Origin: Candidatus Aminicenans sakinawicola JGI OTU-1
Lineage (GTDB): Bacteria; Acidobacteriota; Aminicenantia; Aminicenantales; Aminicenantaceae
Assembly: GCA_000493965.1 (NCBI GenBank)
Contig: AWNV01000001.1
Location: 41,167-105,166, forward strand
DNA: 64,000 bases
Reading direction: 5' to 3'
In this document: one piece after another, positions 1-64,000 of the stretch
Numbering within the stretch: the stretch's first letter is position 1
How the letters are laid out: each line of letters opens with the position of its first letter
Notes under the pieces: model-generated
What the model saw: the letters and a program-made list of their open reading frames with translations, nothing else
Database searches by the model: none
Told to the model about the DNA's origin: nothing
Made by a program: the position numbers and the translations under genes

Positions 1-654
1 ATGACTGATCTCTTTACAATAAATAAGGAATGGGTGACAGAACTATGTGAATGCATGATTGAAAGAAACCCTTATATTAAGTGGATATGTAACAGTCGAG
101 TAGATGGGGTAACTCCTGAATTGACAAAAATTATGTCAAAAGCTGGTTGTCAATTGATTTCATACGGCATTGAATCAGGTGATGAAGATATCCTTAAGAA
201 ATCAAAAAAACAGATTACACTGAAACAGGCTGAAGATGCCATCAGGTGGACAAGAGAAGCAGGTATTCTCTCTTTTGGGTATTTTATTATTGGACTGCCT
301 GGAGAAACATGGGAAACTGTAGATCGGACAATCGAGACTGCAATTCGAATTAATCCTGATTATGCATTTTTTCATCTGGCAACTCCCTTCCCAGGAACTG
401 ATCTCTATACATGGGTAAAAGAGAATAATTACCTTGTTTCAGATAATTGGGCTGATTATGATGAAGATGACGGACGTGCCATGAGAACTGAAGCAATGTC
501 ACTTGAAGATTTACAGAAAGCTAAACGACTTGCTACCAGGAAATTCTACCTGCGTCCCTCGAAGATTTTCCAATCTATCCGTCAAATCCGAGGTTCCTCG
601 GATTTATTATCAAAAAGCCAAGCTGCCCTAAAAATCTTAAAAAAAAACTTATAA
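1..654 (+). CDS. B12-binding radical SAM domain protein, C-terminal part (5' end lies outside the window)
   Basis: ORF open from the window edge; the translated region (FGYFIIGLPGETWETVDRTIETAIRINPDYAFFHLATPFPGTDLY) matches the C-terminal half of class-B radical SAM enzymes; stop at 652-654. Confidence 0.55.
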   Translation: MTDLFTINKEWVTELCECMIERNPYIKWICNSRVDGVTPELTKIMSKAGCQLISYGIESGDEDILKKSKKQITLKQAEDAIRWTREAGILSFGYFIIGLPGETWETVDRTIETAIRINPDYAFFHLATPFPGTDLYTWVKENNYLVSDNWADYDEDDGRAMRTEAMSLEDLQKAKRLATRKFYLRPSKIFQSIRQIRGSSDLLSKSQAALKILKKNL

Positions 655-712
655 AGCAAACAACCACATCCAAAGTTCATAGTTTTCAATTTTAAATAAA
701 AATTTCTTCTTT

Positions 713-734
713 AGATAGGGTCTACTGAAAAAAG
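713..734. repeat. Left terminal inverted repeat of the IS
   Basis: agatagggtctactgaaaaaag pairs with the reverse complement of 2266-2290. Confidence 0.65.
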
Positions 735-814
735 ATTTTAACTTTTTTTCAGTATATTCATTTTTTGTGTATATCACATTTTCTGTATCTATTTTTTATC
801 CGATTTCATTTATC

Positions 815-2134
815 CTATGCTCTATTTACTGCTGTTTTCAGATTCATGGCCAGGATTCCGGCTCTTACCCATATCTCAGATCCGTTCTCCCCAGAATACC
901 GCACCCGATCCAACCCGTAGTTACGCTTACCATTACCAAAGCTGCCTTCTATTCGGTTTCGCTCCTTCTGTTTCCTCTTAAACCATCGCTCATCTCTCTT
1001 CTCAATCTTGACTCTGCGTCCCAGTGGCTTAAACGACTCCCGCACCCCATGCTCTTTCAGTAAGTTCCGATTCTCCCGTGTGCCGTATTTCTGGTCAGCC
1101 GTAAAGTAGGGTGGCAACTTCCCAAACCGTTCTTTATAATCTTGAAGATGTTTAGCGGCTAACTTATCCTCTGCAAAAGCTCTATGCTTGAAATAATCCA
1201 AAAACAAATATCCATCCACATGCACCAGCGCCCCTTTACCTCCAAACTCCACACTCCGACCTACCTTTCCCCGTTTTATCGGCCTCACATACGGTCGATG
1301 AAAACTCACGATCCTCTCCGCTATCCGGTTCACCTTCCTCTTATACATCTCCAGCTGCTGCCAATAAATCTTGTCCGCTACCCCTAATTGCTCTATGATG
1401 GCGCTCTTAACCTTCTGGCCCTGCACCTTCATTTGCTCTATGGCTTCTTTTAACTGTTTGATATTGCGACGCACGTACTGCAGCATCTGTTTTTTGGCCT
1501 TGCGGATCGTCTTCTTTGTCTTGGTCCTCTTTTTGGAAAAATTGAGATGATCTTTCCTGGCTGTCCTGCTGTAGGTACGATACTTCTTGCCTACGGCTTT
1601 TCCTATTCTCTTAATGTTTCGCACCAGCCACTCCCTGACATCATTGAGTAAACCTACATCGTTCGGATATTTTATATCCTCAGAAAACACAGTAGCATCT
1701 ACCAGCATCCCTTTCGCCTTGATGATCTTCCTCTCTATCAATACCGTATACGTCTTCTTCTCCAGCCTCTTGAAGAACTCCAATCCTAAGCGCTCCCGCA
1801 TCTTCGATAAAGTGGAAGAGTCTAATATGTCGTCTGTGACAAACTCCCTAAACCCACAAAAGGCCTGCATGTATGGATTCTCGGTAACCTCAACCACCAC
1901 ATCCTCATCAGATAAGCCGGTCATGTGTTTTAAAAGCAGCAATCCAATCACAATCTGGGCATCGGTTCCAGGACGACCAACATCAGAAAAATACTGCCGG
2001 TATTCCTCCTCCAGCTCCTCCCACGGAATCAGTTCCGCGATCCGCAGCCAGCGGTTCAACTCGTTTAATTTCCCGCCAAAAGGGAATAGTTCCGGAAAAA
2101 GTGGTAGAGTTTTACGGTCTTTGCTTTTATACAT
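815..2134 (-). CDS. DDE transposase (IS4/IS5 superfamily, IS1182-like)
   Basis: The 470-aa ORF at 815..2227 has transposase hallmarks: an N-terminal basic/helix region, a K/R-rich linker and a C-terminal DDE region ending ..TADQKYGTRENRNLLKEHGV... The true start is probably Met32 (ATG at 2134-2132). A GGAGA Shine-Dalgarno sequence sits about 9 nt upstream, and a perfect 12-bp hairpin lies further upstream. Confidence 0.7.
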   Translation of the reverse strand: MYKSKDRKTLPLFPELFPFGGKLNELNRWLRIAELIPWEELEEEYRQYFSDVGRPGTDAQIVIGLLLLKHMTGLSDEDVVVEVTENPYMQAFCGFREFVTDDILDSSTLSKMRERLGLEFFKRLEKKTYTVLIERKIIKAKGMLVDATVFSEDIKYPNDVGLLNDVREWLVRNIKRIGKAVGKKYRTYSRTARKDHLNFSKKRTKTKKTIRKAKKQMLQYVRRNIKQLKEAIEQMKVQGQKVKSAIIEQLGVADKIYWQQLEMYKRKVNRIAERIVSFHRPYVRPIKRGKVGRSVEFGGKGALVHVDGYLFLDYFKHRAFAEDKLAAKHLQDYKERFGKLPPYFTADQKYGTRENRNLLKEHGVRESFKPLGRRVKIEKRDERWFKRKQKERNRIEGSFGNGKRNYGLDRVRYSGENGSEIWVRAGILAMNLKTAVNRA

Positions 2135-2265
2135 GGGTGAAATCTCCGATGAAAAGTGCAAGGTTTTTGAGGGGTTTTTGCGAAAAACCTTGCATTTTGA
2201 CCTTGAAATTCCACTGCAGCATATCATATAATTATAGTATTATCAAGAAGTTAATTGATGTTTTT

Positions 2266-2290
2266 GCTTTTTTCAGTAGACCCTAGATAA
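2266..2290. repeat. Right terminal inverted repeat of the IS
   Basis: gcttttttcagtagaccctagataa; the reverse complement matches 716-734 over 19 consecutive bases. Confidence 0.65.
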
Positions 2291-2339
2291 TAGATATCCC
2301 AAATAAGATGAATAGCAGTTTTAGATCATTGGAATAAGA

Positions 2340-3524
2340 ATGAAAATAGCCATAGCAGTTAATGGTCGGCCTCATGAAAGCGGAGTGACCACATATATTA
2401 ATACAGTTGCCGATGTCTTACGGAGTTATGACTGTGATGTGAGAGTCGTTACCATTTTCGGTATGTCCAAATATCGAGAGGTACACCAATCATTTAAGAA
2501 CAAGACGGATTCTATTTTAAAAGGACGCGAAGGCTTAACAAGGTTGACTTATATAGCAAGTAAAATAATTTTAAGCTTAAGATTGCTTTTAGAATATCTT
2601 AGGTCCAAATATGATTTAATATGGGCGAATGATATTTCTGTCGTTAACGCTGTATATCTCTGGTCAAAATTAATACGTATTCCTGTAACACTAATTGTAC
2701 ATTATCCTATAAACAGAGATCTGATTAGTCAGGAAAAAGTCAAAAATGACAGTCCAACACATCGATATTTCCTTGAAGAAGAAAAGCGGGGCTATAAAAG
2801 AGCTGATAGAATAATTTCGCTAAGTCATTATGTCGAGCAGTGGATAGAAAATCTTCAACCAGACCACGCACCGATTAGAATAATGCGCACTCCTATGGAA
2901 ACAAATGATTTCATTAGGAATGAAAGTCGGCATAATATCCGTGGTCGGCTAGGATTCGTTGAAGAAGATTTTGTGGTTATGTTCTGTGGTCGCCTAGTAA
3001 ACAGAAAAGGCCCAGAATTCCCAATCATGGCACTCAGCAGTATGGAGAAAGGCAAGCGTCAAGGAATCAAACTTATATATGTGGGAGATGGCCCTGATAA
3101 GGATAAGTTAAAAAATCTTGCAGCATCATCAGGTGTTAGCGAACAAGTTTTTTTTAAAGGTTTCGTCAAGCATCAATTGAAAACGGACTATTTTCTTACT
3201 GCCGATGTTGTATTAGTGACTTCAGTGAGGCACGAAGGTTTTGAGGATAATTCACCTAATGTGCTCTTTGAGGCGATGGCAGCTAAAGTACCACTTATTG
3301 CCTTTAAATCAGGCGGCATAGCCGAGTTAATCGAACATAAAAATACTGGTCTGGTCATTGAAGAGAGAAACGTTGCAGCTCTAGCAAATGCGTTGATTGA
3401 ACTCAAAACAAATAGACGGCTATGCAGGACTATTGCTAAAAATGCTTTTCAAAGACTCCAGGATGTTCACTCTTCTCAAATTATAGGACGACAAATTTTA
3501 GACTACTTTACAGACCTTATTTAG
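2340..3524 (+). CDS. Glycosyltransferase family 4 (GT-B, retaining)
   Basis: C-terminal EX7E-type motif: EGFEDNSPNVLFEAMAAKVPLIAFKSGGIAELIEHKNTGLVIE. Confidence 0.8.
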   Translation: MKIAIAVNGRPHESGVTTYINTVADVLRSYDCDVRVVTIFGMSKYREVHQSFKNKTDSILKGREGLTRLTYIASKIILSLRLLLEYLRSKYDLIWANDISVVNAVYLWSKLIRIPVTLIVHYPINRDLISQEKVKNDSPTHRYFLEEEKRGYKRADRIISLSHYVEQWIENLQPDHAPIRIMRTPMETNDFIRNESRHNIRGRLGFVEEDFVVMFCGRLVNRKGPEFPIMALSSMEKGKRQGIKLIYVGDGPDKDKLKNLAASSGVSEQVFFKGFVKHQLKTDYFLTADVVLVTSVRHEGFEDNSPNVLFEAMAAKVPLIAFKSGGIAELIEHKNTGLVIEERNVAALANALIELKTNRRLCRTIAKNAFQRLQDVHSSQIIGRQILDYFTDLI

Positions 3525-3565
3525 TCTATTTTTCTCTCATATTTTATTGAAATATTAACCGTTTT

Positions 3566-4786
3566 TTAGTTTTTTTCATTAAGAAGTTCTTGATAAAGTG
3601 CTTCATACCGTTTTGCAATTGAGGGTAGAGAAAAGCGGGAGACAATCCGTTCCCTTGCCGCTTTTCCCATCATGAACCGTTTTGCACTGTCCATCTTGAT
3701 GAAAGCCTCCAATCCATTCGCCAGTGCCTCATGATCTCTAGGAGGAACCACTCTTCCTGTTTCGCCAACAATTTCACGACAATCTCCTACATCAGTTACA
3801 ACGCTTGGCACACAACAGGCCATAGTTTCACCAATGACCAAGGGAAAAGACTCGGTCCTGGACGATGAAACATGAACATCAAGACCTGCCATAATTTCGG
3901 GGATATCCCTTCTATCACCCAACAAATGAAATTTCTCTGCAAATCCTGTATCCTGTATCATGGTAACCAAGCTGGTATTGGATTGAATCACTTCCCTGCC
4001 TGAAAAAACAAAATGCACATTAGGAAATTTACTTATTAATTTTTTTGCAGCCAGAATTAAATTTGCATAATCCTTCTCTGGATGAAAGCGAGCAATTCGT
4101 CCGATTAAAAATGTATCAAAGTCTAGTTCCAATGAAGAGCGTAGTTTGAGGCGTGCATTGCCACTGGATTTGAATTGATCACAGTCAACCCCATTCGGTA
4201 CAAGCAAGGAACGTTTAGAGGAAAATCCAAAATTTTCATGTTGTTCCATGCTGATTCTCGAATTGTAAAGAATGAAGTTGGGGAATAGAGATAGTTTTGA
4301 TTCTAGACGGATAAGCATTCGGGTCAACCAGTCCACTTTATTTAGCTCATGAAGGGAAGAATGGATGCTCCATAATAGCTTACTCTTACGTGGGAGCATA
4401 ATCCGTGCCAGAAAGGCGGCAAAATTGCCTTCATACATCCAGCCCTGAATGATTTCCGGCTTAAGCTGTCTGATAAGTTTTATTAAACGCCATCCTCCTT
4501 TAGGAGTTGGCCTGCCTGGAGACATACCCAGACAGAATACTGGGACGCCAAGATTCTTTATATATTCTGCTATGCTCCCCTCATCCTTCAATGACACAAC
4601 CACATGATCAAAGCGCTTAAGATTATTTGTAGAGAGCAGTTTGTAGAGCATCACTTCTGCTCCACCTGTGTTCAAGCCACTACTGATATGGCAGATTTTC
4701 AAAAAATTCTCCTTTGGAGAGTGTGCTATATTTAGCTGGTAACTCCTATATATTTTTAATTTCTGTAAATAATCCGTTGGATTCAT
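3566..4786 (-). CDS. Glycosyltransferase family 4
   Basis: ESFPLVIGETMACCVPSVVTDVGDCREIVGETGRVV motif; 406 aa; the only minus-strand GT in this block. Confidence 0.8.
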   Translation of the reverse strand: MNPTDYLQKLKIYRSYQLNIAHSPKENFLKICHISSGLNTGGAEVMLYKLLSTNNLKRFDHVVVSLKDEGSIAEYIKNLGVPVFCLGMSPGRPTPKGGWRLIKLIRQLKPEIIQGWMYEGNFAAFLARIMLPRKSKLLWSIHSSLHELNKVDWLTRMLIRLESKLSLFPNFILYNSRISMEQHENFGFSSKRSLLVPNGVDCDQFKSSGNARLKLRSSLELDFDTFLIGRIARFHPEKDYANLILAAKKLISKFPNVHFVFSGREVIQSNTSLVTMIQDTGFAEKFHLLGDRRDIPEIMAGLDVHVSSSRTESFPLVIGETMACCVPSVVTDVGDCREIVGETGRVVPPRDHEALANGLEAFIKMDSAKRFMMGKAARERIVSRFSLPSIAKRYEALYQELLNEKN

Positions 4787-4919
4787 AATTACTATATGTT
4801 ATTCGACTCGGGAAATTCAAGTACAAAATGTAAGATTTTCTCCACGAATCCCTTTATTCTGACCAAACAATAGAAAGATGCTAGTTTTTCATTATTAAAA
4901 ATTTTAAAACTGAAGAATT

Positions 4920-6419
4920 ATGAAAAAATATTTTACTAAAAAAGGTATAGAAGGAAGCATATATAATTATCTGGGCCAATTTGGATCTAGTTTATTTAAA
5001 TCTTTAATTTTAGTGTATGTCATAAAAAAATTATCAGTAGAAAGTTTTGGGATATACAATCTGCTTATCAATATATTAACTGTAGGTTTAATATTTTCTT
5101 CCTTCGGACTTCCTCAAACAATAGAAAGATATATCCCTGAGTTCAGATCGAAAAATGAATCTAATAAAATAAAAAATCTTTTTAGCGCAAGTATATTTTT
5201 AAGATTAAGTTTAGGTATAGTGTTTGTACTAATCATAAATATTTTTAGAAATGAATTATCTTCCATCTTAGGTTCCTCTGACAAATTAACAAAATTAATC
5301 CCACTTTTTTCCCTGGTTATTTTAGTGAACATTGAAAACCAGTTACTGGGAGATTCGTTCCTGCTGGCAAATCTCATGCATAAATATTGGAATACGGTCA
5401 GAATATCTTACTTTGCAATAAAATTTTGTTTATTCTTTCTGGTATTAAATAAAGGATTAAATTTATATTGGATTGTTCTTGCCTGGGCGTTCTCAGAAAT
5501 AACACTGTTTATTCTTTATTTATTTAAGACCACTCCCTGGATCTCCCTTGGAGCGATTAACTTTCAAATTTTTAATAAAAGGATATTACGGTTTATGTAT
5601 ATATCATTTCTGATAGTTATTGGAAATATCACCAGACAAATAACGGTAGATAACTTATTAATTTCTCATTATCTTGGGATTAAGCAGGTTGGTCTTTATT
5701 CTTTCATTTTTGGAATTCCCCTGATTTTATTAGAATGGTCCCCGGCGAAGATTTTTAAAAATCTTTTTCTGCCTATATTTATAAGAAGATATACCCAGAC
5801 TGATGATAAGGGAATGTTAGAAAGAATGTTTACTTTTTATAACAAAGTGATTTTTTTTTTAACCTTGCCCATGTTTATAGGAGTAGCTATCCTCTCCAAA
5901 CCCATTATTCAAATTGTATTTGATTCTTCTTATCTTGAAATTAATCACTTATTCCGAATAGCCCTGATATTTATTTTCATAAGAGCATTTATTTACCCTT
6001 TTGAAGTTGTTTTAAGAACAATAGAGAAAATAAATATAATGCTTTTAGCGACTTTATTCACTGTTTACAACATTTCATTAGGGATGATTTTGATACCCCG
6101 GCTTGGAATGACTGGGGCTTTAATTGCTTCCGGATCTACCGGTGTATTTATCTTGTTATTCTATAAGACAAGAGTTTCACGGTTTTTAAGGACAGAATAT
6201 CAATTCGGGGCATTTTTGAAAATATTAATAAATACAATACTCATGGGTATCTTTCTTTTTACTGTTAAGAGTTATGCCACTAATTTATGGTATTTGTTAA
6301 TAATAATGTTCTTAGGAGCTTTATTATTTTTGGCAGCGAGTAATCTGAATAAATGTTTTTCTAGAGAAGAAAGAAAAATTATCAATGAAGCTATCGGAAG
6401 AAAGGTTTTTGTGTTTTGA
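4920..6419 (+). CDS. Wzx-type oligosaccharide flippase (MOP/polysaccharide biosynthesis protein family)
   Basis: 499 aa, about 12-14 predicted TM helices, typical Wzx-like hydrophobic profile; located in a glycan cluster. Confidence 0.7.
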   Translation: MKKYFTKKGIEGSIYNYLGQFGSSLFKSLILVYVIKKLSVESFGIYNLLINILTVGLIFSSFGLPQTIERYIPEFRSKNESNKIKNLFSASIFLRLSLGIVFVLIINIFRNELSSILGSSDKLTKLIPLFSLVILVNIENQLLGDSFLLANLMHKYWNTVRISYFAIKFCLFFLVLNKGLNLYWIVLAWAFSEITLFILYLFKTTPWISLGAINFQIFNKRILRFMYISFLIVIGNITRQITVDNLLISHYLGIKQVGLYSFIFGIPLILLEWSPAKIFKNLFLPIFIRRYTQTDDKGMLERMFTFYNKVIFFLTLPMFIGVAILSKPIIQIVFDSSYLEINHLFRIALIFIFIRAFIYPFEVVLRTIEKINIMLLATLFTVYNISLGMILIPRLGMTGALIASGSTGVFILLFYKTRVSRFLRTEYQFGAFLKILINTILMGIFLFTVKSYATNLWYLLIIMFLGALLFLAASNLNKCFSREERKIINEAIGRKVFVF

Positions 6420-7759
6420 CTAATATTTTGTACCTTATCCCGTTTATTCTCATATTAGTTTTATGGGTTAAGGACGATATAAATAGAGCTTTATATGCTG
6501 TTGTCATTACTGAACTGACCATGGCATCCTCTGATTTGTTTTTTGGAGTGAGCCCCAGGAACTTATTTGTGCCTTATGCCATTCTTTTAGGGATAATCAA
6601 ATATTTTAAGGGCCCTTCTTATAGAATAAAACTGCCAACTTTAAATTCTGTAATATTTCTCACTGTATTCGTATATTATCTGTGGGCATTCTTTGTTCAG
6701 GTGTTAATTCATGGATATTCTATTTTCGATTATAGATTTCATATATTATTAGGTAAGTCTTTCTGGTTCATATCTACCGCCTTTTTAATACAATATTTTA
6801 TCACGGATGAACAAAAATTAAAAAGGTTCATAAATGTAGTCATAATCTTTTGCGGGATCTCCGCTGTAGTTGGTATTTTCCAGGTTTTTTTAGGGAGTAT
6901 TTTTGTAGATTTAAGAAATATACTGAGAAAAATTACTCCACTTTTAGTAATGAAAAAGCCATTGGCTACAGGATTCAAATTACTTAATTTTCCCTTTGCA
7001 TGTGATATGTTAATGGGGGCTTTTCTATCATTTCCAATTTGGATGAATATAAAAAGTAAAAAAAAATATATTAAAAACTGGTTGTTATTTTTGATTATTT
7101 TTGGGGGATTAATTTTTTCACTGACAAAATCAGCGATAGCAGCATTTCTTATCGGAATTTTGATGCTGGCAATTTTGTTAAAAAAAAGATTAATGATCCT
7201 CTTTTTAATAATAGCTCCCTTGAGTATTTTATTAATTTCGAATATTAATTACCTAGAAAGAAACACGGCTATTGCAAGAATAATGAATATATCTGGATAT
7301 AAAAGGGGTTTAAGCGTTCGGAAACCTTTTTCTATTATAGGATTAAAAATAATATGGAATGAACCATTTGGAATTGGAAATGAAAGATATGAGGAATATG
7401 TTAAAAAAAACTCAAATAAATTTGAAAATATTTCAGGATGGGAGAATGCAACAAAATCTGGGCCACATAATCACTTCTTATTAAATACTGTATATTTTGG
7501 CTGGATAGCGGGATTTATTTCCTTATTATTTATTATTGAATTATTCATTACCTGCAGAAGGATATATGTATCCGCGTCGTCTGAATTTGAAAAAGTGTTA
7601 GCCATTGTGATTGCGGCATTTTTCGCTGCATACAGTTTTAACATATTCTTTCATAATGCAGGATTTTTCAAGGGAGATGCATCTGTATGGATAGTTACAG
7701 GTATATTGCTCAGTTTAAATAACATTAGGGACCGGAAACAAAAAATAGAAATAGCATGA
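6416..7759 (+). CDS. O-antigen ligase/polymerase-like membrane protein (Wzy_C family)
   Basis: Polytopic protein; Wzy_C-type segment ..SLTKSAIAAFLIGILMLAILL.. and a large periplasmic loop; 4-bp overlap with the upstream gene. Confidence 0.65.
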   Translation: MTNILYLIPFILILVLWVKDDINRALYAVVITELTMASSDLFFGVSPRNLFVPYAILLGIIKYFKGPSYRIKLPTLNSVIFLTVFVYYLWAFFVQVLIHGYSIFDYRFHILLGKSFWFISTAFLIQYFITDEQKLKRFINVVIIFCGISAVVGIFQVFLGSIFVDLRNILRKITPLLVMKKPLATGFKLLNFPFACDMLMGAFLSFPIWMNIKSKKKYIKNWLLFLIIFGGLIFSLTKSAIAAFLIGILMLAILLKKRLMILFLIIAPLSILLISNINYLERNTAIARIMNISGYKRGLSVRKPFSIIGLKIIWNEPFGIGNERYEEYVKKNSNKFENISGWENATKSGPHNHFLLNTVYFGWIAGFISLLFIIELFITCRRIYVSASSEFEKVLAIVIAAFFAAYSFNIFFHNAGFFKGDASVWIVTGILLSLNNIRDRKQKIEIA

Positions 7760-8682
7760 AAACAAAATATAAATTTACTGTCTTTATGACAACTTATAAC
7801 AGAAGGAGCTATATGCAACGAGTTTATGAGTGTCTTGAAAGACAGACATATAAAAACTTCGAATGGCTTATAATTGATGACGGTTCAACTGATGGAACAG
7901 AAGAGGAGATCGAAAGCCTTAAAGAAAAATCTTCCTTCCCAATAACTTATATATGGCAGGAAAATGGAGGAAGACATCGTGCTCATAATCATGCTTTGAG
8001 ATATGCACAAGGTGAATTTTTTATGCATCTGGATTCTGATGACCTATTAACTGAGAATGCCTTGGAACGATTTATGTTTTATTGGGATTCTATCCCAGGA
8101 GACCAGCGCTCCAATTTTGCCGGAGTTGGTTCTTTGTGTGCAGGACCTTATGGCAAAATAATAGGGACTAAGTACCCAAAAGATTTAATCGATTCGAACA
8201 CAAATGAAATATATTGGAGTATGGGAGTAAAAGGTGATAAATCTTTTGTTTTTTTAACAAATATAATAAAACAATATCCTTACCCAGATTTTGATGGTGA
8301 ACCATGGATTCCTCCAGGCGTCATATATAATCAAATGGGCCGAAAATACAAGATGCGTTTTTTTAATGAAGTATTAAGAATTAAGGAATACCTTCCCAAA
8401 GGAATAAGTTCAAAAGGATATAGCAGGATTCTAAAAGCAATAAAAAGTGCAAATGGATATAGATTATCAAATATGCAGGCATTAGAATTTATTAATAGGA
8501 AGTCATTATGCCGACTTTTAAAGCAATCCGCATTAGTAGTCCGTTTTTCTCTTCATCTTGGTTATTCCTTAAAAGAACAATTAAGTCCCATAACTCATAA
8601 ATTCATTTATATTTTATCATCCCCGATTGGATTACTTTTATTCTTTAGAGATAGGATAATTTTAAAGAGAGAATCTCAGTGA
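7756..8682 (+). CDS. Glycosyltransferase family 2
   Basis: N-terminal GT-A signature ..VFMTTYNRRSYMQRVYECLERQTYKNFEWLIIDDGSTDGT.. and a DxD motif (HLDSDD). Confidence 0.8.
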   Translation: MKTKYKFTVFMTTYNRRSYMQRVYECLERQTYKNFEWLIIDDGSTDGTEEEIESLKEKSSFPITYIWQENGGRHRAHNHALRYAQGEFFMHLDSDDLLTENALERFMFYWDSIPGDQRSNFAGVGSLCAGPYGKIIGTKYPKDLIDSNTNEIYWSMGVKGDKSFVFLTNIIKQYPYPDFDGEPWIPPGVIYNQMGRKYKMRFFNEVLRIKEYLPKGISSKGYSRILKAIKSANGYRLSNMQALEFINRKSLCRLLKQSALVVRFSLHLGYSLKEQLSPITHKFIYILSSPIGLLLFFRDRIILKRESQ

Positions 8683-8715
8683 CCGTCTACACTGCCTGCC
8701 TCGGAAAAAAAGTAA

Positions 8716-9828
8716 ATGCATAGGAAATTAAAGATATTGATATTATCAAGCACTCTTGAAGGTGGCGGTACTGAAAAAAGGACTATTTATCTTCTCAAAT
8801 ACATTAACAGAGATATTTTTGAACCTATCCTTTGTCTGTGGGAAAAAAGAGGTGTGTATTTTAAGGATATCCCTCAATATACGAAATTATATGCAATCAA
8901 AAGGCGTTATAAACTTGGAACTCTTTTTAATATGTGTAAAGTTATTAAGAAAGAAAAGCCTGATATAGTTTTTGGTAATATGTGGGGTATTAACACAGCA
9001 GCTATAGTAGCACTCAAAATGATGTTTTTTAAAAGGCCAGTGAAACTGATAATAGGAGTAGTAACCAATCCATCTTATTTTAAACGCCAAAGTATTATTA
9101 GATTTTTGTACAGTTTTGCTGATCTTATTGTAGCAAATTCATACGGAATACGTGAATGTTTAATCTCGTCATGGAAGATTCCTGAAGAAAAGATTCGTGT
9201 TATTCATAATGGTGTAGATATTGGAAATATCGATAAGCTGTCTTTTGAAAAGGTAAATCATATCTGGATTAAGAATAATTATAATCTGATAATTTCAGTC
9301 GGACGTTTATTTAAACCAAAAGGGTTTCCAAATCTGTTAGATGCTTTAAAGATTGTCAACCAAAAAAGAACCGTTTATTTGATAATAATTGGCAAGGGTG
9401 AGGAAGAAAAAAGACTGAAAGTAATGGCTAAAGAAATGGATATTAATGATAGAGTGGATTTTATTGGTTTTAAACAAAACCCTTTTAAATATATTGCTAA
9501 TGCTGATCTCTTTGTCCTTTCTTCTCTGTGGGAGGGTTGTCCAAATGTTTTATTGGAGGCAATGGCATGTAGAACTCCTGTCGTGTCCACCGATGCCCCA
9601 TACGGACCTTCGGAGATAATAGAAGACGGTGTAAATGGCTATTTAGTGCCAGTGGCAGATTCAACCAGACTTGCCGAAAAAATACTTTATGTGCTGGAGA
9701 ATTTAGATAAGCAGGATAACGTAATTAGAGAAGCTAGACAGACAGTTGAAAAAAAATTTACTGTTGATAAGATGGCAAAAAATTATGAAAAGTTGTTTTA
9801 TTCTATTTGTCTTAAGAAAAGCCCTTGA
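8716..9828 (+). CDS. Glycosyltransferase family 4
   Basis: EGCPNVLLEAMACRTPVVSTDAPYGPSEIIEDGVNGYLV. Confidence 0.8.
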   Translation: MHRKLKILILSSTLEGGGTEKRTIYLLKYINRDIFEPILCLWEKRGVYFKDIPQYTKLYAIKRRYKLGTLFNMCKVIKKEKPDIVFGNMWGINTAAIVALKMMFFKRPVKLIIGVVTNPSYFKRQSIIRFLYSFADLIVANSYGIRECLISSWKIPEEKIRVIHNGVDIGNIDKLSFEKVNHIWIKNNYNLIISVGRLFKPKGFPNLLDALKIVNQKRTVYLIIIGKGEEEKRLKVMAKEMDINDRVDFIGFKQNPFKYIANADLFVLSSLWEGCPNVLLEAMACRTPVVSTDAPYGPSEIIEDGVNGYLVPVADSTRLAEKILYVLENLDKQDNVIREARQTVEKKFTVDKMAKNYEKLFYSICLKKSP

Positions 9829-10943
9829 AGATCCTTTACATATCAGATTCAACTATTCCGCAACGTACTGCCCACAGCATACATGTAATGAAGATGTGTA
9901 GTGCCTTTTCAAGAATAGGCCATGAAGTAGTTTTATTATCAATTAAAGCGCCTAGTTATCATGAAAAAGATGTTAAATGTGATTTTGACTTTTACGGAGT
10001 GGAGCCACGTTTTGAGATAAAAAAACTTCACGTGCCTCGAATAAAATATTCTATACTATTATACAGTCTCCGTTGTGCTATTGAAATTCTTAAAATAAAG
10101 CCAGAGATCGTTTACGGACGTTGTCTTTGGGGTGTCTGGGTGGCTGCAGTAATGGGATTTGATGTGATCTATGAAACGCATTTTCCAGTAAAACATATGA
10201 CACGTGGGGGAAAGATCTGTTTCACCAGTCTCACTAAAAGGAGGAGATTAAGACACCTGGTAGTTATATCGCATGCATTGAAAAAAATGATTGAAAATGA
10301 CGTTTCAGGGAAAAAAATAATTGTAGCTCATGATGGTGCGGACTTGATAGATTATAACAGCAAAAAAAAGCAGACAGCAGTATCTGACAAGTACGGAAAC
10401 AGAACCAAAGTCGGGTATGCAGGACACCTATATCCAGGCCGGGGAATAGATTTGATATTTAAAATTGCAATGGAGCTTCCCGATATTGACTTTCATATTG
10501 TCGGAGGCACGGAGGAAGACATAAAGGCAAGAAAAAGACGAATAGAAGGAAACAACATTTTTCTTCATGGATTTGTACCTCCATCCTTGATCAATAATTA
10601 CATTTGTAATTGTGATATATTGATAATGCCTCACAAAGGAAAAGTGACTACCTCTGGAGACAAATCAAGAGATATAAGCCAGTACATGTCACCGCTTAAG
10701 ATGTTTGAGTATATGGCCTCTGGAAAGCCCATCATAGCCTCTGATCTTCCAGTACTGAGAGAGGTTTTAAAGCAAGGCAAAAATGCAATCCTTGTAGACC
10801 CAGATGATACAGACGGTTGGGTGAGCGCAATACAATATCTTGCTGATGATGAAAAAGCCCGTGAAAGGATTGCACAACAGGCATTAATTGATCTGAAACA
10901 GTCCTATACATGGGAAAAACGTGCGCAGAGGGTCTTATTATGA
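9825..10943 (+). CDS. Glycosyltransferase family 4
   Basis: MSPLKMFEYMASGKPIIASDLPVLREVLKQGKNAILVDP; 4-bp overlap with the upstream gene. Confidence 0.75.
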   Translation: MKILYISDSTIPQRTAHSIHVMKMCSAFSRIGHEVVLLSIKAPSYHEKDVKCDFDFYGVEPRFEIKKLHVPRIKYSILLYSLRCAIEILKIKPEIVYGRCLWGVWVAAVMGFDVIYETHFPVKHMTRGGKICFTSLTKRRRLRHLVVISHALKKMIENDVSGKKIIVAHDGADLIDYNSKKKQTAVSDKYGNRTKVGYAGHLYPGRGIDLIFKIAMELPDIDFHIVGGTEEDIKARKRRIEGNNIFLHGFVPPSLINNYICNCDILIMPHKGKVTTSGDKSRDISQYMSPLKMFEYMASGKPIIASDLPVLREVLKQGKNAILVDPDDTDGWVSAIQYLADDEKARERIAQQALIDLKQSYTWEKRAQRVLL

Positions 10944-12112
10944 AAGTAATGAGCATTGTAGGGGCGCGTCCGCAATTTATAAAGGCTGCTCCTGTTATAA
11001 GAGCTATTGAGAGAAATAACGAAAAAAAACCGTTTATGATTCAGCACATTTTAATGCATACAGGTCAGCATTATGACAAGAATATGTCGAGGATATTCTT
11101 TGATGAGCTTGAAATACCGAGGCCTGAATATAACCTGGAGGTTGGCTCTGGAACCCATGGAGAACAGACTGCAAGAATGATGCAACGGATTGAGGAAGTC
11201 CTGATAAAGGAAAGACCAAGCATGACCATTCTTTATGGAGATACTAACTCAACTCTGGCAGGGGGGCTAGTAGCAGCCAAACTTAATATGCCAGTAGCTC
11301 ATGTAGAGGCGGGATTAAGAAGTTACAATAAGAGAATGCCAGAGGAAATAAACAGGGTTGTAACTGATCATGCCTCCAGTGTCCTCTTTTGCCCTACAGT
11401 AAATGCTGTTAATAATTTACGTAAAGAAGGTTTTGTGAATATCAGGGATATTACTAATGATATGAAAGCTGACCCTGGCAGAAGCTATGATTCTTCACGG
11501 CCGCTGGTTATCAATGTTGGTGATGTGATGTTTGACTCGATACTAGAGTATGCCGGGCGTGCTGATGTCCGCTCTGACATTCTTGCCAAACTTGATTTAA
11601 AGAATAAAGGATATATTCTTGTCACAATGCACCGTGCTGAAAACACCGATAATAAAGAGAGATTAAGAGGTATCTTTGAGGCATTAAAGAAAATAAATAA
11701 AGATATAAAGATAATACTTCCCATACATCCACGGACTCGAAAAGCTGTCAAGGAATCAAGGATCGATGTATCAGGCCTGAAGGTCATAGAACCAATTTCG
11801 TATCTGGACATGATTTGCCTTGAGAAGAACGCAAAGGTCATCTGTACGGATTCAGGGGGGATGCAGAAGGAGGCTTATTTCTGTAAGGTGCCATGTATTA
11901 CTATCAGAGATGAGACAGAATGGGAAGAAACGCTTGAGTCAGGCTGGAATAGACTGGTTGAAGCCGATCCTGACCGGATCCGAACTTGTATGGAGGATGT
12001 TATTTCTGATTCATGGGATACCAAGCCCCAGGTGAGCCAGTATGGTGACGGTAAGGCTGCTGAAAAGATATATAGAGTGATATCGAGTGTCTTAGAAAAA
12101 TCTGCAAAATGA
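10940..12112 (+). CDS. UDP-N-acetylglucosamine 2-epimerase (WecB/MnaA/NeuC family)
   Basis: N-terminus KVMSIVGARPQFIKAAPV and catalytic-region motif HVEAGLRSYNKRMPEEINRVVTDHASSVLFCPT. The ATG at 10940 overlaps the upstream stop; the ORF track shows a longer open frame from 10910. Confidence 0.8.
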   Translation: MKVMSIVGARPQFIKAAPVIRAIERNNEKKPFMIQHILMHTGQHYDKNMSRIFFDELEIPRPEYNLEVGSGTHGEQTARMMQRIEEVLIKERPSMTILYGDTNSTLAGGLVAAKLNMPVAHVEAGLRSYNKRMPEEINRVVTDHASSVLFCPTVNAVNNLRKEGFVNIRDITNDMKADPGRSYDSSRPLVINVGDVMFDSILEYAGRADVRSDILAKLDLKNKGYILVTMHRAENTDNKERLRGIFEALKKINKDIKIILPIHPRTRKAVKESRIDVSGLKVIEPISYLDMICLEKNAKVICTDSGGMQKEAYFCKVPCITIRDETEWEETLESGWNRLVEADPDRIRTCMEDVISDSWDTKPQVSQYGDGKAAEKIYRVISSVLEKSAK

Positions 12113-13299
12113 AAGTAGTTCATATCATAGGATACTTTCAACCCGAGTATGGTTATGAAGAATATTATACGGCCTTAAACCAGGCGAAAGTGGGACATGA
12201 GGTTCATGTCCTGACCTCAAACTGGATAGTTCCCATGTCAGGTCTTAAGAGACAGGAGAGAAAGAGAAAGATGGGCATTGAACATGTAGATGGAATTATT
12301 GTCCACAGACTTTTGGGTTTTGATATCCCGAGGGACATGATCTTTATGCCTGGAGCATTCAGTGAATTAAGAAAGATTAAGCCAGACGTGGTGCATTGCC
12401 ATGGAGCAAACCAACCTGTAAATTTCCTTGTCCCCCTGTTAAAAAAAAGATTAGGGTTTATACTGATATATGACCACCATGAGTTCTTTTATGATAGACA
12501 TTCCTATTCCTATAAGGGATTTAATCCTCTCAGATTGATTTTTAAGTTAGAATATTTGCTGTTTCGGAAACATGTAAATAAATGGGCCCTCTCTAGAGCT
12601 GATCATATTATCGCGGTCCTTGATGTTTGTTATGAACACCTTGTAAATTACCTTAGAGTTGACCCGACTAAAGTTACTCTTATAAGATTGGGGGTTGAAA
12701 CCTCGCTGTTCCGTAGAGATGAAGAAGCTGGCATGGAAATTCGAAATAAATGCGGAGTTGCTCCTTCAGACAGGGTTATTTTATTTCCGGGAACCTTTTC
12801 TAGAAGAAAGAAGATCGAACATCTCCTTGAAGTTCTCGTTGAACTTGAACCAAGATGTAAACTCCTTTTAGTAGGAGATGGAAAATCGGACTATATGAGT
12901 GAACTACTTCTTCAAATAAAGCAAAAAGGTCTGGGCAACAGAGTGTTTATTACAGGCAGGGTAGACATTAAAGACCTTTACAGGTATTATTCTGCCTGCA
13001 ATTATTCACTATTTTTAAACAGCTCGAGTGTCTCAATACTTGAGAGTATGAGTTGTGGAGTTCCTCCGATCATTTCACATAAACAGCAGTTTGCCTTTGT
13101 TGCCCAGAATGGCAATGGCTGGGTTTTGCATGGAGGGAACCTCTCTGAATGGGCTTCTGAAATTAAGGAAATTTTTCACAATGATGAAGAGTGGAAGATT
13201 AGGGGAAGAAAGTCGCAGAGATACATGGAAGAAAGTTATTCTTACAGAAATTACGCTAGACAGGTTCAGTCTGTTTATAACATGTTCATAGCCAGATAA
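12109..13299 (+). CDS. Glycosyltransferase family 4
   Basis: GT-B profile; ..SILESMSCGVPPIISHKQQFAFVAQNGNGWVLH..; 4-bp overlap with the upstream gene. Confidence 0.7.
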   Translation: MKVVHIIGYFQPEYGYEEYYTALNQAKVGHEVHVLTSNWIVPMSGLKRQERKRKMGIEHVDGIIVHRLLGFDIPRDMIFMPGAFSELRKIKPDVVHCHGANQPVNFLVPLLKKRLGFILIYDHHEFFYDRHSYSYKGFNPLRLIFKLEYLLFRKHVNKWALSRADHIIAVLDVCYEHLVNYLRVDPTKVTLIRLGVETSLFRRDEEAGMEIRNKCGVAPSDRVILFPGTFSRRKKIEHLLEVLVELEPRCKLLLVGDGKSDYMSELLLQIKQKGLGNRVFITGRVDIKDLYRYYSACNYSLFLNSSSVSILESMSCGVPPIISHKQQFAFVAQNGNGWVLHGGNLSEWASEIKEIFHNDEEWKIRGRKSQRYMEESYSYRNYARQVQSVYNMFIAR

Positions 13300-13307
13300 T
13301 AGCTTCA

Positions 13308-14438
13308 ATGAAAACCATACTATTCGTCGATCCTGTTTATTTACTTGGTGGAGCTGAAAAATGTGTCATACGTCTGGCTAATGCTATGTCGAGACGGGGT
13401 ATGAAAAGTATCTTTTTAACCTCTGAAGCAATAAGAAACTATCCAAAGCAGTTGTTTGATCCAGAGGTGGAACGTATTTACTGCTCCTCTTCATCTCCTT
13501 TCGCGCCTGCGATTTTTACAAATGTTTATAGTCTAATCCGGAAGAAAGCAGTAGATTTAGTGGTGCTTAACCAGGATCGCTCTGGTTTCTGGGGTCGTCT
13601 GGTTAAAGCCGTATTTCGACCACCTGTACCTTTTGTCTGGCTTATGCATTTGTTTTATGATGACATGATAAGTCACTGGCATTTTCCTAAAAAACAAATT
13701 TACAAGTTAGGATATTTGGCAACACTCCCATTCTGTGACTATATTGTTACAGTTTCAAGAGCAAATAAAGAAAGACTGATCCTGAAGCACGGTGTTTCCG
13801 AGGAAAAAATCCATGTGATTTACAACACAGTTGGTTACGAAGAAAGTAATAATAAAGCTGATGTTGATTTAAGAGATGTTTATAATATCAAAGCAGATGA
13901 AATTGTTATCGGGACTATTTGTCAGATGAGCAGGCAGAAAGGATTGCAATATCTTGTTGAGGCATTGGTTCCTATTTGTAAAACTTATAATGTGAAAACC
14001 ATTATTGCAGGGGACGGTCTGTCACGTAACGATATAATGCAACTTGTTAAAGAGAAGGGCTTGTCAGAAAAGATAATTATGCCTGGCTATGTACATAATG
14101 TGTCAGATCACATGAAATTGTTTGATATTTATGTTATGCCCTCAATTTATGAAGGATTCCCCATAGCCCTTGTCGAAGCAATCTCTAATAGGCTTCCTGT
14201 AATAGCCACTAACATCGATGGATGTAAAGAGGCGATAGAAAATGAAAAAACTGGTCTGCTTGTTACTAAAAAGGATCCCAAGTCTTTAGAGAGTGCTATT
14301 CGCAGATTGATACTGGATGTCCCCTTGAGGGAAAGACTGGGTAAAGAGGCGGGGATCTCTTACAGAAAGAGGTTTCATCCTGAGATCATATTTCAGCAAT
14401 ATACTGATTTCTTCAATTCAATACTTGCAAAAAAATAA
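13308..14438 (+). CDS. Glycosyltransferase family 4
   Basis: EGFPIALVEAISNRLPVIATNIDGCKEAIENEKTGLLV. Confidence 0.8.
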   Translation: MKTILFVDPVYLLGGAEKCVIRLANAMSRRGMKSIFLTSEAIRNYPKQLFDPEVERIYCSSSSPFAPAIFTNVYSLIRKKAVDLVVLNQDRSGFWGRLVKAVFRPPVPFVWLMHLFYDDMISHWHFPKKQIYKLGYLATLPFCDYIVTVSRANKERLILKHGVSEEKIHVIYNTVGYEESNNKADVDLRDVYNIKADEIVIGTICQMSRQKGLQYLVEALVPICKTYNVKTIIAGDGLSRNDIMQLVKEKGLSEKIIMPGYVHNVSDHMKLFDIYVMPSIYEGFPIALVEAISNRLPVIATNIDGCKEAIENEKTGLLVTKKDPKSLESAIRRLILDVPLRERLGKEAGISYRKRFHPEIIFQQYTDFFNSILAKK

Positions 14439-14459
14439 AGGGCAGAGATTCTCGTAAAT

Positions 14460-15602
14460 ATGTCATTTCTCAACCACGGAAACCATATATCCAGCGAGAG
14501 AGAAAAACCCAGGGTGCTTTTCCTGATTCCATCACTCCGTTTCGGTGGTACTGAAAGGCAGGTTGTAGAAATGGCTTTATTATTGAGGGAAAAATACAAT
14601 ATAGTCATATGTGCAGTTTATCCAGAAAACCGATTCCCGGAATTGGAGAAGCAGAGAGTCAGGGTTGTATCTCTGAATAAGAAAACTGGCAAACTCTATA
14701 ATTTACCATGCTTTCTTAAATTCTTAATGTTGGTAATAAAAGAGAAACCGGTAATCATTCATTCCTTTCTTATGTTTGCCAACTTATATGCCTGTGGTGT
14801 TAGTCTGTTACTTAGGTTTAAAAATGTCATTACATCTACCCGAACAAAAATTGATTTTTCAAGGTGCTATGGAGGCAACAGGTTAACATATTATCTGTTT
14901 AAAAATTTTTCAATATTTCACGTGGTGAATACCCGCTATAGTGCAGATCTACTGCTGGAAGAAATGGGTTACCGACAGGACCAACTTTTTTTAATAGAGA
15001 ACATGGTGGATACAGAAAGATTTAAGTATATTTCTGAAGGTGTGAGAATCCAAGGTGCTGTTTACCCAGCAAGAATTGAAACGCAAAAAAACCAGCTAAT
15101 ATTGATAAAAGCCATGAATATTTTAAAGCAAAGAAAATCACTGCCCGAAGGCTTCCAACTCTTTCTGGTTGGCGAAAAGAATGATAGGCAATATTTTGAG
15201 AGAGTGTTCGAGACTGTCAGGAAATATCAACTTGAGAAAAGCATAATATTCATTGATCCAACAATCCATATTGAAAGATATTATTCTATGTGTTCTTTTC
15301 TGGTTTTTCCATCTTCCTGGGAGGGATTGTCGAACACAATTCTTGAAGCCATGTCCTCCGGACTGCCGGTTGTCTGTTCACATGAGGCGAATCTGCCAGG
15401 GTTGATTAATGATGGTATAAATGGATACCTGTTTCCAGCAAACAATCCTGAGGCTTGTGCTGAAAGCCTCTATAAGATGATAAATACGGATGTCTTGAAA
15501 AGGAAAAAAATGTGTAAGATAAACAGGCAGAGAATCGAGAAGAGGTTTGCACGGCAAATTTTACAGAAAAAGCTGGAGACTTTATACGAGAGTTGTCTAT
15601 AG
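14460..15602 (+). CDS. Glycosyltransferase family 4
   Basis: EGLSNTILEAMSSGLPVVCSHEANLPGLINDGINGYLF. Confidence 0.8.
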   Translation: MSFLNHGNHISSEREKPRVLFLIPSLRFGGTERQVVEMALLLREKYNIVICAVYPENRFPELEKQRVRVVSLNKKTGKLYNLPCFLKFLMLVIKEKPVIIHSFLMFANLYACGVSLLLRFKNVITSTRTKIDFSRCYGGNRLTYYLFKNFSIFHVVNTRYSADLLLEEMGYRQDQLFLIENMVDTERFKYISEGVRIQGAVYPARIETQKNQLILIKAMNILKQRKSLPEGFQLFLVGEKNDRQYFERVFETVRKYQLEKSIIFIDPTIHIERYYSMCSFLVFPSSWEGLSNTILEAMSSGLPVVCSHEANLPGLINDGINGYLFPANNPEACAESLYKMINTDVLKRKKMCKINRQRIEKRFARQILQKKLETLYESCL

Positions 15603-15639
15603 TGAATTACAGGGCTAACAGAATTATACTGGATGGATT

Positions 15640-17007
15640 ATGGATCATAAAATAATATTATTTGCATTTATTATTTTGTTTTACTTTCTATTAATGATGC
15701 GATCAATGAAGTTGGCATTGCTCGTATATCTATTCCTGTGTCCTTTTAATATCTTTATTCCAGTCGGTGGGAGAAACATTAATTCTACTGAAGCAGTAGC
15801 AATGATGTTTATTGTTGTATGGATATCAGGTTTGTTAAGAAATGAAAGGCCGTGGGTTCCTGATACTGTATTTACAATACCCCTGTTTTTTTACTTTTTA
15901 GCATCGCTTACAATGATAATCAACACTGGTCTTACAGGTGATGTTATTCTTAGTATTATTAGACACTTCCAATTTTTTGGTGTCTTTATGATCTTTGTGA
16001 CTTACTTTAAGGATAGGAAAGACATATATGCGATTTCCAACACATTAATTGCATCCTTAGCAGTACTTTGCCTTATCGCAATTATTGAGTTTGTTTTCGT
16101 ATACGGAGGATACGGAATACCCTGGCAGAGGTCAATCTTGTGGAAAAAAGGACTGATTGATATAGGATTTTATCCTGGTACAGCTCTAGCGCTGAAAAGA
16201 TTGATATCTGTGTCAGCCAAGGCAGGACTTGGAGCCACTTTCCCGATTCATCACGCATTTGGTATTTATCTGGGTTCTCTGATATATCTACTTGTCTGGA
16301 GAATATATCTTTACAAAAAGCTGAATAGGAAGAAGATAGGCATGCTGTTATTGCTTATCATCTCTTTGGCTATCCTTATTTTTACTAAATCACGGACTGC
16401 GATTTTTTCTTTTTTGTTATCAATACCTCTAATGGTGATGCTTTTAAGAAATTGGAGATTGAGGTTCAAAATAATCTTAGTTGTTGCTGTTTCATTAATT
16501 ATAATACTTGCTTTTATTCCAGATATAATTATTGAACCGTCGGTAGAATGGATAGGGATTTTATATAAGAGTGGTTTTGCAGGTTTGAACGCAGGGGATC
16601 TTCATAGAATTGATTATTTTTTGGGCTCAGTGAATACATTTCTAAAGCATCCTTTAATCGGAGTTGGATATCGCATATTTAGTATGGATTTTAATCCTCA
16701 TACAGCAATTACACAAGCATTGGTATTAAAGGGTATTTTAGGTGGTATAACACTTTTATGGGTATTATTAAGGATGTTTAGAGTAAGTTATAGACACCTT
16801 AGGAAAATAAGGCACGAAAAAGCTGATAGGGAACATTTTCTATCAGTAGGGTGGTTATTAAGTATTACCATTTATTTGGGTGTGCAAAGTATAGGAGTTG
16901 GACTCTTTGGCTATGTTCTGACATGCATTCCGGCTATATCTGCAATGTCAATGTTTGTCATTTCAAGAAAATCATTTGCCGTTGAGAAGAGTCAGAACCT
17001 ACGATAA
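15640..17007 (+). CDS. O-antigen ligase/polymerase-like membrane protein (second Wzy_C-type protein)
   Basis: Polytopic; Wzy_C-like segment ..IFTKSRTAIFSFLLSIPLMV.. Confidence 0.65.
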   Translation: MDHKIILFAFIILFYFLLMMRSMKLALLVYLFLCPFNIFIPVGGRNINSTEAVAMMFIVVWISGLLRNERPWVPDTVFTIPLFFYFLASLTMIINTGLTGDVILSIIRHFQFFGVFMIFVTYFKDRKDIYAISNTLIASLAVLCLIAIIEFVFVYGGYGIPWQRSILWKKGLIDIGFYPGTALALKRLISVSAKAGLGATFPIHHAFGIYLGSLIYLLVWRIYLYKKLNRKKIGMLLLLIISLAILIFTKSRTAIFSFLLSIPLMVMLLRNWRLRFKIILVVAVSLIIILAFIPDIIIEPSVEWIGILYKSGFAGLNAGDLHRIDYFLGSVNTFLKHPLIGVGYRIFSMDFNPHTAITQALVLKGILGGITLLWVLLRMFRVSYRHLRKIRHEKADREHFLSVGWLLSITIYLGVQSIGVGLFGYVLTCIPAISAMSMFVISRKSFAVEKSQNLR

Positions 17008-17037
17008 AATCCTGCTGGCTACTTCAGGGAGTTATCC

Positions 17038-17991
17038 TTGACATTAAAAAGTGTTGTAAAAAAAGTTTTCAATTATATTAATGTTGCGAAAATAAAGAGG
17101 TTTGCAATAAATGATAACATGTATTTTATAGGTAATAGAGATTCACCTGGTGCAATAAACAGGGTGGTTTTATATTTTCCGGACTATGAGTTCATGCATT
17201 ACGGAGACCATTTGTTCTTTGAGCCACTGGCAAGATTTTTTAAATTAAAAAACTTCAAAGTAAAAGTAATGCCTGTAAAGCAGATGGAATTTTATTTCAT
17301 AAAAAACGGTTATCTGATAGGAAATCATGATGATGTAAAAAAGGCAGATTTATTAATTACAAGAACTGAATTTTATAAAGATGTTAAGAGATTGATTGAA
17401 AAAAACATCTTATTTATCAATACGTCATCTGCTAAAATTAATCAATTTTTGTGTAAGGATATCGTAAATAAAGTAGCCAACTTTTTTTCAATAGAAAGTG
17501 ATAATTTTTATACAAAGCCGTCGGGACTGAGAAATTGTCCGGAAAATATAAGGCTTGACTCAAGTTATAATTATGTAATTTTTAATAATTATATAGATTC
17601 GGGATTTTTCAGGGTTATAAAAAGAGACTATAAAAAGATCAATGACTTTGCTAAAAATTTCGCTAAAGAAAATAATTTAAAAGTTATTCACACAGGCACA
17701 CAAAAAGAAAAAGACAATGACAAGAAAACCTATGATTTTGTTGATATTGATTTAAGAGGGAGAACAGGTCCTGCAGACTTATTTTATCTGGCCTCACATG
17801 GTAATGTTAAATACAATATATCTTTTGACACTTTATTAATGCATATATTTTTTATCTATGGGAAAAAATCGTATATCATGTTCAGAGGGAGATTTTCAAG
17901 TTCAGCAAGGGATTACTTTATTAAAAATTATGTGATTCCACCATTCGATCCAGAACCGCATAAAATAAAAAATTTAATTGAGTATATATAG
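17038..17991 (+). CDS. Hypothetical protein, possibly a GT9 (heptosyltransferase-like) glycosyltransferase
   Basis: TTG start. N-terminal ..RVVLYFPDYEFMHYGDHLFFEPLARFF.. and C-terminal ..RTGPADLFYLASHGNVKYNISFDTLLMHIF.. weakly resemble GT9 motifs (GD.., DSG.mHLA). Confidence 0.35.
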   Translation: MTLKSVVKKVFNYINVAKIKRFAINDNMYFIGNRDSPGAINRVVLYFPDYEFMHYGDHLFFEPLARFFKLKNFKVKVMPVKQMEFYFIKNGYLIGNHDDVKKADLLITRTEFYKDVKRLIEKNILFINTSSAKINQFLCKDIVNKVANFFSIESDNFYTKPSGLRNCPENIRLDSSYNYVIFNNYIDSGFFRVIKRDYKKINDFAKNFAKENNLKVIHTGTQKEKDNDKKTYDFVDIDLRGRTGPADLFYLASHGNVKYNISFDTLLMHIFFIYGKKSYIMFRGRFSSSARDYFIKNYVIPPFDPEPHKIKNLIEYI

Positions 17992-18022
17992 AAAGTTCAT
18001 ATATACTACATGTTAAGGCTGC

Positions 18023-19372
18023 TTGAGTAAAATGCGTAAACTTATATCAAACTTTCTATTTTTATTTCTTGACATCATCTCTATCTGTACATCAATTATC
18101 TTAACCTACTTAATAAAATTTAAAAACCTGGACATGTTTTTATCGGAACAGCTTCCCCGCTCGCCATTTGATGACATTATCCTATGGGTAATCTTTATCC
18201 TTGTAATTTTTTATGTCCTGGAGCTCTACAGTCTCATTTTTTATGCGTCAGGAATTAAGATTATGCTGAGAATCTTAGCAGGTGTATTCACAGCAGGAGT
18301 CATGGTTGCTGTATTTACATATTTGTTCCTCCATGTATTTATTGGGCGAAGTTTGTTTGTTTTGCATATCTTTTTTATTGCGACGTTTACAACAATATGG
18401 AGGTTAGGGTTCAGCGTAATACAAGAACAGATTGATAAGAGCAGAAATATTCTAGTGGTTGGACCAAGAGGGGTAATTTCAAGTGTAGCCAATGAACTTA
18501 TAAAAACAAACAGGTTCTCTGTTAAGAAATATCAATATAGCTACAAGTCGAAGAATGCAAGTCCATTAGAAGAGGTTTCTAAAACTAAAAATCTGGATGT
18601 GATTTTTTTTGATGATCCGAAAATGCCTGATGAAGTCATGCAGGGTTTGATGCAATGCCGTGTAAGAGGTGTCCCTGTGAGGGAAATTGTAGATTTTTAT
18701 GAAGATGAGTGGGAGAAGATTCCTGTTTATCATCTAAGGGACCGATGGTTTGTCTATTCACATGGGTTTACCGTGATTCATCATATCTTTTATCAAAGGG
18801 TAAAAAGGATTTTTGATATTGGCCTATCGATCCTGACAATGATTGTTATGGGGCCCCTGATGTTTCTGACTGCAGTACTTATCAAAATTGAATCAAAAGG
18901 ACCTGTTTTTTATAAACAGAAGCGTATTGGTCTTAATGAGAGGACGTATAACTTGATAAAGTTCCGTTCCATGATCAAAGATGCGGAAAAAAATGGTGCG
19001 ATGTGGGCGGAAGAAAAAGACCCAAGACTAACAAAGGTAGGGAGAATTATAAGACCGTTCAGGATAGATGAATTGCCTCAAATATTAAATATATTAAAAG
19101 GAAATATGTCTTTTATAGGGCCAAGACCTGAAAGGCAAATCTTTATTGAAGAACTTAAAAAGGAAATTCCATATTACAGTTACCGCCATTTTGTTAAACC
19201 AGGACTGACAGGCTGGGCACAGGTAAACTATCCTTACGGTGCTTCTATGGAGGATGCAGTGCGGAAGCTGGAATATGATCTTTATTACATAAAAAACTCA
19301 AACTTTCTCCTGGACCTTCAGATTGTTTTAAGGACATTTAGGGTGATCCTATTTAGGAGGGGAAGCCGTTGA
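18023..19372 (+). CDS. Undecaprenyl-phosphate sugar phosphotransferase (WbaP/PglC-like bacterial sugar transferase), the priming enzyme
   Basis: N-terminal TM helices plus the C-terminal catalytic domain ..LPQILNILKGNMSFIGPRPERQ..KPGLTGWAQVNYPYGASMEDAVRKLEYDLYYIKN.. Confidence 0.85.
   Translation: MSKMRKLISNFLFLFLDIISICTSIILTYLIKFKNLDMFLSEQLPRSPFDDIILWVIFILVIFYVLELYSLIFYASGIKIMLRILAGVFTAGVMVAVFTYLFLHVFIGRSLFVLHIFFIATFTTIWRLGFSVIQEQIDKSRNILVVGPRGVISSVANELIKTNRFSVKKYQYSYKSKNASPLEEVSKTKNLDVIFFDDPKMPDEVMQGLMQCRVRGVPVREIVDFYEDEWEKIPVYHLRDRWFVYSHGFTVIHHIFYQRVKRIFDIGLSILTMIVMGPLMFLTAVLIKIESKGPVFYKQKRIGLNERTYNLIKFRSMIKDAEKNGAMWAEEKDPRLTKVGRIIRPFRIDELPQILNILKGNMSFIGPRPERQIFIEELKKEIPYYSYRHFVKPGLTGWAQVNYPYGASMEDAVRKLEYDLYYIKNSNFLLDLQIVLRTFRVILFRRGSR
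19313..19372. repeat. Direct repeat copy 1 (the last 60 bp of the priming transferase gene)
   Basis: gaccttcagattgttttaaggacatttagggtgatcctatttaggaggggaagccgttga; about 90% identical to 20475-20534. Confidence 0.8.
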
Positions 19373-19379
19373 AGGAAGT

Positions 19380-20471
19380 ATGAAGGTAGCAATTGTCCAT
19401 GACTATTTCAACAAGAAAGGAGGTGGAGAAAGGCTTGTACTGAATCTTGCAGAAGCCTTTGATTCAGACATAATCACAGGATTTGTTGAACATAAAAAGA
19501 CATATGATATTGGGAATTACAGAGTGCATGAGCTCTCCAAGCCCATCAATAACCCTATTCTCAAGATCATCACGCTACATAACAAGTTTAAGAAACTCCG
19601 TCTCAAAGGTTATGATGCTGTAATTCTCTCTGGTACCACATGCCTTGCAGCAGCAGAACACAACCACCCAAATATATGGTATTGCAATACGCCTGTTCGA
19701 CATCTTTACAGCCAGAAGGAATGGTTCTTTAAACAAATAAATCCTTTACAGAGGATGACGCTCAAGGTATTTCACCTTTGGCTTAAACCTATAGATCAAC
19801 GGAATGTACGCCATGTAGACAAGATTGTGTGCAATTCAGAAAACATCAAGAACAGGATAAGGAGATTCTACGGAGAGAAATTCTATAAAAATGCAACAGT
19901 CATTTACCCACCTGTTAAGACAAATAAGTTCGAACGGAAAGGTCAGAAAGACTTCTATCTTTCTTTTGGGCGTTTAGACAAGCTAAAAAGGATCCATCTA
20001 ATTGTTGAAGCATTCAAAGACATGCCTGACAAGAAGCTCGTGGTAGTTTCAGGGGGACCAGAGCTTGAGAACATAAAAAGAAAGACAAGTAACTATAAAA
20101 ACATAGACATCAAAGGTTATGTGAGTCAAGGAGAACTTGAAGAGCTCATTGGCTCATGTATCGCCACGATCTACATACCCATCGATGAGGATTTCGGTAT
20201 GAGTCCTGTAGAAGGGATGACTGAAGGAAAGCCATGCATAGGCGTAGACGACGGAGGATTGAAAGAGACAATCATTCATAAGAAGACAGGTTATTTATGT
20301 AACAAGGATATCAAAAAAGAAGACCTTATCCAAGCAGTGAGATGGATGAACAAAGCACAAACAAAGAAAATGAGACAAAAAAGTATCAGAGAAGCACAAC
20401 GGTTTCATCAAGAAGGCTTTCGAAAGAAGATGCAGAAGGAGATTCAGATGGTTGTAAAGAGTGGGATATGA
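19380..20471 (+). CDS. Glycosyltransferase family 4
   Basis: EDFGMSPVEGMTEGKPCIGVDDGGLKETIIHKKTGYL; the gene is bracketed by the 60-bp direct repeats. Confidence 0.75.
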   Translation: MKVAIVHDYFNKKGGGERLVLNLAEAFDSDIITGFVEHKKTYDIGNYRVHELSKPINNPILKIITLHNKFKKLRLKGYDAVILSGTTCLAAAEHNHPNIWYCNTPVRHLYSQKEWFFKQINPLQRMTLKVFHLWLKPIDQRNVRHVDKIVCNSENIKNRIRRFYGEKFYKNATVIYPPVKTNKFERKGQKDFYLSFGRLDKLKRIHLIVEAFKDMPDKKLVVVSGGPELENIKRKTSNYKNIDIKGYVSQGELEELIGSCIATIYIPIDEDFGMSPVEGMTEGKPCIGVDDGGLKETIIHKKTGYLCNKDIKKEDLIQAVRWMNKAQTKKMRQKSIREAQRFHQEGFRKKMQKEIQMVVKSGI

Positions 20472-20474
20472 TTA

Positions 20475-20534
20475 GACCTTCAGATTGTTTTAAGGACATT
20501 TAGAGTGATCCTATTAAGGATAGGAAGTCGTTAA
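20475..20534. repeat. Direct repeat copy 2 (non-coding duplicate of the 3' end of the priming transferase gene)
   Basis: gaccttcagattgttttaaggacatttagagtgatcctattaaggataggaagtcgttaa. Confidence 0.8.
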
Positions 20535-20541
20535 AATAGTA

Positions 20542-21918
20542 ATGAAAGATATAAAAGTTTTATTTTTTATTTTTATCATTTTTCAAGGTGTTTTCTATTT
20601 ATTACTTGTACCTCCATGGCAATCACCGGATGAAACTCATCATTTTGGTTGTGGAGCTTTATTATCCAAAAATGCTAAATTAGGATCTAAAAACCATAAA
20701 ATTGTTAGTAAAGAAATTGTTGAATCAATGGCTAATTTTCATGCCTGGCAATATCAAAATATTCCACGTCCTGAACCAATGCCTCAAACATTATCCGAGC
20801 TGCCCTATTACCAGGGTATTGAAAGTGTCTCCGGAAGAGAACCTCTTTATTATGGGATTAACTCATTTATTTTAAAGGTCTTTAATTTAAAGAAGAACAT
20901 CGATCAATTTTATTTAATCCGATTTCTTTCATTATTATATTTCATTGTTACTGTCTATTTTTTATATTTATCTTCGAAACTTGTATTTAAAGATAATATT
21001 TCTTATGTCTTTGCAACTGTTTGCTTTGTTGCTCTTTTACCTCAATTTTTGATCATTACCACTTCTGTTAATCCAGTGAATCTTGCTGTGGTGTTAGGAG
21101 CGGCCTTTCTTTATGTAATTCTTTATTCTTTATTTAAGGGGAAAAAATTAATTGCTCTTCTGTTAGGACCCATAATTATTGGATTGGCTTTTTTCAATCA
21201 TCGAGTTGCTTTGTTTATGATTCCCCCCTTTGTGGTTTTGTTGTTAATATATTTTGTTCGCTCATTGAAAAGTAAAAGGGAAATGATAAAAATCTTTGTT
21301 ATTACTTTGATTGTTTTACTGATATTTATATTCTTATTTTTTACGGCTCAGTATTTCTTTCCAGATCAATTTAAAAGAGTTGTTAGCATTTCAGGATTAA
21401 AACCTCGAATATATGAAATAAATGAATTTGGAAAATATATATCACCCGGAACTTCTCGATCTTTAACAAGTTTTTTAGATGGGTCTTTTAAGACTTTTTG
21501 GTTTTTTGCGGGATGGTTGAGATTTGGATATCATTTGGATATTTATTCTGTCTTGAAATTGATTTGTTTTCTTTCGGTTTTCGGTCTTTTTAAGTATTTA
21601 TACTTATATTTTTCTCGGAGAAAATATTCAATGGATGTGGATTTTTCTTCTTTTCTCATTCTTATTGCTGCAGGTCTGCCTATTATATTTGGAGCAATAA
21701 TTAGATATTATCCTACATCTATAGTAGCACAAGGAAGGTATGTTTACCCAGCAATAAGTGCATTAGCAATTCTTTTTATATTGGGATTAAAGGAAATTGC
21801 TCCAAAGAGGTTAGAAAAGTGGGTGCCAATATTCATTATTGGTGGCTTTATGGCACTGAATATATATACTATTTTTCATTCAATGTTCAGGGTTTTTTAT
21901 TATTTCACGAATGCCTAA
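20542..21918 (+). CDS. Polytopic membrane protein, GT-C-like (PMT/ArnT-related) candidate glycosyltransferase
   Basis: About 12 TM helices; first-loop motif ..LVPPWQSPDETHHFG..; its stop overlaps the start of the next gene (21911). Confidence 0.45.
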   Translation: MKDIKVLFFIFIIFQGVFYLLLVPPWQSPDETHHFGCGALLSKNAKLGSKNHKIVSKEIVESMANFHAWQYQNIPRPEPMPQTLSELPYYQGIESVSGREPLYYGINSFILKVFNLKKNIDQFYLIRFLSLLYFIVTVYFLYLSSKLVFKDNISYVFATVCFVALLPQFLIITTSVNPVNLAVVLGAAFLYVILYSLFKGKKLIALLLGPIIIGLAFFNHRVALFMIPPFVVLLLIYFVRSLKSKREMIKIFVITLIVLLIFIFLFFTAQYFFPDQFKRVVSISGLKPRIYEINEFGKYISPGTSRSLTSFLDGSFKTFWFFAGWLRFGYHLDIYSVLKLICFLSVFGLFKYLYLYFSRRKYSMDVDFSSFLILIAAGLPIIFGAIIRYYPTSIVAQGRYVYPAISALAILFILGLKEIAPKRLEKWVPIFIIGGFMALNIYTIFHSMFRVFYYFTNA

Positions 21919-23344
21919 GATATTCAAAAAGAAAAATATTATTCCTTTAACTTATATTGTTTTAATTATTTTTATCTCTGTTTTTTTTCTTTCAATTTCT
22001 CCTCCTACATTGATCGAAGTATATAATCAATCCCAGAATGATATTCCAGTGGGTGAAATATACGGAAGCATGAAGATTGGACAGACTTTTGAGGCAGATC
22101 ATAAAGATTTATCAGCCATAGAAGTTTTGCTGGCAACTTTTAGTAGAGTGAATGAAGGGACTTTCGTCTTTCATCTGAGAGATAGCTTAAAAAGTGAAGA
22201 TAATATGGTTTGGTACAACGTTAATATGAGAGAAGTTCAGGATAATAAGTTCTTTCGTTTCTCTATTCCCAAGATAAAAGATTATAAAGGAAAAAGAATA
22301 TTATTTTCAAAAGGGAAGAAATATTATTTTTATCTGGAATCTCCCCATGCAGAACCTGGGAATGCCATTACCATCTGGTCGAGTTCTGAGAACTTATATA
22401 AGGATGGTGAAAAAATTATCAATGGTGTGCCATCTCAAGGAGATCTAGTATTTAAAACGGAATATGAATTGGGATGGATGTTAAGTTATCATACTCTGTC
22501 AACAAGACTTATGAATATTCTGAATTTTTCCCTTAATCTTTTTAAGAATCAAGTTTTTTATTTTGTAATACTTCTTATGTCGTTTGTCTGGGCCTTTATC
22601 ACACTTGTAACAAAATTTGAAATCTTTCAAAGAAAAGGAGGTATTTTCTTTGTCTTCGGAATTGTGTTTTTTGTTGTATCCCTTTGGATCGTTCTGCTTT
22701 TTATGAAGAAAATAGAAGTTTACAATCAATTTGTCCCCAACAATGCGGCAGGGGAAATTTATGGAGGAAAAAAAGTGGGGCAGACTTTTACAGCCCAGCA
22801 TGACCATCTGATAGCTATTGAGGTATTAATGGGGACTTATAACAGAAAAAACACGGGTGAGTTGATCTTTCATATGAAAGGACAGGCAGGGGATATGATC
22901 GATTTACACCATTCCAGGGTGGATATGCTTAATATCAAGGACAACCGGTATCATCGATTTAAGATCTCTGAAATAAAAAACTCCAAGGGCAGAAAATATT
23001 TTTTTTATTTAGAAGCACCGCAGTCCCAATCTGGAAACACTATAACCATCTGGTGCAATGACGAAGAGGATAAGTACAGAGAGGGGGCGAAGGTTATTAA
23101 TGGCGAAGAGATGGAAGGAGATCTTGTTTTTAAAACCATCTATGCTGTAGGATTGGGAGGGAAAACCGGTTTATTTTTGGGAGAAATTACACGGAATAAG
23201 CCTTCACCTCTGAATACTAAATTGTTATATGTGGGGCTGATTGTTTCCTTCGTTCTCACATGTTCTCTGCTTTTGACCTACATCATTAGAGTTTTTGTGG
23301 AAACGTACGTTATAAAAAAGAAAGAGGGTCATTCTGAATATTAA
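21911..23344 (+). CDS. Membrane protein of unknown function with two tandem copies of a module (one TM helix plus a roughly 150-aa domain)
   Basis: Module 1 is about residues 10-195 and module 2 about 215-405; they align across their length. Example: GEIYGSMKIGQTFEADHKDLSAIEVL..FYLESPHAEPGNAITIWSS..GDLVFKTEYE versus GEIYGGKKVGQTFTAQHDHLIAIEVL..FYLEAPQSQSGNTITIWCN..GDLVFKTIYA. A third TM helix lies at the C-terminus. Confidence 0.6.
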   Translation: MPKIFKKKNIIPLTYIVLIIFISVFFLSISPPTLIEVYNQSQNDIPVGEIYGSMKIGQTFEADHKDLSAIEVLLATFSRVNEGTFVFHLRDSLKSEDNMVWYNVNMREVQDNKFFRFSIPKIKDYKGKRILFSKGKKYYFYLESPHAEPGNAITIWSSSENLYKDGEKIINGVPSQGDLVFKTEYELGWMLSYHTLSTRLMNILNFSLNLFKNQVFYFVILLMSFVWAFITLVTKFEIFQRKGGIFFVFGIVFFVVSLWIVLLFMKKIEVYNQFVPNNAAGEIYGGKKVGQTFTAQHDHLIAIEVLMGTYNRKNTGELIFHMKGQAGDMIDLHHSRVDMLNIKDNRYHRFKISEIKNSKGRKYFFYLEAPQSQSGNTITIWCNDEEDKYREGAKVINGEEMEGDLVFKTIYAVGLGGKTGLFLGEITRNKPSPLNTKLLYVGLIVSFVLTCSLLLTYIIRVFVETYVIKKKEGHSEY

Positions 23345-24749
23345 ACCACAGGTTATCATTCTAGGAGCAGGTATATCCGGAATAAGCTTAGCGTGGAGAT
23401 TGTGCAGTGAGGGAGTTAGAGTTTTGGTGATTGAATCCGCTAATGTTGTTGGAGGTTTAGCTGGAACGCTCCGAGAAAACGGATACTGTATGGATGTTGG
23501 CCCTCATTCTCTTTTTTCTGAGGACAAAGAGATTCTTGATATAATCCTCAATCTTTTTGATAACACATTAATAGCTAAACCGCGACAGGTCAAATTCTAT
23601 TACAGAGGTAAATATCTCGATTACCCTCTAACAGCATACAGCGTGCTTTTTCAGATGGGTATTTGGTCTGGTATGCGCGTTGGATTAAGCTTTTTGAAAA
23701 GCAAGTTTTTATCCAAAAAACATAAAACTCTTAATAGGGAAGAAGAGACTGTTGAGGATTGGGCAATTGCAAGTTTTGGGAAGCATCTTTATAAGACTTT
23801 TTTTAAGCCTTATACTGAACAATTCTGGAAGTTACCTTGTACAGAGTTATCGTCCCGCACTATTCCCACTCATACACGAATGAGCTTTATTAATACGCTG
23901 CGTCTGCTTTTACAGAAGCGATTCACCAAATCGGATGCGTCTCTTATCGAACGAGAAATGCTGCCTACTTATTACCCGAATTCAGGTTTTGGAGAAATCC
24001 CTGAGAGAATTGCTGTTGAAGTTAAGAAAAGGGAAGGGCAGATCTATACAAATTGCCGGGCTTTGAGAGTCAAAAAACTGCCAAGTGGGGGAATGAGTGT
24101 TTTGTATGAGCAAAACGGAAAACAAAAGGAAGTTAGAAGTGCTTATGTGGTTTCAACTATACCAATTAATGAATTTATCAAGATGCTAAATCCGCCGCCG
24201 CCTCCGGAAATTCTAGCGTCGGCTGATGGGCTCAATTATCGTGCGCTTACATCTCTGGGAATTGTGACAGAGAAGCAAAATATTCTTAATTGCAGTTATA
24301 TCTATGTTTTGGATCGTCCATACAACCGTATTTCTGAAATGAATGAGTTCAGCCAAACAACAAGTCATGCAGGAGATAATATCATTATGATCGAAATACC
24401 GTGTCACAGAGATAGTACTGTATGGACAGCTTCAAAAGAAAAACTGTTTGATATGTGCATTGGCAGCCTGGCAAAGGATGGTATCCTGGGGCCGGGAGAT
24501 GTAAAACATTTACTCGTAATAAGATCACCGCATGCCTATCCAATTTACAGTAAAGACTATGCAAAGAACCTGAATAAAGTCTTCGATTATATAAATGGAA
24601 GCAAAGGGATATCAATATTGGGGAGGACTGGTGAATTTATCTACTCGGATATTGATAAGTGTATGAAAAGAGCCTTTGATTTTGCCGATAGGTTTTTAAA
24701 GGATTATTGCATGGAGATAAAGTCCAAAAAAGGAGAACAGCATGCCTAA
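23340..24749 (+). CDS. FAD-dependent oxidoreductase, UDP-galactopyranose-mutase-like (Glf/amine-oxidase fold), paralog 1
   Basis: Rossmann motif VIILGAGISGISLAW..VVGGLAGT..DVGPHSLF and Glf-like C-terminal GRTGEFIYSDIDKC. The GxGxxG motif lies upstream of the first ATG/GTG/TTG codon (the TTG at 23400), so the start is probably ATT 23340 or CTG 23334, both preceded by AGAGGG. Confidence 0.5.
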   Translation: MKPQVIILGAGISGISLAWRLCSEGVRVLVIESANVVGGLAGTLRENGYCMDVGPHSLFSEDKEILDIILNLFDNTLIAKPRQVKFYYRGKYLDYPLTAYSVLFQMGIWSGMRVGLSFLKSKFLSKKHKTLNREEETVEDWAIASFGKHLYKTFFKPYTEQFWKLPCTELSSRTIPTHTRMSFINTLRLLLQKRFTKSDASLIEREMLPTYYPNSGFGEIPERIAVEVKKREGQIYTNCRALRVKKLPSGGMSVLYEQNGKQKEVRSAYVVSTIPINEFIKMLNPPPPPEILASADGLNYRALTSLGIVTEKQNILNCSYIYVLDRPYNRISEMNEFSQTTSHAGDNIIMIEIPCHRDSTVWTASKEKLFDMCIGSLAKDGILGPGDVKHLLVIRSPHAYPIYSKDYAKNLNKVFDYINGSKGISILGRTGEFIYSDIDKCMKRAFDFADRFLKDYCMEIKSKKGEQHA

Positions 24750-25959
24750 ATGTCGCATATGTAAGGCTAATTATGAACCTTTTGTTTTTTTTGGAAAAAT
24801 GCCTATTGCCAATGGATTTTTGTCTCCTGAGGAATTTGAAAATGAGTATTTTTTTGATTTAAAAGCAGGATATTGTTCTAACTGCAACATGGTTCAATTG
24901 GTGGAGCAACCCGACCGCGAAAAAATGTTTCATGAAAATTATGCGTTTTATTCTTCGACTTCAAAGCTGATGGCATTACATTTTAAACAATTCTCGGAAT
25001 CGGTCATTAAGAACCATTTAAAATCTTCTGATCCTTTTGTTGTTGAACTTGGCAGTAATGACGGTATAATGTTACAAAATTTTGCTTCCGCAGGGATTCG
25101 TCACCTGGGAATCGAGCCCTCTGCTAATGTTGCTCAGGTAGCAATAGATAAGGGCATTCATACAATGTGCGAGTTCTTTGATAAAAAAGTTGCCAAAAAA
25201 ATTATAAAAAGCTATGGACAGACTGATGCTTTTCTTGGGGCTAATGTAATGTGTCATATCCCTTATATCCATTCTATTGTGGAAGGAATCAAGAGTCTTC
25301 TTAAGCCTAATGGTTTCCTTCTTTTTGAGGATCCCTATTTAGAGGATGTTATTAAAAATACAACATATGATCAGATCTATGATGAACATGTATTTTTATT
25401 TTCAGTTTTATCTGTTAAGTATCTTTTTGAGCAGTATGATATGGAGGTTATTGATATTGAACCTCAAGAAACACATGGAGGGTCTATGAGGTATATTTTA
25501 GCTCATAAAGGAGCATATCCCGTTTCGAATAGAGTCAGCCGCCAGATAGAAGAAGAGAAGATATTTGGTTTAGATAAACCGGAGACTTATCGGCTTTTCC
25601 GTAAAAGCTGTGAATATTCCCGGGATAGCCTTATAGAGCTGTTAAATAAAATTAAGCAGAAAGGGCAGAAAATTGTCGGTTATGCGGCAACATCGAAAAG
25701 CACTACTATTATCAACTATTGTGGGATTTCTACAGATCATATTGATTACATATGTGATACTACTCCGCTCAAACAGGGAAAATTTACTCCAGGATCTCAT
25801 ATTCCAGTCCAGCCTTATGAGGATTTTGTTTCAAATTATCCTGAATATGCTCTTCTTTTTGCCTACAACCATAAAAAGGAAATTATGGCCAAAGAAGAAA
25901 AATATAAAGAATCCGGAGGAAAATGGATTCTTTATACACCAAAAGTGCAGATATTATGA
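24742..25959 (+). CDS. Sugar C-methyltransferase-like protein (N-terminal zinc ribbon plus class I SAM methyltransferase plus C-methyltransferase C-terminal domain)
   Basis: [33 protein letters not shown] zinc-binding N-terminus followed by [15 protein letters not shown], a SAM-binding motif, as in TylC3/NovU-type NDP-hexose C-methyltransferases. Confidence 0.6.
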
Positions 25960-27062
25960 TGATATTATGCAGTAATCCAAAAGCTCAATACCTTTCATAT
26001 AAAAGTGAAATAGATGCTGCTGTTTCCAGGGTTCTAAACAGTGGGTGGTATATTCTTGGTGAGGAAGTAAAAAAGTTCGAGGAAGAGTTTGCCGGATATA
26101 TTGGAGTAGCAAAGGGAGTTGGGGTTGCCAGTGGAACAGAAGCCCTGCATCTGGCCTTACTAGCCTACGGGGTAGGATCGGGTGATGAGGTTATTACTGT
26201 TTCTCATTCGGCAGTAGCCACTACTACAGCCATTTGTCTTTCCGGTGCCTTTCCTCGATTTGTGGATATTGAGCCGCAATTTTATACTATTGACCCAGAG
26301 AAAATAGTATCAGCTATCAAGCCTAACACAAAAGCTATTATCCCAGTCCATATCTATGGACATCCGGCAGATATGGATCCTATATTGGAAATCGCTAAAA
26401 AACATAATCTTTTGGTAATAGAAGATTGTGCTCAAGCGCATGGAGCAATGTACAAAGGAATGCGTGTAGGTTCGTTAGGCGATGTTGGATGTTTCAGTTT
26501 TTATCCAACTAAGAATCTTGGTGCAATTGGTGATGGAGGGATGATTGTTACAGATAATACTGCTTTGGCGGAGAAAGCAAAATTATTGCGTGAATATGGG
26601 TGGGTTGAGCGAAATGTTAGTTCTTATAAAGGATTAAATTCGAGATTGGATGAAATACAGGCAGCTATTTTGCGTGCTAAACTGAAACATCTTGATAAAG
26701 ATAATTTATTAAGAAAACACTTGGCAGATATATATAGCTCAGAATTAAAGAATACAAGTCTAATGTTGCCTCTTTTAAGAAAGGAGACATCGCATGTTTA
26801 TCACCTTTTTGTCATCCGGTCTAAAAAACGTGATATATTGTTTTCTTTCTTAAGAGAAAAGAGTATTGGAGTATCAATCCATTATCCTGTTCCTATACAT
26901 CTTCAGCCGGCTTACAGCCATTTTGGAAACAGAGAGCTTCTTCCAGAAACAGAAAAGGTTACAAAGGAGATTCTCTCACTGCCCATTTTCCCGGAATTAA
27001 AGACATCTGAAGTTAAACAGATAACACATGCCATAAAAGAATTTGAATCTAATGGAGGGTAG
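25956..27062 (+). CDS. DegT/DnrJ/EryC1/StrS-family PLP-dependent sugar aminotransferase
   Basis: ..[34 protein letters not shown]..; the ATG at 25956 overlaps the upstream TGA (ATGATGA). A longer open frame from 25923 is possible. Confidence 0.8.
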
Positions 27063-27522
27063 AACTGTGATCGAGGGAGTTATTATAAAAGAAATTAAGA
27101 GTCACATTGACGAGAGGGGATTTTTCAGTGAGATCCTTCGTGTAAATGAGGATTTTCATCCAGGCGATATTGGTCAGATTAGCCATTCTTTTGTTAAAAA
27201 GGGAGTTCTTAAAGCCTGGCATATGCATACATTTCAATCACAGTGGAATTATGTGGTATGCGGATTGATCAAAGTAGCTTTACACGATACTCGCAAAGAA
27301 TCACCCACTTTTCACCAGACAATTGAGCTTTTAACTGGTGATGATCAAGCTCCAAAAGTTTACTTTTTCCCTCCTGGAGTTGCGCATGGGTATATTTGTT
27401 TAAAGAGCCCTATGCATATTATCTATGTTACATCCGGAGTTTATGATATTTCTGATGAAGTCCGTATTCCTCATAATGATCCAGATATTGGGTATGATTG
27501 GCTGAAGAACAAAATAACATAA
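27043..27522 (+). CDS. RmlC-like cupin: NDP-4-keto-sugar 3,5-epimerase or 3,4-ketoisomerase (WxcM/FdtA-like)
   Basis: ..[12 protein letters not shown]....[19 protein letters not shown].. parallels RmlC ..DERGFF..RGLHFQ.., but the protein is short (159 aa), like the FdtA/WxcM isomerases. Confidence 0.6.
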
Positions 27523-27530
27523 TAAATAAG

Positions 27531-28508
27531 ATGTTATCCTATTTTTGCGGAAAAAAAATTTTAATAACAGGGGGAAATGGTTATATTGCGTCTAACTTAG
27601 TTCACAAACTTAAAAATATCGACTGCACTATTGTCCGAGCAGATAGAGCTTTTGATACACCCACAATAAACGGAAGAGCAAGCATAAGGGATGTGATTGG
27701 AGATATTAAGGATAAAAGTTTTTTTGAGGGAGTCTTGGAAAGTATTGATATTGTGTATCATTTTGCTGCACAGACCAGTCTATATCAAGCAGAAAAGAAC
27801 CCTATGGACGATTTTTCAGTTAATGTTGTTCCGATGCTTAATTTACTGGAAACTTGTCGATATAGAGGGTGGAAGCCAGCCATTATTTTCTCCGGCACTG
27901 TTACTGAGGTAGGTATTCCTAAGAATTTACCGGTTAATGAGACTTGCTGTGACTGTCCGGTTTCTATATATGATATGCATAAATTGATGGCTGAAAATTA
28001 TTTAAAATATTATTCCAAGCGGGGAATTGTGTTTGGTACGGTTTTGCGTTTGGCGAATGTATATGGGCCTGGCCCTAAGAGCAGCAGTAGTGACCGAGGC
28101 GTGCTGAATATGATGATTAGAAAGGCACTGGCAGAAGAACCTTTAAATATCTACGGCACAGGGGAATATTTAAGGGATTATATATTTGTAGAAGATGTAG
28201 TGCGGGCGTTTCTTGAAGCCGCTATTCATAAGGATCAAGTAAATGAGAAATATTTTATTATTGGCAGCGGAGAGGGGATAAAACTCAGTCAGGCTGTAAA
28301 TCTTGTTGCAGATAGAGCTGCTTTAAAAACAGGAAAGAGAGTGCCAGTCAGGCATGTTGATCCTCCATCCATTCTGCATCCAGTTGAGTTTCGAAATTTT
28401 ATTGCGGATCCGAAGTTATTTATGAATTCTACAGATTGGAAAATAAATTTTTCTTTGATCAAAGGAATAGACTGTACTATTGACTATTTTTCAGGCGCTA
28501 AAATATAA
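27531..28508 (+). CDS. NAD-dependent epimerase/dehydratase (extended SDR) no. 1
   Basis: KILITGGNGYIASNL Rossmann motif and YDMHK (YxxxK); the ATG at 27531 lies in a frame that is open from the TTG at 27498. Confidence 0.7.
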   Translation: MLSYFCGKKILITGGNGYIASNLVHKLKNIDCTIVRADRAFDTPTINGRASIRDVIGDIKDKSFFEGVLESIDIVYHFAAQTSLYQAEKNPMDDFSVNVVPMLNLLETCRYRGWKPAIIFSGTVTEVGIPKNLPVNETCCDCPVSIYDMHKLMAENYLKYYSKRGIVFGTVLRLANVYGPGPKSSSSDRGVLNMMIRKALAEEPLNIYGTGEYLRDYIFVEDVVRAFLEAAIHKDQVNEKYFIIGSGEGIKLSQAVNLVADRAALKTGKRVPVRHVDPPSILHPVEFRNFIADPKLFMNSTDWKINFSLIKGIDCTIDYFSGAKI

Positions 28509-28596
28509 TAGCAAAAAAGATGCTATTGAAAAAACAGAATATATATTTATTTTATTGAAGAGAGCTATTGTATTAAATCAATAAAAGTGATTAAAG

Positions 28597-29616
28597 ATGC
28601 TAAAAAGAATTGAGAAAAATAACATATCACTTCCTTCCTTAAAAGGCAGAAGAGTTCTTATCACAGGAGGGTTAGGTTTTATAGGAAGCAATCTGGCACA
28701 TAAATGTGTAGAGTTAGGGGCTGAAGTCACAATTTTTGATGTTTTAGATCCCCGGTCAGGAGGAAATCTATATAATATTCAGGGAATTCAGGATTCAGTA
28801 GAACTGCAATATTTTAACATTCTCGACTTTGGCCAAGTATCTCAAAGTGTAATAAAGAAGGATATTATTTTTAACTGTGCAGCATCAACATCTCATCCTT
28901 TTTCTATGATAGAGCCATGGATCGATCTGGATATAAACAGTAAAGGAGTGATTAATTTACTTGAGGCAATTCGTCGTTTTAACAGAGAGGTGAAGTTTAT
29001 ACATTTGGGTACAAGCACTCAGTTAGGAAAGCTACAATTTCAACCAGCAGATGAAAATCATCCTGAATTTCCTACTGATATCTATTCTGCAAACAAATGT
29101 GTTTCGGAAAAGTATACTTTGATATATTCAAGAGCAAGGCAGATATGTGGTTCTGTCCTTAGGCTGACGAATGTTTATGGCCCGAGAGCTAGTATACACA
29201 GCCCGGAGTTTACATTTAACAATTTTTTTATTGGATTGGCCTTACAAGGGAAAGAAATTACAGTATATGGTGATGGCAGCCAATTGCGAAACATAATTTT
29301 TGTTGATGATGTTGTTGAGGCTCTTATCCTTGCGTCCCAGTGTTCAAAGATAAATAATGAAACATTTTTTGTAGCCGGAGATTTTCATTACAGCATCTCA
29401 AATATTGCAGAAGAGATAGTGAAACATATGAAGAGAGGAAAAGTAAAATATGTGGAATGGCCAAAAGACAGAAAATCAATCGATTTTGGAGATGCCATAA
29501 TAAGTAATCAGAAGATCAAAAAAGTATTAAATTGGACTCCTCGAACTGATTTTAAAACTGGTTTAATTAAGACTAGGGATTATTATAAAAATTGTTTGGA
29601 AGAATATTTGAGGTGA
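28597..29616 (+). CDS. NAD-dependent epimerase/dehydratase (extended SDR) no. 2
   Basis: VLITGGLGFIGSNLAHK; YSANK catalytic dyad. Confidence 0.75.
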   Translation: MLKRIEKNNISLPSLKGRRVLITGGLGFIGSNLAHKCVELGAEVTIFDVLDPRSGGNLYNIQGIQDSVELQYFNILDFGQVSQSVIKKDIIFNCAASTSHPFSMIEPWIDLDINSKGVINLLEAIRRFNREVKFIHLGTSTQLGKLQFQPADENHPEFPTDIYSANKCVSEKYTLIYSRARQICGSVLRLTNVYGPRASIHSPEFTFNNFFIGLALQGKEITVYGDGSQLRNIIFVDDVVEALILASQCSKINNETFFVAGDFHYSISNIAEEIVKHMKRGKVKYVEWPKDRKSIDFGDAIISNQKIKKVLNWTPRTDFKTGLIKTRDYYKNCLEEYLR

Positions 29617-29620
29617 TATT

Positions 29621-30553
29621 ATGAAAATTGTGATTACTGGAGCTTTGGGGCATATAGGCTCAAAAGTTATCCGGGAAATCCCAGAAACTTTCCAAGAACC
29701 TGAAATTGTTATGATCGATAATATGTTGACTCAACGCTACTGTTCTTTGTTTAACTTACCTGCTCGCGGGAAATATTCTTTTATAGAAGCAGATGTATTA
29801 AATATGGAACTATGCCCCATTATTGAGGGAGCTGATTTTGTCCTGCATTTGGCTGCTATTACTGATGCCACAAGCAGTTTTAAAAACAAAGATCAGGTTG
29901 AAAATGTCAATTATAAAACAACAGTGAGGGTTTCCGAGGCTTGTAATGAAGTTGGATGCCCCATGATCCATTTTTCAACAACCAGCGTATATGGCACCCA
30001 ACAAAACGTTGTAGATGAAGATTGTTCTCCTGAGGAACTACGGCCACAAAGCCCCTATGCAGAGACAAAATTGAGGGAAGAACAATTTTTGCAAAATTTT
30101 GGCGCAGCAGAAAATTTGGATTTTTTAATATGTCGTTTTGGAACAATATGTGGGATTTCTCCTGGGATTCGCTTTCATACAGCGGTGAATAAATTCTGCT
30201 GGCAGGCTGTTATGAAGCAGCCGCTTTCTGTATGGCGGACAGCTTTATTTCAAAAGCGTCCCTATTTGGTTCTGAGTGATGCAGTGAAAGCCATTATATT
30301 TATAATTAAAAACAACTTGTTTGATAAAAGGATTTATAATGTCCTATCAGAAAATAGGACAGTACATTCCATTATTCAATGTATAAAACAATATATTCCC
30401 CAGTTAAATATTCAATATGTAAATGCCGAGATCATGAATCAGTTATCTTATGAAGTCTCAAACCTGCGCTTCAAAGAACAAGGATTTGAATTTTCAGGGA
30501 GTGTAGATAAAAGTATTCAAGAAACGATTCAATTACTTTTAACTGTGAAATAA
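29621..30553 (+). CDS. NAD-dependent epimerase/dehydratase (extended SDR) no. 3
   Basis: MKIVITGALGHIGSKV; YAETK. Confidence 0.7.
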   Translation: MKIVITGALGHIGSKVIREIPETFQEPEIVMIDNMLTQRYCSLFNLPARGKYSFIEADVLNMELCPIIEGADFVLHLAAITDATSSFKNKDQVENVNYKTTVRVSEACNEVGCPMIHFSTTSVYGTQQNVVDEDCSPEELRPQSPYAETKLREEQFLQNFGAAENLDFLICRFGTICGISPGIRFHTAVNKFCWQAVMKQPLSVWRTALFQKRPYLVLSDAVKAIIFIIKNNLFDKRIYNVLSENRTVHSIIQCIKQYIPQLNIQYVNAEIMNQLSYEVSNLRFKEQGFEFSGSVDKSIQETIQLLLTVK

Positions 30554-33186
30554 ACATCCGGTTTTCTATTCTTAATGGTTGTAATCAGAAATAGAAAAAA
30601 ATAAGATGCATATGATAGAGCCTTTAAATAGAATGTTATAAAATCAACCTTATGATAAAATTCTACAGTATGAAGACCTGGAGGTAAATTAATCCCCATG
30701 AAACCGCCTTCTAACACTTCTATCTTTCCAGGCACTTTATCTGTTCTTACTTTCCAATATTTATCATTGAACATTTCAAAATATAGAAATCTCCTAAAGC
30801 TTGTGTCTACTTTAATCCGCAGGTAATCTCCTCTAAATTCTTCAATTTTAATATCTCTCAATATTTTTTGGAAGCTTATAACTATTTTTTGCGGTCTATA
30901 ATCCCTGCTTAAGGAAATATTTAGAGTTTTTGCTTTCTCATAGTTTAGTTGGTACTGGCCTGCTTCGTAAAAATCATTATACCAAGTTTCTTTCAGAAGT
31001 TTATTATTGGACATAACCGAGATGTATATCCTGGTATCACTATAGGAATTAGTTGAATAATAATATGGAATTTGAGGATGAACCAGCTTATATATGTTTA
31101 TACCATACCTATCAAGGCTGCGGTGCAACTTAAATGCGGAAAAAGGGAAAGTCAAAACAGTCTCATCTTTTTCAGGATAGTAAATATGATCCAAAAAACT
31201 GCTTAAGTCAATATACTCTTGGTGGATTATTTTCTTATAGAAAGCATTCATAATTTCTTTATTTTTTACCAAACCGATTATCGGCTTATGCAATACCTTT
31301 TTTTTGATCTCTGCGTCAGGGATAGCATCTATACCTTTATAGAAAGGGAGCAGTTTTTTGTATGTTAGATCAACTAGATTCAATTCCGAAAACACCTTGC
31401 TGTATACAGTAAGATATCCCCTACATGTATCTATACGGTACTGCTTTGATAAATAACTAATAAAGGGTTCGAAGGAAGTATCTCGTGGCAACGAACTATC
31501 TTCCTTTCTTAATGGAGGAAGAGAGTATGGCTTCCAATAATCGACTTTGCGGTAGTAGTTACTTGTGTAATAGTAGTTCATCATTAGTTGAGAGAAGATG
31601 AGCATACCGAGAATCGGAAGTAGCATGTTTTTTCTCCATTTTTTATTTATGTTTGACTCTATAAAATACATGGCTAGAATCATCAGTATTAGCAACCCAA
31701 ATATCTGTATCAAAAAGGTGATCCAATTACCTGAATTCGAGCCGAGGATAATCAGAGTGAAGGAAGTGAAGCGATGTATATATCTCTGGGAGAGTGGACC
31801 TGCAAGGAAGGGAACAAGAATAAAAATAATCAATACCAAACTATATATTCTAGATTTCTTCGTTAAAATCTTCCCTGTTTTACGCAAATTATCAAAAATA
31901 CTATTTATCCCATATCCAATTAACACGATCAATGGTAATGCTGCATAATCAAATAAATAATTAATCCACCGTGTCTTTCTGAAAATTTCAAGTTGATAAA
32001 ACAATTTATATAGCCATGATTCACTTCCCATGCCGATATAAAATAACAATAGGAATAGAGACAAAAATAAATACTTTAATTTATTTTTTGAGAAGAGCAG
32101 GGCCATGCCAATAAAAAAAAGGCCTATGGATCCAATATAGGCACTCTGAGCCATTCTATCGTAGCCTTGTGTCTCTACAGGGTAGACATACTGCACTATG
32201 TCTTGTGGTTTGTAATCTACTGCCTCAGAAAGCAGAATGTATTGTCTATCGCTCCCTCCCCAACTCATGGGATTTGTATAAAAATCACTGAGGGATGGTA
32301 ACATTAAAAGCATCGGCAATGAGATTATGAGGAATGAAATAAAAAGGGAAAAAAAGTTAAAAGCATTGCCCTTGATAAAAATTAATGAATCCTTTGTTAT
32401 TTTTTTCAGAATACATACGAAATCATTAGATTTTTTGTATTCTATGATTCTCATAATGAGTAAGTAACTTATCAGGATGAAAACGAAAGTCGTGATATAA
32501 AAAAAGGCATGTATCATCATTCTACCGGAATACAATATCTGGCCAAGCAAAAAACCTTGAATAACATAAATATAAATAGAAGCCTTTTTATTTGATAAAA
32601 ATATTTTGATAAAAAATAGTGAAATCCAAGGAATAAACATAAATGCTGTTAATACATTATGTACTGCTTCAAGAAGGGAGAGTGACCAACCACTGAAGAT
32701 AACAAATAGAAGTGTACAAAACACAACCCTTTTATCTTTAATAAGATGCTTTAATAGAAAATAAAAACCACCTATGAAAATAAAGAAGTAACATAAGTAA
32801 ATAATATATATCTTATAAATTACGTGCACATCTAAATCGACTCCAATTGTCCGGAAAAAACGCATTATTTGCAGATAGCCCAAGAAGATAGGTGAATTGA
32901 TACAGTTTATATAAGAATACATAAGGAAGTTATGACCACCTATCACATAAGGTTCCCACGTTGGAATTTTTCCATAATTCATAAAATAACTTATTTGAAA
33001 TGAGAAAGTACCATAGTCATTGGTAGCATCAGCGAATTCAAGCCGATTGAAGTGATTTGAACCGATAAAGAAGTGATAGACAAGCAGTAAGAAAATAAGT
33101 GGAACAAGTTTCCTTGCGGTCTTGGTGAATTGCTCCTTAATTTTCCTCAATTTCTCTCGGCTGACATTTTTGGATGAGTGTATCAC
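30529..33186 (-). CDS. YfhO-family large polytopic membrane protein (GT-C-like)
   Basis: 885 aa with more than 15 TM helices; N-terminal ..YGKIPTWEPYVIGGHNFLMYS.. resembles the YfhO signature (PLWNPYIFGG.P); a large extracytoplasmic C-terminal domain. Confidence 0.55.
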   Translation of the reverse strand: MIHSSKNVSREKLRKIKEQFTKTARKLVPLIFLLLVYHFFIGSNHFNRLEFADATNDYGTFSFQISYFMNYGKIPTWEPYVIGGHNFLMYSYINCINSPIFLGYLQIMRFFRTIGVDLDVHVIYKIYIIYLCYFFIFIGGFYFLLKHLIKDKRVVFCTLLFVIFSGWSLSLLEAVHNVLTAFMFIPWISLFFIKIFLSNKKASIYIYVIQGFLLGQILYSGRMMIHAFFYITTFVFILISYLLIMRIIEYKKSNDFVCILKKITKDSLIFIKGNAFNFFSLFISFLIISLPMLLMLPSLSDFYTNPMSWGGSDRQYILLSEAVDYKPQDIVQYVYPVETQGYDRMAQSAYIGSIGLFFIGMALLFSKNKLKYLFLSLFLLLFYIGMGSESWLYKLFYQLEIFRKTRWINYLFDYAALPLIVLIGYGINSIFDNLRKTGKILTKKSRIYSLVLIIFILVPFLAGPLSQRYIHRFTSFTLIILGSNSGNWITFLIQIFGLLILMILAMYFIESNINKKWRKNMLLPILGMLIFSQLMMNYYYTSNYYRKVDYWKPYSLPPLRKEDSSLPRDTSFEPFISYLSKQYRIDTCRGYLTVYSKVFSELNLVDLTYKKLLPFYKGIDAIPDAEIKKKVLHKPIIGLVKNKEIMNAFYKKIIHQEYIDLSSFLDHIYYPEKDETVLTFPFSAFKLHRSLDRYGINIYKLVHPQIPYYYSTNSYSDTRIYISVMSNNKLLKETWYNDFYEAGQYQLNYEKAKTLNISLSRDYRPQKIVISFQKILRDIKIEEFRGDYLRIKVDTSFRRFLYFEMFNDKYWKVRTDKVPGKIEVLEGGFMGINLPPGLHTVEFYHKVDFITFYLKALSYASYFFLFLITTIKNRKPDVYFTVKSN

Positions 33187-33392
33187 ACGAAAAACGACTT
33201 AGGCAACTACTTTATAATGCAACATACAAAGTAATAGTTACTTTAGCAGCCATTTTAAAGCTTGATTGAGAATCTGAATTTATATTACGATGATAGTGCG
33301 AACTTGTCGCTCAAAAAATCATCTGAGAAATCAAAAACCATTTGTCGACGCACAGAAAATTAATTTGATTCCAATGTGGTTTTCATTTTAAA

Positions 33393-34199
33393 ATGAGGGG
33401 GCAAAGAAAATCTTTCATGGCTAAAGATGGCAATATATCTTATTCTCGGAAAGGGAAACATAAGTACTTAGAGGAAATAAATGATGCCATCTTGAGGCAG
33501 ATCCCAATTAATACGACGCACAATAAACGTATGGTGTTGGATGTTGGTTGTGGTATGGGCGCCCTTGCTGAGGCGATACAGAATAAAGGTTATATTGTAT
33601 GGGGTATAGACTTAAACGAAGAGGCAACCCAAATAGCCGCAAAGCGAATTGAAAAAATTATCAATGTTGATTTAACGGACATCACTTCTATAAAAGCAGA
33701 AATAGGAAATCAATGTTTTGACTATTTAGTTTTTGCCGATATTTTAGAACATATCTATGACCCTTCGAATATCCTAAAGGAGTATTTAGCACTTTTAAGA
33801 AATGGGGGTTATGTCCTAGTTTCTTTACCAAATACAGTAGCATGGACCAATAGAATTAAGTTCTTATTAGGTAAATTTGAATATGCCGACACAGGCATTA
33901 TGGATAGGGATCACATAAGGTTTTTTACATTTAAAACTGCAAAACGCCTAGTAACTTCTGCTGGGTGTTCCGTCATCAAGGTTGATTATATACCCTATTT
34001 TGTTAGAATTGCCCAGCCAATATTCAAAAAGATTCTTTTAAAAGGTAAAAAAGCAGAGGATACTGACAGGCGGCAATTACTAGACTCTCCATATTATAAA
34101 TGGTATATGAAATATATAAATCCCATAGAGTATTTTTTAGGTTACTTTTGTAAATCTTTATTTGCTTTTAAAATGATAATTGTAGGTAAAAAATTATAA
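33393..34199 (+). CDS. Class I SAM-dependent methyltransferase
   Basis: MVLDVGCGMGALAEAI motif I and ..FDYLVFADILEHI.. motif II; an alternative ATG start at 33417. Confidence 0.7.
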   Translation: MRGQRKSFMAKDGNISYSRKGKHKYLEEINDAILRQIPINTTHNKRMVLDVGCGMGALAEAIQNKGYIVWGIDLNEEATQIAAKRIEKIINVDLTDITSIKAEIGNQCFDYLVFADILEHIYDPSNILKEYLALLRNGGYVLVSLPNTVAWTNRIKFLLGKFEYADTGIMDRDHIRFFTFKTAKRLVTSAGCSVIKVDYIPYFVRIAQPIFKKILLKGKKAEDTDRRQLLDSPYYKWYMKYINPIEYFLGYFCKSLFAFKMIIVGKKL

Positions 34200-34207
34200 A
34201 ATCAGAG

Positions 34208-34972
34208 TTGTTTATGGATGCTAAACTTCATATAAATGAAGAAGTCGATGATTCTGTAAGTGTTATCATTAGTGCTTATAATGAGGTTGAGACTATTGAA
34301 CAGGAAATTCGTTCTTACTATAAAACAGTTGTGTCACAAATTCCCGGATCAGAGTTAATTGTGGCTGAAGATGGTAGTACCGATGGAACAAAACAAATTA
34401 TATCTCGTCTTGTGAATGAGCTCAATATTATCCATTCTACCGCTATGGTACGTAAAGGCTACGCGCTTGCATTACGAGATGCTGTCAATTTAACAAAATG
34501 TCCTTATATTTTCCTAAGCGATGCAGGTAATAAACACAATCCTAAAGATTTTTGGAGACTTTATCCATTCCGTAATGAATTTGGACATGTCATTGGAATA
34601 AAAAGTAATCGTACAGATCAATTGTATAGGCAATTTCTTACTTGGGGCTACAATAAATTTATATCTTTTTACTTTGGCATTAAAGTTAGGGATGCTGATA
34701 GCGGATTTCATATTTTAAAACAAGAAATAGCAAAAAAAGTTTTTAATGAAGAGTGGATCAATAAAGATCTCATAGCTTCAGAGATAACATTGCGAATTAT
34801 ATATAGTGGTGTTCCAGTAAAAGAAGTGCCAATTTCTTATGGTCAAAGAAAAGGAGAATCACGAGGATTGCCGCTGAACAGGATACCAGGTGTTATTTTA
34901 AGAGTTTTATATAATTTTTCTAAGCTTAAAAGAACATTATCAGATCCAAGCTATAAAAAGTCATATGAATAA
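34208..34972 (+). CDS. GT2 polyprenyl-phosphate glycosyltransferase (DPM1/GtrB-like)
   Basis: VSVIISAYNEVETIEQEI..LIVAEDGSTDGT; small soluble GT-A lying directly upstream of a GT-C protein. Confidence 0.7.
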   Translation: MFMDAKLHINEEVDDSVSVIISAYNEVETIEQEIRSYYKTVVSQIPGSELIVAEDGSTDGTKQIISRLVNELNIIHSTAMVRKGYALALRDAVNLTKCPYIFLSDAGNKHNPKDFWRLYPFRNEFGHVIGIKSNRTDQLYRQFLTWGYNKFISFYFGIKVRDADSGFHILKQEIAKKVFNEEWINKDLIASEITLRIIYSGVPVKEVPISYGQRKGESRGLPLNRIPGVILRVLYNFSKLKRTLSDPSYKKSYE

Positions 34973-36526
34973 TTGACATTAATAGAGTTGCAGATGAAGA
35001 ACAAATTTCTTTGTTTAATTATAGTTCTAGTCTTATTTATTGTCGCAATATATATTTTTCTTCCTATTAATCCATCAATCAAATACTGGTTAGATACTGA
35101 TGGAACTGGTTTTTTTTACATTGGGCAGCTAATACTAGATGGAAAAGCACCTTATGTTGATGTTTGGGATCATAAGCCACCAGGAATTCACTTTATTTAT
35201 GCTTTGGCAATATTACTTGGTAATGGTAGATGGGGTATATGGTTTTTGGGAATGATAAGTTTGTTTGTCTCATCACTTTTGGGATTTAAATTGATATTGA
35301 GATTTTACGGTATATTTCCTGCAATGAGTGCCACAATAATGTATTTTTCTGGATTTAATATACTGCGGAAGGGGGCTGATTATCCTGAAGTATTCGTATT
35401 ACCTCTTCAATTCGCTATCCTATATCTATTTATAAGCTCTGAACGCAAAAAATCCTTTTCTTTCAAGTATATGGCTATTGGTTTCATATCTGCTTTATGT
35501 TTTATCCTCAAACAAACATTGATTGGAATACCTTTATCTGTATTGATTTATTGGTTTTTTGTAAATAAGTCCTACAAAGATTTGTCCACGGTTATGGTTC
35601 GTATAGCTGGATTTTTCATAGGATTTGTATTTGGATTACTACCTGTATTCAGCTATTTAATTTACAAAGGTGCTATGAAGAGTTTTTGGAATAATACTGT
35701 CATATACAATATTTCGTACGTCGGGACATCAGTTTTAGATAAGGTTAGATCAATTTATAGACTTTTAAGATCATTAACCGATTCCTTTTTGCCAGTTCTG
35801 GCAATCCCTACATGGTTTGTCTCAATTATAACTTTAGGACGTCGTAAAGAACTTGATAAATCAGAGAAATTACCGCTAATTTATCTGATTCTTATAAGTT
35901 TACCTGTAGAGATATTTTTGGCTGGTATTAGTGGAAGAACATTTAAACATTATTTTTTGCCATTATTACCTACCTTGATGATACTTGCAGGATTCTTTTT
36001 CTACAAAGTACTTTCATTTGATAAAACGCAATTATTAACAAAAGGTATTAAAGAAAGAGGTATCTTTTTTAAAATTTGGATGGTTTCATTTATAACATTA
36101 TTCATTTTAGTATATCTAATTAGAGGAAATATTGGTGAGATTCATGATCGTGCTGCCAAATATAATCAATATGACAAGAAGTACGGTCAGTTAATCAAAT
36201 ATATAGAAAAAACCACAAGTTTAGATGATTACATTTGTTTTTTGGGGGAAAGAGTAACGTTTAATAACATAACCGGGAGGAAGTATCCAACTCGATTTAT
36301 TAATTATTTTGAGAGACACAAGGAAGAATTTATGGATGATTTGAGAACAAATAAACCTGAATTAATTGTTTTTAATAAGAAACCATATTGGGGATGGGGA
36401 CTTTGGGGAGAATTTCCCTCTGAATTAATGGAAACATTAAAACCCTACTTAGATTTAAATTATATTCAAATTAAGCCTCTGAGTCTAAATGATTTTGCCA
36501 TTTTTAGGTTAAGGCTAGAGAAATAA
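34973..36526 (+). CDS. GT-C glycosyltransferase, ArnT/PMT-like (GT39/GT83-type)
   Basis: Polytopic protein; first periplasmic loop carries ..YVDVWDHKPPGIHFIYA.. (a DxD..KPP motif typical of ArnT/PMT). Confidence 0.65.
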   Translation: MTLIELQMKNKFLCLIIVLVLFIVAIYIFLPINPSIKYWLDTDGTGFFYIGQLILDGKAPYVDVWDHKPPGIHFIYALAILLGNGRWGIWFLGMISLFVSSLLGFKLILRFYGIFPAMSATIMYFSGFNILRKGADYPEVFVLPLQFAILYLFISSERKKSFSFKYMAIGFISALCFILKQTLIGIPLSVLIYWFFVNKSYKDLSTVMVRIAGFFIGFVFGLLPVFSYLIYKGAMKSFWNNTVIYNISYVGTSVLDKVRSIYRLLRSLTDSFLPVLAIPTWFVSIITLGRRKELDKSEKLPLIYLILISLPVEIFLAGISGRTFKHYFLPLLPTLMILAGFFFYKVLSFDKTQLLTKGIKERGIFFKIWMVSFITLFILVYLIRGNIGEIHDRAAKYNQYDKKYGQLIKYIEKTTSLDDYICFLGERVTFNNITGRKYPTRFINYFERHKEEFMDDLRTNKPELIVFNKKPYWGWGLWGEFPSELMETLKPYLDLNYIQIKPLSLNDFAIFRLRLEK

Positions 36527-36587
36527 TATATATAGACAGTGAAGTTACTTATTAATTAGCTGAATTTTTTATAAAAGGGAAAGATAA

Positions 36588-37532
36588 ATGAAAATATTTA
36601 TTGCTGGAGGAGCTGGCTTTATTGGAAATTATACTACAGAATTTCTTTTAAGTGATAAAGAGAATAAAATCATAATCTTTGATAATTTTTCATCTCCTGG
36701 TTCGAGAAAGAACTTAGCCCATTTTAAAAACAATAACTTTTTAAAGATAATTGAAGGTGACATACAGAATTTGGAACTATTAGCCAAATCAATGAAAGGA
36801 TGCGAGAGAGTATATCATTATGCATCAAATCCAGATATAGCAAAAAGCATGACTCAGCCAGATTTAGATTTTTATCAAGGTACCCTTTTAACACAAAATA
36901 TTTTAGAGGCAATGCGAATCAATAATATAAAAATTATTATATATACTTCGGGAAGTGGAATTTACGGCGATCAGGGAGAGATGCCTATAGGGGAAGATTT
37001 TGCCCCTATGCTTCCTGTATCAACTTATGGAGCAAGTAAGCTAGCTTCTGAATCTCTAATTTCAGCTTATTGTCATATGTTCAATATGAATGCTTATGTT
37101 TTTCGGCCAGCAAACGTTGTCGGGAAGCGTCAAACTCATGGGGTTGCTTATGATTTTATAAAAAAGCTTAGAGCAAATCCTCACAAGTTAGAAATATTAG
37201 GTGATGGCTCTCAGAGTAAGTCTTATATTTACGTCAAAGATTTAATTGATGCTATCCATTATGTGATGGAAAATGATCATGATTTATTCAATTATTATAA
37301 TGTAGCTACTGATGATTATATTGATGTAAAAAGGATAGCTGAGATTGTAATTGAAGAGATGGGATTGAAAAATGTTAGTCTTTTATTTGGTCCTGAAAAA
37401 AGAGGCTGGAAAGGAGATGTCCCCATAGTCAGATTTAGTCTGGATAAAATTCATAAATTAGGCTGGTTTGCTAAGATGAGCAGTGAGGAAGCTGTAAGCC
37501 GCTCTGTTTCTGAAATGTTAAGCTGTACCTGA
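36588..37532 (+). CDS. NAD-dependent epimerase/dehydratase (UDP-hexose 4-epimerase-like SDR) no. 4
   Basis: MKIFIAGGAGFIGNYT; YGASK. Confidence 0.75.
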   Translation: MKIFIAGGAGFIGNYTTEFLLSDKENKIIIFDNFSSPGSRKNLAHFKNNNFLKIIEGDIQNLELLAKSMKGCERVYHYASNPDIAKSMTQPDLDFYQGTLLTQNILEAMRINNIKIIIYTSGSGIYGDQGEMPIGEDFAPMLPVSTYGASKLASESLISAYCHMFNMNAYVFRPANVVGKRQTHGVAYDFIKKLRANPHKLEILGDGSQSKSYIYVKDLIDAIHYVMENDHDLFNYYNVATDDYIDVKRIAEIVIEEMGLKNVSLLFGPEKRGWKGDVPIVRFSLDKIHKLGWFAKMSSEEAVSRSVSEMLSCT

Positions 37533-37540
37533 GAAAATAA

Positions 37541-38242
37541 ATGCAAGCAGTCATAATGGCAGGAGGATTGGCTACAAGGATTAGACCTCTAACCAATGAG
37601 ATTCCAAAGTCGTTAGTATCAATCGAAGAAAGACCTTTTTTACAGTATCAAATAGAATTACTTACTTGCTATGGCATAAAAGATATTATTCTGTGTGTGA
37701 GTTACATGGGTAAAAAAATTGAGAACTGTTTTGGTGATGGGAATAAATATAATGCAAGAATAATATATTCATATGAAAAAGAAAAGCTTTTAGGAACTGG
37801 GGGAGCTCTTAAATTAGCTGAAAAAAATCTTAAAGAAAATTTTTTTTTAATATGGGGAGATTCCTATGTTAATTTAAATTATAAAGAAATGCATGACTTT
37901 CATCTAAAGAATTCTGATAATTTCGATGTCACAATAGCAATTTTTTATAACATAAGAAATTATGATAAAAGTAATATTGTTTATAAGAGTGGAAAAATAA
38001 AAAAATATGAAAAAAATTCAACCGATAAAATGAAATATATCGATGCTGGAGTAATGGTTATAAATAAGAAGTTATTATTAAGAATACCTCCTGGAAAGGT
38101 TTTTCAAATAGAAAATTTATTTACTAAACTAGCAAAAGAAGAGAAAATAAAACCTTTTTTAATAAAAAAAAGATATTATGAGGTAGGGTCATTAAAAGGA
38201 TTAAATCAATTCACAAAATTCGTAAAGAGAAATCAAATTTAA
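37541..38242 (+). CDS. Sugar-1-phosphate nucleotidyltransferase (HddC/RmlA-like NTP_transferase)
   Basis: MQAVIMAGGLATRIRPLTNEIPKSLV N-terminal nucleotide-binding signature; 233 aa. Confidence 0.75.
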   Translation: MQAVIMAGGLATRIRPLTNEIPKSLVSIEERPFLQYQIELLTCYGIKDIILCVSYMGKKIENCFGDGNKYNARIIYSYEKEKLLGTGGALKLAEKNLKENFFLIWGDSYVNLNYKEMHDFHLKNSDNFDVTIAIFYNIRNYDKSNIVYKSGKIKKYEKNSTDKMKYIDAGVMVINKKLLLRIPPGKVFQIENLFTKLAKEEKIKPFLIKKRYYEVGSLKGLNQFTKFVKRNQI

Positions 38243-38262
38243 AAATCCGTTCAGTAAGAATA

Positions 38263-38340
38263 AAGTGCAAAGCTCGTGAAGCAAGATAAAGCTGCTAAGT
38301 GCAGTTTTACTTGCAGTAGTGTTATTTAGAGATTTAGATC
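38263..38340. repeat. Degenerate non-coding copy of the 5' end of the gene at 42769 (direct repeat, left copy)
   Basis: aagtgcaaagctcgtgaagcaagataaagctgctaagtgcagttttacttgcagtagtgttatttagag aligns with 42754-42836 (aatgtgcaaagcccttgaagcgatataaaac..gctgagtgcagttttacttgcagtagtgctatttaaag). The left copy carries a 9-bp deletion and an in-frame stop. Confidence 0.7.
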
Positions 38341-38351
38341 AGATTTTATAG

Positions 38352-39644
38352 ATGAGAATGAAGAGTAAAAAAGAAACTGCAATCTTAGGTGGGGGGCTGG
38401 CAGGTCTTTCAACCGCATATTTCATGAAGGATAACTGCATCGTTCTAGAAGAAAATAACGAATTAGGAGGGTTATGCAGAAGTTTTAAAAAAGATGGTTT
38501 TGTATATGATATAGGAGGACATATTCTTTTTTCTAAGAATAAAAAGATATTGTCAGAAATAGTAAGCTGGTTGAGAAATAATGTTCGAAGAAAGTACCGA
38601 AAGAATCAAGTCTGGTATAAGGATAGATTTGTGAAATATCCGTTTGAAAATGGACTTTATTCTTTAGATAAAAAAGAAATATATGATTGTTTAATAGGTT
38701 ATCTGATAAATGAGAATAAAGAACCTAAGAACTTAGAGGAATGGTGTAAATATACTTTTGGCAATGGAATAGCGGAAAAATACTTGATCCCTTATAACGA
38801 AAAGATTTGGAAACATGATTTAGAAGACATGTCAACTCATTGGGTTGAGAGAATTCCGAAGCCTCCAATGAAAGATATAATAAAATCTGCAATTGGAATA
38901 AGGACAGAAGGATACAGACATCAACTTTATTTTTATTACCCAAAAATTGGTGGAATAAATTCACTTATCAATTTTTTAAAAAATAATGTAAAGAATATAG
39001 AAAAAGGATTTAAAGTAACAGGAATAAAAAAGAAGAATAACAAATGGAAAGTTTCAAACGGTAGTAAAATAAAAGAATTTGATCGCATTATTTCTACAAT
39101 CCCAGTCTTTGATTTAATCAGTTGTTTAGATGGAGTTCCTGCTGAGGTAAAAGGAGCTCTCAAGAGACTAAATTATAATTCTTTGATTGTTGTCATGATT
39201 GGAATTAAAAATGAAACATTTAATAATAAAACAGCTATCTATATACCTGACCGTAATATTTTGCCTCATAGAGTATGCTTTATGAAATATTTCTCTAATA
39301 AAAATGCTCCTGAAGGCTGCTCTCATTTAATAGCTGAAATTACAGTTAAACCCAATGATGCTTTATTAAAGATAAATGATAGCACTATTGTCGAAAAAGT
39401 ATCCTGTCAATTGGAAAGAATTTGTGGATTTTCAAAGAATGAAATAATTTCTACTGATATACAAAGAATAAAATATGCATATGTGATATATGATAAAGAT
39501 TATTCAAAAAACACAGACATTGTTTTTGGTTATTTAAACGATCTTGGAATATATTGCACAGGAAGATTTGGTGCTTTTCAATACATCAACATGGACACTT
39601 GCGTAGAAATGTCAAAAAGATTAGTTCGATCTTTGAATAATTAG
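38352..39644 (+). CDS. UDP-galactopyranose-mutase-like FAD enzyme, paralog 2
   Basis: ILGGGLAGLSTAY..ELGGLCRSF..DIGGHILFSK and C-terminal CTGRFGAFQYINMDTCVEMSKRL (compare Glf GGRLAEYKYYDMHQVI). Confidence 0.65.
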   Translation: MRMKSKKETAILGGGLAGLSTAYFMKDNCIVLEENNELGGLCRSFKKDGFVYDIGGHILFSKNKKILSEIVSWLRNNVRRKYRKNQVWYKDRFVKYPFENGLYSLDKKEIYDCLIGYLINENKEPKNLEEWCKYTFGNGIAEKYLIPYNEKIWKHDLEDMSTHWVERIPKPPMKDIIKSAIGIRTEGYRHQLYFYYPKIGGINSLINFLKNNVKNIEKGFKVTGIKKKNNKWKVSNGSKIKEFDRIISTIPVFDLISCLDGVPAEVKGALKRLNYNSLIVVMIGIKNETFNNKTAIYIPDRNILPHRVCFMKYFSNKNAPEGCSHLIAEITVKPNDALLKINDSTIVEKVSCQLERICGFSKNEIISTDIQRIKYAYVIYDKDYSKNTDIVFGYLNDLGIYCTGRFGAFQYINMDTCVEMSKRLVRSLNN

Positions 39645-39692
39645 AAATTAAATAAAATCCGTGTAAGAAATTTTTCTTAACTGAGGGGTAAT

Positions 39693-40694
39693 ATGATTAT
39701 AACAAGAACACCTTTTAGATTTACTCTTGGAGGAGGAGGGACTGATCTACCATCATATTATTCAAAGTATGGAGGTTTTATTTTTGCAGCTGGAATCAAC
39801 AAGTATATGTTTATCAACGTTAACCGCACTATTGTGGATAATTTAGTTCGGGTTAAGTATTCTAAATCAGAGACAGTGACTCATAGAGACGAATTAAAGC
39901 ACCCCATTGCAAAGGAAGCAATGAGGATGACTGAAATTGAAAATTCTTTGGAAATTGTTTCGATAGCTGACATACCTGCTGGAACAGGCTTGGGTTCTTC
40001 AAGTTGTTATGCCGTAGGACTTCTCAATGCTCTTCACACCATGAAAAGGGAATACATTCCACTCCATGAGCTTGCTGAGGAAGCTTGTGACCTTGAGATA
40101 AATAGACTTGGGGAACCTATTGGAAAACAGGATCAATACATGGCTGCCTTCGGGGGGTTGACAGTATTGGACATCAAAAAGGATGGCAATGTGTATGTTA
40201 GGTCAGCAAAATTAGAGGATTCATCCATGGATGATTTAAACAGGAATCTCCTCATGTTTTACACCAACACAACTCGCAGTGCAAATAAGATACTTTCAGA
40301 GCAGAGTAAAGGGATAAAAGAAAAAAAGGAGAATGTTGTAAAAAGTATGCATTATATAAAAGAGATTGGATATAAGATGCTTGAGGCACTTGAAGGTGGT
40401 AATATCACTGATGTAGGACTACTGTTTGATAAACACTGGCAGTATAAGAAGATGATGTCTACTAAGATTTCAAATCCCTGGTTCGATGAGATTTATGAGA
40501 CTGCCAAGCAAAATGGCGCCCTGGGTGGGAAGATTTCTGGGGCTGGCGGGGGTGGTTTCTTTCTCTTTTATACGGAAGAAAATCATAGTAAATTAAGAGA
40601 AGCCATGAGAAAGTTGAATTTAAGAGAGATGCGGTATAGATTTGATTTAGAAGGAACAAAGGTAATTGTGAATTTTATGGAAGGTGTAAGGTAA
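39693..40694 (+). CDS. GHMP-family sugar kinase (HddA-like D-glycero-D-manno-heptose 7-phosphate kinase or galactokinase-like)
   Basis: MIITRTPFRFTLGGGGTDLPSYY N-terminus, PAGTGLGSSS ATP-binding motif and a C-terminal GAGGGGF motif. Confidence 0.75.
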   Translation: MIITRTPFRFTLGGGGTDLPSYYSKYGGFIFAAGINKYMFINVNRTIVDNLVRVKYSKSETVTHRDELKHPIAKEAMRMTEIENSLEIVSIADIPAGTGLGSSSCYAVGLLNALHTMKREYIPLHELAEEACDLEINRLGEPIGKQDQYMAAFGGLTVLDIKKDGNVYVRSAKLEDSSMDDLNRNLLMFYTNTTRSANKILSEQSKGIKEKKENVVKSMHYIKEIGYKMLEALEGGNITDVGLLFDKHWQYKKMMSTKISNPWFDEIYETAKQNGALGGKISGAGGGGFFLFYTEENHSKLREAMRKLNLREMRYRFDLEGTKVIVNFMEGVR

Positions 40695-40702
40695 TTTTTC
40701 AA

Positions 40703-41884
40703 ATGAAAAAGCGGATAGGGATTTTAACTGGTGGCGGTGATGTCCAAACTCTCAATTCTGTTATAGCTTCCGCTTACAATGCTGCTAATACCTTAAACAT
40801 TGAATTGGTAGGAATTATAAAAGGGTGGAAAGGAGCACTAGAGGCGAATTATGTTGATCTATCAAATCTTTCCATTGACCCAAAAATTGGAGGGTCAATC
40901 TTAAAGCACTCACGGGTTAACATAAGTAAAGTTGAAAATGGATACGAAAAGGTTTTGGATAATTTTAAAAGAAACAATATAACAGGTTTAATTGTTATTG
41001 GAGGAGAAGACACTCTATCTAATGCGTTTTTGATTAAACTAATTCCCCAAGTTCTTATTTCAAAGACAATAGATAATGATGTGGGTCAATTTGAATATAA
41101 TGATAAAGAATTCAGATTAGAGAATATTATTAACTATTTTACTTTAGGCTTCCCGACTGCGGCTGAAAAGATAACCTCTTTTGTTAGCTTGAAAGAAGGT
41201 CTGAGAACTACAGCTTATTCCCATGAAAGAATTATTATACTGGAGGCGATGGGAATGCATTCAGGTTGGCTTGCTCTTTCTTCGGGAATGGGTTACCCAG
41301 ATTTTATCATTATCCCTGAATTTCCATTGAAGTATGAATTGTTTCTAGACAAGGTTATAAAAAAATATGAATATCAAAGACATCTTATCATTGTTGTGGC
41401 TGAAGGCGCAAAAAGGCAAAATGGATCATATGTTTGTGCAGAAAAAGATGAAATTGAAGATTTTGACCATCCTCGTTTTGGTGGGTCGGCATATGCTCTA
41501 AGAGATCAATTAAAAAAAGATTTAGTAAAACATTTCAATCTAAGGAATATTAACGCTGTGAATCCTTCGTACTTATATCGCTCAGGAACCCCAAATGAGC
41601 TTGATCAATTTTGGGCAAAAAGGCTGGGAGAAAGAGCAGTCAAATTGTTAGCTGATGGAATGAATGAGACAAGTTTTCTTGCTATTCAAAAAAATAAATC
41701 AGGATTCAGAGTTAAAAATTTCCCTTTATCAAATTTCAACTCTATTGATGAATTACATAGGTTTGTTGATAATAGACTTTATGACCCGGAAGAATTTCAA
41801 ATTACTGAAAATGGTAAGAAGTACTTAAGGGAAATTGTTGAAGAAATTCCGGTTGAGAAATCATATGGAATAAAAGAGGGATAG
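40703..41884 (+). CDS. PfkA-family phosphofructokinase-like sugar-phosphate kinase
   Basis: KRIGILTGGGDVQTLNSVI (compare PFK IGVLTSGGDAPGMNAAI), ..GLIVIGGEDTLSNA..; 393 aa. Confidence 0.7.
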   Translation: MKKRIGILTGGGDVQTLNSVIASAYNAANTLNIELVGIIKGWKGALEANYVDLSNLSIDPKIGGSILKHSRVNISKVENGYEKVLDNFKRNNITGLIVIGGEDTLSNAFLIKLIPQVLISKTIDNDVGQFEYNDKEFRLENIINYFTLGFPTAAEKITSFVSLKEGLRTTAYSHERIIILEAMGMHSGWLALSSGMGYPDFIIIPEFPLKYELFLDKVIKKYEYQRHLIIVVAEGAKRQNGSYVCAEKDEIEDFDHPRFGGSAYALRDQLKKDLVKHFNLRNINAVNPSYLYRSGTPNELDQFWAKRLGERAVKLLADGMNETSFLAIQKNKSGFRVKNFPLSNFNSIDELHRFVDNRLYDPEEFQITENGKKYLREIVEEIPVEKSYGIKEG

Positions 41885-41929
41885 AAATTAAGATGAAATG
41901 GAAATCAATATGATAACAAAGGAGGAACA

Positions 41930-42622
41930 ATGGCCATATTTTTAGACACAGGTAAAATTGAAGAAATCAAAAAGTACATGAATATGGGCGTTCTAAGAGG
42001 AGTAACGACCAATCCGACTATTCTTTTAAAATCTGGAGTAAAAGGAGGAAAAAAGGCTATTAAGAATAGATCAATTGAAATTGCGAATATAATTAAACCC
42101 TATCCTCTATCAGTTGAGGTTACGACGAATGAGCCACAAGAAATGATTGAACAGGCGAGAGAGTTTTCTGAGTGGGCAGGAAATATTAATGTAAAAATAA
42201 CAGTCCATGGCCCTAACGGTGAACTTGATAACCTAGAAGTGGCGCACTTACTAGAGACCAAATACGATATTCGTGTCAATGTTACAGCCATGATGAGTGC
42301 GCAGCAATGCTTTTTAGCTGCTTTAGCTGGGGCCACATATGTCTCTTTATTCGGGGGAAGGGTGAACAACATGGGTTATAATGTTTGCATGGAAATAAAA
42401 AAACTTCGTAAGGTTCTTGACAATTTTGGCCTTAAGGCAAAAATTATTATAGGCTCAACACGGGAAGTTTTAAACGTTATAGAGTGGCTTGAGGCAGGTG
42501 CTCACATTGTTACTGTTATGCCTGAATTTCTTAAAGGAATGATTATTCATCCTTACAGCAAAGAAACGGTGCAGATGTTTCTTGATGATGCGAAAAAAGC
42601 TGAGGAGATGCTTAAGTCCTGA
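41930..42622 (+). CDS. Short transaldolase / fructose-6-phosphate aldolase family (TalC/FSA-like)
   Basis: MAIFLDTGKIEEIKKYMNMGVLRGVTTNPTIL, a near-canonical N-terminus of the 220-aa transaldolase/FSA family. Confidence 0.8.
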   Translation: MAIFLDTGKIEEIKKYMNMGVLRGVTTNPTILLKSGVKGGKKAIKNRSIEIANIIKPYPLSVEVTTNEPQEMIEQAREFSEWAGNINVKITVHGPNGELDNLEVAHLLETKYDIRVNVTAMMSAQQCFLAALAGATYVSLFGGRVNNMGYNVCMEIKKLRKVLDNFGLKAKIIIGSTREVLNVIEWLEAGAHIVTVMPEFLKGMIIHPYSKETVQMFLDDAKKAEEMLKS

Positions 42623-42768
42623 GATGTCCTTGATAACAGTCTGTTCCTGAGTAAAAAATCAAGCGAACTACTTTGATATAGCATGTTAATGAAGATGCAA
42701 AAGTACTTAAAAAAAAGATCGTATTTGGCCTTGACAATTAGACTACTTCAAAATAATGTGCAAAGCCC

Positions 42769-43734
42769 TTGAAGCGATATAAAACTATAGGAATCCTGCT
42801 GAGTGCAGTTTTACTTGCAGTAGTGCTATTTAAAGCAGATTTGGGCGAAGTGGCTGCGGCACTGCGAGGAGCAGATTACCGATATCTGCCATTAGCAGTG
42901 ACCATTTATCTGACCAGCTTCCTTCTCCGCTCATGGCGGTGGGGGGTCCTTTTGAGGCCAGTTAAGCCTGGTATAGACTTTGGGTGCATATTCTCCACGA
43001 TTATGATCGGCTTGACAGCCAACAATCTCTTGCCAGCCAGGATAGGGGAATTAGTGCGAGCTTATCTTATCGGTAAAAGGGAATCCATCAGCAAGAGCGC
43101 TTCTCTGGCAACTATAGTGGTGGAGCGAATCCTCGATGGTTTCACTTTACTTGCCTTTCTTTTTGCCGGTATACTGCTTATCGCCAATCCTTTGGTAGCT
43201 CTGGATTTTGGACTGTATGTGTTGGCTGCTTTTATAGTGGTTCTGGTCGTGTTGGTTATTATGACTTTCCGAGGAGCTATGTGCTTGACCTGTATAGAGA
43301 AAGCCACAAGGATTTTGCCTGCCAAGTTCTCGGCATTCGTAATAAGATTATTCAAATCATTCTTAGAAGGACTGGGATCGCTGCGAGATGCGCGACTGAC
43401 CTTAAAAGGGCTGGCACTGTCTTTGGGAGTATGGACTATTGAAGGCTTAGTATACTATATTATCCTTTGTTCGTTTGGAATTCCCCTTTCTGTCTACGCG
43501 ACAATGGTATTGCTTGCCGTGGTCAATGTAGGAGCTGTACTGCCATCGGCACCGGGCGCACTTGGTACGTTTCAATTCTTCTGTGTCTTAGGGCTTGGCT
43601 TTTTTGCTGTGGATAAGAGTACTGCACTGGCCTTATCGGTGGTCTTGCAGAGTGTTATGTGGCTTCCGGTAACTCTGTTGGGGCTAGGGTTTCTCTGGCG
43701 AATCCCGGCTGAACTGCGGTTTCGTATAAAATAG
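42769..43734 (+). CDS. Flippase-like membrane protein (lysylphosphatidylglycerol-synthase TM region / UPF0104 family)
   Basis: 8-TM protein, ..FLLRSWRWGVLLRP..LLPARIGELVRAYL..; TTG start; about 50% GC against about 32% in the flanking genes. Confidence 0.6.
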   Translation: MKRYKTIGILLSAVLLAVVLFKADLGEVAAALRGADYRYLPLAVTIYLTSFLLRSWRWGVLLRPVKPGIDFGCIFSTIMIGLTANNLLPARIGELVRAYLIGKRESISKSASLATIVVERILDGFTLLAFLFAGILLIANPLVALDFGLYVLAAFIVVLVVLVIMTFRGAMCLTCIEKATRILPAKFSAFVIRLFKSFLEGLGSLRDARLTLKGLALSLGVWTIEGLVYYIILCSFGIPLSVYATMVLLAVVNVGAVLPSAPGALGTFQFFCVLGLGFFAVDKSTALALSVVLQSVMWLPVTLLGLGFLWRIPAELRFRIK

Positions 43735-43861
43735 TAAGAGAAACACATTCATACTTCGAAATGTTTGTGTTTGGTTGTGCACAGTCTGTAACAGTTTTGG
43801 TTAAATTTTTTTGTCATAAAAATGTTGACGTGAGCAGACGTTAATTTTACAGGATTGAAAA

Positions 43862-45919
43862 ATGCTTTTTAGAAACTCTCGTATTCGAGCGTTTTTCTTG
43901 TTTTTCGCTGTAGTCTATTTAGTAATATTCTACTTTTTCTATTTAAGGTATGTCCCTCTGGTAACGCCTTTTCAGATAATACTTATTCCGATTTTATTTA
44001 TTCTTTTTGTTTTAACAATGACAAACATTCAATGGGGGATTCTGTTTTTTATCTTTGCCTTTCCATTAATAAATAATCTCCCCTATTTTTTTGGAATTTA
44101 CGGCCATATTCCACATGCTCCTACTGCTTTAGTTTTATTTTTGGCTTTTTTTGCAGGGTGGTTAGTTCATTCTGTTTTTTCTAAATCAGAGATTTCTTTT
44201 GAACATCCAATTTTTAAGCCCTTAATTTTATTATCACTGCTTATTTTTGTGTCCGGAATTATCACTTTCCTTAGATATTCAAACTTTTATCCTTTTCTAA
44301 GTGATTACGTATACGAGCTCATTACTAACACGAATGGAGTAACCGCAGGGGGAGCCATAATGAGTTCGGTGTTTTTCTCCCTGAATTACTTAACAGGATT
44401 TGCTTTCTTTTTTATTCTTTTGAACACGGTTAAAGAAAAGGAATTTATAATAAAAATATTAGTGGTTTTATTAATAAGCACTTCTATTTCCATTGCTTTT
44501 GGTTTCTTCCAGCATTACAAAGATATAGAAATTGCAAATAATCCTATCAGTTTTACTCAAGGATTTATAAATGGGACATTTAAAGATGCTATGTCTTTCG
44601 GGGGCTATTTAGCTGTTTTAATTCCCGTGATATTATCAATGATTTTTTTCTTTAAGGGTACGCTTAGAGTTTTTTCCTTTTTAGTATTCATATCTGCAGT
44701 ATTTATCCTTCCTAATACCGGTTCAAGAAGCGGCATTGTAGCTTTGGCTGTAAGTTTTGTGTTTTTTCTGGGTTTTTATTTAATAAGCCTGAAAAAACAA
44801 AAATCTTTCTCTTTAAAGAAAATAATGAGTTTTGGTGCAGCCTTTTTACTTATTTTTTCTGTTATTATATCGATTCTATTATTTTCAAAAGGTTCTATAG
44901 TGTATAAAAGATTAGATGAATTGTGGGTGTCATATAAAGAGGGCGGATTGGAGAAAGCATTAGCTGAACGAAGTGCAAGCCAATGGAAAATGGCAGCCAA
45001 AATGATTAAGGACTATCCATTTACAGGAGTAGGAATCGGGGCATTTATAATTGAGCTTCCTAATTATGCAGAAACAGATCAAATTCCTCTAAGAACCACG
45101 GATTCTGCAGAAAATTATTTTCTTCAAGTTGGATCAGAGCTGGGAATAATAGGTCTTTTTTTCGCGTTGTGGATTTTTTGGTTAATTTTCAAACAGATAA
45201 AAAAAGGATTTGATAAATATTTATCTCAGGACAGATGGAAGTATATTCGGATCGGATTTTTCTGCGGGATAATTTCTATGTTCATGATTTTCTTTGTACA
45301 TACTTATATTGGAAGTTATGAAATTAAGTATACTTTCTGGCTCTTGGTTGGATCGCTTTTTATTATGAATAGAAATGAAGCTGAGCCTGAAAGCAGAATT
45401 CATTTAAGTAAAAAATTTAAAATTTTTAGCCTGGCGCTAGTTCTAATCTTCAGCGGGCTGCATTTATGGAATTCAACCCGCTCTTTATCTTTGAAAAGCC
45501 GGACAAAACTGTATGATCTACAGCAAAATTTCGGTCTCTATCAGTTGGAGAAAAACCAGGAGGGAAGGGAATTCAGATGGACGCGAGGATATGGTGGATG
45601 GACCATTAAAATTGAAAAGCCGGTAATTGAGATTCCAATGCTAGCTTCTCATCCGGATATCGAAAAAAATCCACTCAGAGTCAAGATCTATTTGATAAAA
45701 AATTTCTTTAAAGAGAAAAGACTGCTAGATGAGGTTGTTTTGACAGAAAACTCATGGAAAACTTATGAATATTATATTCCAGAGGAAGTCAATCGTCAGG
45801 CTATTTTGCTGTTCAAAGTTAGCAGAACCTGGAATCCTCTGAAAACATTTGGAACTCCTGATCCAAGGAATTTGGGGATAGCTGTGGGGAAGATAAACTT
45901 TAAAACACTAAATCATTAA
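43862..45919 (+). CDS. O-antigen ligase-like membrane protein with a C-terminal extracytoplasmic domain (third Wzy_C-type protein)
   Basis: 685 aa; the polytopic N-terminal 470 aa carry ..LPNTGSRSGIVALAVSF.. (Wzy_C); a soluble C-terminal domain of about 190 aa. Confidence 0.6.
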   Translation: MLFRNSRIRAFFLFFAVVYLVIFYFFYLRYVPLVTPFQIILIPILFILFVLTMTNIQWGILFFIFAFPLINNLPYFFGIYGHIPHAPTALVLFLAFFAGWLVHSVFSKSEISFEHPIFKPLILLSLLIFVSGIITFLRYSNFYPFLSDYVYELITNTNGVTAGGAIMSSVFFSLNYLTGFAFFFILLNTVKEKEFIIKILVVLLISTSISIAFGFFQHYKDIEIANNPISFTQGFINGTFKDAMSFGGYLAVLIPVILSMIFFFKGTLRVFSFLVFISAVFILPNTGSRSGIVALAVSFVFFLGFYLISLKKQKSFSLKKIMSFGAAFLLIFSVIISILLFSKGSIVYKRLDELWVSYKEGGLEKALAERSASQWKMAAKMIKDYPFTGVGIGAFIIELPNYAETDQIPLRTTDSAENYFLQVGSELGIIGLFFALWIFWLIFKQIKKGFDKYLSQDRWKYIRIGFFCGIISMFMIFFVHTYIGSYEIKYTFWLLVGSLFIMNRNEAEPESRIHLSKKFKIFSLALVLIFSGLHLWNSTRSLSLKSRTKLYDLQQNFGLYQLEKNQEGREFRWTRGYGGWTIKIEKPVIEIPMLASHPDIEKNPLRVKIYLIKNFFKEKRLLDEVVLTENSWKTYEYYIPEEVNRQAILLFKVSRTWNPLKTFGTPDPRNLGIAVGKINFKTLNH

Positions 45920-45940
45920 TCTAATAACGTAAGAAATTAG

Positions 45941-45991
45941 CTGCTCCCAGAGCAATGTCCGTTAAGGACTTTTGCTGGGAGCATTTTTTTT
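45941..45991 (+). terminator. Rho-independent terminator between convergent genes
   Basis: Stem ctgctcccagagcaa (45941-45955) / ttgctgggagca (45972-45983) followed by an 8-T run (45984-45991). Confidence 0.6.
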
Positions 45992-46874
45992 ACATAAAAA
46001 TATCAGGCCAGGTATCTGTTGCTCCATGAAAGGTCAGGCGTACGGCTTCTCCTTCCTTTACAGGCTTGATATAAATTTCATAATCACTCATATAGCGGTC
46101 AGCAGAAGGACTGGCGGCAAAAACAATATATTTCCCATCGGTTGACCATCTTGGGAAATAGCAGTGGGGACGTCCGGGAATTGAGTCCTCAAAAACAGTT
46201 TTATGATTCCCATCTGGAGTGCCGATATATATGTCGTGAATGCCGCCGTAGACCCAGACTAAATTCAGGCTGTCAGGACTGTAGTGCGGCATGCAGCCGC
46301 GGGAATAGATAGAATGACTGCTTCCGTCCAGCTTCACTATGTGGACGCTCCATGGATTTGGATAGTCAGAACTGAAAGAGAGCCATTTGCCGTCCGGAGA
46401 AATTGATGGATGCCTCAACCCTTTACCCTTAAACTCAGGAAGCTTGGCAGGAATGATCTCTTCTGGTTTCTGTTTTTCTATATCATAAAGCATAATGGAG
46501 TTCCCTGATTCTTTTTGAATAACGTAAACAATCTTTGAGCTGTCCTCAGTAATATCAAATGAAAAACCATCTGCTACAACCAGTTGGAAATCTGATCCAT
46601 CAGGACGCATCCTGTAAATATCATCATTTCGTTGATAATAAATCCATTTTCCATCTTTAGACCAGACAGGGTGTTCGTTTCTTTCCCGGTCATTTGTAAG
46701 ACGCACTTTTCCGGTGCCGTCAGCTTTCATCTTGTAAATTTCCCATGTGCCATGTCTTGAGGTAGACCAGACAATGGTTCCAGGGATCTTCCCCCTGATT
46801 GATGCCAGAACTTTCATTTCCTTAAGGGTAGGTGTAGTCTGAAAACTGCCTTGAAGAAATAGTGGAATGAACAA
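45990..46874 (-). CDS. Periplasmic TolB-like beta-propeller (PD40/WD40-like repeats) protein
   Basis: Repeated ..DG..I.Y..DIY.. propeller blades (RHGTWEIYKMKADGTGKVRLT, SKDGKWIYYQRNDDIYRMRPDGSD, and others). The signal peptide KYKYRLVILLFIPLFLQGSFQ begins upstream of the first canonical start, so the real start is unclear (46874 TTG, or non-canonical at about 46907). Confidence 0.6.
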   Translation of the reverse strand: MFIPLFLQGSFQTTPTLKEMKVLASIRGKIPGTIVWSTSRHGTWEIYKMKADGTGKVRLTNDRERNEHPVWSKDGKWIYYQRNDDIYRMRPDGSDFQLVVADGFSFDITEDSSKIVYVIQKESGNSIMLYDIEKQKPEEIIPAKLPEFKGKGLRHPSISPDGKWLSFSSDYPNPWSVHIVKLDGSSHSIYSRGCMPHYSPDSLNLVWVYGGIHDIYIGTPDGNHKTVFEDSIPGRPHCYFPRWSTDGKYIVFAASPSADRYMSDYEIYIKPVKEGEAVRLTFHGATDTWPDIFM

Positions 46875-46927
46875 TAGGATGACAAGTCTGTATTTATATT
46901 TATTTATGATATTTCATCCCTCTTTTT

Positions 46928-47806
46928 TTATTGGCTTTTATATGCAGCTTTATTGAGCCAGGATATTCCCAGAAAACAAAAATTCATCACAAGAAGAAGT
47001 TCAAGAACTTCAGAATGTAATGGAAATTCTGGATATTTTAAATAAAGCCACCCGAACATATCCCGAAATATAGAAGCCCAGATAAGCCCTATAATTAAAC
47101 CCGGGAGGAGGATTCTACCAAGGCTTAAAAGATTTTTCCTGGCTAAAGCCGCTATTAGAAACATAAAAATTATAGTTCCCATACTAAACCATAAAGGTTT
47201 CCTCAGGGGATTGGCAGCTTCTAGCCCGCTGAAAACCTTTAATATAACAACCAGATTAACACACAAGCCTAATGCGACAAGTGAAGTGATTATCCATAAA
47301 ACCATTGAAAATGAACGAAGAGTTCCCTTGATTTCACTCTGGCCTCGTAAAAAGAAAGATGAGGGAAAATTTTTCTTGATTTGTTCTCCATTAGAAATAA
47401 AAATAAGTGTTCCTAAAAACCCCAAGAGTAATGTTCCCAGGCTGAATAGAATTGGTGACTTAAAAGCCCAATTAAGTCCCTGGAATCTGTTCAACAAGCC
47501 TTGAATGATAACATTCATTCCTGCACCAAGTAAAAAACCATATATAGCAAGCGCCAAATATTTAATGAACCAAGCAGAAATTATAATCTCAGCAGCAAAA
47601 ACTCCCAAAATAAAAAATGTTGCAAGCAGAAGAGCAATCCAAGGCCAGGACCCTGAGGTTCTTGCCTTGAAGAATACCGCTGCCCAACATGTTATAAGAT
47701 TAATTAGAAAATAGATTATTCTGAATTGAGAAGGATGAAAAAGCGCGTTAGATGGACAGAAACATCTTTTTTTGCTATTAGTTACACTCATTTTAAGAAA
47801 AAACAT
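46928..47806 (-). CDS. Hypothetical integral membrane protein (8-9 TM helices)
   Basis: Hydrophobic profile only; no recognisable motif; co-oriented with the TolB-like gene. Confidence 0.4.
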   Translation of the reverse strand: MFFLKMSVTNSKKRCFCPSNALFHPSQFRIIYFLINLITCWAAVFFKARTSGSWPWIALLLATFFILGVFAAEIIISAWFIKYLALAIYGFLLGAGMNVIIQGLLNRFQGLNWAFKSPILFSLGTLLLGFLGTLIFISNGEQIKKNFPSSFFLRGQSEIKGTLRSFSMVLWIITSLVALGLCVNLVVILKVFSGLEAANPLRKPLWFSMGTIIFMFLIAALARKNLLSLGRILLPGLIIGLIWASIFRDMFGWLYLKYPEFPLHSEVLELLLVMNFCFLGISWLNKAAYKSQ

Positions 47807-48069
47807 TTTTTAATTATAGCAATGAAAATTTTTCATTTCAAGTCACTATAATATGATGAGTTTCACTGACTGTTTTAAGAAGGTCAAACTTGACTTAAAA
47901 AAGCTGTTTGGGCTACTTTATCATCTCGATCAGCCTAGGATCATTCCTGATATTGATATCTTAAGAATATAAATCAGTGTGAATAAGCAAAAGATTTTGA
48001 AATTGAAGGTTTGAAAAGGATTTTATAAAAAAAATTGCAATAACTTAACAAATATGTTAAATAAATAGT

Positions 48070-48708
48070 ATGAAATGGGAAGAATTTGTTAAAAAGATGG
48101 GTAATTTAGCTGTTATTGATACAGAGAATCTTCTTGCAGGTAAGGGAGACGATAATTCTGTAAAGGTGCAGATCAGCCGCTGGCTAAAAGCAGGACGTCT
48201 GATTCAGCTTAAACGAGGCATTTATGTTTTTGCCGAACAATATACAAGGATTAATGCTTTTGAGCCTTATATTGCGTGGGTATTAAAGAATCCTTCCTAT
48301 ATCAGTGTGGAGAAAGCATTGGAATACTATGATTTAATTCCGGAAGCAGTGCCTGTATATTGTTCAGTCACTACTAAAAGAGCAGGGGAATTTACTTCTG
48401 AGGTGGGGACTTTTTCATATAGGCATATTAAAAAAGAGCTTTTTTGGGGATATAAATCAATTACTTTAAATAAGCAAACCGGTTTTATTGCGCATTCGGA
48501 AAAGGCGCTTCTTGATTTAATATATTTAAAACATATAAAACCAACATTAGGATATCTAGAAGAATTACGATTACAGAATGTGGAAAAGTTGAATATCGAT
48601 ACATTATTTGAATATGCACAGAGATTTGAAAAACCTAAAATTCTACGCTCTGCAGAAGTGATTAAAGAGTATATCCTTTCTTATAAGAGAGAGGAGAAAA
48701 CGTTATGA
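48070..48708 (+). CDS. AbiEi-family antitoxin / transcriptional regulator (type IV toxin-antitoxin system)
   Basis: 212 aa; N-terminal wHTH-like region ..VKVQISRWLKAGRLIQLKRGIYVF.. typical of AbiEi; 4-bp overlap with the downstream toxin gene. Confidence 0.6.
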   Translation: MKWEEFVKKMGNLAVIDTENLLAGKGDDNSVKVQISRWLKAGRLIQLKRGIYVFAEQYTRINAFEPYIAWVLKNPSYISVEKALEYYDLIPEAVPVYCSVTTKRAGEFTSEVGTFSYRHIKKELFWGYKSITLNKQTGFIAHSEKALLDLIYLKHIKPTLGYLEELRLQNVEKLNIDTLFEYAQRFEKPKILRSAEVIKEYILSYKREEKTL

Positions 48709-49511
48709 AGGATTATTTGTTAGAGCTAACTGCATCTAAAAGAGGCTTTAATGCAAAATTGAATAGTATGCGAGAATATCTTCAAGCGTATATCTTGAAA
48801 ATATTTCATGATCAAGGGCTGTTCCGAACTACAGCTTTCTTGGGGGGAAGCGCCTTGCGATTTTTACATGGACTTCCGCGTTTTTCAGAAAATTTAGATT
48901 TTTCACTTACAGTAAACAAAACCTATTCATTTGTTGATATCATCAAGAAAGTTGAGAAGGAATTTGAGTCGATGGGCTATAAGGTTTCTATTAAATATAA
49001 TGATGAGAAGATAGTTTATTATGCTTTCGTGAAGTTTGAAGGCTTGATGTATGAAGCAGGAATTTCGAATCTTCCTGATCAGAATTTTACAATTAAGATT
49101 GAGATTGATACCAATCCTCCTGAAGGAGCTGTAACAGAGACAAGAGTAGTCAATAAATATTTCCCTATTGCCTTTTTATCGTATGAACTTACGTCACTGT
49201 TTTCAGGAAAATTACATGCTTTGTTAAGCAGAAAGTATACAAAGGGAAGAGATTTCTTTGATTTGGGATGGTATATTTCACGTTGGAAAGCTATCTGTCC
49301 TAACATTTCATTGCTTCATAACGCACTCAAGCAAACCGATTATAAAGGTGAATTGCCATTAGAGGATAATTGGAGGAAGTATATTTATGCGGTAGTAGAA
49401 AAAGAGGATTGGAAGAAAGTTAAGGAAGATGTAGAGAACTTTCTCGAAAATCCTTCGGATTTGGATATTTTTACAAAGGAAAATGTGCTCAATCTTGTTA
49501 GGGGAATATAA
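48705..49511 (+). CDS. AbiEii/AbiGii-family nucleotidyltransferase toxin (DUF1814)
   Basis: ..FLGGSALRFLHGLPRFSENLDFSL.. matches the DUF1814 hallmark (GGTAL..RFSEDxDF). Confidence 0.7.
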   Translation: MKDYLLELTASKRGFNAKLNSMREYLQAYILKIFHDQGLFRTTAFLGGSALRFLHGLPRFSENLDFSLTVNKTYSFVDIIKKVEKEFESMGYKVSIKYNDEKIVYYAFVKFEGLMYEAGISNLPDQNFTIKIEIDTNPPEGAVTETRVVNKYFPIAFLSYELTSLFSGKLHALLSRKYTKGRDFFDLGWYISRWKAICPNISLLHNALKQTDYKGELPLEDNWRKYIYAVVEKEDWKKVKEDVENFLENPSDLDIFTKENVLNLVRGI

Positions 49512-49562
49512 TCGAGAACTACAAACCTTATGTCACACCCGAGGTGACATAAAAGATTAAAA

Positions 49563-51509
49563 ATGAAGATTGTCGATCACTTTTATGAAAGGTTTATTTT
49601 AATTGCTCCTGTTATAATTGTACGAATTAGGACTATTTATACACGCGAAGGAATATTTGGACTGGTTAAATATATTATAAGGAGATTTTATCGAAAGATA
49701 CTTTATGTATTAGATACTGATATATTTGGAAGGCTTCAATTCAAAGATTGGCAAAAAAATATTGAAAGAAGATATTTTAATAAACAATATATAGAAGACA
49801 TTAGTTATACTGTGGGCGATGATGTAAAATTCTCAATAATTTTTCCCGTCTGGAACAAACCACAAGCTATAATTCATAAGGCATTATCCTCTGTAGTAAA
49901 TCAATATTATAAAAACTGGGAGTTGTGCATATCAGATGGTTCCACCGAAAAGGTTGAGGAAACACGAGAATTTCTAAAAGGGTTTCAGAAGGAAAATCCT
50001 GATAAAGTTAAACTAAATTTTCTCAAGAATCCTTCAGAGATAAATTTAATTGAAAATTCAAATAGTGCAATTGCGATGGCAGAGGGAAACTTCTGTATTT
50101 TTTTGGACTGCGATGACGAGATTTCTCTTAACTGCCTGCTTGAACTAGCTCTTGCAGTTAAACAAAAGCCAGAAGTCGATTTCATTTATAGTGATTTTGA
50201 TAAGATAGATTTGGAGGGAAACAGATTCAATCCGTTTTTTTGGCCGGATTGGTCCCCTCATACAATTCTTTCTCAAATGCACACAACTCATGTAACTTGT
50301 TATCGGACAGAACTAATAAAAAAACTTGGCGGGCTTAGGAAAGGAACTGAGGGAGCTCAGGATTGGGATTTGGTCTTAAGACTCAGTGAGCAAACTAACA
50401 AAATTGTTCATATCCCAAAGATTCTATATCATTGGAGGGTTTATAAAGGATCAACTGCGCGAAAAAATAGTGGCGCAAAGGATTGGGTGGATAAAGCACA
50501 GAAGAAGGTTTTAACAGATTGGATTAAAAGAAATAACCTAAAAGCTGAAGTTATAGAAGGTGCCTTCCAAGGCTCCTGGAGAATTAAATACAGCATAAAA
50601 AATTCTCCTGGGGTCTCAATAATAATTCCTTTTCGTGATAAGGTAATCTATTTAGAAAAATGTGTGAAAAGTATCTTAGAAAAAACAATATATGATAACT
50701 ATGAAATTGTCATTATAAACAATCGATCTATAAAGAAAAGTACCTTGGCATACTTGGAAACTATATCAAAGATGGAAAAGATTAAAGTTTTGAATTACGA
50801 CGAAGCATTCCATTTTGGGAAATTAAATAACTGGGCTGTAGAACATGTTGATTGTGAATATGTTTTACTCTTAAATAATGATGTGGAAGTAATAAATGAG
50901 GAGTGGTTAAATGCAATGCTTGAGTATGCTCAATTACCGGAGGTTGGGGAAGTTGGGGCAAAACTTCTTTATCCAGATGGGAAAATTCAGCATGCTGGAA
51001 TTGGCGTTGGGTTGGGAGGAGCAGCAGCCCATCCTCACAGGATGCTCAGTGGCGATGGTTTTGGCTTTCAGGGTTGGTTGGTAAATCCTCGTAATGTAAT
51101 AGCTGTAACAGCCGCCTGTATGATGATTAAACGTAATTTGTTTTTAGAAATAGGGAGTTTTGATCCACAGTTTGATCCGGCATATCAAGATGTTGATTTT
51201 GGCATAAGGCTTTATGAAAAGGGATATTGGAATGTTTATACTCCTTATGCCAGGCTCTGCCATTATGAATCAGTGACACGCTTTGCCAGTGATTATACTG
51301 ATACACTCACAAAAGATGCAGAAAACGCTGTAAAGCTGAGGAAAAAGTGGCCTCAATATGTTGGTATTGACTTCGGGGCAGATCCTTTTTATAGCCCAAA
51401 CCTTTCTTATGACCATGAAGATATGCGTTTCAGGACATATTGGTACCCAGAAGATTGGGGAAAACGAGTGGGTTTAATTTATGATTTTGAAAAAAATAAG
51501 AGCTCTTAA
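49563..51509 (+). CDS. Two-domain GT2 glycosyltransferase (tandem GT-A domains)
   Basis: Domain 1 FSIIFPVWNKPQAIIHKALSSVVNQYY..LDCDDE; domain 2 VSIIIPFRDKVIYLEKCVKSIL..LLNNDVEV. Confidence 0.75.
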   Translation: MKIVDHFYERFILIAPVIIVRIRTIYTREGIFGLVKYIIRRFYRKILYVLDTDIFGRLQFKDWQKNIERRYFNKQYIEDISYTVGDDVKFSIIFPVWNKPQAIIHKALSSVVNQYYKNWELCISDGSTEKVEETREFLKGFQKENPDKVKLNFLKNPSEINLIENSNSAIAMAEGNFCIFLDCDDEISLNCLLELALAVKQKPEVDFIYSDFDKIDLEGNRFNPFFWPDWSPHTILSQMHTTHVTCYRTELIKKLGGLRKGTEGAQDWDLVLRLSEQTNKIVHIPKILYHWRVYKGSTARKNSGAKDWVDKAQKKVLTDWIKRNNLKAEVIEGAFQGSWRIKYSIKNSPGVSIIIPFRDKVIYLEKCVKSILEKTIYDNYEIVIINNRSIKKSTLAYLETISKMEKIKVLNYDEAFHFGKLNNWAVEHVDCEYVLLLNNDVEVINEEWLNAMLEYAQLPEVGEVGAKLLYPDGKIQHAGIGVGLGGAAAHPHRMLSGDGFGFQGWLVNPRNVIAVTAACMMIKRNLFLEIGSFDPQFDPAYQDVDFGIRLYEKGYWNVYTPYARLCHYESVTRFASDYTDTLTKDAENAVKLRKKWPQYVGIDFGADPFYSPNLSYDHEDMRFRTYWYPEDWGKRVGLIYDFEKNKSS

Positions 51510-51616
51510 CCATTTTAAATTGAGAAGAGCTGGATTTCGCATTTTATAGACATGAATGACTTTTTTTGTTATTATTTTGTCCTATTTATTAACAGAAATC
51601 CAGGATTGAATAGAAA

Positions 51617-52555
51617 ATGAAACTTATCGTACAAATCCCTTGTTATAATGAGGCAAATTATTTGCCATTGACCCTGAAAGATATCCCTAAGGAAATAACG
51701 GGAATAGATATAATTGAAATCCTCATTATAGATGATGGTAGTTCTGATGGCACAGCAGAAGTAGCAGAAAAAAATGGAGTACACCATGTTGTGCGTTTCA
51801 AGAAACACAGAGGACTGGCAGCTGCCTTTTCTTCCGGCCTCGAAGCTTGCTTGCTTAATGGAGCAGATATCATTGTAAACACGGATGCAGATAATCAGTA
51901 CAATGGTGCTGATATACCCAAGCTTATTAACCCTATTTTAAAGGGAGAAGCTGATATTGTTATTGGTGACCGTCAGACTCAAAACGTACCTCATTTTTCA
52001 TGGATAAAAAAGATACTACAAAAGTGGGGAAGTTATATTATTAAACTCCTATCAAAAACGAATATTCCGGATGCCCCGAGTGGATTTCGTGCAATAAATC
52101 GAGAAGCCGCCTTTAAGCTCAATATTCTTTCAGATTTCTCGTATACATTAGAAACACTTATTCAAGCTGGAAATATAGGCCTTGAAGTAAAAAGTGTTCC
52201 CATAAGAACTAACGAAAAGATAAGAGATTCCCGGCTGTTTAATAATATGTTCTCTTTTCTAAAACAATCAGGCTCTACTATTCTTCGGACTTATACAATG
52301 CATAAGCCCTTAAAAATATTTTTAATTTTTGCTGTGATATTTTTTATTTTAGGATTTATTTTAGGTGTTAGATTTTTATATTTTTTCTACGCTGTACATT
52401 CCCAGGGTCATATTCAATCGTTGATATTGAGTGCGATTTTGTTGATTGCAAGTTTTCTATTAGCAGTTGTTGCAATTTTATCTGATCTGATTGCTTCGAA
52501 TAGAAAACTTATCGAAGAAACTTTACGGCGAATTAGAAGAATAGAAAGCAAGTAA
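51617..52555 (+). CDS. GT2 polyprenyl-phosphate glycosyltransferase with C-terminal TM anchor (GtrB/ArnC/DPM1-like)
   Basis: MKLIVQIPCYNEANYLPLTL..ILIIDDGSSDGT..; two C-terminal TM helices. Confidence 0.75.
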   Translation: MKLIVQIPCYNEANYLPLTLKDIPKEITGIDIIEILIIDDGSSDGTAEVAEKNGVHHVVRFKKHRGLAAAFSSGLEACLLNGADIIVNTDADNQYNGADIPKLINPILKGEADIVIGDRQTQNVPHFSWIKKILQKWGSYIIKLLSKTNIPDAPSGFRAINREAAFKLNILSDFSYTLETLIQAGNIGLEVKSVPIRTNEKIRDSRLFNNMFSFLKQSGSTILRTYTMHKPLKIFLIFAVIFFILGFILGVRFLYFFYAVHSQGHIQSLILSAILLIASFLLAVVAILSDLIASNRKLIEETLRRIRRIESK

Positions 52556-52591
52556 ACTGATAATAGTTTTGATTGATTAATCGAGGTTCTT

Positions 52592-53899
52592 ATGACAAAA
52601 GTTATTATTTTAGGAGCTGGGCTGTCAGGATTAAGTGCGGCTTATCATTTAAAAGAAAATTATGAAATATTCGATAAAGATGAAAAGGTCGGAGGCTTGT
52701 GTCGCTCAATAAAAATAGGCGATTTTATTTTTGATTACGGTCCTCATATTCTTTTTCCAAAGGATGAATACATTGCTAAACTAATCAGAAGACTTTTAAA
52801 TAGAAATTTTCATCATCAACGAAGGGAAGCCTGGATTTATCACAAACTTTATGATATTTATACACGTTTTCCTTTCCAATCGCACCTTTACGGTTTACCT
52901 GTCTCAGTTGTAAAAGAATGTATTTTAGGCTTTTTTAATGCACTAAAGAACCCGGATAAAAAGCCTGAGGATTATGAAGAATGGATTATTTGGAATTTTG
53001 GAGAAGGTATTGCCGAATATCTAATGATTCCATATGCAAAGAAAATATGGACTATGCATCCAGGCAATATGAGCTTCGAATGGGTTTGGAATAGAGTCCC
53101 TCGACTTTCTTTAGAAGAATTATTAGAGGGAGCACTTCATGATAATCCAAAATTGTTCGGATTTAACACGGAATTTTGGTATCCGCTTCACGGTGGTATA
53201 GAAGCTCTTCCGCTTGCTTTTCTTTCTGAAGTTAAAAATGTAAACTTGAAGATGGAAGTAAGCAAGGTTTATTTAAGTAAAAAATGTGTTGAATTTAACA
53301 ATAATAAGAAAGTCTTGTTTGAAAAACTTATTTCTACTCTACCTCTTCCTGAAATTATCAAATATATTGATGATGTTCCAAATGAAGTAAAAAAAGCCTC
53401 TCAGGAACTTGAAAATAATTCTGTCTACTGTGTAAACTTAGGAATAGAACGGGAAAGGATAAGCCCTTACCACTATGTCTATTTCTATGAGCCTGATTTT
53501 TTATTTCATCGGATCAGTTATCCAATGAATTTCTCAAAACATACAGTTCCCAAAGGATGTAGTTCAATTTCTACGGAAACTTCTTATTCCAAATATAAGA
53601 AGATTAGCAAGGAAAACATAATAGAAAGAGTTGTTGAGGATTTAATAAAAGCAAAAATTTTGTTTCCAGACGATAAAATTGTCGTTTCAGATGCTACAGA
53701 TCTTAGATATGCCTATGTCATATATGACAGAAACCACAGAAAAAACGTAAATAAAATACATGATTTTTTGCGCAAAAACAGCATTTTCCCTTGCGGCAGA
53801 TTTGGTGAATGGGAATATTTTAACATGGATCACAGTATCGCTAGTGGGAAAAGAATCGCAGAAGAAATTAACACCATTTATAGTAAAGGAATTCTTTAA
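52592..53899 (+). CDS. UDP-galactopyranose-mutase-like FAD enzyme, paralog 3
   Basis: VIILGAGLSGLSAAY..KVGGLCRSI..DYGPHILFPK; C-terminal CGRFGEWEYFNMDHSIASGKRIA. Confidence 0.65.
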   Translation: MTKVIILGAGLSGLSAAYHLKENYEIFDKDEKVGGLCRSIKIGDFIFDYGPHILFPKDEYIAKLIRRLLNRNFHHQRREAWIYHKLYDIYTRFPFQSHLYGLPVSVVKECILGFFNALKNPDKKPEDYEEWIIWNFGEGIAEYLMIPYAKKIWTMHPGNMSFEWVWNRVPRLSLEELLEGALHDNPKLFGFNTEFWYPLHGGIEALPLAFLSEVKNVNLKMEVSKVYLSKKCVEFNNNKKVLFEKLISTLPLPEIIKYIDDVPNEVKKASQELENNSVYCVNLGIERERISPYHYVYFYEPDFLFHRISYPMNFSKHTVPKGCSSISTETSYSKYKKISKENIIERVVEDLIKAKILFPDDKIVVSDATDLRYAYVIYDRNHRKNVNKIHDFLRKNSIFPCGRFGEWEYFNMDHSIASGKRIAEEINTIYSKGIL

Positions 53900-53900
53900 A

Positions 53901-55199
53901 TTGAACCCGATTTCTATTTTAGGGGCAGGGCCAACTGGTTTAAGCACTGGCTATTATTTAAGAAAAAATTATTCAATTTTGGAAAAGAACAATGAAGTTG
54001 GTGGAGGCTGCCGTACAGAAAAAATAAATGGATTTAGTTTTGATCATGGGGGACATATTTTTTATCCAAAAAAAAAAGAGATACAAGCACTAATTAATAA
54101 ATTCGTAAAAGATAATTTAAAGTGTATGCCAAGAGAAGCCTGGGTGTATTCAAAGGACATCTATACGCGTTATCCATTTCAAGCAAATCTATATGGTCAT
54201 TCTATTCAAGTTGTTAAAGAATGTCTTTTGGGATTAATGAAGGCAAAATTAAAATTCGGAGAAAAACCTAATAACTTTACTGATTTTGAGGATTTTATAT
54301 ATAAGGTTTTTGGAGACGGGATTGCGAAACACTTTATGATCCCATTTAATTTGAAACAATGGGCAGTGCCTTTAAACAAAATGACATTAGAATGGATGGG
54401 AAAATTTATTCCACTGCCAACATTAGAAGAAGTTTTGGATGGAAGCTTGAAAATGTCTCCCCGCTGCATGGGAATCAATGCAAATTTTATCTATCCTCAA
54501 AAAGGAGGGATTCAATCTATCTTCGACTCTTTCATTCCCTTCCTACAGAACCTTCATATAAAATCTGAAGTAACTTATGTTTCATTAAAAAACAAATCGT
54601 TTGAAATAAATGGACAGAAAAAATGCTTCTATGAAAAGCTCGTTTCAACTATTCCTTTACCAGAGTTGGTTCGAATTATTAAATCTATTCCTTCAGAAAT
54701 TAGGTTGGCCTCTGAAAAATTAAGATGGACATCGCTTTTTGTGGTCAATATAGGAATTGATCGGCCTGCAATTTCAAATAAACATCGTGTATATTACCCG
54801 GAGGAAAAATATATTTTTCACAAACTTGGTTACTATCAGAATCAATCTCCATATATGGTTCCAAATGGTAAAAGTGCGGTTAGCGCAGAAATATCTTTTT
54901 CTAAAAATAGGCTTATCAATGAAGACACATTAATTGAAAGAACTATAAAAGATTTAATAAAAGCCAGAGTACTTTATCCAGATGATAAAATTGTATTGAC
55001 TCATATCATAACTATTCCTTATGCATATGCAATTTATGACCATCAGAGAAAGAAAGCCGTCTCATTTATAAAACAATTTTTGGAAAAGAATGATATTTAT
55101 CTTTGTGGAAGATATGCTCAATGGGAATATCAAAATATGGAGCAGAACATTCTTGCAGGAAAAGCAATGGCTGAAAAATTGAATGCAGAGATTGAATAA
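53901..55199 (+). CDS. UDP-galactopyranose-mutase-like FAD enzyme, paralog 4 (tandem with paralog 3)
   Basis: The TTG at 53901 lies 2 nt after the upstream stop and gives MNPISILGAGPTGLSTGY..EVGGGCRTE..DHGGHIFYPK; C-terminal CGRYAQWEYQNMEQNILAGKAMA. The longer upstream extension (53760) overlaps the previous gene and was rejected. Confidence 0.6.
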   Translation: MNPISILGAGPTGLSTGYYLRKNYSILEKNNEVGGGCRTEKINGFSFDHGGHIFYPKKKEIQALINKFVKDNLKCMPREAWVYSKDIYTRYPFQANLYGHSIQVVKECLLGLMKAKLKFGEKPNNFTDFEDFIYKVFGDGIAKHFMIPFNLKQWAVPLNKMTLEWMGKFIPLPTLEEVLDGSLKMSPRCMGINANFIYPQKGGIQSIFDSFIPFLQNLHIKSEVTYVSLKNKSFEINGQKKCFYEKLVSTIPLPELVRIIKSIPSEIRLASEKLRWTSLFVVNIGIDRPAISNKHRVYYPEEKYIFHKLGYYQNQSPYMVPNGKSAVSAEISFSKNRLINEDTLIERTIKDLIKARVLYPDDKIVLTHIITIPYAYAIYDHQRKKAVSFIKQFLEKNDIYLCGRYAQWEYQNMEQNILAGKAMAEKLNAEIE

Positions 55200-55354
55200 A
55201 AAAAATAGGATCATAAAAGGAGCTATTTTCCTTAAATATCGCGCCAGAATCTGTTTTCTATTCGAGAAAGAAAGCAGGATAAGTAATCACAAGTAAATAT
55301 GTAAACTTTTTTCATTAGAAAGAATTACTGAATTTCAGCTTTTACTTTATAGAG

Positions 55355-56200
55355 ATGTCCATGAGATCAATTAATAGAATATTTCCAAGAATATTAATAA
55401 GACAATTTTATAGATACCTCACGGATTGTAGGATGACAGAAATCGACGAAAATGATTTGAAACAATCTGCGGTTGTTTTCTCACCGCACCCAGATGATGA
55501 GACACTTGGTTGTGGTGGTATCATTATTTGCAAAAAGAGAGAAGGAGCAAATGTAAAAATAATCTTTATGTGTGATGGTTCTGGATCTCACTTGAATCTT
55601 TTCACGGCAAGTAAATTGAAGGCTGTACGTACACAAGAAGCATTAGCAGCAGCTCAAATGCTTGGAGTTGAGAAAAGGGATGTCACCTTTCTTGGATTTA
55701 AAGATAAAGAATTAATAAAACACCAGAACGTAGCTATCAACAGAGTAATAGAAATCGTTGAACGCTACAAACCTTGCCAAATCTACATTCCATATTATAG
55801 AGATGTACTAGCAGATCATATTGTTACAAACAGGATTGTAACATCTGCACTTCAAATTTGTAGATCAAAGGCAATCATCTATGAATATCCCATATGGTTC
55901 TGGCGTCACTGGCCTTGGGTAAGTATACCAATCAGTTTCCGTAGAGAAACTCTGTATCGCTTGGCATATAGTCTTGTTGAAGGTATGGGTTTGCGATTAC
56001 TGCGGGATTTTGGATGCTTCGTTTCCATCAAAGCAATTTTAGAACTTAAACGTGCAGCGTTAGATCAACATAGATCGCAGATGAAAGGGCTCATATATGA
56101 TCCAAATTGGCTGACCTTAGGTGATGTATCGAATGGAGAGTGGCTGGAATGCTTTTTTCAAGACCGGGAAATTTTTCGTCGATACAGGCTTTTGACTTAA
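55355..56200 (+). CDS. PIG-L/LmbE-family N-acetylglucosaminyl deacetylase
   Basis: ..AVVFSPHPDDETLGCGGII.. metal-binding motif. Confidence 0.75.
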   Translation: MSMRSINRIFPRILIRQFYRYLTDCRMTEIDENDLKQSAVVFSPHPDDETLGCGGIIICKKREGANVKIIFMCDGSGSHLNLFTASKLKAVRTQEALAAAQMLGVEKRDVTFLGFKDKELIKHQNVAINRVIEIVERYKPCQIYIPYYRDVLADHIVTNRIVTSALQICRSKAIIYEYPIWFWRHWPWVSIPISFRRETLYRLAYSLVEGMGLRLLRDFGCFVSIKAILELKRAALDQHRSQMKGLIYDPNWLTLGDVSNGEWLECFFQDREIFRRYRLLT

Positions 56201-56384
56201 ATGAAAGCCTTAATTTGTTGGGTAAGATCTTAGTTGAGGCAACAGTATGCTTATGGTAAGATTTACTCTTGAGGCAGTGAGGTTAAAAAAATAGTTGACG
56301 TAAGTCATTCACTATTAAGTCACATAATTTCTGTGGATTCAGGTCCTTTTATTGTTGCCAGAAAGATATACACTATAAGAGATA

Positions 56385-57554
56385 TCAAAGATTCCTAAAA
56401 ATTTTGATGATATTATCTACTGACTTATCAATGCTGAACCTTGAACCAAATGAAGCAATTAATTTAGATTGCCACTTTCTATGGCATGCCCAAGCAATCC
56501 CATGAGCTAAATCTAGGCTACTTCCGACGGGAACAAGGATACCATTTAAATCTTTATTTATTACCCTGCTTGCAATACCAACGGAGGTAGCAATAATAGG
56601 TTTGCCACAACACATAGCCTCAATAACGTTCAAGCCATACTCCTCATGATAAGAAGGAGAGCAAAATAAGTCGCAAGCATTTAACCAATATTGTACTTCA
56701 TTGTGTGGCTTTGAACCCACCAACAGTACATTCTCAGAAAGACCTTGCTTTTTTATTTTCTTTTCTATCTTAGTTCTTAATGGGCCATCTCCAACTATTA
56801 CTAGATACAGGTTTTCTTCCTTGTAGATTTTTCTGAAAGCATCTATCAATAAATCAAAACCTTTCTCAGGTGATAATCTACCTAATGCCATAACGATTTT
56901 TTTATCCTTCGGCAAATTTAGCTTGGAACGTTGGTACATCATGTCTAAAGGTTTAAATATATTTATATCAATTCCATTGAAAGTGAGTTCTGTTTTTTGA
57001 TAAGGAACTCCAAAGAGCCTATTTAAAGCTTTTTTCATAGAACTGGTTAAAACTAATACTTTATCTACTCGCTTGACTGTATAATTTATAAAAAGTTTTT
57101 CTAAATTTATCTTCCCATATCCAATGCTTTTTTGTCCATGGATAACAAGTACTACCTTTTTCTTTAATTTTTTTGCTAATCTTAATGCAATATATGTATC
57201 CGGAAATACCCAATGAGTAAAGAAAATATCACACTCTGTAGCAACTCTATATATTAAATCCTTATTTTTAATAATGCTTCTATGAAGTGTAATAAACTCT
57301 ATCCATTTGATATATTTAGGAAAAGACAGAAATCTCGGTCGAAGGATTTTAAAATTTCCTTGCGATTCTTTAAAAGGAATCTTTTTAATGCCTGAAAATG
57401 TGCTAAAAAAATCCATGAATGGAAAGATTGGCAGCGGTGCAACTACAGATACATCGACTTTTTTTGACATAGCAGCTGCTATTTCCTTTATAAATATTCC
57501 ATATGTAGACCTAACTTGATTTGGAAATATATGGCTAAAAAACAATATTTTCAT
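56385..57554 (-). CDS. Glycosyltransferase family 4
   Basis: EEYGLNVIEAMCCGKPIIATSVGIASRVINKDLNGILVP. Confidence 0.8.
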   Translation of the reverse strand: MKILFFSHIFPNQVRSTYGIFIKEIAAAMSKKVDVSVVAPLPIFPFMDFFSTFSGIKKIPFKESQGNFKILRPRFLSFPKYIKWIEFITLHRSIIKNKDLIYRVATECDIFFTHWVFPDTYIALRLAKKLKKKVVLVIHGQKSIGYGKINLEKLFINYTVKRVDKVLVLTSSMKKALNRLFGVPYQKTELTFNGIDINIFKPLDMMYQRSKLNLPKDKKIVMALGRLSPEKGFDLLIDAFRKIYKEENLYLVIVGDGPLRTKIEKKIKKQGLSENVLLVGSKPHNEVQYWLNACDLFCSPSYHEEYGLNVIEAMCCGKPIIATSVGIASRVINKDLNGILVPVGSSLDLAHGIAWACHRKWQSKLIASFGSRFSIDKSVDNIIKIFRNL

Positions 57555-57570
57555 GAAAATTATATATAGA

Positions 57571-58599
57571 TTATAAAAGTAATTGATAGTTCGATCTATC
57601 TCCTAATCTAACAGCCATTACACAGCGATTACAAATAAAATCTGAGGGGCAATGACCATATATTCTTTTGCGAATATTCTGATATTCCTTCGAATTCCAT
57701 ATACTATGAATAGAGGATTTATTAAGATTTCCAAGCAAAACTTCTCTATGCCAATCGTAGCAACATAGAACTACATCACCATTAAAATGGACTGCCATAT
57801 ATCGGAGAGGATAATCAAATGTACATCCTACAATTCTACCCTTATTTTTTGCTTTCCAAACAATATAATTGTTATCAGGAAGTGATTCAGCCCTGTCATT
57901 ACTTTGTTGAATTTCAATGGGAACTCCTTTGTCTTCCCAATATTTTAGAGCTTCCAGAAATTCTGCCCTTGGAAGTAAATTTTGTAAGATTGCTATTTTA
58001 ACCTTTACGTTTTTATTCACTGATAAAAAATAGTTAATTCTATCTAGAGTTTTATAGAAGTGCAGCCCTACCATATTTTTTTCATAGGTCTCTTTGATTA
58101 ATCCATGAACACTGAAGCAAATTCGATCTAGTCCAGAATTAGCTAATCTTTTTGCACGCTCTTTGTCTAGAAGAGAGCCATTGCTAATGATGGAGATATA
58201 GGAAGATGGGCATTTTTCTCTAATGTATTCTATCTTTTTCTCTAATTCAGAATCCATAAGGGGTTCATTCAAAAACTCAGGTGAGATTTCTTTAATTCCA
58301 TATTGGCTGCATTCGTGGATTATTTTGTAAAAAAGCGAATCAGTCATCTTCCCCTGAGGAATACTTTTTCTATAACTCTGATAGCGTAGGGGACATACGA
58401 CACAGCGAGCATTGCATCTCGATTGAGTCTGGATAAATAGCCCATTTGGAAATGAGCCAAGGCGTACGGATGAATATATTTTGGGGCTGATTTTCATTGC
58501 CGAAAGTTTAGCGTTAAATAAAATTTTCCGCAGACGATTTTTCTGTAAAAAATAATTTTTGATCCTTATAAAATTCTTCATTAATTTTGTTCCTCTCAA
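57571..58599 (-). CDS. Radical SAM protein with cysteine-rich C-terminus (SPASM/twitch-like)
   Basis: CNARCVVCP (CxxxCxxC) near the N-terminus; C-terminal ..CCYDWH..CPSDFICNRC.. auxiliary cluster-like cysteines. Confidence 0.65.
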   Translation of the reverse strand: MRGTKLMKNFIRIKNYFLQKNRLRKILFNAKLSAMKISPKIYSSVRLGSFPNGLFIQTQSRCNARCVVCPLRYQSYRKSIPQGKMTDSLFYKIIHECSQYGIKEISPEFLNEPLMDSELEKKIEYIREKCPSSYISIISNGSLLDKERAKRLANSGLDRICFSVHGLIKETYEKNMVGLHFYKTLDRINYFLSVNKNVKVKIAILQNLLPRAEFLEALKYWEDKGVPIEIQQSNDRAESLPDNNYIVWKAKNKGRIVGCTFDYPLRYMAVHFNGDVVLCCYDWHREVLLGNLNKSSIHSIWNSKEYQNIRKRIYGHCPSDFICNRCVMAVRLGDRSNYQLLL

Positions 58600-58648
58600 T
58601 TCTTCTTAGCCATTATAACAGTTAATAAAAACAAAAAATGCTAACTTT

Positions 58649-60082
58649 TTATTCTCTACTGGATGATGTTTCCTTAAATAATGATGCGCCCCCCAATAAA
58701 TAAAGAATTGTAAAATATATTACTATACTAACAGCAATCATAATAAAAAAATTAATTAAAGAATTGAAATAAATTATAAAAAGTCCCATAGACAAGCCTG
58801 CAATTAAAGCTTTCAATGAAAATTTAGCTGAAGGTAATGTTAGACTTACTTTCTTAGCAAAGATAATAATTTGAAAAATTATCATAACAACCTGAGCGAT
58901 AACAGTTGCTAGAGAAGCTCCTAAGATACCTTGACTAGGTATAAGAAGAAAATTTAAAACTATATTAAATGCTGTGCCAATTCCTATTGAGATAGCCAAG
59001 GCTTTCTGTTGATGGCAAGCCACCAAAGAGTAACTATAATTAGCTGCTAATAATGCTATCATTGCACTCCAGATCAAAATCTGAAAAGCAACTTTACTAT
59101 CAGAAAATGCTGATCCAAACAGAATTACCATGATAGGACGACTGAGAATAGTGCCACCTATGGCCATGGGGATAGTAATTGCTATTGATATACCGAGAGT
59201 CTTTTTCAAAAGCTTACTAACCTCGAATGGCCTTTCTCGATAAAGCTTAGAAAATCTAGGGTAGGTAGCTTCCATTAATACGGTGCTAAGCGTTATTATT
59301 CCCATAATAACCCGATAGGCAGCATTATAAATTCCTACTTCTTTCTCTCCCCGATAGAAGCCGAGCATCAGAGTGTCTAAATTATAATAAATCTGCAGAA
59401 AAAAAAGTATAGTTATAGCAGGAATAGCACTACGAAGAAATTTCCAATTATCTTTTATCGATATATATAACTTAGGCAAGCCCCATTGGTGAATGTAATT
59501 CTTTAAGAGATATAGACTGAAAACCACATAACTTATGGTAAAAATGATAGGTATTATCAGTATCTGACTGGGGCTTTTAACGAGTAATATAATTAAGGCA
59601 AGATAAAGAGTAATTTGAATAAGATCGCTGACTGCGACAATCTTCATTTGTTCAACACCCCTAAAGACCCAAGCAAGGTTTAATCCTATAGGAATCAGAA
59701 CAAAACTAAACAAGATTAATATATTTTTTGTTGCTGTTGAGGTAGTGAAAAATGGTGCAAAAGTTAGCAGGATCATCATGGAAACAATAATGAGAACCAG
59801 TCGAATTGTAAGTATTTTGCCCACTATTTGATTCTTGTTTTTAGACGCCATTGCAATCTCTCTGGTACCAGATGCTTCTAAGCCACAATCAATGAAAAGA
59901 ATAAAATAGGCCAATACAGCTTGAGCAAGGGAAAGTTGGCCTAATCCAAGTGGACCAAGCATCCGTGCTAGATAAAGAGATGCGGTCAAACGCATGATTA
60001 TCTTTGCAACACTGCCAGCAAAAAGCCAGGAAAAATTACTAAATAACTTGGTTCTTATGGCGCGAATAATTATTCTCTTCAT
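58649..60082 (-). CDS. Wzx-type polysaccharide flippase (second MOP-family transporter)
   Basis: 477 aa, about 14 TM helices, typical polysaccharide_biosynthesis-protein profile. Confidence 0.7.
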   Translation of the reverse strand: MKRIIIRAIRTKLFSNFSWLFAGSVAKIIMRLTASLYLARMLGPLGLGQLSLAQAVLAYFILFIDCGLEASGTREIAMASKNKNQIVGKILTIRLVLIIVSMMILLTFAPFFTTSTATKNILILFSFVLIPIGLNLAWVFRGVEQMKIVAVSDLIQITLYLALIILLVKSPSQILIIPIIFTISYVVFSLYLLKNYIHQWGLPKLYISIKDNWKFLRSAIPAITILFFLQIYYNLDTLMLGFYRGEKEVGIYNAAYRVIMGIITLSTVLMEATYPRFSKLYRERPFEVSKLLKKTLGISIAITIPMAIGGTILSRPIMVILFGSAFSDSKVAFQILIWSAMIALLAANYSYSLVACHQQKALAISIGIGTAFNIVLNFLLIPSQGILGASLATVIAQVVMIIFQIIIFAKKVSLTLPSAKFSLKALIAGLSMGLFIIYFNSLINFFIMIAVSIVIYFTILYLLGGASLFKETSSSRE

Positions 60083-60500
60083 ATTTACGTATTCCGATTA
60101 ATCTGGTCACTGATTCCAAATTTATATGGCCACTTGTCGGAGCAAATCTATGCTGGGTTTTCATTATACCTTCTTGTGGCCTGAATAAGTCAAGGGAGAT
60201 TTGCATTTTCTCATCGATTCTCCTTTTCATTCCAGCCTATAGGCATTATGAATGACTCTATCCATTATAGGTTGTTGAAGCATGAGTTTCTCCTTATTGA
60301 TTTTATACAAGTCTTTATTTTTGATCCAAAAGGCAGGGAGCCTCATTTTTTCGGCTAACTTGGCCAATAGGTTTTTAATGGATAGAAACAGGAAAAATAT
60401 AAGAAAAAGTGGTAATATAAAAAAGCCTTCAATGCACCTTAAACAAGGCTATTTTTTTCAAACAATGGGAGAAGGCTCGGAACAAGGATTTTAAGTTGCT

Positions 60501-61670
60501 ATGAAAACTAATAAGAGGAGATATTCAATTTGTTTTTTTGGTACCTACGAAAGTTCATTCCCTCGTACGATTACCTTAAAAGAAGCAAGCCGACTAAAAA
60601 AATTTAAAATTATCGAATGCCATGTACCTTTTTGGGAACATGTTAGAGAAAAGACAGAATATTTTTCTTTAAAATCAATGATAAAAAATTTTTTTAAATT
60701 AATTTTCACATATACTTCATTAGTGATTCAATATATGAAATTAGAAAATCATGATGCTGTTATTGTTGGTTACAATGGTTACTTTGATATGCCGTTGGCT
60801 AAATTATTAACTAAGATTAGGAAAAAACCTTTGATTTTTACACCCGTGTTCCCTTTATATGAAACACTGGTAGAAGATAGAAAATATATAAATATTACTT
60901 CGATAAAATCTAAAATAATTCATCTTATTGATGAGACAAGCTGTCGTTTGGCAGATTTTATCATTATAGAAACAGATAGCTATATCAATTATTACTGTGA
61001 AGAATTCAAAATTCCCAGGGAAAAATATTTTAAAATACCTTTAGGAGCTGATGAAACAAATTTTTTCCCACGGAAGCATAAAATTCAAAAAAAAGACCCA
61101 AATATTCTAAAAATTTTATTTTATGGAAAATTCATACCGCTTCAAGGAATCTCTTATATAGTAAAAGCTGCCAAGCTTTTGGAGAAAGATAAAGAAGTCG
61201 AGTTTGAAATAATAGGTTCAGGTCAATTATCCAATAATATTAGAAATTTGGCTGATAAATTGGACATTAAAAATGTTAAATTCATAGACTGGGTAAATTA
61301 TAGTGAATTGCCTGAGCATATCCTGAATGCAGACGTTTGCTTGGGTATTTTTGGCGATAGCCCTAAAGCCCAAAGAGGGATTCCCATTAAAGTTTACGAA
61401 GCATTGGCTATGAAAAAGCCAGTAATAACAGGAGATACTCCTGCAGCAAGGGAAGTTTTTACAAATAAAGTTAATGCTGTTTTATGCGACATAGGCAATC
61501 CTGAAGCTCTTGCGGAATCTATTATTTTACTCAAAGAAAATAATGAATTAATAATGAATATAGCAGAAGCAGGATTTAAATTATATAAAGAACTTTTTTC
61601 ATCAAAACAAATAGCTGACCGATTTGAAATAGCTTTATATAAATGCCTTCATAAAATAAAAGGAAAATAA
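60501..61670 (+). CDS. Glycosyltransferase family 4
   Basis: ..RGIPIKVYEALAMKKPVITGDTPAAREVFTNKVNAVL.. Confidence 0.75.
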   Translation: MKTNKRRYSICFFGTYESSFPRTITLKEASRLKKFKIIECHVPFWEHVREKTEYFSLKSMIKNFFKLIFTYTSLVIQYMKLENHDAVIVGYNGYFDMPLAKLLTKIRKKPLIFTPVFPLYETLVEDRKYINITSIKSKIIHLIDETSCRLADFIIIETDSYINYYCEEFKIPREKYFKIPLGADETNFFPRKHKIQKKDPNILKILFYGKFIPLQGISYIVKAAKLLEKDKEVEFEIIGSGQLSNNIRNLADKLDIKNVKFIDWVNYSELPEHILNADVCLGIFGDSPKAQRGIPIKVYEALAMKKPVITGDTPAAREVFTNKVNAVLCDIGNPEALAESIILLKENNELIMNIAEAGFKLYKELFSSKQIADRFEIALYKCLHKIKGK

Positions 61671-61671
61671 G

Positions 61672-62538
61672 GTGCTAATTTCTGTAATAATTCCGGCCTA
61701 TAATGCAAAATCAACAATAATAAAAACACTTACATTCCTACATCAACAGGATTATAACGACGAAATAGAAATAATTGTGGTTAATAGTTCTCAGGATAAT
61801 ATAAAAGAAATTATCCAGAGTAAATTCCCTGCTGTAGATGTTATTCAATTAGAAAAAAGGGCATTTACAGGAGATGCTAAAAATGTTGGCCTGAAAAAAG
61901 CCAGAGGAAATATCATTGTATTTATAGACTCGGATTGTATTGCTGAAAAAAATTGGCTTTCTACAATAAAGAAACTGTATACACAAGGATATAAACTCGT
62001 TGGAGGCTCAATCGGGAATATGAATCCTGGAAATATAGTTAGCAAAGCAGAGTATTTTCTTGAATTGATTCAGCTTTCTCCTGGAAGTCGAGCAAGGTAT
62101 GTTTCACTCATCTCAACTGCCAATTGTTTTTTCGCAAGAGAGATATTTGATAAACATGGTAATTTCCCTACGATTCGTAAAGGAGTCGACATGCTTTTCT
62201 CCTATAATCTGATAGAAAAAAAGGAAAAGATACTATTTTTTCCTGAAATGAAAATTTATCATGCTTGCACTACAAATTTTTTGAAATACTTGAAGAAACA
62301 GGTATTACACGGAGAATATTCAATATTAGCTCGAAAAGAAGCTGGAATGCCCGGATCTTTTCTATCGAATAATTTAATTTTTATTCCATTTTTACCTTTC
62401 ATAAGGACTTTTTTTGTCTTAAAACATATTATATTATTAGATAATAACTTAATAAAAGACTTGTTCCAGAGCTTGCCAGTATTTTTAATTGGAACTTTGG
62501 CCTGGTCATTTGGATGTGCAAAAAGTATAGTAAAATAA
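61672..62538 (+). CDS. Glycosyltransferase family 2
   Basis: GTG start; LISVIIPAYNAKSTIIKTLTFLHQQDY..FIDSDC. Confidence 0.75.
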   Translation: MLISVIIPAYNAKSTIIKTLTFLHQQDYNDEIEIIVVNSSQDNIKEIIQSKFPAVDVIQLEKRAFTGDAKNVGLKKARGNIIVFIDSDCIAEKNWLSTIKKLYTQGYKLVGGSIGNMNPGNIVSKAEYFLELIQLSPGSRARYVSLISTANCFFAREIFDKHGNFPTIRKGVDMLFSYNLIEKKEKILFFPEMKIYHACTTNFLKYLKKQVLHGEYSILARKEAGMPGSFLSNNLIFIPFLPFIRTFFVLKHIILLDNNLIKDLFQSLPVFLIGTLAWSFGCAKSIVK

Positions 62539-62563
62539 AAAATATGCCTAAGGAATAATTCAA

Positions 62564-63316
62564 ATGAATAATTTTAAATCAAAGCAGGCAACAAGTATTC
62601 ATTTTGAACTTCAAGATGAGCACAAGTCTTCATTTGGAAAGTATAAGAATTTAACCATAGGGGAAAAAGGCATTTTTTTTCTTTTAAAATATGAGCTTAT
62701 TATTTCATTATTTGGGAACTTTCCTGGAGCTGCCGGATATTTTTTAAGAAGTAGATTTTATAATTCATTGTTAAAAAAGGTGGGAAAAGGAGTTATCTGG
62801 GGTAGGAGTGTTACATTAAGACATCCTCATAAAATTGAAATAGGAAGAGGTGTTGCTATTAATGATTTTGTTGTTCTTGATGCTTATGGAGGAAAAGAAA
62901 GCCATATCAAAATCGGAGATGAAAGCCTTATCAGTAGAAATGCGGTTTTAAACAGTAAAGGTGGCTCCATTGAAATTGGAAAGATGACAAACTTGGGAAT
63001 GATGAGTACAATATTTTCAAGAGATTGTAGGGTTCGTATTGGAAATAATGTATTAATCTCAGCTTACTGCTATTTCATGGGAGGGGGTAGTCATTCAATA
63101 GAACGGACCGATATCCCTATTTCCGAGCAGGGAGCTGAATGTAAGGGAATAGATATAGGTGATAATGTATGGTTCGGAGCAGGAGTGAAAGTTCTTGACG
63201 GATGTTCAATCGGAAGAGATAGTGTTATTGGAGCAAATTCCTTTGTTAATCACGACATCCCAGAATTTGCTATTGCAGCCGGTTCTCCTGCTAGAATTAT
63301 TAAAATGAGAAAATAA
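62564..63316 (+). CDS. Hexapeptide-repeat (left-handed beta-helix) O-/N-acetyltransferase
   Basis: ..IGDNVWFGAGVKVLDGCSIGRDSVIGANSFVNHDIPEFAIAAGSPARII.. Confidence 0.75.
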   Translation: MNNFKSKQATSIHFELQDEHKSSFGKYKNLTIGEKGIFFLLKYELIISLFGNFPGAAGYFLRSRFYNSLLKKVGKGVIWGRSVTLRHPHKIEIGRGVAINDFVVLDAYGGKESHIKIGDESLISRNAVLNSKGGSIEIGKMTNLGMMSTIFSRDCRVRIGNNVLISAYCYFMGGGSHSIERTDIPISEQGAECKGIDIGDNVWFGAGVKVLDGCSIGRDSVIGANSFVNHDIPEFAIAAGSPARIIKMRK

Positions 63317-63367
63317 ATTAAATCGGTAATGATTTTTTGAGTTTAAAATGGATAAAAAAACAGTTAA

Positions 63368-64000
63368 ATGATTAGTAAATTAAAAGAGATTTATAGATTT
63401 AAATACTTGGTTTATAGTCTTGTTTCAAGAGATTTGAAGGTAAAATATAAAGGTTCAATTTTAGGGTTTTTCTGGTCTTTGTTAAATCCATTAGTAATGT
63501 TGATTGTTTATACTGTAGCGTTTAAATATATAATCAGGATAAGAGTTGAAAATTTCCCTATTTTTTTCTTATGTGCTTTCTTGCCTTGGAGTTTCCTCAG
63601 CTCTTCGCTTTCTATGTCAGTAGGTTCGATCAAAGACAATGCGAATTTGGTAAAAAAAGTTTACTTTTCAAGAGAAGTCCTTCCTCTCTCAATAGTATTA
63701 TCTAATTTGGTTCAATTTCTACTGACCTTTATTATCCTTATTCCAGCCCTTCTGTTTTTCAAAATAAAGCTAGGTATTCCTCTCGCTGCCTTGCCGTTTA
63801 TCATCCTTTTTCAAACTGCCTTTACAATTGGATTATCATATATTGTTTCGTCCCTGAATGTCTTTTTTAGCGATGTAAAACATTTGCTGGAAATTTTTTT
63901 ACAGGTATGGTTTTGGTTAACACCCATTATTTATCCTGCCAACTTTGTTCCGGAAAGATTTCAATCATTATACAGATTGAACCCGGCCGTATTGTTTGTT
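63368..64000 (+). CDS. ABC-2 type polysaccharide-export permease (Wzm/TagG-like), 3' end truncated by the window
   Basis: MISKLKEIYRFKYLVYSLVSRDLKVKYKGSILGFFWSLLNPLVML, a classic ABC-2 N-terminus; no stop codon before the window end. Confidence 0.75.
   Translation, partial: MISKLKEIYRFKYLVYSLVSRDLKVKYKGSILGFFWSLLNPLVMLIVYTVAFKYIIRIRVENFPIFFLCAFLPWSFLSSSLSMSVGSIKDNANLVKKVYFSREVLPLSIVLSNLVQFLLTFIILIPALLFFKIKLGIPLAALPFIILFQTAFTIGLSYIVSSLNVFFSDVKHLLEIFLQVWFWLTPIIYPANFVPERFQSLYRLNPAVLFV

What the first reader, a model, noticed from the sequence alone, without database searches (positions are those of the whole stretch)
37541..42622. Central-metabolism-like sugar-phosphate module (NDP-sugar pyrophosphorylase, Glf-like enzyme, HddA-like GHMP kinase, PfkA-family kinase, short transaldolase/FSA) embedded in the glycan locus
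Transaldolase/FSA and a PFK-family kinase are not normally part of polysaccharide clusters. The transaldolase could supply sedoheptulose-7-P or another ketose phosphate. The PFK-like and GHMP kinases could then phosphorylate it. The HddC-like nucleotidyltransferase could activate it, and the adjacent Glf-like enzyme could ring-contract it. Together with the possible GT9-like gene at 17038, this points to a dedicated NDP-heptose or other rare-sugar supply route, possibly heptofuranose. The 4-gene core (38352-42622) is also bracketed by a duplicated gene-start fragment; see the separate finding.
Basis: inference. Interest (0 to 1): 0.75.

Follow-up and report, generated by a model that had tools for sequence, protein, structure and literature searches.

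The report
Heptose-sugar module with a recruited phosphofructokinase
A surface-glycan gene cluster carries its own pathway for an activated seven-carbon sugar, in which a glycolysis-type enzyme (phosphofructokinase family) appears to have replaced the phosphatase normally used, a role not described for that family in the literature searched.

Summary
All five genes are real, at the stated coordinates, and the family labels hold. They are an HddC/ManC-like nucleotidyltransferase, a eukaryote-type UDP-galactopyranose-mutase-like flavoenzyme, an HddA-like GHMP kinase, a PfkA-family enzyme with the PPi-type signature, and a short transaldolase that is TAL-type, not FSA-type.

The kinase, PFK and TAL recur together inside polysaccharide loci. 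Those whose records carry names are Aminicenantes, Syntrophaceae, Thermodesulfobacteriota and a "Proteobacteria" MAG. They usually sit next to a GmhA-like isomerase. None of 79 generic PFK control loci has such neighbours.

Orthologous modules in Ca. Kryptonium, Poribacteria and a third contig have a GmhB-like HAD phosphatase exactly where the PFK sits, and never both.

Best reading: this is an NDP-heptose, probably heptofuranose, supply module. TAL feeds sedoheptulose-7-P. The PFK-like enzyme stands in for GmhB, removing the 7-phosphate of heptose-1,7-bisphosphate, probably onto Pi to give PPi. That step is inferred, not shown.

The window's variant lacks the isomerase. The "duplicated gene start" is a decayed remnant of a flippase-like gene.

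The parts
36588..37532 (+). NAD-dependent SDR (epimerase/reductase type). It is a co-conserved member of the window-type ('type B') module.
   Evidence: Pfam Epimerase 8e-47. It is 80-94% identical and syntenic in L009, L010 and L011. It has TSGSGIYG where 4,6-dehydratases have the Asp-Glu pair, and it has YGASK (the motif reading rests on my own knowledge).
37541..38242 (+). Sugar-1-phosphate nucleotidyltransferase, HddC/ManC/MurU-like.
   Evidence: Pfam NTP_transferase 1e-20. NCBIfam best hits are MurU (119 bits) and HddC (104 bits), both below cutoff. PDB best hits are 7whr, the entries 6jq8/5xhw ('putative 6-deoxy-D-mannoheptose pathway protein', 6e-20) and mannose-1-phosphate guanyltransferase beta (7d72). 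It is only 26-36% identical to the transferases of type-A modules.
38259..38331 (+). Decayed remnant of the leader and first ~25 codons of an LPG_synthase_TM (flippase-like) gene, with an 11-nt deletion.
   Evidence: Direct repeat with 42752-42835; blastn E 6e-14. In L010 an intact LPG_synthase_TM gene occupies exactly this position, between the NTP_transferase and the flavoenzyme.
38352..39644 (+). FAD enzyme resembling eukaryote-type UDP-galactopyranose mutase; predicted NDP-heptopyranose/furanose mutase.
   Evidence: PDB best hits are T. cruzi UGM 4dsg (4e-35 over residues 10-411) and A. fumigatus UGM (4e-30). It keeps the GGH loop, the Arg in WVER, the Arg in PHRV, and the Tyr in AYV and GRFGAFQY (alignment; residue roles from my own knowledge). 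There is no Pfam GLF hit.
39693..40694 (+). HddA-like GHMP kinase; predicted D-glycero-D-manno-heptose-7-P 1-kinase.
   Evidence: PDB best hits are 3k85 (deposited as D-glycero-D-manno-heptose 1-phosphate kinase, 4e-44), 4n3o (putative heptose 7-phosphate kinase) and 4usk ('putative sugar kinase'; I recall it as WcbL). NCBIfam HddA scores 171 bits against a cutoff of 600. It is 70-79% identical to the kinases of modules that contain GmhA-like and GmhB-like genes.
40703..41884 (+). PfkA-family phosphotransferase with the PPi-type signature and a lineage-specific Arg171-to-Met change; predicted functional replacement of GmhB.
   Evidence: Pfam PFK 3e-54. GGEDTLSN gives Asp104 and Asn108; KTIDND gives Lys124; MGM replaces MGR. 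R72, R162, E222 and R252 are kept. Met171 occurs in 13/13 subfamily loci and 0/80 generic PFKs. A HAD phosphatase occupies its slot in L104, L105 and L107.
41930..42622 (+). Short (subfamily-5 type) transaldolase; predicted sedoheptulose-7-P supply.
   Evidence: Pfam TAL_FSA 2e-37. Best PDB hit is T. acidophilum TAL 3s0c (2e-32). It keeps Asp6, Asn28, Glu60, Lys86, Asn108/Thr110, Ser130, Phe132 (TAL-type, not the Tyr of FSA), Arg135 and Arg169. In L005 and L104 it is replaced by a TIGR02134 transaldolase scoring above cutoff.
42769..43734 (+). Intact LPG_synthase_TM / TIGR00374 flippase-like membrane protein. This is context; its start is the source of the duplicated fragment.
   Evidence: Pfam LPG_synthase_TM 2e-53 and TIGR00374 106 bits, above cutoff. 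It is 72% identical to the L010 gene that lies upstream of the flavoenzyme.
43862..45919 (+). Wzy_C (O-antigen ligase/polymerase-like) membrane protein. This is context.
   Evidence: Pfam Wzy_C 1e-18. A Wzy_C gene also lies downstream of the module in L003, L005, L007 and L011.

Best explanation
Region 36588-42622 is a dedicated precursor module that turns central sugar phosphates into a nucleotide-activated heptose for the surrounding glycan locus.

Proposed steps:
1. The transaldolase makes sedoheptulose-7-P from fructose-6-P and erythrose-4-P.
2. A GmhA-type isomerase converts it to D-glycero-D-manno-heptose-7-P. This gene is present in most related modules but missing from this window, so it is presumably encoded elsewhere.
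3. The HddA-like kinase adds the anomeric phosphate, giving heptose-1,7-bisphosphate.
4. The PFK-family enzyme takes off the 7-phosphate, doing the job of the missing GmhB phosphatase. It probably runs the readily reversible PPi-PFK chemistry backwards (sugar-bisP + Pi -> sugar-1-P + PPi), so the phosphate bond is conserved rather than hydrolysed.
5. The HddC-like transferase makes NDP-heptose.
6. The SDR and the UGM-like flavoenzyme tailor it, the latter probably contracting the ring to a heptofuranose.

Shown here: gene identities, catalytic residues, co-conservation, and the mutually exclusive HAD/PFK slot. Inferred: every substrate, the direction and phosphate acceptor of the PFK step, and the nucleotide used.

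My confidence is about 0.8 that this is an NDP-heptose module and about 0.5 that the PFK replaces GmhB. The figure given is for the whole statement.
For: 1. Homology. The kinase's best solved relatives are heptose kinases. The transferase is nearest HddC and ManC. The flavoenzyme matches eukaryote-type UGM over its full length, with key residues kept. The TAL machinery is complete and of TAL type.

2. Co-conservation. All 17 loci whose PFK is at least 46% identical to the window's carry at least one of TAL, SIS_2 (GmhA-like) or the GHMP kinase wherever the contig extends. None of 79 generic PFK loci (28-33% identity) does. All contexts are polysaccharide loci.

3. The SIS_2 partners are GmhA-like.

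4. Slot swap. L104 (Ca. Kryptonium) and L105 (Poribacteria) run GFO-HAD-SIS_2-TAL, where L001 and L003 run GFO-PFK-SIS_2-TAL. L107 runs SIS_2-HAD-TAL, where L005 and L106 run SIS_2-PFK-TAL. The HAD proteins are GmhB-like. The flanking genes are orthologous: kinase 78%; SIS_2, GFO and SDR 54-69%. tblastn finds no HAD homologue in any PFK locus and no PFK in any HAD locus, and the profile scan finds none in the loci it covered.

5. PPi-type signature. Asp104, Lys124 and a non-Gly residue at 108 fit the rule given in PMC12203962. The same review describes PPi-PFKs as readily reversible.

6. Arg171, which contacts the transferred phosphate in canonical PFK (my own knowledge), is Met in 13/13 subfamily members and in 0/80 controls. 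This points to a changed substrate.

7. Two different TAL clades fill the same slot, so transaldolase activity itself is what is selected.
Against: 1. No biochemistry exists for any member; the PFK role rests on gene-neighbourhood logic.
2. Only three HAD-type loci were sampled.
3. GmhB can be encoded outside the cluster, as in C. jejuni (PMC10680097). Its absence within 10 kb therefore does not prove absence from the genome.
4. The window variant also lacks the isomerase, so unlinked genes are needed anyway.
5. All five enzymes score below NCBIfam equivalog cutoffs.
6. PPi-PFKs are known to phosphorylate sedoheptulose-7-P. That gives a simpler, known activity on the same carbon skeleton.
7. 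Removing a 7-phosphate from an aldoheptose has never been reported for this fold.
8. The flavoenzyme has no Pfam GLF hit.
Confidence: 0.5

Rival explanations
1. Precursor-supply reading. The PFK-like enzyme is an ordinary reversible PPi-PFK acting on sedoheptulose-7-P and sedoheptulose-1,7-bisphosphate (or F6P and FBP). Together with TAL it only balances or boosts the S7P pool for heptose synthesis. The 7-phosphatase (GmhB) is encoded elsewhere in the genome.
For: S7P phosphorylation is a documented side activity or physiological role of PPi-PFKs (PMC12203962 and PMC7029132). The catalytic TIDND motif and the phosphate-binding R162 and R252 are intact. GmhB lies outside the capsule cluster in C. 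jejuni. The window module already depends on an unlinked isomerase.
Against: The known SBP route exists where transaldolase is absent, yet here a TAL is in the same module. This reading does not explain why a GmhB-like HAD occupies the same slot in orthologous modules and never co-occurs with the PFK. It does not explain the subfamily-specific loss of Arg171. TAL is lost or truncated in L010 and L106 while the PFK is kept, so the two are not an obligate pair.
Confidence: 0.25
2. Different-product reading. The module makes a sugar other than D-glycero-D-manno-heptose, for example an octose from TAL acting on a pentose phosphate, or a glycan sugar that keeps a phosphate. The PFK would add a phosphate in the forward direction that is retained or used later.
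For: Every enzyme is below its equivalog cutoff. The GmhA-like partners are very divergent, at 42-53 bits against a cutoff of 209. Arg171-to-Met suggests a non-canonical substrate. The window variant has no isomerase at all.
Against: The closest characterised relatives of the kinase, isomerase, phosphatase and transferase are all from the heptose pathway. A forward kinase would not be expected to alternate with a phosphatase at the same position.
Confidence: 0.12
3. Housekeeping reading. The PFK and TAL are ordinary glycolysis and pentose-phosphate genes that happen to lie inside the glycan locus.
For: Both have complete catalytic residues and belong to central-metabolism families.
Against: The association is specific to this PFK subfamily (17 of 17 loci against 0 of 79) and is kept across phyla inside polysaccharide loci. 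No glycolytic neighbours were seen. In the window the genes are packed 8-110 nt apart on one strand.
Confidence: 0.04

Closest known systems
[quoted passage not shown] C. jejuni is described in PMC10680097; Aneurinibacillus thermoaerophilus, Yersinia pseudotuberculosis and Burkholderia pseudomallei WcbL/M/N are from my own knowledge.
   Same: The kinase and transferase are of the HddA and HddC types. Related modules add a GmhA-like isomerase, and sister modules add a GmhB-like phosphatase. The module sits in a glycan locus, with SDR tailoring enzymes alongside.
   Different: There is no GmhB; a PfkA-family enzyme sits in its place. A dedicated transaldolase is part of the module. The window variant also lacks GmhA. 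All members are below the curated equivalog scores.
PPi-dependent phosphofructokinases with sedoheptulose-7-P kinase activity (Entamoeba histolytica and cellulolytic clostridia; PMC12203962, PMC7029132)
   Same: Same PFK fold. The Asp104, Lys124 and non-Gly108 donor signature is present. The insertion and C-terminal extension of the PRK14072-type enzymes (3k2q, 3hno) are shared. The chemistry is readily reversible, and the family has an affinity for seven-carbon sugar phosphates.
   Different: Those enzymes work in central metabolism and substitute for a missing transaldolase. This subfamily is confined to glycan loci, sits in a module that also encodes a transaldolase, has Met in place of the conserved Arg171, and alternates with a phosphatase.
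Predicted GDP-6-deoxy-heptopyranose/furanose mutases of C. jejuni HS:10 and HS:41 (PMC10680097), and eukaryote-type UDP-galactopyranose mutases (4dsg, 3ute)
   Same: A flavin mutase-like gene sits inside a heptose module. The GGH loop and the diphosphate-binding Arg and Tyr residues are kept.
   Different: By sequence it is closest to eukaryote-type UGMs rather than bacterial Glf, with no Pfam GLF hit. No 4,6-dehydratase signature is seen in the adjacent SDR, so the substrate may not be a 6-deoxy-heptose. Three paralogues occur elsewhere in the window.
HAD-type sister module found here in Ca. Kryptonium thompsonii (L104), Poribacteria (L105) and contig L107
   Same: The kinase is orthologous (78% identical). 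SIS_2, GFO/MocA, adh_short, SDR, transferase and TAL follow the same order.
   Different: It carries a GmhB-like HAD-IIIA phosphatase where the window lineage carries the PFK-family enzyme, and it has no UGM-like gene.

Membership tests
[quoted passage not shown] | GmhA-type sedoheptulose-7-P isomerase in the module | tested here: not met
   No SIS or SIS_2 ORF in the 64-kb window or in type-B loci, by Pfam and by a profile of 8 module SIS_2 proteins. It is present in every type-A relative whose contig covers that position.
[quoted passage not shown] | HddA-type GHMP kinase (heptose-7-P 1-kinase) | tested here: inconclusive
   The best PDB relatives are heptose kinases, at E 4e-44. The NCBIfam HddA equivalog scores 171 bits against a cutoff of 600.
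[quoted passage not shown] | GmhB HAD-IIIA 7-phosphatase | tested here: not met
   No HAD ORF in the window or in any PFK-type locus. A GmhB-like HAD is present at the PFK position in L104, L105 and L107.
[quoted passage not shown] | HddC-type heptose-1-P guanylyltransferase | tested here: inconclusive
   NCBIfam HddC 104 bits against a cutoff of 300, and MurU 119 against 250. PDB hits include 6jq8/5xhw ('putative 6-deoxy-D-mannoheptose pathway protein') at 6e-20. The nucleotide specificity is unknown.
PfkA-family phosphofructokinase (PF00365) | PFK domain with catalytic TIDND, Arg72, Arg162, Glu222 and Arg252 | tested here: met
   Pfam 184.7 bits against a cutoff of 30.9. The residues are seen in the alignments.
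PfkA-family phosphofructokinase (PF00365) | Conserved MGR motif (Arg171 at the transferred phosphate) | tested here: not met
   MGM in the window and in 13/13 subfamily loci. Arg in 77/80 generic PFKs and in the solved PFKs whose alignments were printed.
PPi-dependent PFK | Donor signature: GGDD-type Asp104, Lys124 in KTIDND, non-Gly at 108 (rule as given in PMC12203962) | tested here: met
   GGEDTLSN and SKTIDND. Position 103 is Glu or Asp. The review warns that Lys124 alone is not decisive.
PPi-dependent PFK | F6P + PPi to FBP activity in central metabolism | not testable with these tools
   No NCBIfam PFK model reaches its cutoff; the best is 201.9 against 253. The genomic context is glycan synthesis, not glycolysis.
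Transaldolase, short subfamily (TAL/FSA, PF00923) | Schiff-base Lys plus the Asp/Glu/Thr catalytic set, with Phe (TAL) rather than Tyr (FSA) at the discriminating site | tested here: met
   Alignment to T. acidophilum TAL 3s0c shows D6, E60, K86, T110, F132 and R135 conserved (residue roles from my own knowledge). TIGR00875 scores 151.6 against a cutoff of 245.95, so it is below the equivalog threshold.
UDP-galactopyranose mutase (flavin pyranose/furanose mutase) | Full-length similarity, with the GGH histidine loop and the diphosphate-binding Arg and Tyr residues | tested here: met
   4dsg at E 4e-35 over residues 10-411. GGH, WVER, PHRV, AYV and GRFGAFQY align with the UGM residues (roles from my own knowledge).
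UDP-galactopyranose mutase (flavin pyranose/furanose mutase) | Pfam GLF domain or TIGR00031 above cutoff | tested here: not met
   No PF03275 hit. TIGR00031 scores 26.8 against a cutoff of 303.75.

The most novel reading that the evidence does not exclude
A clade of PfkA-fold enzymes has left glycolysis and become a step of nucleotide-sugar biosynthesis. It replaces the hydrolytic phosphatase GmhB by transferring the 7-phosphate of heptose-1,7-bisphosphate to Pi (or ADP). The ATP spent by the anomeric kinase is thereby recovered as PPi (or ATP). From my own knowledge, the named lineages that carry it (Aminicenantes, Syntrophaceae, Thermodesulfobacteriota) are energy-limited anaerobes. This would be a fourth physiological role for the PFK family and a case of a 'phosphorolytic phosphatase' displacing a hydrolase.
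Probability: 0.4. Interest if true: 0.8.

Novelty: new variant of a known kind. Interest (0 to 1): 0.66.

Why it matters
The NDP-heptose pathway is textbook, and it is a drug and vaccine target in pathogens. Its four enzymes are generally treated as fixed. This work gives comparative evidence for three things:
- a widespread, highly conserved environmental version that brings its own transaldolase;
- a sub-lineage in which a phosphofructokinase-family protein sits where the bisphosphate phosphatase should be;
- a further variant with a UGM-like mutase, which suggests heptofuranose in the glycans of uncultured phyla.

If the PFK really removes the 7-phosphate, the known functional range of one of the best-studied enzyme families grows. 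It would also show an energy-saving design in PPi-economy anaerobes, and would explain hundreds of "6-phosphofructokinase" annotations in metagenomes that are probably wrong. The hypothesis can be tested directly with purified proteins and commercially accessible substrates.

Tried and rejected
1. A reference-genome scan with the single PFK sequence returned only ~30%-identical PFKs from Asgard archaea and Alistipes.

It returned mostly generic Lys124-type PFKs and only 6 subfamily loci. I used the generic ones as negative controls.

3. I first took Tyr249 and the 'HPRF' insertion motif to be subfamily-specific. One search showed both are common in generic PPi-type PFKs, and one search shows the insertion in 3k2q. 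I dropped them; only Arg171-to-Met (and enrichment of Glu103) is specific.

4. I looked for GmhA, GmhB or HAD across the whole window with Pfam, tblastn and custom profiles and found none.

5. The proposed GT9 heptosyltransferase at 17038 has no Pfam hit.

6. Literature searches for any PFK or TAL link to heptose clusters found nothing relevant.

7. I considered FSA rather than TAL and rejected it on the Phe/Glu/Thr pattern, and because bona fide TIGR02134 transaldolases fill the same slot.

8. I considered a mobile-element insertion of the 4-gene core. There is no transposase or inverted repeat at its borders, and the repeat is better explained as a remnant of a relocated gene.

9. I did not run structure prediction, because the tools return no model coordinates for active-site geometry.

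Full report
**Observation**

Profile searches confirm each family:
- NTP_transferase, 1e-20
- Amino_oxidase with NAD_binding_8, 1e-17
- GHMP kinase N and C domains
- PFK, 3e-54
- TAL_FSA, 2e-37

Every NCBIfam hit is below its curated cutoff. Examples are HddA 171 against 600, HddC 104 against 300, fsa_talC_mipB 152 against 246, and the best PFK model 202 against 253. These are therefore divergent members, not textbook orthologues.

The surroundings from 2.3 to 46 kb form one large glycan locus. It holds many GT4 and GT2 transferases, a Wzx-like flippase, three Wzy_C proteins, Bac_transf, a UDP-GlcNAc 2-epimerase, a C-methyltransferase, DegT, an RmlC-like protein and several SDRs. More glycan genes follow up to 63 kb.

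**Individual enzymes**

*Kinase.* Its best solved relatives are 3k85 (deposited as D-glycero-D-manno-heptose 1-phosphate kinase, 4e-44), 4n3o (putative heptose 7-phosphate kinase) and 4usk ("putative sugar kinase"; I recall it as B. pseudomallei WcbL).

*Transferase.* It is nearest 7whr (a nucleotidyl transferase family protein), the entries 6jq8/5xhw ("putative 6-deoxy-D-mannoheptose pathway protein"; I recall them as HddC) and mannose-1-phosphate guanyltransferases. It is not near RmlA or GlmU.

*Flavoenzyme.* It aligns over residues 10-411 with T. cruzi UDP-galactopyranose mutase (4e-35) and with the A. fumigatus enzyme. It keeps the GGH histidine loop, the two diphosphate-binding arginines and two tyrosines (residue roles from my own knowledge). 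It has no Pfam GLF hit.

*Transaldolase.* It aligns end to end with T. acidophilum TAL. It keeps Asp6, Glu60, the Schiff-base Lys86, Thr110 and Arg135, and has Phe at the position where FSA has Tyr. It is therefore TAL-type.

*PFK.* It keeps TIDND, Arg72, Arg162, Glu222 and Arg252. It reads GGEDTLSN and KTIDND, giving Asp104, Asn108 and Lys124. That is the PPi-donor signature as summarised in PMC12203962. It has MGM where every other aligned PFK has MGR.

**Comparative genomics**

The PFK has many close homologues, at 58-93% identity. The few that carry a source name are Aminicenantes (five), Syntrophaceae (one) and "Proteobacteria" (one).

In every context examined it lies in a polysaccharide locus. 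The 'type A' architecture is: SDR, NTP_transferase, GHMP kinase, sometimes a UDPG dehydrogenase, adh_short, GFO/MocA, PFK, SIS_2, TAL. It occurs in two Aminicenantes lineages, Syntrophaceae, a proteobacterial MAG and Thermodesulfobacteriota. The SIS_2 proteins are divergent GmhA-like sedoheptulose-7-P isomerases.

The window and its nearest relatives (L009-L011, PFK 83-93% identical) have a 'type B' architecture: SDR, NTP_transferase, UGM-like flavoenzyme, kinase, PFK, TAL, with no SIS_2.

Across architectures the identities to the window are:
- kinase, 70-79%
- PFK, 57-73%
- TAL, 75-83% (except where a different TAL clade fills the slot: L005, 28-29%)
- transferase and SDR, only 23-36%

Type B is therefore a mosaic built around the conserved trio.

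The association is specific. All 17 subfamily loci carry trio or SIS_2 neighbours wherever the contig allows, and none of 79 generic PFK loci does.

In the Syntrophaceae and Kryptonium loci the TAL slot is filled by a different clade, TIGR02134, scoring above its cutoff. Transaldolase activity itself is therefore what is selected. TAL is missing in L010 and truncated in L106 while the PFK stays.

**The key result**

The 333-aa kinase family is 75-80% conserved across phyla. Three further loci carry the same module with no PFK and with a 175-183-aa GmhB-like HAD-IIIA phosphatase. It has an FLDRDG motif, and its best named hits are heptose-1,7-bisphosphate 7-phosphatase.

| Gene order | HAD-type loci | PFK-type loci |
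|---|---|---|
| GFO - [HAD or PFK] - SIS_2 - TAL | L104 (Ca. Kryptonium), L105 (Poribacteria) | L001, L003 |
| SIS_2 - [HAD or PFK] - TAL | L107 | L005, L106 |

The HAD sits precisely where the PFK sits, in two different gene orders. tblastn finds no HAD homologue in any PFK locus and no PFK in any HAD locus. Custom profile searches of the window, the type-B loci and a subset of the others give the same negative result.

This is the pattern expected for non-orthologous displacement of GmhB by the PFK-family enzyme.

The subfamily is nested in a PPi-type PFK lineage. That lineage shares the insertion and the C-terminal extension of PRK14072-type enzymes. The sister clade keeps MGR. Met171 is found in 13/13 subfamily loci and in none of 80 controls.

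**Mechanism proposed**

1. TAL makes S7P from F6P and E4P.
2. A GmhA-like isomerase, unlinked in the window, gives heptose-7-P.
3. The HddA-like kinase gives heptose-1,7-bisphosphate.
4. The PFK-like enzyme removes the 7-phosphate by transfer to Pi, yielding PPi, or conceivably to ADP.
5. The transferase gives NDP-heptose.
6. The SDR and the UGM-like mutase tailor it, plausibly to a heptofuranose.

There is precedent for the last step in the predicted mutases of C. jejuni HS:10 and HS:41 (PMC10680097).

Three points are inference, not test:
- In FBP and in heptose-1,7-bisphosphate the two phosphate-bearing carbons are separated by the same number of bonds through the ring oxygen, so the bisphosphate could fit a PFK product site.
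- PPi-PFK reactions are near equilibrium and readily reversible.
- The named carriers are anaerobes with a PPi economy, whereas the HAD carriers named here are not (my own knowledge).

**Rivals**

The main alternative is that the PFK is an ordinary S7P/SBP (or F6P/FBP) PPi-PFK helping precursor supply, with GmhB encoded elsewhere. This is plausible because S7P kinase activity is known and because GmhB lies outside the cluster in C. jejuni.

Against it:
- The SBP route is known where transaldolase is absent, yet here TAL is in the same module.
- It does not explain the HAD/PFK alternation.
- It does not explain the loss of Arg171.

A non-heptose or phosphorylated product, and a housekeeping role, are less likely.

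**The repeat**

The segment 38259-38331 is a decayed copy, with an 11-nt deletion, of the leader and first ~25 codons of the flippase-like gene at 42769. In L010 an intact orthologue (72% identical) sits at exactly that upstream position. The fragment is therefore a remnant of a gene that now lies downstream of the module, not a transposition footprint.

**Provenance**

Identical proteins occur on about 30 public contigs. These include NCBI assembly GCA_000398225.1 (contig ASLH01000002.1) and several metagenome contigs with the same gene order. The nearest named relatives are Aminicenantes.

**Novelty**

No paper in the searchable library links a PfkA-family enzyme or a transaldolase to heptose glycan clusters. 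The 2025 PFK-superfamily review lists only glycolysis, gluconeogenesis and the SBP bypass as physiological roles.

I rate this a new variant of a known pathway, with a possibly new function for the PFK fold.

**Limits**

- The evidence is purely computational.
- Only three HAD-type loci were sampled.
- Whole genomes could not be searched for unlinked gmhA or gmhB.
- The missing isomerase in type B is unexplained.

Noticed in passing
window 23400-24749, 52592-53899, 53760-55199 (plus 38352-39644): The window holds four paralogous amine-oxidase/UGM-like flavoproteins, 22-44% identical to each other. The one at 23400 has a weak Pfam GLF hit. The pair at 52592 and 53760 are adjacent, overlapping ORFs, 44% identical. 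That is unusually many putative pyranose/furanose mutases for one glycan region.
   Followed up: partly
window 815-2227 (-): A DDE transposase (DUF772, DDE_Tnp_1 families) sits at the left edge of the glycan locus.
   Followed up: no
window 30529-33186 (-): An 885-aa ORF with no Pfam hit lies on the opposite strand in the middle of the + strand glycan genes. It is conserved in the near-identical contigs L099-L103; L098 shows an 817-aa ORF at that position.
   Followed up: no
window 48070-49511: A 212-aa ORF with no Pfam hit is followed by an AbiEii-family toxin gene. This is a likely toxin-antitoxin or abortive-infection pair wedged between two blocks of glycan genes.
   Followed up: no
L099 (GCA_000398225.1, ASLH01000002.1) 15318-21182, compared with window 21911-27522: In the NCBI assembly, the block RmlC-like / DegT / C-methyltransferase / amine-oxidase-GLF lies inverted directly downstream of the Wzy_C gene. 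In the window it is about 16-20 kb upstream on the + strand. This is either a strain-level rearrangement of the glycan locus or an assembly difference.
   Followed up: no
L003 12038-12361, L007 7278-7631 and 12063-12425, L105 7356-7742, L106 3185-3562, L107 9431-9808: Small PF05635 ('23S rRNA intervening sequence protein', bAvd-like four-helix bundle) genes are repeatedly inserted inside or next to the heptose modules of unrelated phyla. Toxin-antitoxin genes (HEPN/MNT, PemK, RelE, MazE, PIN) also flank many modules.
   Followed up: no
   Followed up: partly
L010 11194-11444 and L106 10311-10574: The transaldolase is absent from one type-B locus, where an LptD_2 gene follows the PFK. It is reduced to an 87-aa fragment in the Thermodesulfobacteriota locus. 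The PFK is intact in both, so the TAL seems dispensable and the PFK does not.
   Followed up: partly
type-A loci L001 6739-8034 and L003 6739-8028: Some type-A modules contain a nucleotide-sugar dehydrogenase. All examined type-A modules that cover those positions contain a GFO/MocA oxidoreductase plus an adh_short reductase. This hints that the final type-A product is an oxidised or epimerised heptose (possibly a hepturonic acid) different from the window's product.
   Followed up: no

What the first reader, a model, noticed from the sequence alone, without database searches (positions are those of the whole stretch)
38263..42836. About 75-bp duplicated gene-start fragment brackets the 4-gene sugar-phosphate module
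The intergenic segment 38263-38340 is a degenerate copy of the promoter-proximal region and first codons of the flippase-like gene at 42769. It has a 9-bp deletion, several substitutions and an in-frame stop. The order therefore reads fragment - [Glf-like, GHMP kinase, PFK, transaldolase] - intact gene start. This is the footprint expected if the 4-gene block was inserted by recombination in front of the flippase-like gene, leaving a decayed copy of the junction. Together with the repeat at 19313/20475, it argues that this locus is assembled by cassette shuffling.
Basis: seen in the sequence. Interest (0 to 1): 0.7.

Follow-up and report, generated by a model that had tools for sequence, protein, structure and literature searches.

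The report
Leftover stub of a relocated gene
The short repeat is real, but it is the decayed stub of a membrane "flippase-like" gene left at its old position after a working copy was placed 4.4 kb downstream; such gene remnants are common in bacterial surface-sugar gene clusters.

Summary
Window 38259-38336 is a degenerate copy of 42752-42842, the last 17 nt upstream plus the first ~25 codons of the PF03706 flippase-like gene (local alignment score 79 against 17.1 ± 2.4 for shuffles, z = 25; 62/71 identical). The gap is 11 nt and shifts the frame; it is not 9 nt.

In relatives about 85% identical, the flippase-like gene lies between the nucleotidyltransferase and the FAD-oxidoreductase, exactly where the fragment lies. 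The fragment's upstream spacer matches theirs. Directly after the fragment come the last codons of a GT2 gene that follows the flippase-like gene in those relatives. So the fragment is an in-place relic of an internal deletion.

The intact gene lies on a 1,188-nt insertion (42662-43849). It splits a transaldolase-to-Wzy junction that is contiguous in four relatives, including the closest one found. The flippase-like gene moved; the 4-gene module did not.

No relative had nucleotidyltransferase–flippase with the module absent. The source of the new copy and the mechanism of both events are unresolved. This is the kind of remnant known from Salmonella O-antigen clusters, so interest is low.

The parts
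37541..38242 (+). Sugar-1-phosphate nucleotidyltransferase gene (HddC/MurU-like). It is the upstream neighbour of the flippase-like gene in most close relatives.
   Evidence: PF00483 hit; NCBIfam hits. Nucleotidyltransferase-to-flippase adjacency in L011-L017 and L060.
38243..38258 (+). Ancestral spacer between the nucleotidyltransferase and the flippase-like gene, retained.
   Evidence: Colinear with the same spacer in L015 and with the remaining spacer in L061.
38259..38336 (+). Relic of the flippase-like gene: 17 nt upstream, GTG start at 38276 and about 25 codons. It carries an 11-nt frameshifting deletion between 38291 and 38292, a small indel near 38330, and a stop at 38327 in the start-codon frame.
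   Evidence: z = 25; 62/71 to the intact copy; 48-51 of 71-73 to the four closest relatives, 38-43/71 to two more distant ones.
38337..38361 (+). Relic of the last ~7 codons and stop of a 214-229-aa GT2 gene. In relatives that gene lies between the flippase-like gene and the FAD-oxidoreductase and overlaps the oxidoreductase start (ATGA at 38358-38361).
   Evidence: Alignments to the GT2 3' ends of L035, L037, L038, L060 and L065 (z = 21). No GT2(229) orthologue elsewhere in the window.
38352..42622 (+). Four-gene sugar-phosphate module: FAD/amine-oxidase-fold protein (38352 or, more likely, 38358 to 39644), HddA-like GHMP kinase (39693-40694), PFK (40703-41884), transaldolase/FSA (41930-42622). 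It is in its ancestral place.
   Evidence: Pfam and NCBIfam hits. Orthologous and colinear with L011, L015, L031, L061 at 80-97% aa identity.
42623..42661 (+). Conserved 39-nt 3' flank of the transaldolase gene; left edge of the insertion site.
   Evidence: 87-90% identical to the transaldolase-downstream sequence of L061-L064.
42662..43849 (+). 1,188-nt (±1) inserted segment carrying the working flippase-like gene. It consists of 42662-42745 (origin unknown), 42746-42768 (flippase upstream region shared with the relic), 42769-43734 (CDS, TTG start, 321 aa), 43735-43773 (flippase 3' flank with hairpin 43741-43772, colinear with the flippase–GT2 junction of L065/L017) and 43774-43849 (origin unknown).
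   Evidence: Absent between the transaldolase flank and the Wzy leader in L061-L064. Flank analyses. No terminal inverted or direct repeats. GC 47% against 26-38% for neighbouring genes.
43850..45919 (+). Wzy_C (O-antigen ligase/polymerase-like) gene with its 12-nt leader; right edge of the insertion site.
   Evidence: PF04932 hit. Window 43848-43990 aligns with the gene that directly follows the transaldolase in L063 (z = 42.6). 83-86% aa identity to L061-L064.

Best explanation
The 38259-38336 fragment is a pseudogene relic. It is what remains, at the original position, of a PF03706 flippase-like gene that once lay between the nucleotidyltransferase and the FAD-oxidoreductase. The inferred ancestral order is SDR – nucleotidyltransferase – flippase – GT2(214-229 aa) – FAD-oxidoreductase – GHMP kinase – PFK – transaldolase – Wzy. 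Two events then occurred in the lineage of this genome. (1) A ~1.19-kb segment carrying a closely related flippase-like gene, with ~25 nt of its upstream region and its 3' hairpin flank, was inserted into the 51-nt transaldolase–Wzy spacer, 39 nt after the transaldolase stop. (2) The original copy, now redundant, lost everything from about codon 25 to the last ~7 codons of the adjacent GT2 gene (about 1.6 kb if only those two genes lay there). That left [flippase 5' stub][GT2 3' tail] in front of the FAD-oxidoreductase. Later small changes accumulated: an 11-nt deletion and about four substitutions on the stub, and about four on the intact copy, including GTG to TTG at the start. Shown directly: the homology, the synteny, both pairs of junctions, and that stub and intact copy are each other's closest relatives. 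Inferred: the order of the two events, that redundancy allowed the deletion, and that both joins arose by illegitimate recombination. The motif AAAGCAGATTT occurs in both parents next to the deletion junction. The stub itself most likely does nothing now except form part of the untranslated spacer of the operon.
For: Position: flippase orthologues 72-80% identical in protein lie directly after the nucleotidyltransferase in L011-L014, L015/16, L017 and L060. Where the contigs extend, the FAD-oxidoreductase and its module lie downstream: directly in L011-L016, after DUF362 and GT2 in L060. Flanking genes are orthologous at 83-89% nt identity. Left context: the 16 nt before the stub and the stub's own -17..-1 region are colinear with the L015 nucleotidyltransferase–flippase spacer. 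Right context: 38337-38361 aligns with the 3' end of the GT2 that precedes the FAD-oxidoreductase in L035, L037, L038, L060 and L065 (z = 21). L065 shows flippase–GT2–FAD-oxidoreductase–GHMP–PFK in one contig. Other lineages show different degrees of decay at this same junction: a ~75-nt GT2 tail in L015, ~25 nt in L011, and a clean removal in L061, which equals the window minus 92 nt. Insertion: in L061-L064 the transaldolase 3' flank '...GAGTAAAAAATCA' runs directly into 'CAGG..ATG' of Wzy. In the window these are 1,188 nt apart, with the flippase-like gene between them. L061 is the closest relative found (92-97% aa for FAD-oxidoreductase, GHMP kinase and PFK). Kinship: stub and intact copy are 62/71 identical. 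The stub matches the four closest relatives at 48-51 of 71-73 positions and two more distant ones at 38-43/71. Stub and intact copy also share derived states, for example TATTTARAG where six relatives have TnTACnGrG. Each also keeps ancestral states the other has lost, so the stub is not a recent copy of the present gene. A documented precedent exists: Salmonella group B1/D1 O-antigen clusters keep a wzy remnant after gaining a wzy gene elsewhere, and it degrades by serial deletions (PMC3715488).
Against: No intermediate with two complete flippase copies was found, and no relative was found with transaldolase–flippase–Wzy. All ten same-species contigs fetched carry the 4-gene module and the intact gene in the same order. 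The stub was compared in five of them and is identical there, so there is no polymorphism to time the events. The outer parts of the inserted segment (42662-42745 and 43774-43849) match nothing, including the resident nucleotidyltransferase 3' end. So the new copy was probably not copied straight from the resident arrangement, and its source is unknown. The deletion junction cannot be reconstructed exactly, because both copies of the GATTT motif are present, either through an 8-nt tandem duplication or because the join lies between them. The closest relative, L061, has no flippase-like gene at either site, so the state of the most recent common ancestor is inferred, not observed. Relatives are metagenome contigs of unknown mutual phylogeny.
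Confidence: 0.75

Rival explanations
1. The ancestor had nucleotidyltransferase–flippase. The 4-gene module was inserted by recombination into or in front of the flippase-like gene, duplicating about 75-90 bp of the target, and the upstream copy then decayed.
For: Two direct copies of the gene start bracket the module. The locus is clearly mosaic.
Against: The module is present, orthologous and downstream of the nucleotidyltransferase in every relative whose contig spans both. The predicted empty site was not found. The upstream copy is followed by a GT2 3' tail, not by a module boundary. The downstream copy is preceded by 39 nt of transaldolase flank plus 85 nt of unrelated DNA. The transaldolase flank and the Wzy leader are contiguous in four relatives, so the 1.19-kb flippase piece is the insert.
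Confidence: 0.06
2. Ectopic templated patch. A ~78-nt copy of the intact gene's 5' end was written into the nucleotidyltransferase–FAD-oxidoreductase spacer by template switching or gene conversion primed on microhomology. No full gene ever decayed there in this lineage.
For: Exactly this kind of event appears to have made the other repeat in the window. A 57-nt copy of the Bac_transf 3' end follows a 10-nt microhomology at 20465-20474 and is absent from the 91%-identical L063. The closest relative, L061, lacks the 92 nt containing the stub.
Against: The 92 nt missing in L061 include the GT2 tail, which cannot have come from the intact flippase region. The patch would have had to land precisely where it recreates the junction with the ancestral flippase upstream spacer seen in L015. 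The stub keeps ancestral bases that the intact copy has lost, including the GTG start.
Confidence: 0.1
3. End of an imported DNA patch. A fragment SDR/nucleotidyltransferase–flippase-5' from a related strain was integrated by homology-facilitated illegitimate recombination. One end was anchored in SDR/nucleotidyltransferase and the other joined illegitimately in front of the FAD-oxidoreductase. The recipient already had its flippase-like gene after the transaldolase.
For: The nucleotidyltransferase gene is somewhat more diverged from L061 (77-92% nt in 100-nt windows; 84% aa) than SDR (94% aa) or FAD-oxidoreductase (92% aa). The 13% divergence between stub and intact copy would then be allelic.
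Against: There is no sharp identity break at the stub. The model still needs the GT2 tail to be present beforehand. The stub is closer to the resident intact copy than to any other allele found.
Confidence: 0.06
4. The repeated ~75 nt is a functional element, such as a shared promoter, leader or RNA motif, kept at two operon positions by selection.
For: The 40-nt core is 93% identical.
Against: The conserved core is the coding sequence of the first transmembrane helix of the intact protein. The region 36000-46000 has no Rfam match at E ≤ 1. Promoter-like and terminator-like sites are no more frequent than in shuffles. The closest relative lacks the upstream copy entirely.
Confidence: 0.02

Closest known systems
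wzy gene remnants in Salmonella enterica group B1 and D1 O-antigen gene clusters (Reeves et al. 2013, PMC3715488)
   Same: A membrane-protein gene of a glycan pathway is functionally replaced by a copy at another position. The original then decays in place by deletions to a short non-functional remnant between its old neighbours, and related lineages keep remnants of different lengths. The same pattern is seen here in the window, L015, L011 and L061.
   Different: In Salmonella the replacing wzy is an unrelated gene at a distant locus (rfc). Here the replacing copy is the closest known relative of the relic and lies only 4.4 kb away in the same operon. Function and redundancy are inferred here, not shown.
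Unitary or truncated pseudogenes left by microhomology-associated deletions in bacterial genomes
   Same: A truncated 5' stub with a frameshift and a premature stop, at the position where relatives carry the intact orthologue.
   Different: An intact paralogous copy survives nearby. The deletion also removed a neighbouring GT2 gene, so the glycan made may have changed.
Target-site or junction duplications flanking inserted cassettes (IS/transposon target duplications, integron cassettes)
   Same: Two direct repeats bracket a block of genes.
   Different: The repeats are ~78-90 nt and 13% diverged, and they do not abut the ends of the block. No terminal inverted repeats, target duplications or attC-like structure occur at the true insertion ends (42662/43849). 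The only transposase in the window (IS5 family, 815-2227) is 40 kb away.

Membership tests
Gene remnant / in-place pseudogene relic | Significant homology to part of a functional gene | tested here: met
   z = 25 local alignment to the intact PF03706 gene start; 62/71 identity; tblastn match to residues 10-28.
Gene remnant / in-place pseudogene relic | Reading frame destroyed or truncated | tested here: met
   An 11-nt frameshifting gap, a stop after 17 codons, and only ~25 of 321 codons left.
Gene remnant / in-place pseudogene relic | Lies at the position, and between the neighbours, where relatives carry the intact orthologue | tested here: met
   The nucleotidyltransferase is directly followed by the flippase-like gene in L011-L017 and L060, with the FAD-oxidoreductase downstream wherever the contig reaches it. 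The upstream spacer and the downstream GT2 tail are both colinear.
Gene remnant / in-place pseudogene relic | No longer expressed as protein; evolves neutrally | not testable with these tools
   The five same-species contigs compared are identical at the stub, so there is no polymorphism to analyse, and no expression data are available.
   Where the nucleotidyltransferase–flippase pair was found and the contig extends, the FAD-oxidoreductase module lies downstream of the flippase-like gene: directly in L011-L016, after DUF362 and GT2 in L060. L017 ends too early to tell. In L031 and L061 the module abuts the nucleotidyltransferase.
   A GT2 3' tail lies between the stub and the module. The 39-nt transaldolase flank plus 85 nt of unrelated DNA lie between the module and the second copy.
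Insertion of the 1.19-kb flippase segment | The flanks of the insert are contiguous in relatives | tested here: met
   L061-L064: the transaldolase flank runs straight into the Wzy leader and gene (z = 42.6, 68).
Transposon / IS / integron cassette | Terminal inverted repeats, target-site duplication, an attC-like structured end, or a recombinase nearby | tested here: not met
   No terminal inverted or direct repeats at 42662/43849. The 3' flank folds no better than shuffles (z = -0.01). The only transposase is at 815-2227. An integrase was not searched for across the whole window.
PF03706 / TIGR00374 flippase-like protein (the intact gene) | Full-length match to the family profile above the curated cut-off | tested here: met
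   PF03706: 182 bits against a 33.4 cut-off, profile positions 3-302 of 302. TIGR00374: 106.6 bits against 43.2. Flippase activity itself was not tested.

The most novel reading that the evidence does not exclude
The flippase-like gene behaves as a compact, compositionally foreign, self-contained cassette of about 1.0-1.2 kb. Its GC is 47-49% (GC3 47-53%), against 26-41% for its neighbours, in all five lineages measured. Homology to other copies ends within about 25 nt upstream and 40 nt downstream, and a conserved hairpin sits at its 3' end. On this reading it is repeatedly relocated within glycan loci of these uncultured bacteria by a dedicated but unrecognised mechanism, and the stub plus the 1.19-kb insert are one captured hop.
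Probability: 0.1. Interest if true: 0.5.

Novelty: new member of a known kind. Interest (0 to 1): 0.2.

Why it matters
It fixes the direction of the rearrangement in this locus: the flippase-like gene moved, a neighbouring GT2 gene was lost, and the 4-gene sugar-phosphate module stayed where it was. This matters for annotation, because 38243-38351 should be marked as a pseudogene remnant and not as a promoter or spacer. It also matters for inferring how the surface glycan of this uncultured lineage, probably Aminicenantes/OP8, diversifies. Several relatives show different stages of decay at the same junction, which illustrates serial deletion in a glycan locus outside the well-studied enterobacteria. 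It does not reveal a new mechanism or a new class of element.

Tried and rejected
1. Homology between the 129-nt transaldolase–flippase spacer and the nucleotidyltransferase 3' end or the nucleotidyltransferase–flippase spacers of the window, L011, L015, L017 and L060. Only an A-run matched (p 0.04-0.6), so the new copy does not carry the resident upstream gene end.
2. Origin of the insert's outer 85 nt and 76 nt. They have no significant match to the rest of the window or to any of the 65 fetched loci. A 9-mer shared with the transaldolase flank is not significant (p = 0.15).
3. Tandem duplication of [flippase...transaldolase] followed by two deletions. Rejected as less parsimonious, because one deletion would have to end exactly at the duplication boundary, and no trace of a second module copy exists.
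4. A possible second relic, the start of the GT2 that follows the transaldolase in L031/L033, at 42652-42688. It is weak (p ≈ 0.03) and does not match the window's own orthologue at 51617, so it is left open.
5. A flippase relic in the 420-nt nucleotidyltransferase–FAD-oxidoreductase gap of L036: none found.
6. A clean microhomology deletion between the two AAAGCAGATTT motifs. The predicted junction differs from the observed one by 8 extra nt, so this remains only a suggestion.
7. The genome-contig scan with the flippase protein returned only hits of 41% identity or less, so it gave neither synteny nor a name for the organism. Accession-number searches of the literature matched only an unrelated E. 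coli paper.
8. Rfam and promoter/terminator scans found nothing specific.
Full report
**Observation**

The window between 33 and 46 kb is one strand of a large polysaccharide locus. The genes, in order, are:
- methyltransferase
- GT2
- a PMT_2-type GT-C
- SDR epimerase/dehydratase
- sugar-1-P nucleotidyltransferase (37541-38242)
- a 109-nt spacer
- FAD/amine-oxidase-fold protein (38352-39644)
- HddA-like GHMP kinase
- PFK
- transaldolase/FSA (41930-42622)
- a 146-nt spacer
- PF03706/TIGR00374 flippase-like gene (42769-43734, TTG start)
- Wzy_C gene (43862-45919)

The repeat finder gives 38292-38331 / 42796-42835 (93%) and 38259-38293 / 42752-42786 (83%). A gapped local alignment joins them, 38259-38335 against 42752-42842, with score 79 against 17.1 ± 2.4 for shuffles (z = 25). 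The main gap is 11 nt, not 9, so it shifts the frame. From the GTG at 38276 the frame stops after 17 codons. After the gap the flippase frame reads LLSAVLLAVVLFRDL, against LLSAVLLAVVLFKADL in the intact protein. A self-BLAST of the window finds only three non-self repeats, so this is not background.

**Relatives with the flippase-like gene**

The exact flippase protein occurs on many contigs of one population: single-cell assemblies GCA_000405405.1, GCA_000398205.1, GCA_000398285.1 and GCA_000398385.1, plus Logan assemblies. All ten contigs fetched show the same gene order. The stub was compared in five of them and is identical there, so there is no polymorphism within the species.

Flippase homologues at 67-80% identity were traced to their contigs.
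- L011-L014 read SDR – nucleotidyltransferase – flippase – FAD-oxidoreductase – GHMP – PFK, continuing to SIS and transaldolase where the contig allows.
- L015 and L016 have the same order; L015 reaches PFK.
- L017 reads SDR – nucleotidyltransferase – flippase – start of a GT2.
- L060 reads SDR – nucleotidyltransferase – flippase – DUF362 – GT2 – FAD-oxidoreductase.
- L065 reads flippase – GT2 – FAD-oxidoreductase – GHMP – PFK.
- L037 reads flippase – DUF362 – GT2 – FAD-oxidoreductase.

The flanking genes are orthologues at 83-89% nt identity, and the flippase-like gene at 75-79%. So in the nearest lineages that carry this gene, it lies exactly where the window has the fragment.

**The fragment's own context**

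To the left, the 16 nt after the nucleotidyltransferase stop and the stub's -17 to -1 region are colinear with the nucleotidyltransferase–flippase spacer of L015.

To the right, 38337-38361 ('GATCAGATTTTATAGATGAGAATGA') is not flippase sequence. It aligns with the last codons and stop of the 214-229-aa GT2 that precedes and overlaps the FAD-oxidoreductase in L035, L037, L038, L060 and L065 (z = 21). The window contains no orthologue of that GT2.

The spacer is therefore [ancestral spacer][flippase 5' stub][GT2 3' tail], which is the product of one internal deletion in a flippase–GT2 pair. The same junction has decayed to different extents in other lineages:
- L015 keeps about 75 nt of the GT2 tail behind an intact flippase-like gene.
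- L011 keeps about 25 nt.
- L061 has lost everything. It equals the window minus 92 nt, 38266-38357.

**Where the intact copy lies**

The closest relative found is L061, with aa identity of SDR 94%, FAD-oxidoreductase 92%, GHMP kinase 97%, PFK 93%, transaldolase 93% and Wzy 83%. In L061 and in L062-L064 the transaldolase stop is followed by a conserved 39-nt flank ('...GAGTAAAAAATCA'). That flank runs directly into 'CAGG...ATG' of a Wzy gene orthologous to the window's (z = 42.6). In the window the same two sequences end at 42661 and resume at 43850. The 1,188 nt between them hold the flippase-like gene.

Homology of this insert to other flippase loci begins about 25 nt upstream of the start. 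It ends about 40 nt after the stop, in a hairpin (43741-43772) that overlaps the GT2 start in L065 and L017. The outer 85 nt and 76 nt match nothing available. There are no terminal inverted repeats or target duplications.

**Kinship of the two copies**

Over the shared columns the stub is 62/71 identical to the intact copy. It matches the four closest relatives at 48-51 of 71-73 positions and two more distant ones at 38-43/71. The two copies share derived states. Each also retains ancestral bases that the other has lost: the stub keeps GTG and two G's, and the intact copy keeps four positions. So they are sister sequences that have been diverging for some time. The stub is not a fresh copy of the present gene.

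**Explanation**

The simplest history is this. The ancestral order was nucleotidyltransferase – flippase – GT2 – FAD-oxidoreductase ... transaldolase – Wzy. A 1.19-kb flippase segment was inserted into the transaldolase–Wzy spacer. The now redundant original was then deleted from about codon 25 to the last ~7 codons of the GT2. I put this at 0.75.

The steps shown directly are the homologies, the synteny and both pairs of junctions. The steps inferred are the order of events, the role of redundancy, the illegitimate-recombination mechanism and the source of the new copy. The motif AAAGCAGATTT occurs in both parent sequences beside the deletion junction, but the junction carries 8 extra nt and cannot be reconstructed exactly.

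**Rivals**

No nucleotidyltransferase–flippase pair without the module was found. The module abuts the nucleotidyltransferase in L031 and L061. The transaldolase–Wzy junction is contiguous in four relatives.
- A templated-patch origin deserves some weight, because the window's other repeat looks like one. However, it cannot explain the GT2 tail or the exact recreation of the ancestral upstream junction.
- An imported-patch model and a functional-element model have little support.

**Comparison with known cases**

This is the situation described for Salmonella O-antigen clusters. [quoted passage not shown] The present case is a new example in an uncultured lineage. That lineage is probably Aminicenantes/OP8: the only named close transaldolase homologues, at 80-83%, are Aminicenantes MAGs, and many SAG taxa of that name exist. 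The link between the accessions and that name is from memory only. Unlike in Salmonella, the replacing copy is the relic's nearest relative and lies in the same operon.

**Verdict**

Novelty: a new member of a known kind. Interest: 0.2.

Noticed in passing
The first copy is the last 20 codons of the Bac_transf gene (18023-19372). The second lies in the spacer after the GT4 gene (19380-20471). L063 is 91% identical over 4 kb with the same gene order and lacks just these 57 nt. The extra copy starts right after a 10-nt motif (GACCTTCAGA) shared by both sites. It therefore looks like a microhomology-primed templated patch, not a bracket around an inserted gene.
   Followed up: partly
window 42769-43734; L011, L015, L017, L060 flippase genes: The flippase-like gene is a strong compositional outlier in every lineage examined: GC 47-49% and GC3 47-53%, against 26-41% and 19-40% for neighbouring genes. 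This could reflect foreign origin or amino-acid and codon bias of a membrane protein; it was not resolved.
   Followed up: partly
window 42662-51548 compared with L031-L034: In L031-L034 the transaldolase gene is followed, after ~115 nt, by a 323-aa GT2 and two FAD-oxidoreductases. The window's orthologous spacer and GT2 start are at 51549-51760 (z = 26-29). So relative to those genomes the window carries ~8.9 kb extra: flippase, Wzy_C, a PD40 beta-propeller (-), a hypothetical (-), an AbiEi/AbiEii toxin-antitoxin pair and a 648-aa double GT2.
   Followed up: partly
window 42652-42688: There is a weak resemblance (27/37 nt, p ≈ 0.03) to the start of the GT2 gene that follows the transaldolase in L031. 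It may be a second gene-start relic at the same junction, or chance.
   Followed up: partly
window 43741-43772: A 12-bp AT-rich hairpin lies directly after the flippase stop. An equivalent hairpin is present at the flippase–GT2 junction of L065, where its 3' arm covers the first codons of the GT2. Its function is unknown.
   Followed up: no
window 41885-41929 compared with L011 14607-15203 and L013 9231-9848: Relatives L011 and L013 have a SIS-domain (GmhA-like) gene between PFK and the transaldolase. The window has none there or elsewhere. L061 instead has an extra 345-aa methyltransferase between the FAD-oxidoreductase and the GHMP kinase. The 'module' itself therefore varies in content.
   Followed up: no
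L036 3450-3525: The 420-nt nucleotidyltransferase–FAD-oxidoreductase spacer of this relative contains a (TACAA)n pentanucleotide run of about 12 copies and no flippase relic.
   Followed up: no
window 815-2227 (-): An IS5-family transposase gene lies at the left edge of the locus (NF033578, 337 bits). It is 40 kb from the finding, and no link to it was seen.
   Followed up: no
L005 11821-16554; L009 9250-12242: Two single-cell assemblies of the same population show the GT2/FAD-oxidoreductase genes downstream of the AbiE pair in inverted orientation relative to the window. These could be real inversions or chimeras from whole-genome amplification.
   Followed up: no
L011 15954, L013 10599, L014 10326 (contig ends): Several independent assemblies of the L011-type relative all break about 45 nt after the transaldolase stop. 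This suggests strain heterogeneity or a repeat at the same transaldolase-downstream junction that is rearranged in the window.
   Followed up: no

What the first reader, a model, noticed from the sequence alone, without database searches (positions are those of the whole stretch)
52592..55199. Four paralogous UDP-galactopyranose-mutase-like flavoenzymes in one locus, two of them in tandem
The ORFs at 23340, 38352, 52592 and 53901 share an N-terminal GxGxxG...GG(L/G)C(R)...D(x)G(G/P)H(I)(L/F)F region. They also share a Glf-like C-terminal CGR(F/Y)G..(Y/W)(E/Q)Y.NMD motif. One mutase per locus is common. Four suggests several distinct furanose sugars (NDP-Galf, GalfNAc, heptofuranose and others), or neofunctionalised paralogs acting on the unusual NDP-sugars made by neighbouring genes.
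Basis: partly seen in the sequence, partly recalled or inferred. Interest (0 to 1): 0.7.

Follow-up and report, generated by a model that had tools for sequence, protein, structure and literature searches.

The report
Four furanose-mutase-like flavoenzymes, one glycan island
A sugar-polymer gene island of an uncultured bacterium (probably Aminicenantes) carries four anciently diverged relatives of the flavoenzyme that turns six-membered nucleotide-sugar rings into five-membered ones. This is an unusually rich example of a known kind of enzyme, and one copy has a rearranged active site.

Summary
Four homologous ORFs lie at 23340-24749 (O1), 38352-39644 (O2), 52592-53899 (O3) and 53901-55199 (O4). 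There is no fifth copy.

They are not members of the bacterial GLF Pfam family and score as generic Amino_oxidase. The experimentally proven T. cruzi mutase scores the same way, so that label refutes nothing.

O2-O4 belong to the eukaryote-type UGM class:
- O3 matches TcUGM at 4e-45 over its full length.
- The O4 AlphaFold model superposes on AfUGM at TM 0.94, against 0.76 for protoporphyrinogen oxidase.

O1 belongs to a separate clade whose profile matches K. pneumoniae UGM on every catalytic motif.

The His-loop, the Tyr/Arg/Tyr diphosphate triad and the catalytic Arg are kept, except in O4. The whole O4 clade has Arg327→Lys and Trp315→Arg and lacks the mobile-loop Arg.

The four are ancient subfamilies, not local duplicates. 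Each sits in a different sugar-nucleotide or glycosyltransferase cassette.

Best reading: four NDP-sugar pyranose/furanose mutases with different substrates. The function is inferred, not shown. C. jejuni HS:41 is credited with three such mutases (two assayed). This is a moderately interesting new variant of a known kind.

The parts
23340..24749 (+). O1: UGM-like flavoprotein (469 aa) of a separate clade with bacterial-type FFxPYTxxxW and Y-x-D motifs. It has a non-canonical start (ATT 23340, or CTG 23334).
38352..39644 (+). O2: UGM-like flavoprotein (430 aa) of the eukaryote-type class. Its subfamily has H-Q in place of P206-N207.
52592..53899 (+). O3: UGM-like flavoprotein (435 aa) of the eukaryote-type class with all canonical catalytic residues.
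53901..55199 (+). O4: UGM-like flavoprotein (432 aa, TTG start one base after the O3 stop). Its subfamily has R327→K (K308) and W315→R (R296) and has lost the mobile-loop Arg.
49563..51509 (+). Two-domain GT2 glycosyltransferase (chondroitin-synthase-like). It is the first gene of the conserved GT2x2 / GT2 / O3 / O4 module.
51617..52555 (+). GT2 with C-terminal membrane helices, similar to DPM1/ArnC/GtrB polyprenyl-phosphate glycosyltransferases. It lies directly upstream of O3.
55355..56200 (+). PIG-L family de-N-acetylase downstream of O4. The linkage is not conserved in relatives.
36588..37532 (+). SDR resembling a 4,6-dehydratase or epimerase (O2 cassette).
37541..38242 (+). Sugar-1-phosphate nucleotidyltransferase (HddC/MurU-like) directly upstream of O2. 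The same gene order occurs as a fusion in P0345.
39693..40694 (+). GHMP sugar kinase. Its best match is HddA (heptose-7-P kinase), below the family cut-off (O2 cassette).
40703..42622 (+). PFK-like kinase (40703-41884) and a fructose-6-P aldolase/transaldolase-like gene (41930-42622) (O2 cassette).
24742..30553 (+). O1 cassette: NDP-hexose C-methyltransferase-like gene (24742), DegT aminotransferase (25923), RmlC-like cupin (27043) and three SDRs (27498, 28597, 29621).

Best explanation
The four genes most likely encode FAD-dependent nucleotide-sugar pyranose/furanose mutases from four anciently separated subfamilies of the UDP-galactopyranose-mutase superfamily. Each would feed a different furanose sugar into the glycans made by this composite polysaccharide island.

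Inferred mechanism, by homology with AfUGM, TcUGM and KpUGM:
- Reduced FAD is held by the Rossmann domain and the G-(G/P)-H loop.
- Flavin N5 attacks C1 of the NDP-sugar and displaces the nucleotide diphosphate.
- The diphosphate stays clamped by two Tyr and one or two Arg.
- The flavin-iminium sugar opens and recloses as a five-membered ring, and the NDP re-attacks.

Shown here: homology, fold (O4), conservation of catalytic residues, subfamily-specific sugar-pocket residues, and gene context.

Inferred: activity, the identity of each substrate, and that O4, with its Arg/Lys rearrangement, is still a mutase.
For: Sequence and fold:
- O3 matches TcUGM at 4e-45 and AfUGM at 3e-37 over its full length.
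- TcUGM finds all four window genes by tblastn, at 1e-49 to 2e-13.
- The O4 AF2 model has pLDDT 95.5. Its top 34 PDB hits are all eukaryotic UGMs (TM 0.91-0.94, rmsd about 2 Å). PPOX comes next at TM 0.76 and rmsd 5.6 Å.
- The O1-clade profile has K. pneumoniae UGM as its best PDB hit (6.9e-23). The three matched segments cover FFKGYTxKQW, PYTRI (R280) and YP..GRLGTYRYLDMD. PPOX matches only in the Rossmann N-terminus.
- O1 clade against O3/O4 clade by hhalign gives probability 100 and E 3.7e-47 over the full length.

Active site, mapped on AfUGM Table 2 (PMC3322874):
- H63, R91, W167, Y317, E373, Y419, R447 and Y453 are kept in all four.
- R327 is kept in O1-O3 and R182 in O2 and O3.
- These residues are invariant or near-invariant in 120, 69 and 40 clade members respectively.

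Context and precedent:
- O2-type homologues occur fused to a nucleotidyltransferase (P0345) and to a GT2 (P0360).
- Neighbours are sugar-nucleotide genes and glycosyltransferases.
- C. jejuni mutases act on UDP- and CDP-sugars (both assayed) and, by prediction only, on GDP-heptoses. The HS:41 locus is credited with three mutase genes, of which the GDP-heptose one (HS41.15) is uncharacterised (PMC12369002, PMC10680097, PMC10615251).
Against: - No member of these prokaryotic subfamilies was found to be biochemically characterised in the literature searched.
- Pfam GLF is not reached: O1 scores 24.8 against a cut-off of 26.3, and O2-O4 give no hit.
- NCBIfam's best model is the uncharacterised PRK07208, and the scores are below its cut-off.
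- For O1 the fold search cannot separate UGM from PPOX (E 1e-27 against 1e-29; TM 0.77-0.80 against 0.75-0.77).
- O4 lacks both canonical arginines. In AfUGM, R327K retains about 1.5% of kcat/Km and R327A is dead.
- O1 has no canonical start codon in this species.
- None of the substrates is identified.
Confidence: 0.6

Rival explanations
1. O4 is not an independent mutase. It would be a catalytically weakened or regulatory paralogue that works with O3, for example as a heteromer, or it has a different chemistry on the same scaffold.
For: - O4 has K308 in place of the essential Arg.
- It has no conserved basic residue at the mobile-loop Arg position, which is K/E/D/Q/S across the clade.
- It is translationally juxtaposed to O3, with a one-base gap.
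- The O3+O4 tandem, together with the two upstream GT2 genes, is conserved in close relatives.
Against: - The O4 clade is strongly conserved, with 31/31 close members and 12/18 distant members carrying the same R296/K308 pair.
- The clade is well supported in the tree (bootstrap 96).
- Distant O4-type genes in Verrucomicrobia and related genomes stand alone without an O3-type neighbour, as does an O3-type gene in a deltaproteobacterium.
- All other catalytic and nucleotide-pocket residues are kept (H52, R78, W154, Y298, Y376, R404, Y410, N412).
- The Trp315→Arg change sits next to the Arg327 site and could supply the missing guanidinium. This last point is inference.
Confidence: 0.15
2. Some or all of the four are redox flavoenzymes of the amine-oxidase/PPOX superfamily, such as an NDP-sugar or lipid oxidoreductase, and not ring-contraction mutases.
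For: - Pfam Amino_oxidase is the top hit for all four.
- Public annotations often read 'protoporphyrinogen oxidase' or 'FAD-dependent oxidoreductase'.
- The O1 model is as close to M. xanthus PPOX as to UGM.
Against: - Authentic TcUGM gives the same Pfam result.
- The PPOX NCBIfam model is below its cut-off and matches mainly the N-terminal region.
- With the O1 profile, PPOX is matched only in residues 4-64.
- The UGM-specific His-loop, Arg, and Tyr/Arg/Tyr diphosphate clamp are all present.
- The gene context is glycan synthesis, not haem or carotenoid synthesis.
Confidence: 0.15
3. The four are redundant UDP-Galp mutases, each serving a different glycan cluster that happens to be adjacent. 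The multiplicity would then reflect island composition rather than four different furanoses.
For: - The window holds at least three Wzy-like proteins, two Wzx-like flippases, an ABC-2 transporter, a transposase and an AbiE pair. It is therefore a mosaic of several pathways.
Against: - Sugar-pocket positions differ between the four and are fixed within each clade. N207 is T/Q/N/N, P206 is P/H/F/I, W315 is Y/A/Y/R, N457 is D/N/N/N and N163 is T/N/A/N.
- Identities are only 24-44%, and each copy has closer orthologues in other phyla than its paralogue in the window.
- O3 and O4 sit in the same module.
Confidence: 0.1

Closest known systems
Eukaryotic UDP-galactopyranose mutases (A. fumigatus UGM, PDB 3UTE/3UKH; T. 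cruzi UGM, PDB 4DSG)
   Same: - O2-O4 share the full-length fold. The O4 model gives TM 0.92-0.94.
- Sequence identity is 26-29%.
- The class-specific residues R91 and Y317 are present, along with the His-loop, E373, Y419, R447, Y453 and N457.
- In an NJ tree the eukaryotic enzymes nest inside the prokaryotic O3/O4-like radiation.
   Different: - The window proteins are about 430 aa rather than 480-510 aa, so the eukaryotic inserts are missing.
- The two-residue insertion in Y-E-V-G-N-Q is absent; the window proteins read Y-x-N-M, as in D. radiodurans UGM.
- W315 is replaced by A, Y or R.
- O2 has H-Q at P206-N207.
- O4 has K at R327 and no mobile-loop Arg.
- The substrates are unknown.
Bacterial UDP-galactopyranose mutase Glf (E. 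coli K-12 Glf, K. pneumoniae UGM; Pfam GLF PF03275)
   Same: - The catalytic logic and motifs are the same.
- O1 shares F-F-x-x-Y-T-x-x-x-W, P-Y-x-R-I, Y-P and G-R-x-G-x-x-x-Y-x-D with KpUGM.
- KpUGM is the best PDB hit of the O1-clade profile.
   Different: - None of the four reaches the GLF gathering score, whereas EcGlf scores 288 bits.
- O1 is about 90 aa longer than EcGlf.
- O1 carries eukaryote-type R91 and Y317.
- O1 has an invariant clade-specific loop, IPTHTRMSF..SLIEREMLPTYYP.
- Identity to EcGlf is about 25%.
C. jejuni HS:41 capsule locus with three pyranose/furanose mutase genes (CDP-fucose/6-deoxy-altrose mutase HS41.17; homologue of the UDP-L-arabinopyranose mutase assayed from HS:15; predicted GDP-6-deoxy-heptose mutase HS41.15)
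   Same: - Several mutase genes lie in one glycan locus.
- Each is embedded in the cassette that makes its own NDP-sugar.
- This shows that such enzymes are not restricted to UDP-Gal.
   Different: - The HS:41 products are known from the capsule structure (an all-furanose repeat).
- I did not compare the Campylobacter sequences with the window proteins. The paper annotates HS15.16 as a putative UDP-galactopyranose mutase.
- HS41.15 has not been characterised experimentally.
- The window has four genes from four deeply divergent, uncharacterised subfamilies, in an uncultured organism whose glycans are unknown.
Protoporphyrinogen oxidase (M. xanthus PPOX, PDB 2IVD/2IVE)
   Same: - Both belong to the FAD Rossmann plus amine-oxidase-type superfamily fold.
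- PPOX is the top Foldseek hit for the O1 model, by a small margin.
   Different: - Sequence similarity is confined to the dinucleotide-binding N-terminus.
- By sequence or profile search, PPOX aligns with the window proteins only in the N-terminal Rossmann region and not over the UGM His-loop, Arg327 or Tyr/Arg/Tyr clamp motifs. I did not inspect the PPOX sequence itself for these residues.
- For O4, PPOX is far behind UGM (TM 0.76 against 0.94).

Membership tests
UGM superfamily (FAD-dependent NDP-sugar pyranose/furanose mutases) | N-terminal FAD-binding Rossmann motif GxGxxG | tested here: met
   GAGISG, GGGLAG, GAGLSG and GAGPTG are present. For O1 the motif is translated only if the ATT/CTG start is used.
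UGM superfamily (FAD-dependent NDP-sugar pyranose/furanose mutases) | Histidine loop G-(G/P)-H over the flavin (AfUGM H63, EcUGM H56) | tested here: met
   H56, H57, H52 and H52 fall in the same alignment column as Af H63 and Ec H56. The position is invariant in all clades.
UGM superfamily (FAD-dependent NDP-sugar pyranose/furanose mutases) | Strictly conserved catalytic Arg contacting the beta-phosphate and O5 (AfUGM R327, KpUGM R280) | tested here: inconclusive
   Met in O1 (R330), O2 (R307) and O3 (R307). Not met in O4, which has K308; this Lys is invariant in the 31 close members of the O4 clade (12 of the 18 more distant ones), with Arg at the neighbouring W315 position.
UGM superfamily (FAD-dependent NDP-sugar pyranose/furanose mutases) | Mobile-loop Arg (AfUGM R182, KpUGM R174) | tested here: inconclusive
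   O2 has R167 and O3 has R168. O1 has a near-invariant R173 one position off the column (S-R-T-I-P). O4 has K168, which varies as K/E/D/Q/S within its clade.
UGM superfamily (FAD-dependent NDP-sugar pyranose/furanose mutases) | Diphosphate clamp Tyr/Arg/Tyr (AfUGM Y419, R447, Y453) and Asn/Asp457 | tested here: met
   All are present in all four. O1 has D, as in the E. coli, Klebsiella and M. tuberculosis enzymes. O2-O4 have N.
UGM superfamily (FAD-dependent NDP-sugar pyranose/furanose mutases) | Three-domain UGM fold | tested here: inconclusive
   O4 meets it clearly (TM 0.94 to AfUGM against 0.76 to PPOX). O1 is ambiguous (UGM 0.77-0.80 against PPOX 0.75-0.77). O2 and O3 were not modelled, but O3 aligns to TcUGM over its full length.
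UGM superfamily (FAD-dependent NDP-sugar pyranose/furanose mutases) | Reduced-flavin-dependent pyranose/furanose interconversion | not testable with these tools
   This needs an enzyme assay.
Pfam GLF (PF03275; bacterial UGM substrate-binding domain) | Score at or above the gathering threshold of 26.3 bits | tested here: not met
   O1 scores 24.8 bits and O2-O4 give no hit. The control EcGlf scores 287.7 bits.
Eukaryote-type UGM class | R91 and Y317 in place of the bacterial H/N and N, and W315 stacking on R327 | tested here: inconclusive
   R91 and Y317 are present in all four. W315 is replaced by Y, A, Y and R in O1-O4.
Eukaryote-type UGM class | Extra inserts (about 480-510 aa) and the Y-E-V-G-N-Q motif | tested here: not met
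   The window proteins are 430-435 aa and the motif reads Y-x-N-M without the two-residue insertion.
Protoporphyrinogen oxidase (NCBIfam TIGR00562) | Score at or above the cut-off of 97.85 bits with a full-length match | tested here: not met
   Scores are 53, 62, 36 and 28.5 bits. Every best-scoring stretch is N-terminal; O2 has a second matched stretch whose coordinates are not shown. The O1 profile matches PPOX only in residues 4-64.
NCBIfam PRK07208.1-4 (uncharacterised 'hypothetical protein' equivalog) | Score at or above the cut-off of 389 bits | tested here: not met
   Scores are 286, 189, 191 and 184 bits. This is the best model for all four, but all are below the cut-off.

The most novel reading that the evidence does not exclude
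The O4 subfamily may not act on a nucleotide-diphospho-sugar at all. Its features are Arg327→Lys, Trp315→Arg, and no conserved mobile-loop Arg. It occurs here directly after a DPM1/ArnC/GtrB-like polyprenyl-phosphate glycosyltransferase, and in PVC bacteria next to a large DUF6311 membrane protein. It could instead act on a sugar with a different leaving group, for example a polyprenyl-monophosphate-linked sugar, making a lipid-linked furanose donor. A flavin ring-contraction mutase working on lipid-linked sugars would be a new reaction class.

A milder version is that O1-O4 make four different NDP-furanoses, including a heptofuranose and a C-methyl or amino 6-deoxy-furanose, for glycans rich in furanosides.
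Probability: 0.06. Interest if true: 0.8.

Novelty: new variant of a known kind. Interest (0 to 1): 0.4.

Why it matters
Furanose sugars are absent from mammals and are made by one unusual non-redox flavin mechanism. The characterised enzymes I found come from a few bacteria (Campylobacter, E. coli, Klebsiella, Mycobacterium, Deinococcus and Corynebacterium) and from eukaryotic pathogens.

This window shows a large, essentially unstudied prokaryotic radiation of UGM-like proteins that contains the eukaryote-type class. A single-protein search with O2 found about 1,000 clusters (50% identity) at E ≤ 1e-30. In public records these proteins are variously labelled 'protoporphyrinogen oxidase'.

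Four of its subfamilies, with different sugar pockets, can coexist in one glycan island. The window therefore gives a compact set of candidates for new NDP-furanose specificities. It also provides a natural Arg→Lys / Trp→Arg active-site variant for testing how the diphosphate is held during ring contraction. Finally, it corrects two gene models, the O1 and O4 starts.

Tried and rejected
- **Pfam and NCBIfam placement.** The generic labels were uninformative, so I added TcUGM and EcGlf as controls.
- **O3/O4 as an obligate pair.** Rejected, because distant O4-type and O3-type genes occur singly. In 85 loci (±10 kb), only the four closest relatives keep the tandem. That survey cannot judge 'four within 32 kb', since only ±10 kb was held for each locus.
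- **Conserved neighbours as a substrate clue.** Only GT2x2 / GtrB-like GT2 / O3 / O4 is conserved, and only in close relatives. The PIG-L, kinase, nucleotidyltransferase, PFK, FSA and C-methyltransferase genes are not conserved next to homologues. O1-type genes elsewhere sit in varied unusual-sugar clusters with DegT, SDRs, methyltransferases, split transketolase, radical SAM and carbamoyltransferase genes, without a fixed partner.
- **Upstream membrane protein as an O1 partner.** No similarity to the gene upstream of an O1 homologue.
- **Cassette inversion in SAG contig L005.** The join of window 46002 to 27559 (reversed) is more likely a single-cell amplification chimera than real shuffling. 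This is inference.
- **Promoter and terminator scan of 49000-56500.** Counts were at chance level.
- **Literature search for a characterised prokaryotic member of these subfamilies.** Nothing was found in the held library.
- **First bootstrap tree.** It timed out and was redone with a faster distance method. The result is NJ only, and deep nodes are weak (53-72).
Full report
**1. Observation**

The window has four + strand ORFs at 23340/23400-24749 (O1), 38352-39644 (O2), 52592-53899 (O3) and 53760/53901-55199 (O4). tblastn of each protein against the whole window finds only these four places. Pairwise E-values run from 1e-19 to 1e-124, so this is homology and not chance, and there is no fifth copy or pseudogene. 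Identities are 44% for O3/O4, 32-33% for O2 against O3/O4, and 24-27% for O1 against the others.

Two gene models need correcting.
- O1's GxGxxG lies upstream of the first ATG/GTG/TTG. The frame opens after a TAA at 23313, and homologues begin MKPQVIILGAG exactly where the window reads ATT-AAA-CCA-CAG at 23340. All same-species contigs share the ATT. Gene callers start at TTG 23400 and drop the FAD motif.
- O4 most likely begins at TTG 53901, one base after the O3 stop. This matches orthologue lengths of 431-435 aa.

**2. Family placement**

Pfam gives Amino_oxidase plus NAD_binding_8 for all four. Only O1 shows a sub-threshold GLF match, at 24.8 against 26.3 bits. NCBIfam's best model for all four is the uncharacterised PRK07208.1-4, below its cut-off. 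Both the UGM and the PPOX models are also below their cut-offs.

The experimentally characterised T. cruzi UGM also scores Amino_oxidase plus NAD_binding_8 and not GLF. E. coli Glf scores 288 bits on GLF.

Evidence from solved structures:
- O3 matches TcUGM (4DSG) at 4e-45 over residues 3-423, and AfUGM at 3e-37. PPOX and amine oxidases match only in the Rossmann N-terminus.
- The O4 AlphaFold model (pLDDT 95.5) has 34 eukaryotic UGM chains as its top hits (TM 0.91-0.94, rmsd about 2 Å). The first PPOX follows at TM 0.76 and rmsd 5.6 Å.
- O1 is more distant. Its model (pLDDT 86.6) is equally close to PPOX and UGM.
- The O1-clade profile nevertheless has K. pneumoniae UGM as its best PDB hit (6.9e-23). 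The three matched segments cover FFKGYTxKQW, PYTRI and YP…GRLGTYRYLDMD. PPOX matches only in residues 4-64.
- The O1 clade aligns end to end with the O3/O4 clade (hhalign probability 100, E 3.7e-47).

**3. Active site**

I aligned O1-O4 with TcUGM, AfUGM and E. coli Glf. The alignment reproduces 16 of the 20 structure-based equivalences in Table 2 of van Straaten et al. (PMC3322874).

Conserved in all four:
- the His-loop histidine (H63)
- R91, W167, Y317 and E373
- the diphosphate clamp Y419/R447/Y453.

Other positions:
- The essential Arg327 is present in O1 (R330), O2 (R307) and O3 (R307).
- The mobile-loop Arg182 is present in O2 and O3. In O1 a near-invariant R173 sits one position away (S-R-T-I-P).
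- O1 has bacterial-type features: F-F-x-P-Y-T-x-x-x-W, and Y-x-D instead of Y-x-N.
- O2-O4 read Y-x-N-M, as in D. radiodurans UGM.

These residues are invariant or nearly so in 120 O1-type, 69 close O3-type and 40 O2-type homologues.

O4 is the exception. It and all 31 close orthologues carry Lys at Arg327, Arg at Trp315, Phe at Tyr162 and Tyr at Phe66; 12 of the 18 more distant members also carry the Lys327/Arg315 pair. The mobile-loop position is unconserved (K/E/D/Q/S). In AfUGM, R327K retains about 1.5% of kcat/Km and R327A is inactive, and R327 stacks on W315. The coupled, clade-wide Trp→Arg and Arg→Lys changes therefore look like a relocated guanidinium rather than decay. That reading is an inference.

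**4. Subfamilies and distribution**

The four are old paralogues. Each has orthologues in other phyla that are closer to it than its window paralogue is.
- O3-type occurs in Deltaproteobacteria, Planctomycetota and Acidobacteriota.
- O4-type occurs in Verrucomicrobia, Kiritimatiellae and Lentisphaerota.
- O1-type occurs in Desulfobacterales and Auribacterota, and in one MAG labelled Hodarchaeota.

An NJ tree gives well-supported O1 (95) and O4 (96) clades. O2 falls outside the O3/O4/eukaryote group. AfUGM and TcUGM nest among the prokaryotic sequences, though deep nodes are weak at 53-72.

A full phmmer scan with O2 finds 993 clusters (50% identity) at E ≤ 1e-30 and 3,482 at E ≤ 1e-10. The best hit is only 47% identical. 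Public names are inconsistent: protoporphyrinogen oxidase, UDP-galactopyranose mutase, FAD-dependent oxidoreductase.

Named close homologues and the SAG-type accessions point to Candidatus Aminicenantes. This assignment is an inference.

**5. Context**

Each paralogue sits in a different cassette.
- **O1** is followed by an NDP-hexose C-methyltransferase-like gene, a DegT aminotransferase, an RmlC-like cupin and three SDRs. It is preceded by a PMT_2 (GT-C) protein and an internally duplicated membrane protein.
- **O2** lies between an HddC/MurU-like nucleotidyltransferase and an HddA-like GHMP kinase. An SDR lies upstream, and PFK-like and FSA/transaldolase-like genes lie downstream. O2-type homologues exist as fusions with a nucleotidyltransferase (P0345) and with a GT2 (P0360). 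This ties the subfamily directly to nucleotide-sugar metabolism.
- **O3/O4** follow a two-domain GT2 and a GT2 resembling DPM1/ArnC/GtrB polyprenyl-phosphate glycosyltransferases. This four-gene module is conserved at 75-79% amino-acid identity in close relatives.

O4-type and O3-type genes also occur singly elsewhere. In 85 loci held at ±10 kb, 79 have one copy and 6 have two.

The 64-kb window is a mosaic. It holds at least three Wzy-like proteins, two Wzx-like flippases, an ABC-2 transporter, an initiating transferase, many GT4/GT2 genes, a transposase and an AbiE pair.

**6. Mechanism and rivals**

The best-supported reading is four reduced-FAD NDP-sugar pyranose/furanose mutases with different substrates (confidence 0.6).

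Shown here are homology, fold, catalytic residue conservation, clade-fixed differences in sugar-pocket positions (P206, N207, W315, N457, N163) and glycan context. Activity and substrates are inferred. A heptose-type substrate for O2 and a 6-deoxy, amino or C-methyl hexose for O1 are weak contextual guesses.

The rivals are:
- O4 as a non-catalytic partner or an altered chemistry (0.15)
- redox flavoenzymes rather than mutases (0.15)
- redundant UDP-Galp mutases belonging to adjacent clusters (0.1).

**7. Comparison and novelty**

Multiple mutases per locus have a precedent. The C. jejuni HS:41 capsule locus is credited with three pyranose/furanose mutase genes. The CDP-sugar mutase HS41.17 and the UDP-L-arabinopyranose mutase (assayed from serotype HS:15) are characterised; the predicted GDP-heptose mutase HS41.15 is not (PMC12369002, PMC10680097, PMC10615251).

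What is new here:
- four copies
- all four from uncharacterised prokaryotic subfamilies, three of the eukaryote-type class and one hybrid clade
- the O4 active-site variant.

I rate this a new variant of a known kind, with interest 0.4.

Noticed in passing
window 23313-23400: O1 has ATT (23340) where homologues have ATG. The ATT overlaps the TAA stop (23342-23344) of the upstream ORF, and an in-frame CTG lies at 23334, downstream of a GAGGG at 23324-23328. All same-species contigs share this. Automatic gene calls start at TTG 23400 and remove the FAD-binding motif.
   Followed up: partly
window 21911-23344: A 477-aa predicted membrane protein with no Pfam hit is an internal tandem duplication. 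Its two halves are 46% identical over 155 aa (E 9e-47). It lies directly upstream of O1 and after a PMT_2 (GT-C) gene at 20542-21918.
   Followed up: partly
window 40703-42622: A phosphofructokinase-family gene and a fructose-6-phosphate aldolase/transaldolase-family gene are embedded in a glycan cluster, next to an HddA-like kinase. They may supply an unusual sugar phosphate, for example a heptulose route.
   Followed up: no
window 48070-49511: An AbiEii-family toxin gene (48705-49511) has a small overlapping upstream ORF (48070-48708). This looks like an abortive-infection or toxin-antitoxin pair inserted between glycan cassettes.
   Followed up: no
window 1-2231: A truncated radical-SAM ORF lies at the window edge (1-654). 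A DDE transposase (DUF772/DDE_Tnp_1, 815-2227, - strand) flanks the island.
   Followed up: no
window 30529-33186 (- strand): An 885-aa ORF on the opposite strand has no Pfam hit on record. It sits in the middle of the otherwise + strand gene array. In other contigs of the same species it is called as 817 aa.
   Followed up: no
window 6416-7759, 15640-17007, 43862-45919; 4920-6419, 58649-60082: Three Wzy_C-type polymerase/ligase genes and two Wzx-type flippases, plus an ABC-2 transporter gene near 63.4 kb, lie in one 64-kb stretch. The island probably encodes several glycans.
   Followed up: partly
L005 17632-17651 (window 46002 joined to 27559, reversed): One single-cell genome contig joins the Wzy gene region to the inverted O1 cassette through a 20-base overlap. 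This is probably an amplification chimera and not a real rearrangement.
   Followed up: partly
P0345, P0360, P0404 (homologues of O2): Natural fusions of the UGM-like domain exist with a nucleotidyltransferase (662 aa) and with a GT2 glycosyltransferase (729 aa). There is also a 1,551-aa protein carrying DUF707.
   Followed up: partly
L013-L016 (Verrucomicrobia-type contigs): Distant O4-type genes sit beside large membrane proteins of unknown function (PF19830 DUF6311 in L015/L016; a 1,012-aa protein without a Pfam hit in L013/L014), FGE-sulfatase-family genes and GDSL-family genes. This recurring neighbourhood is different from the one in the window.
   Followed up: no
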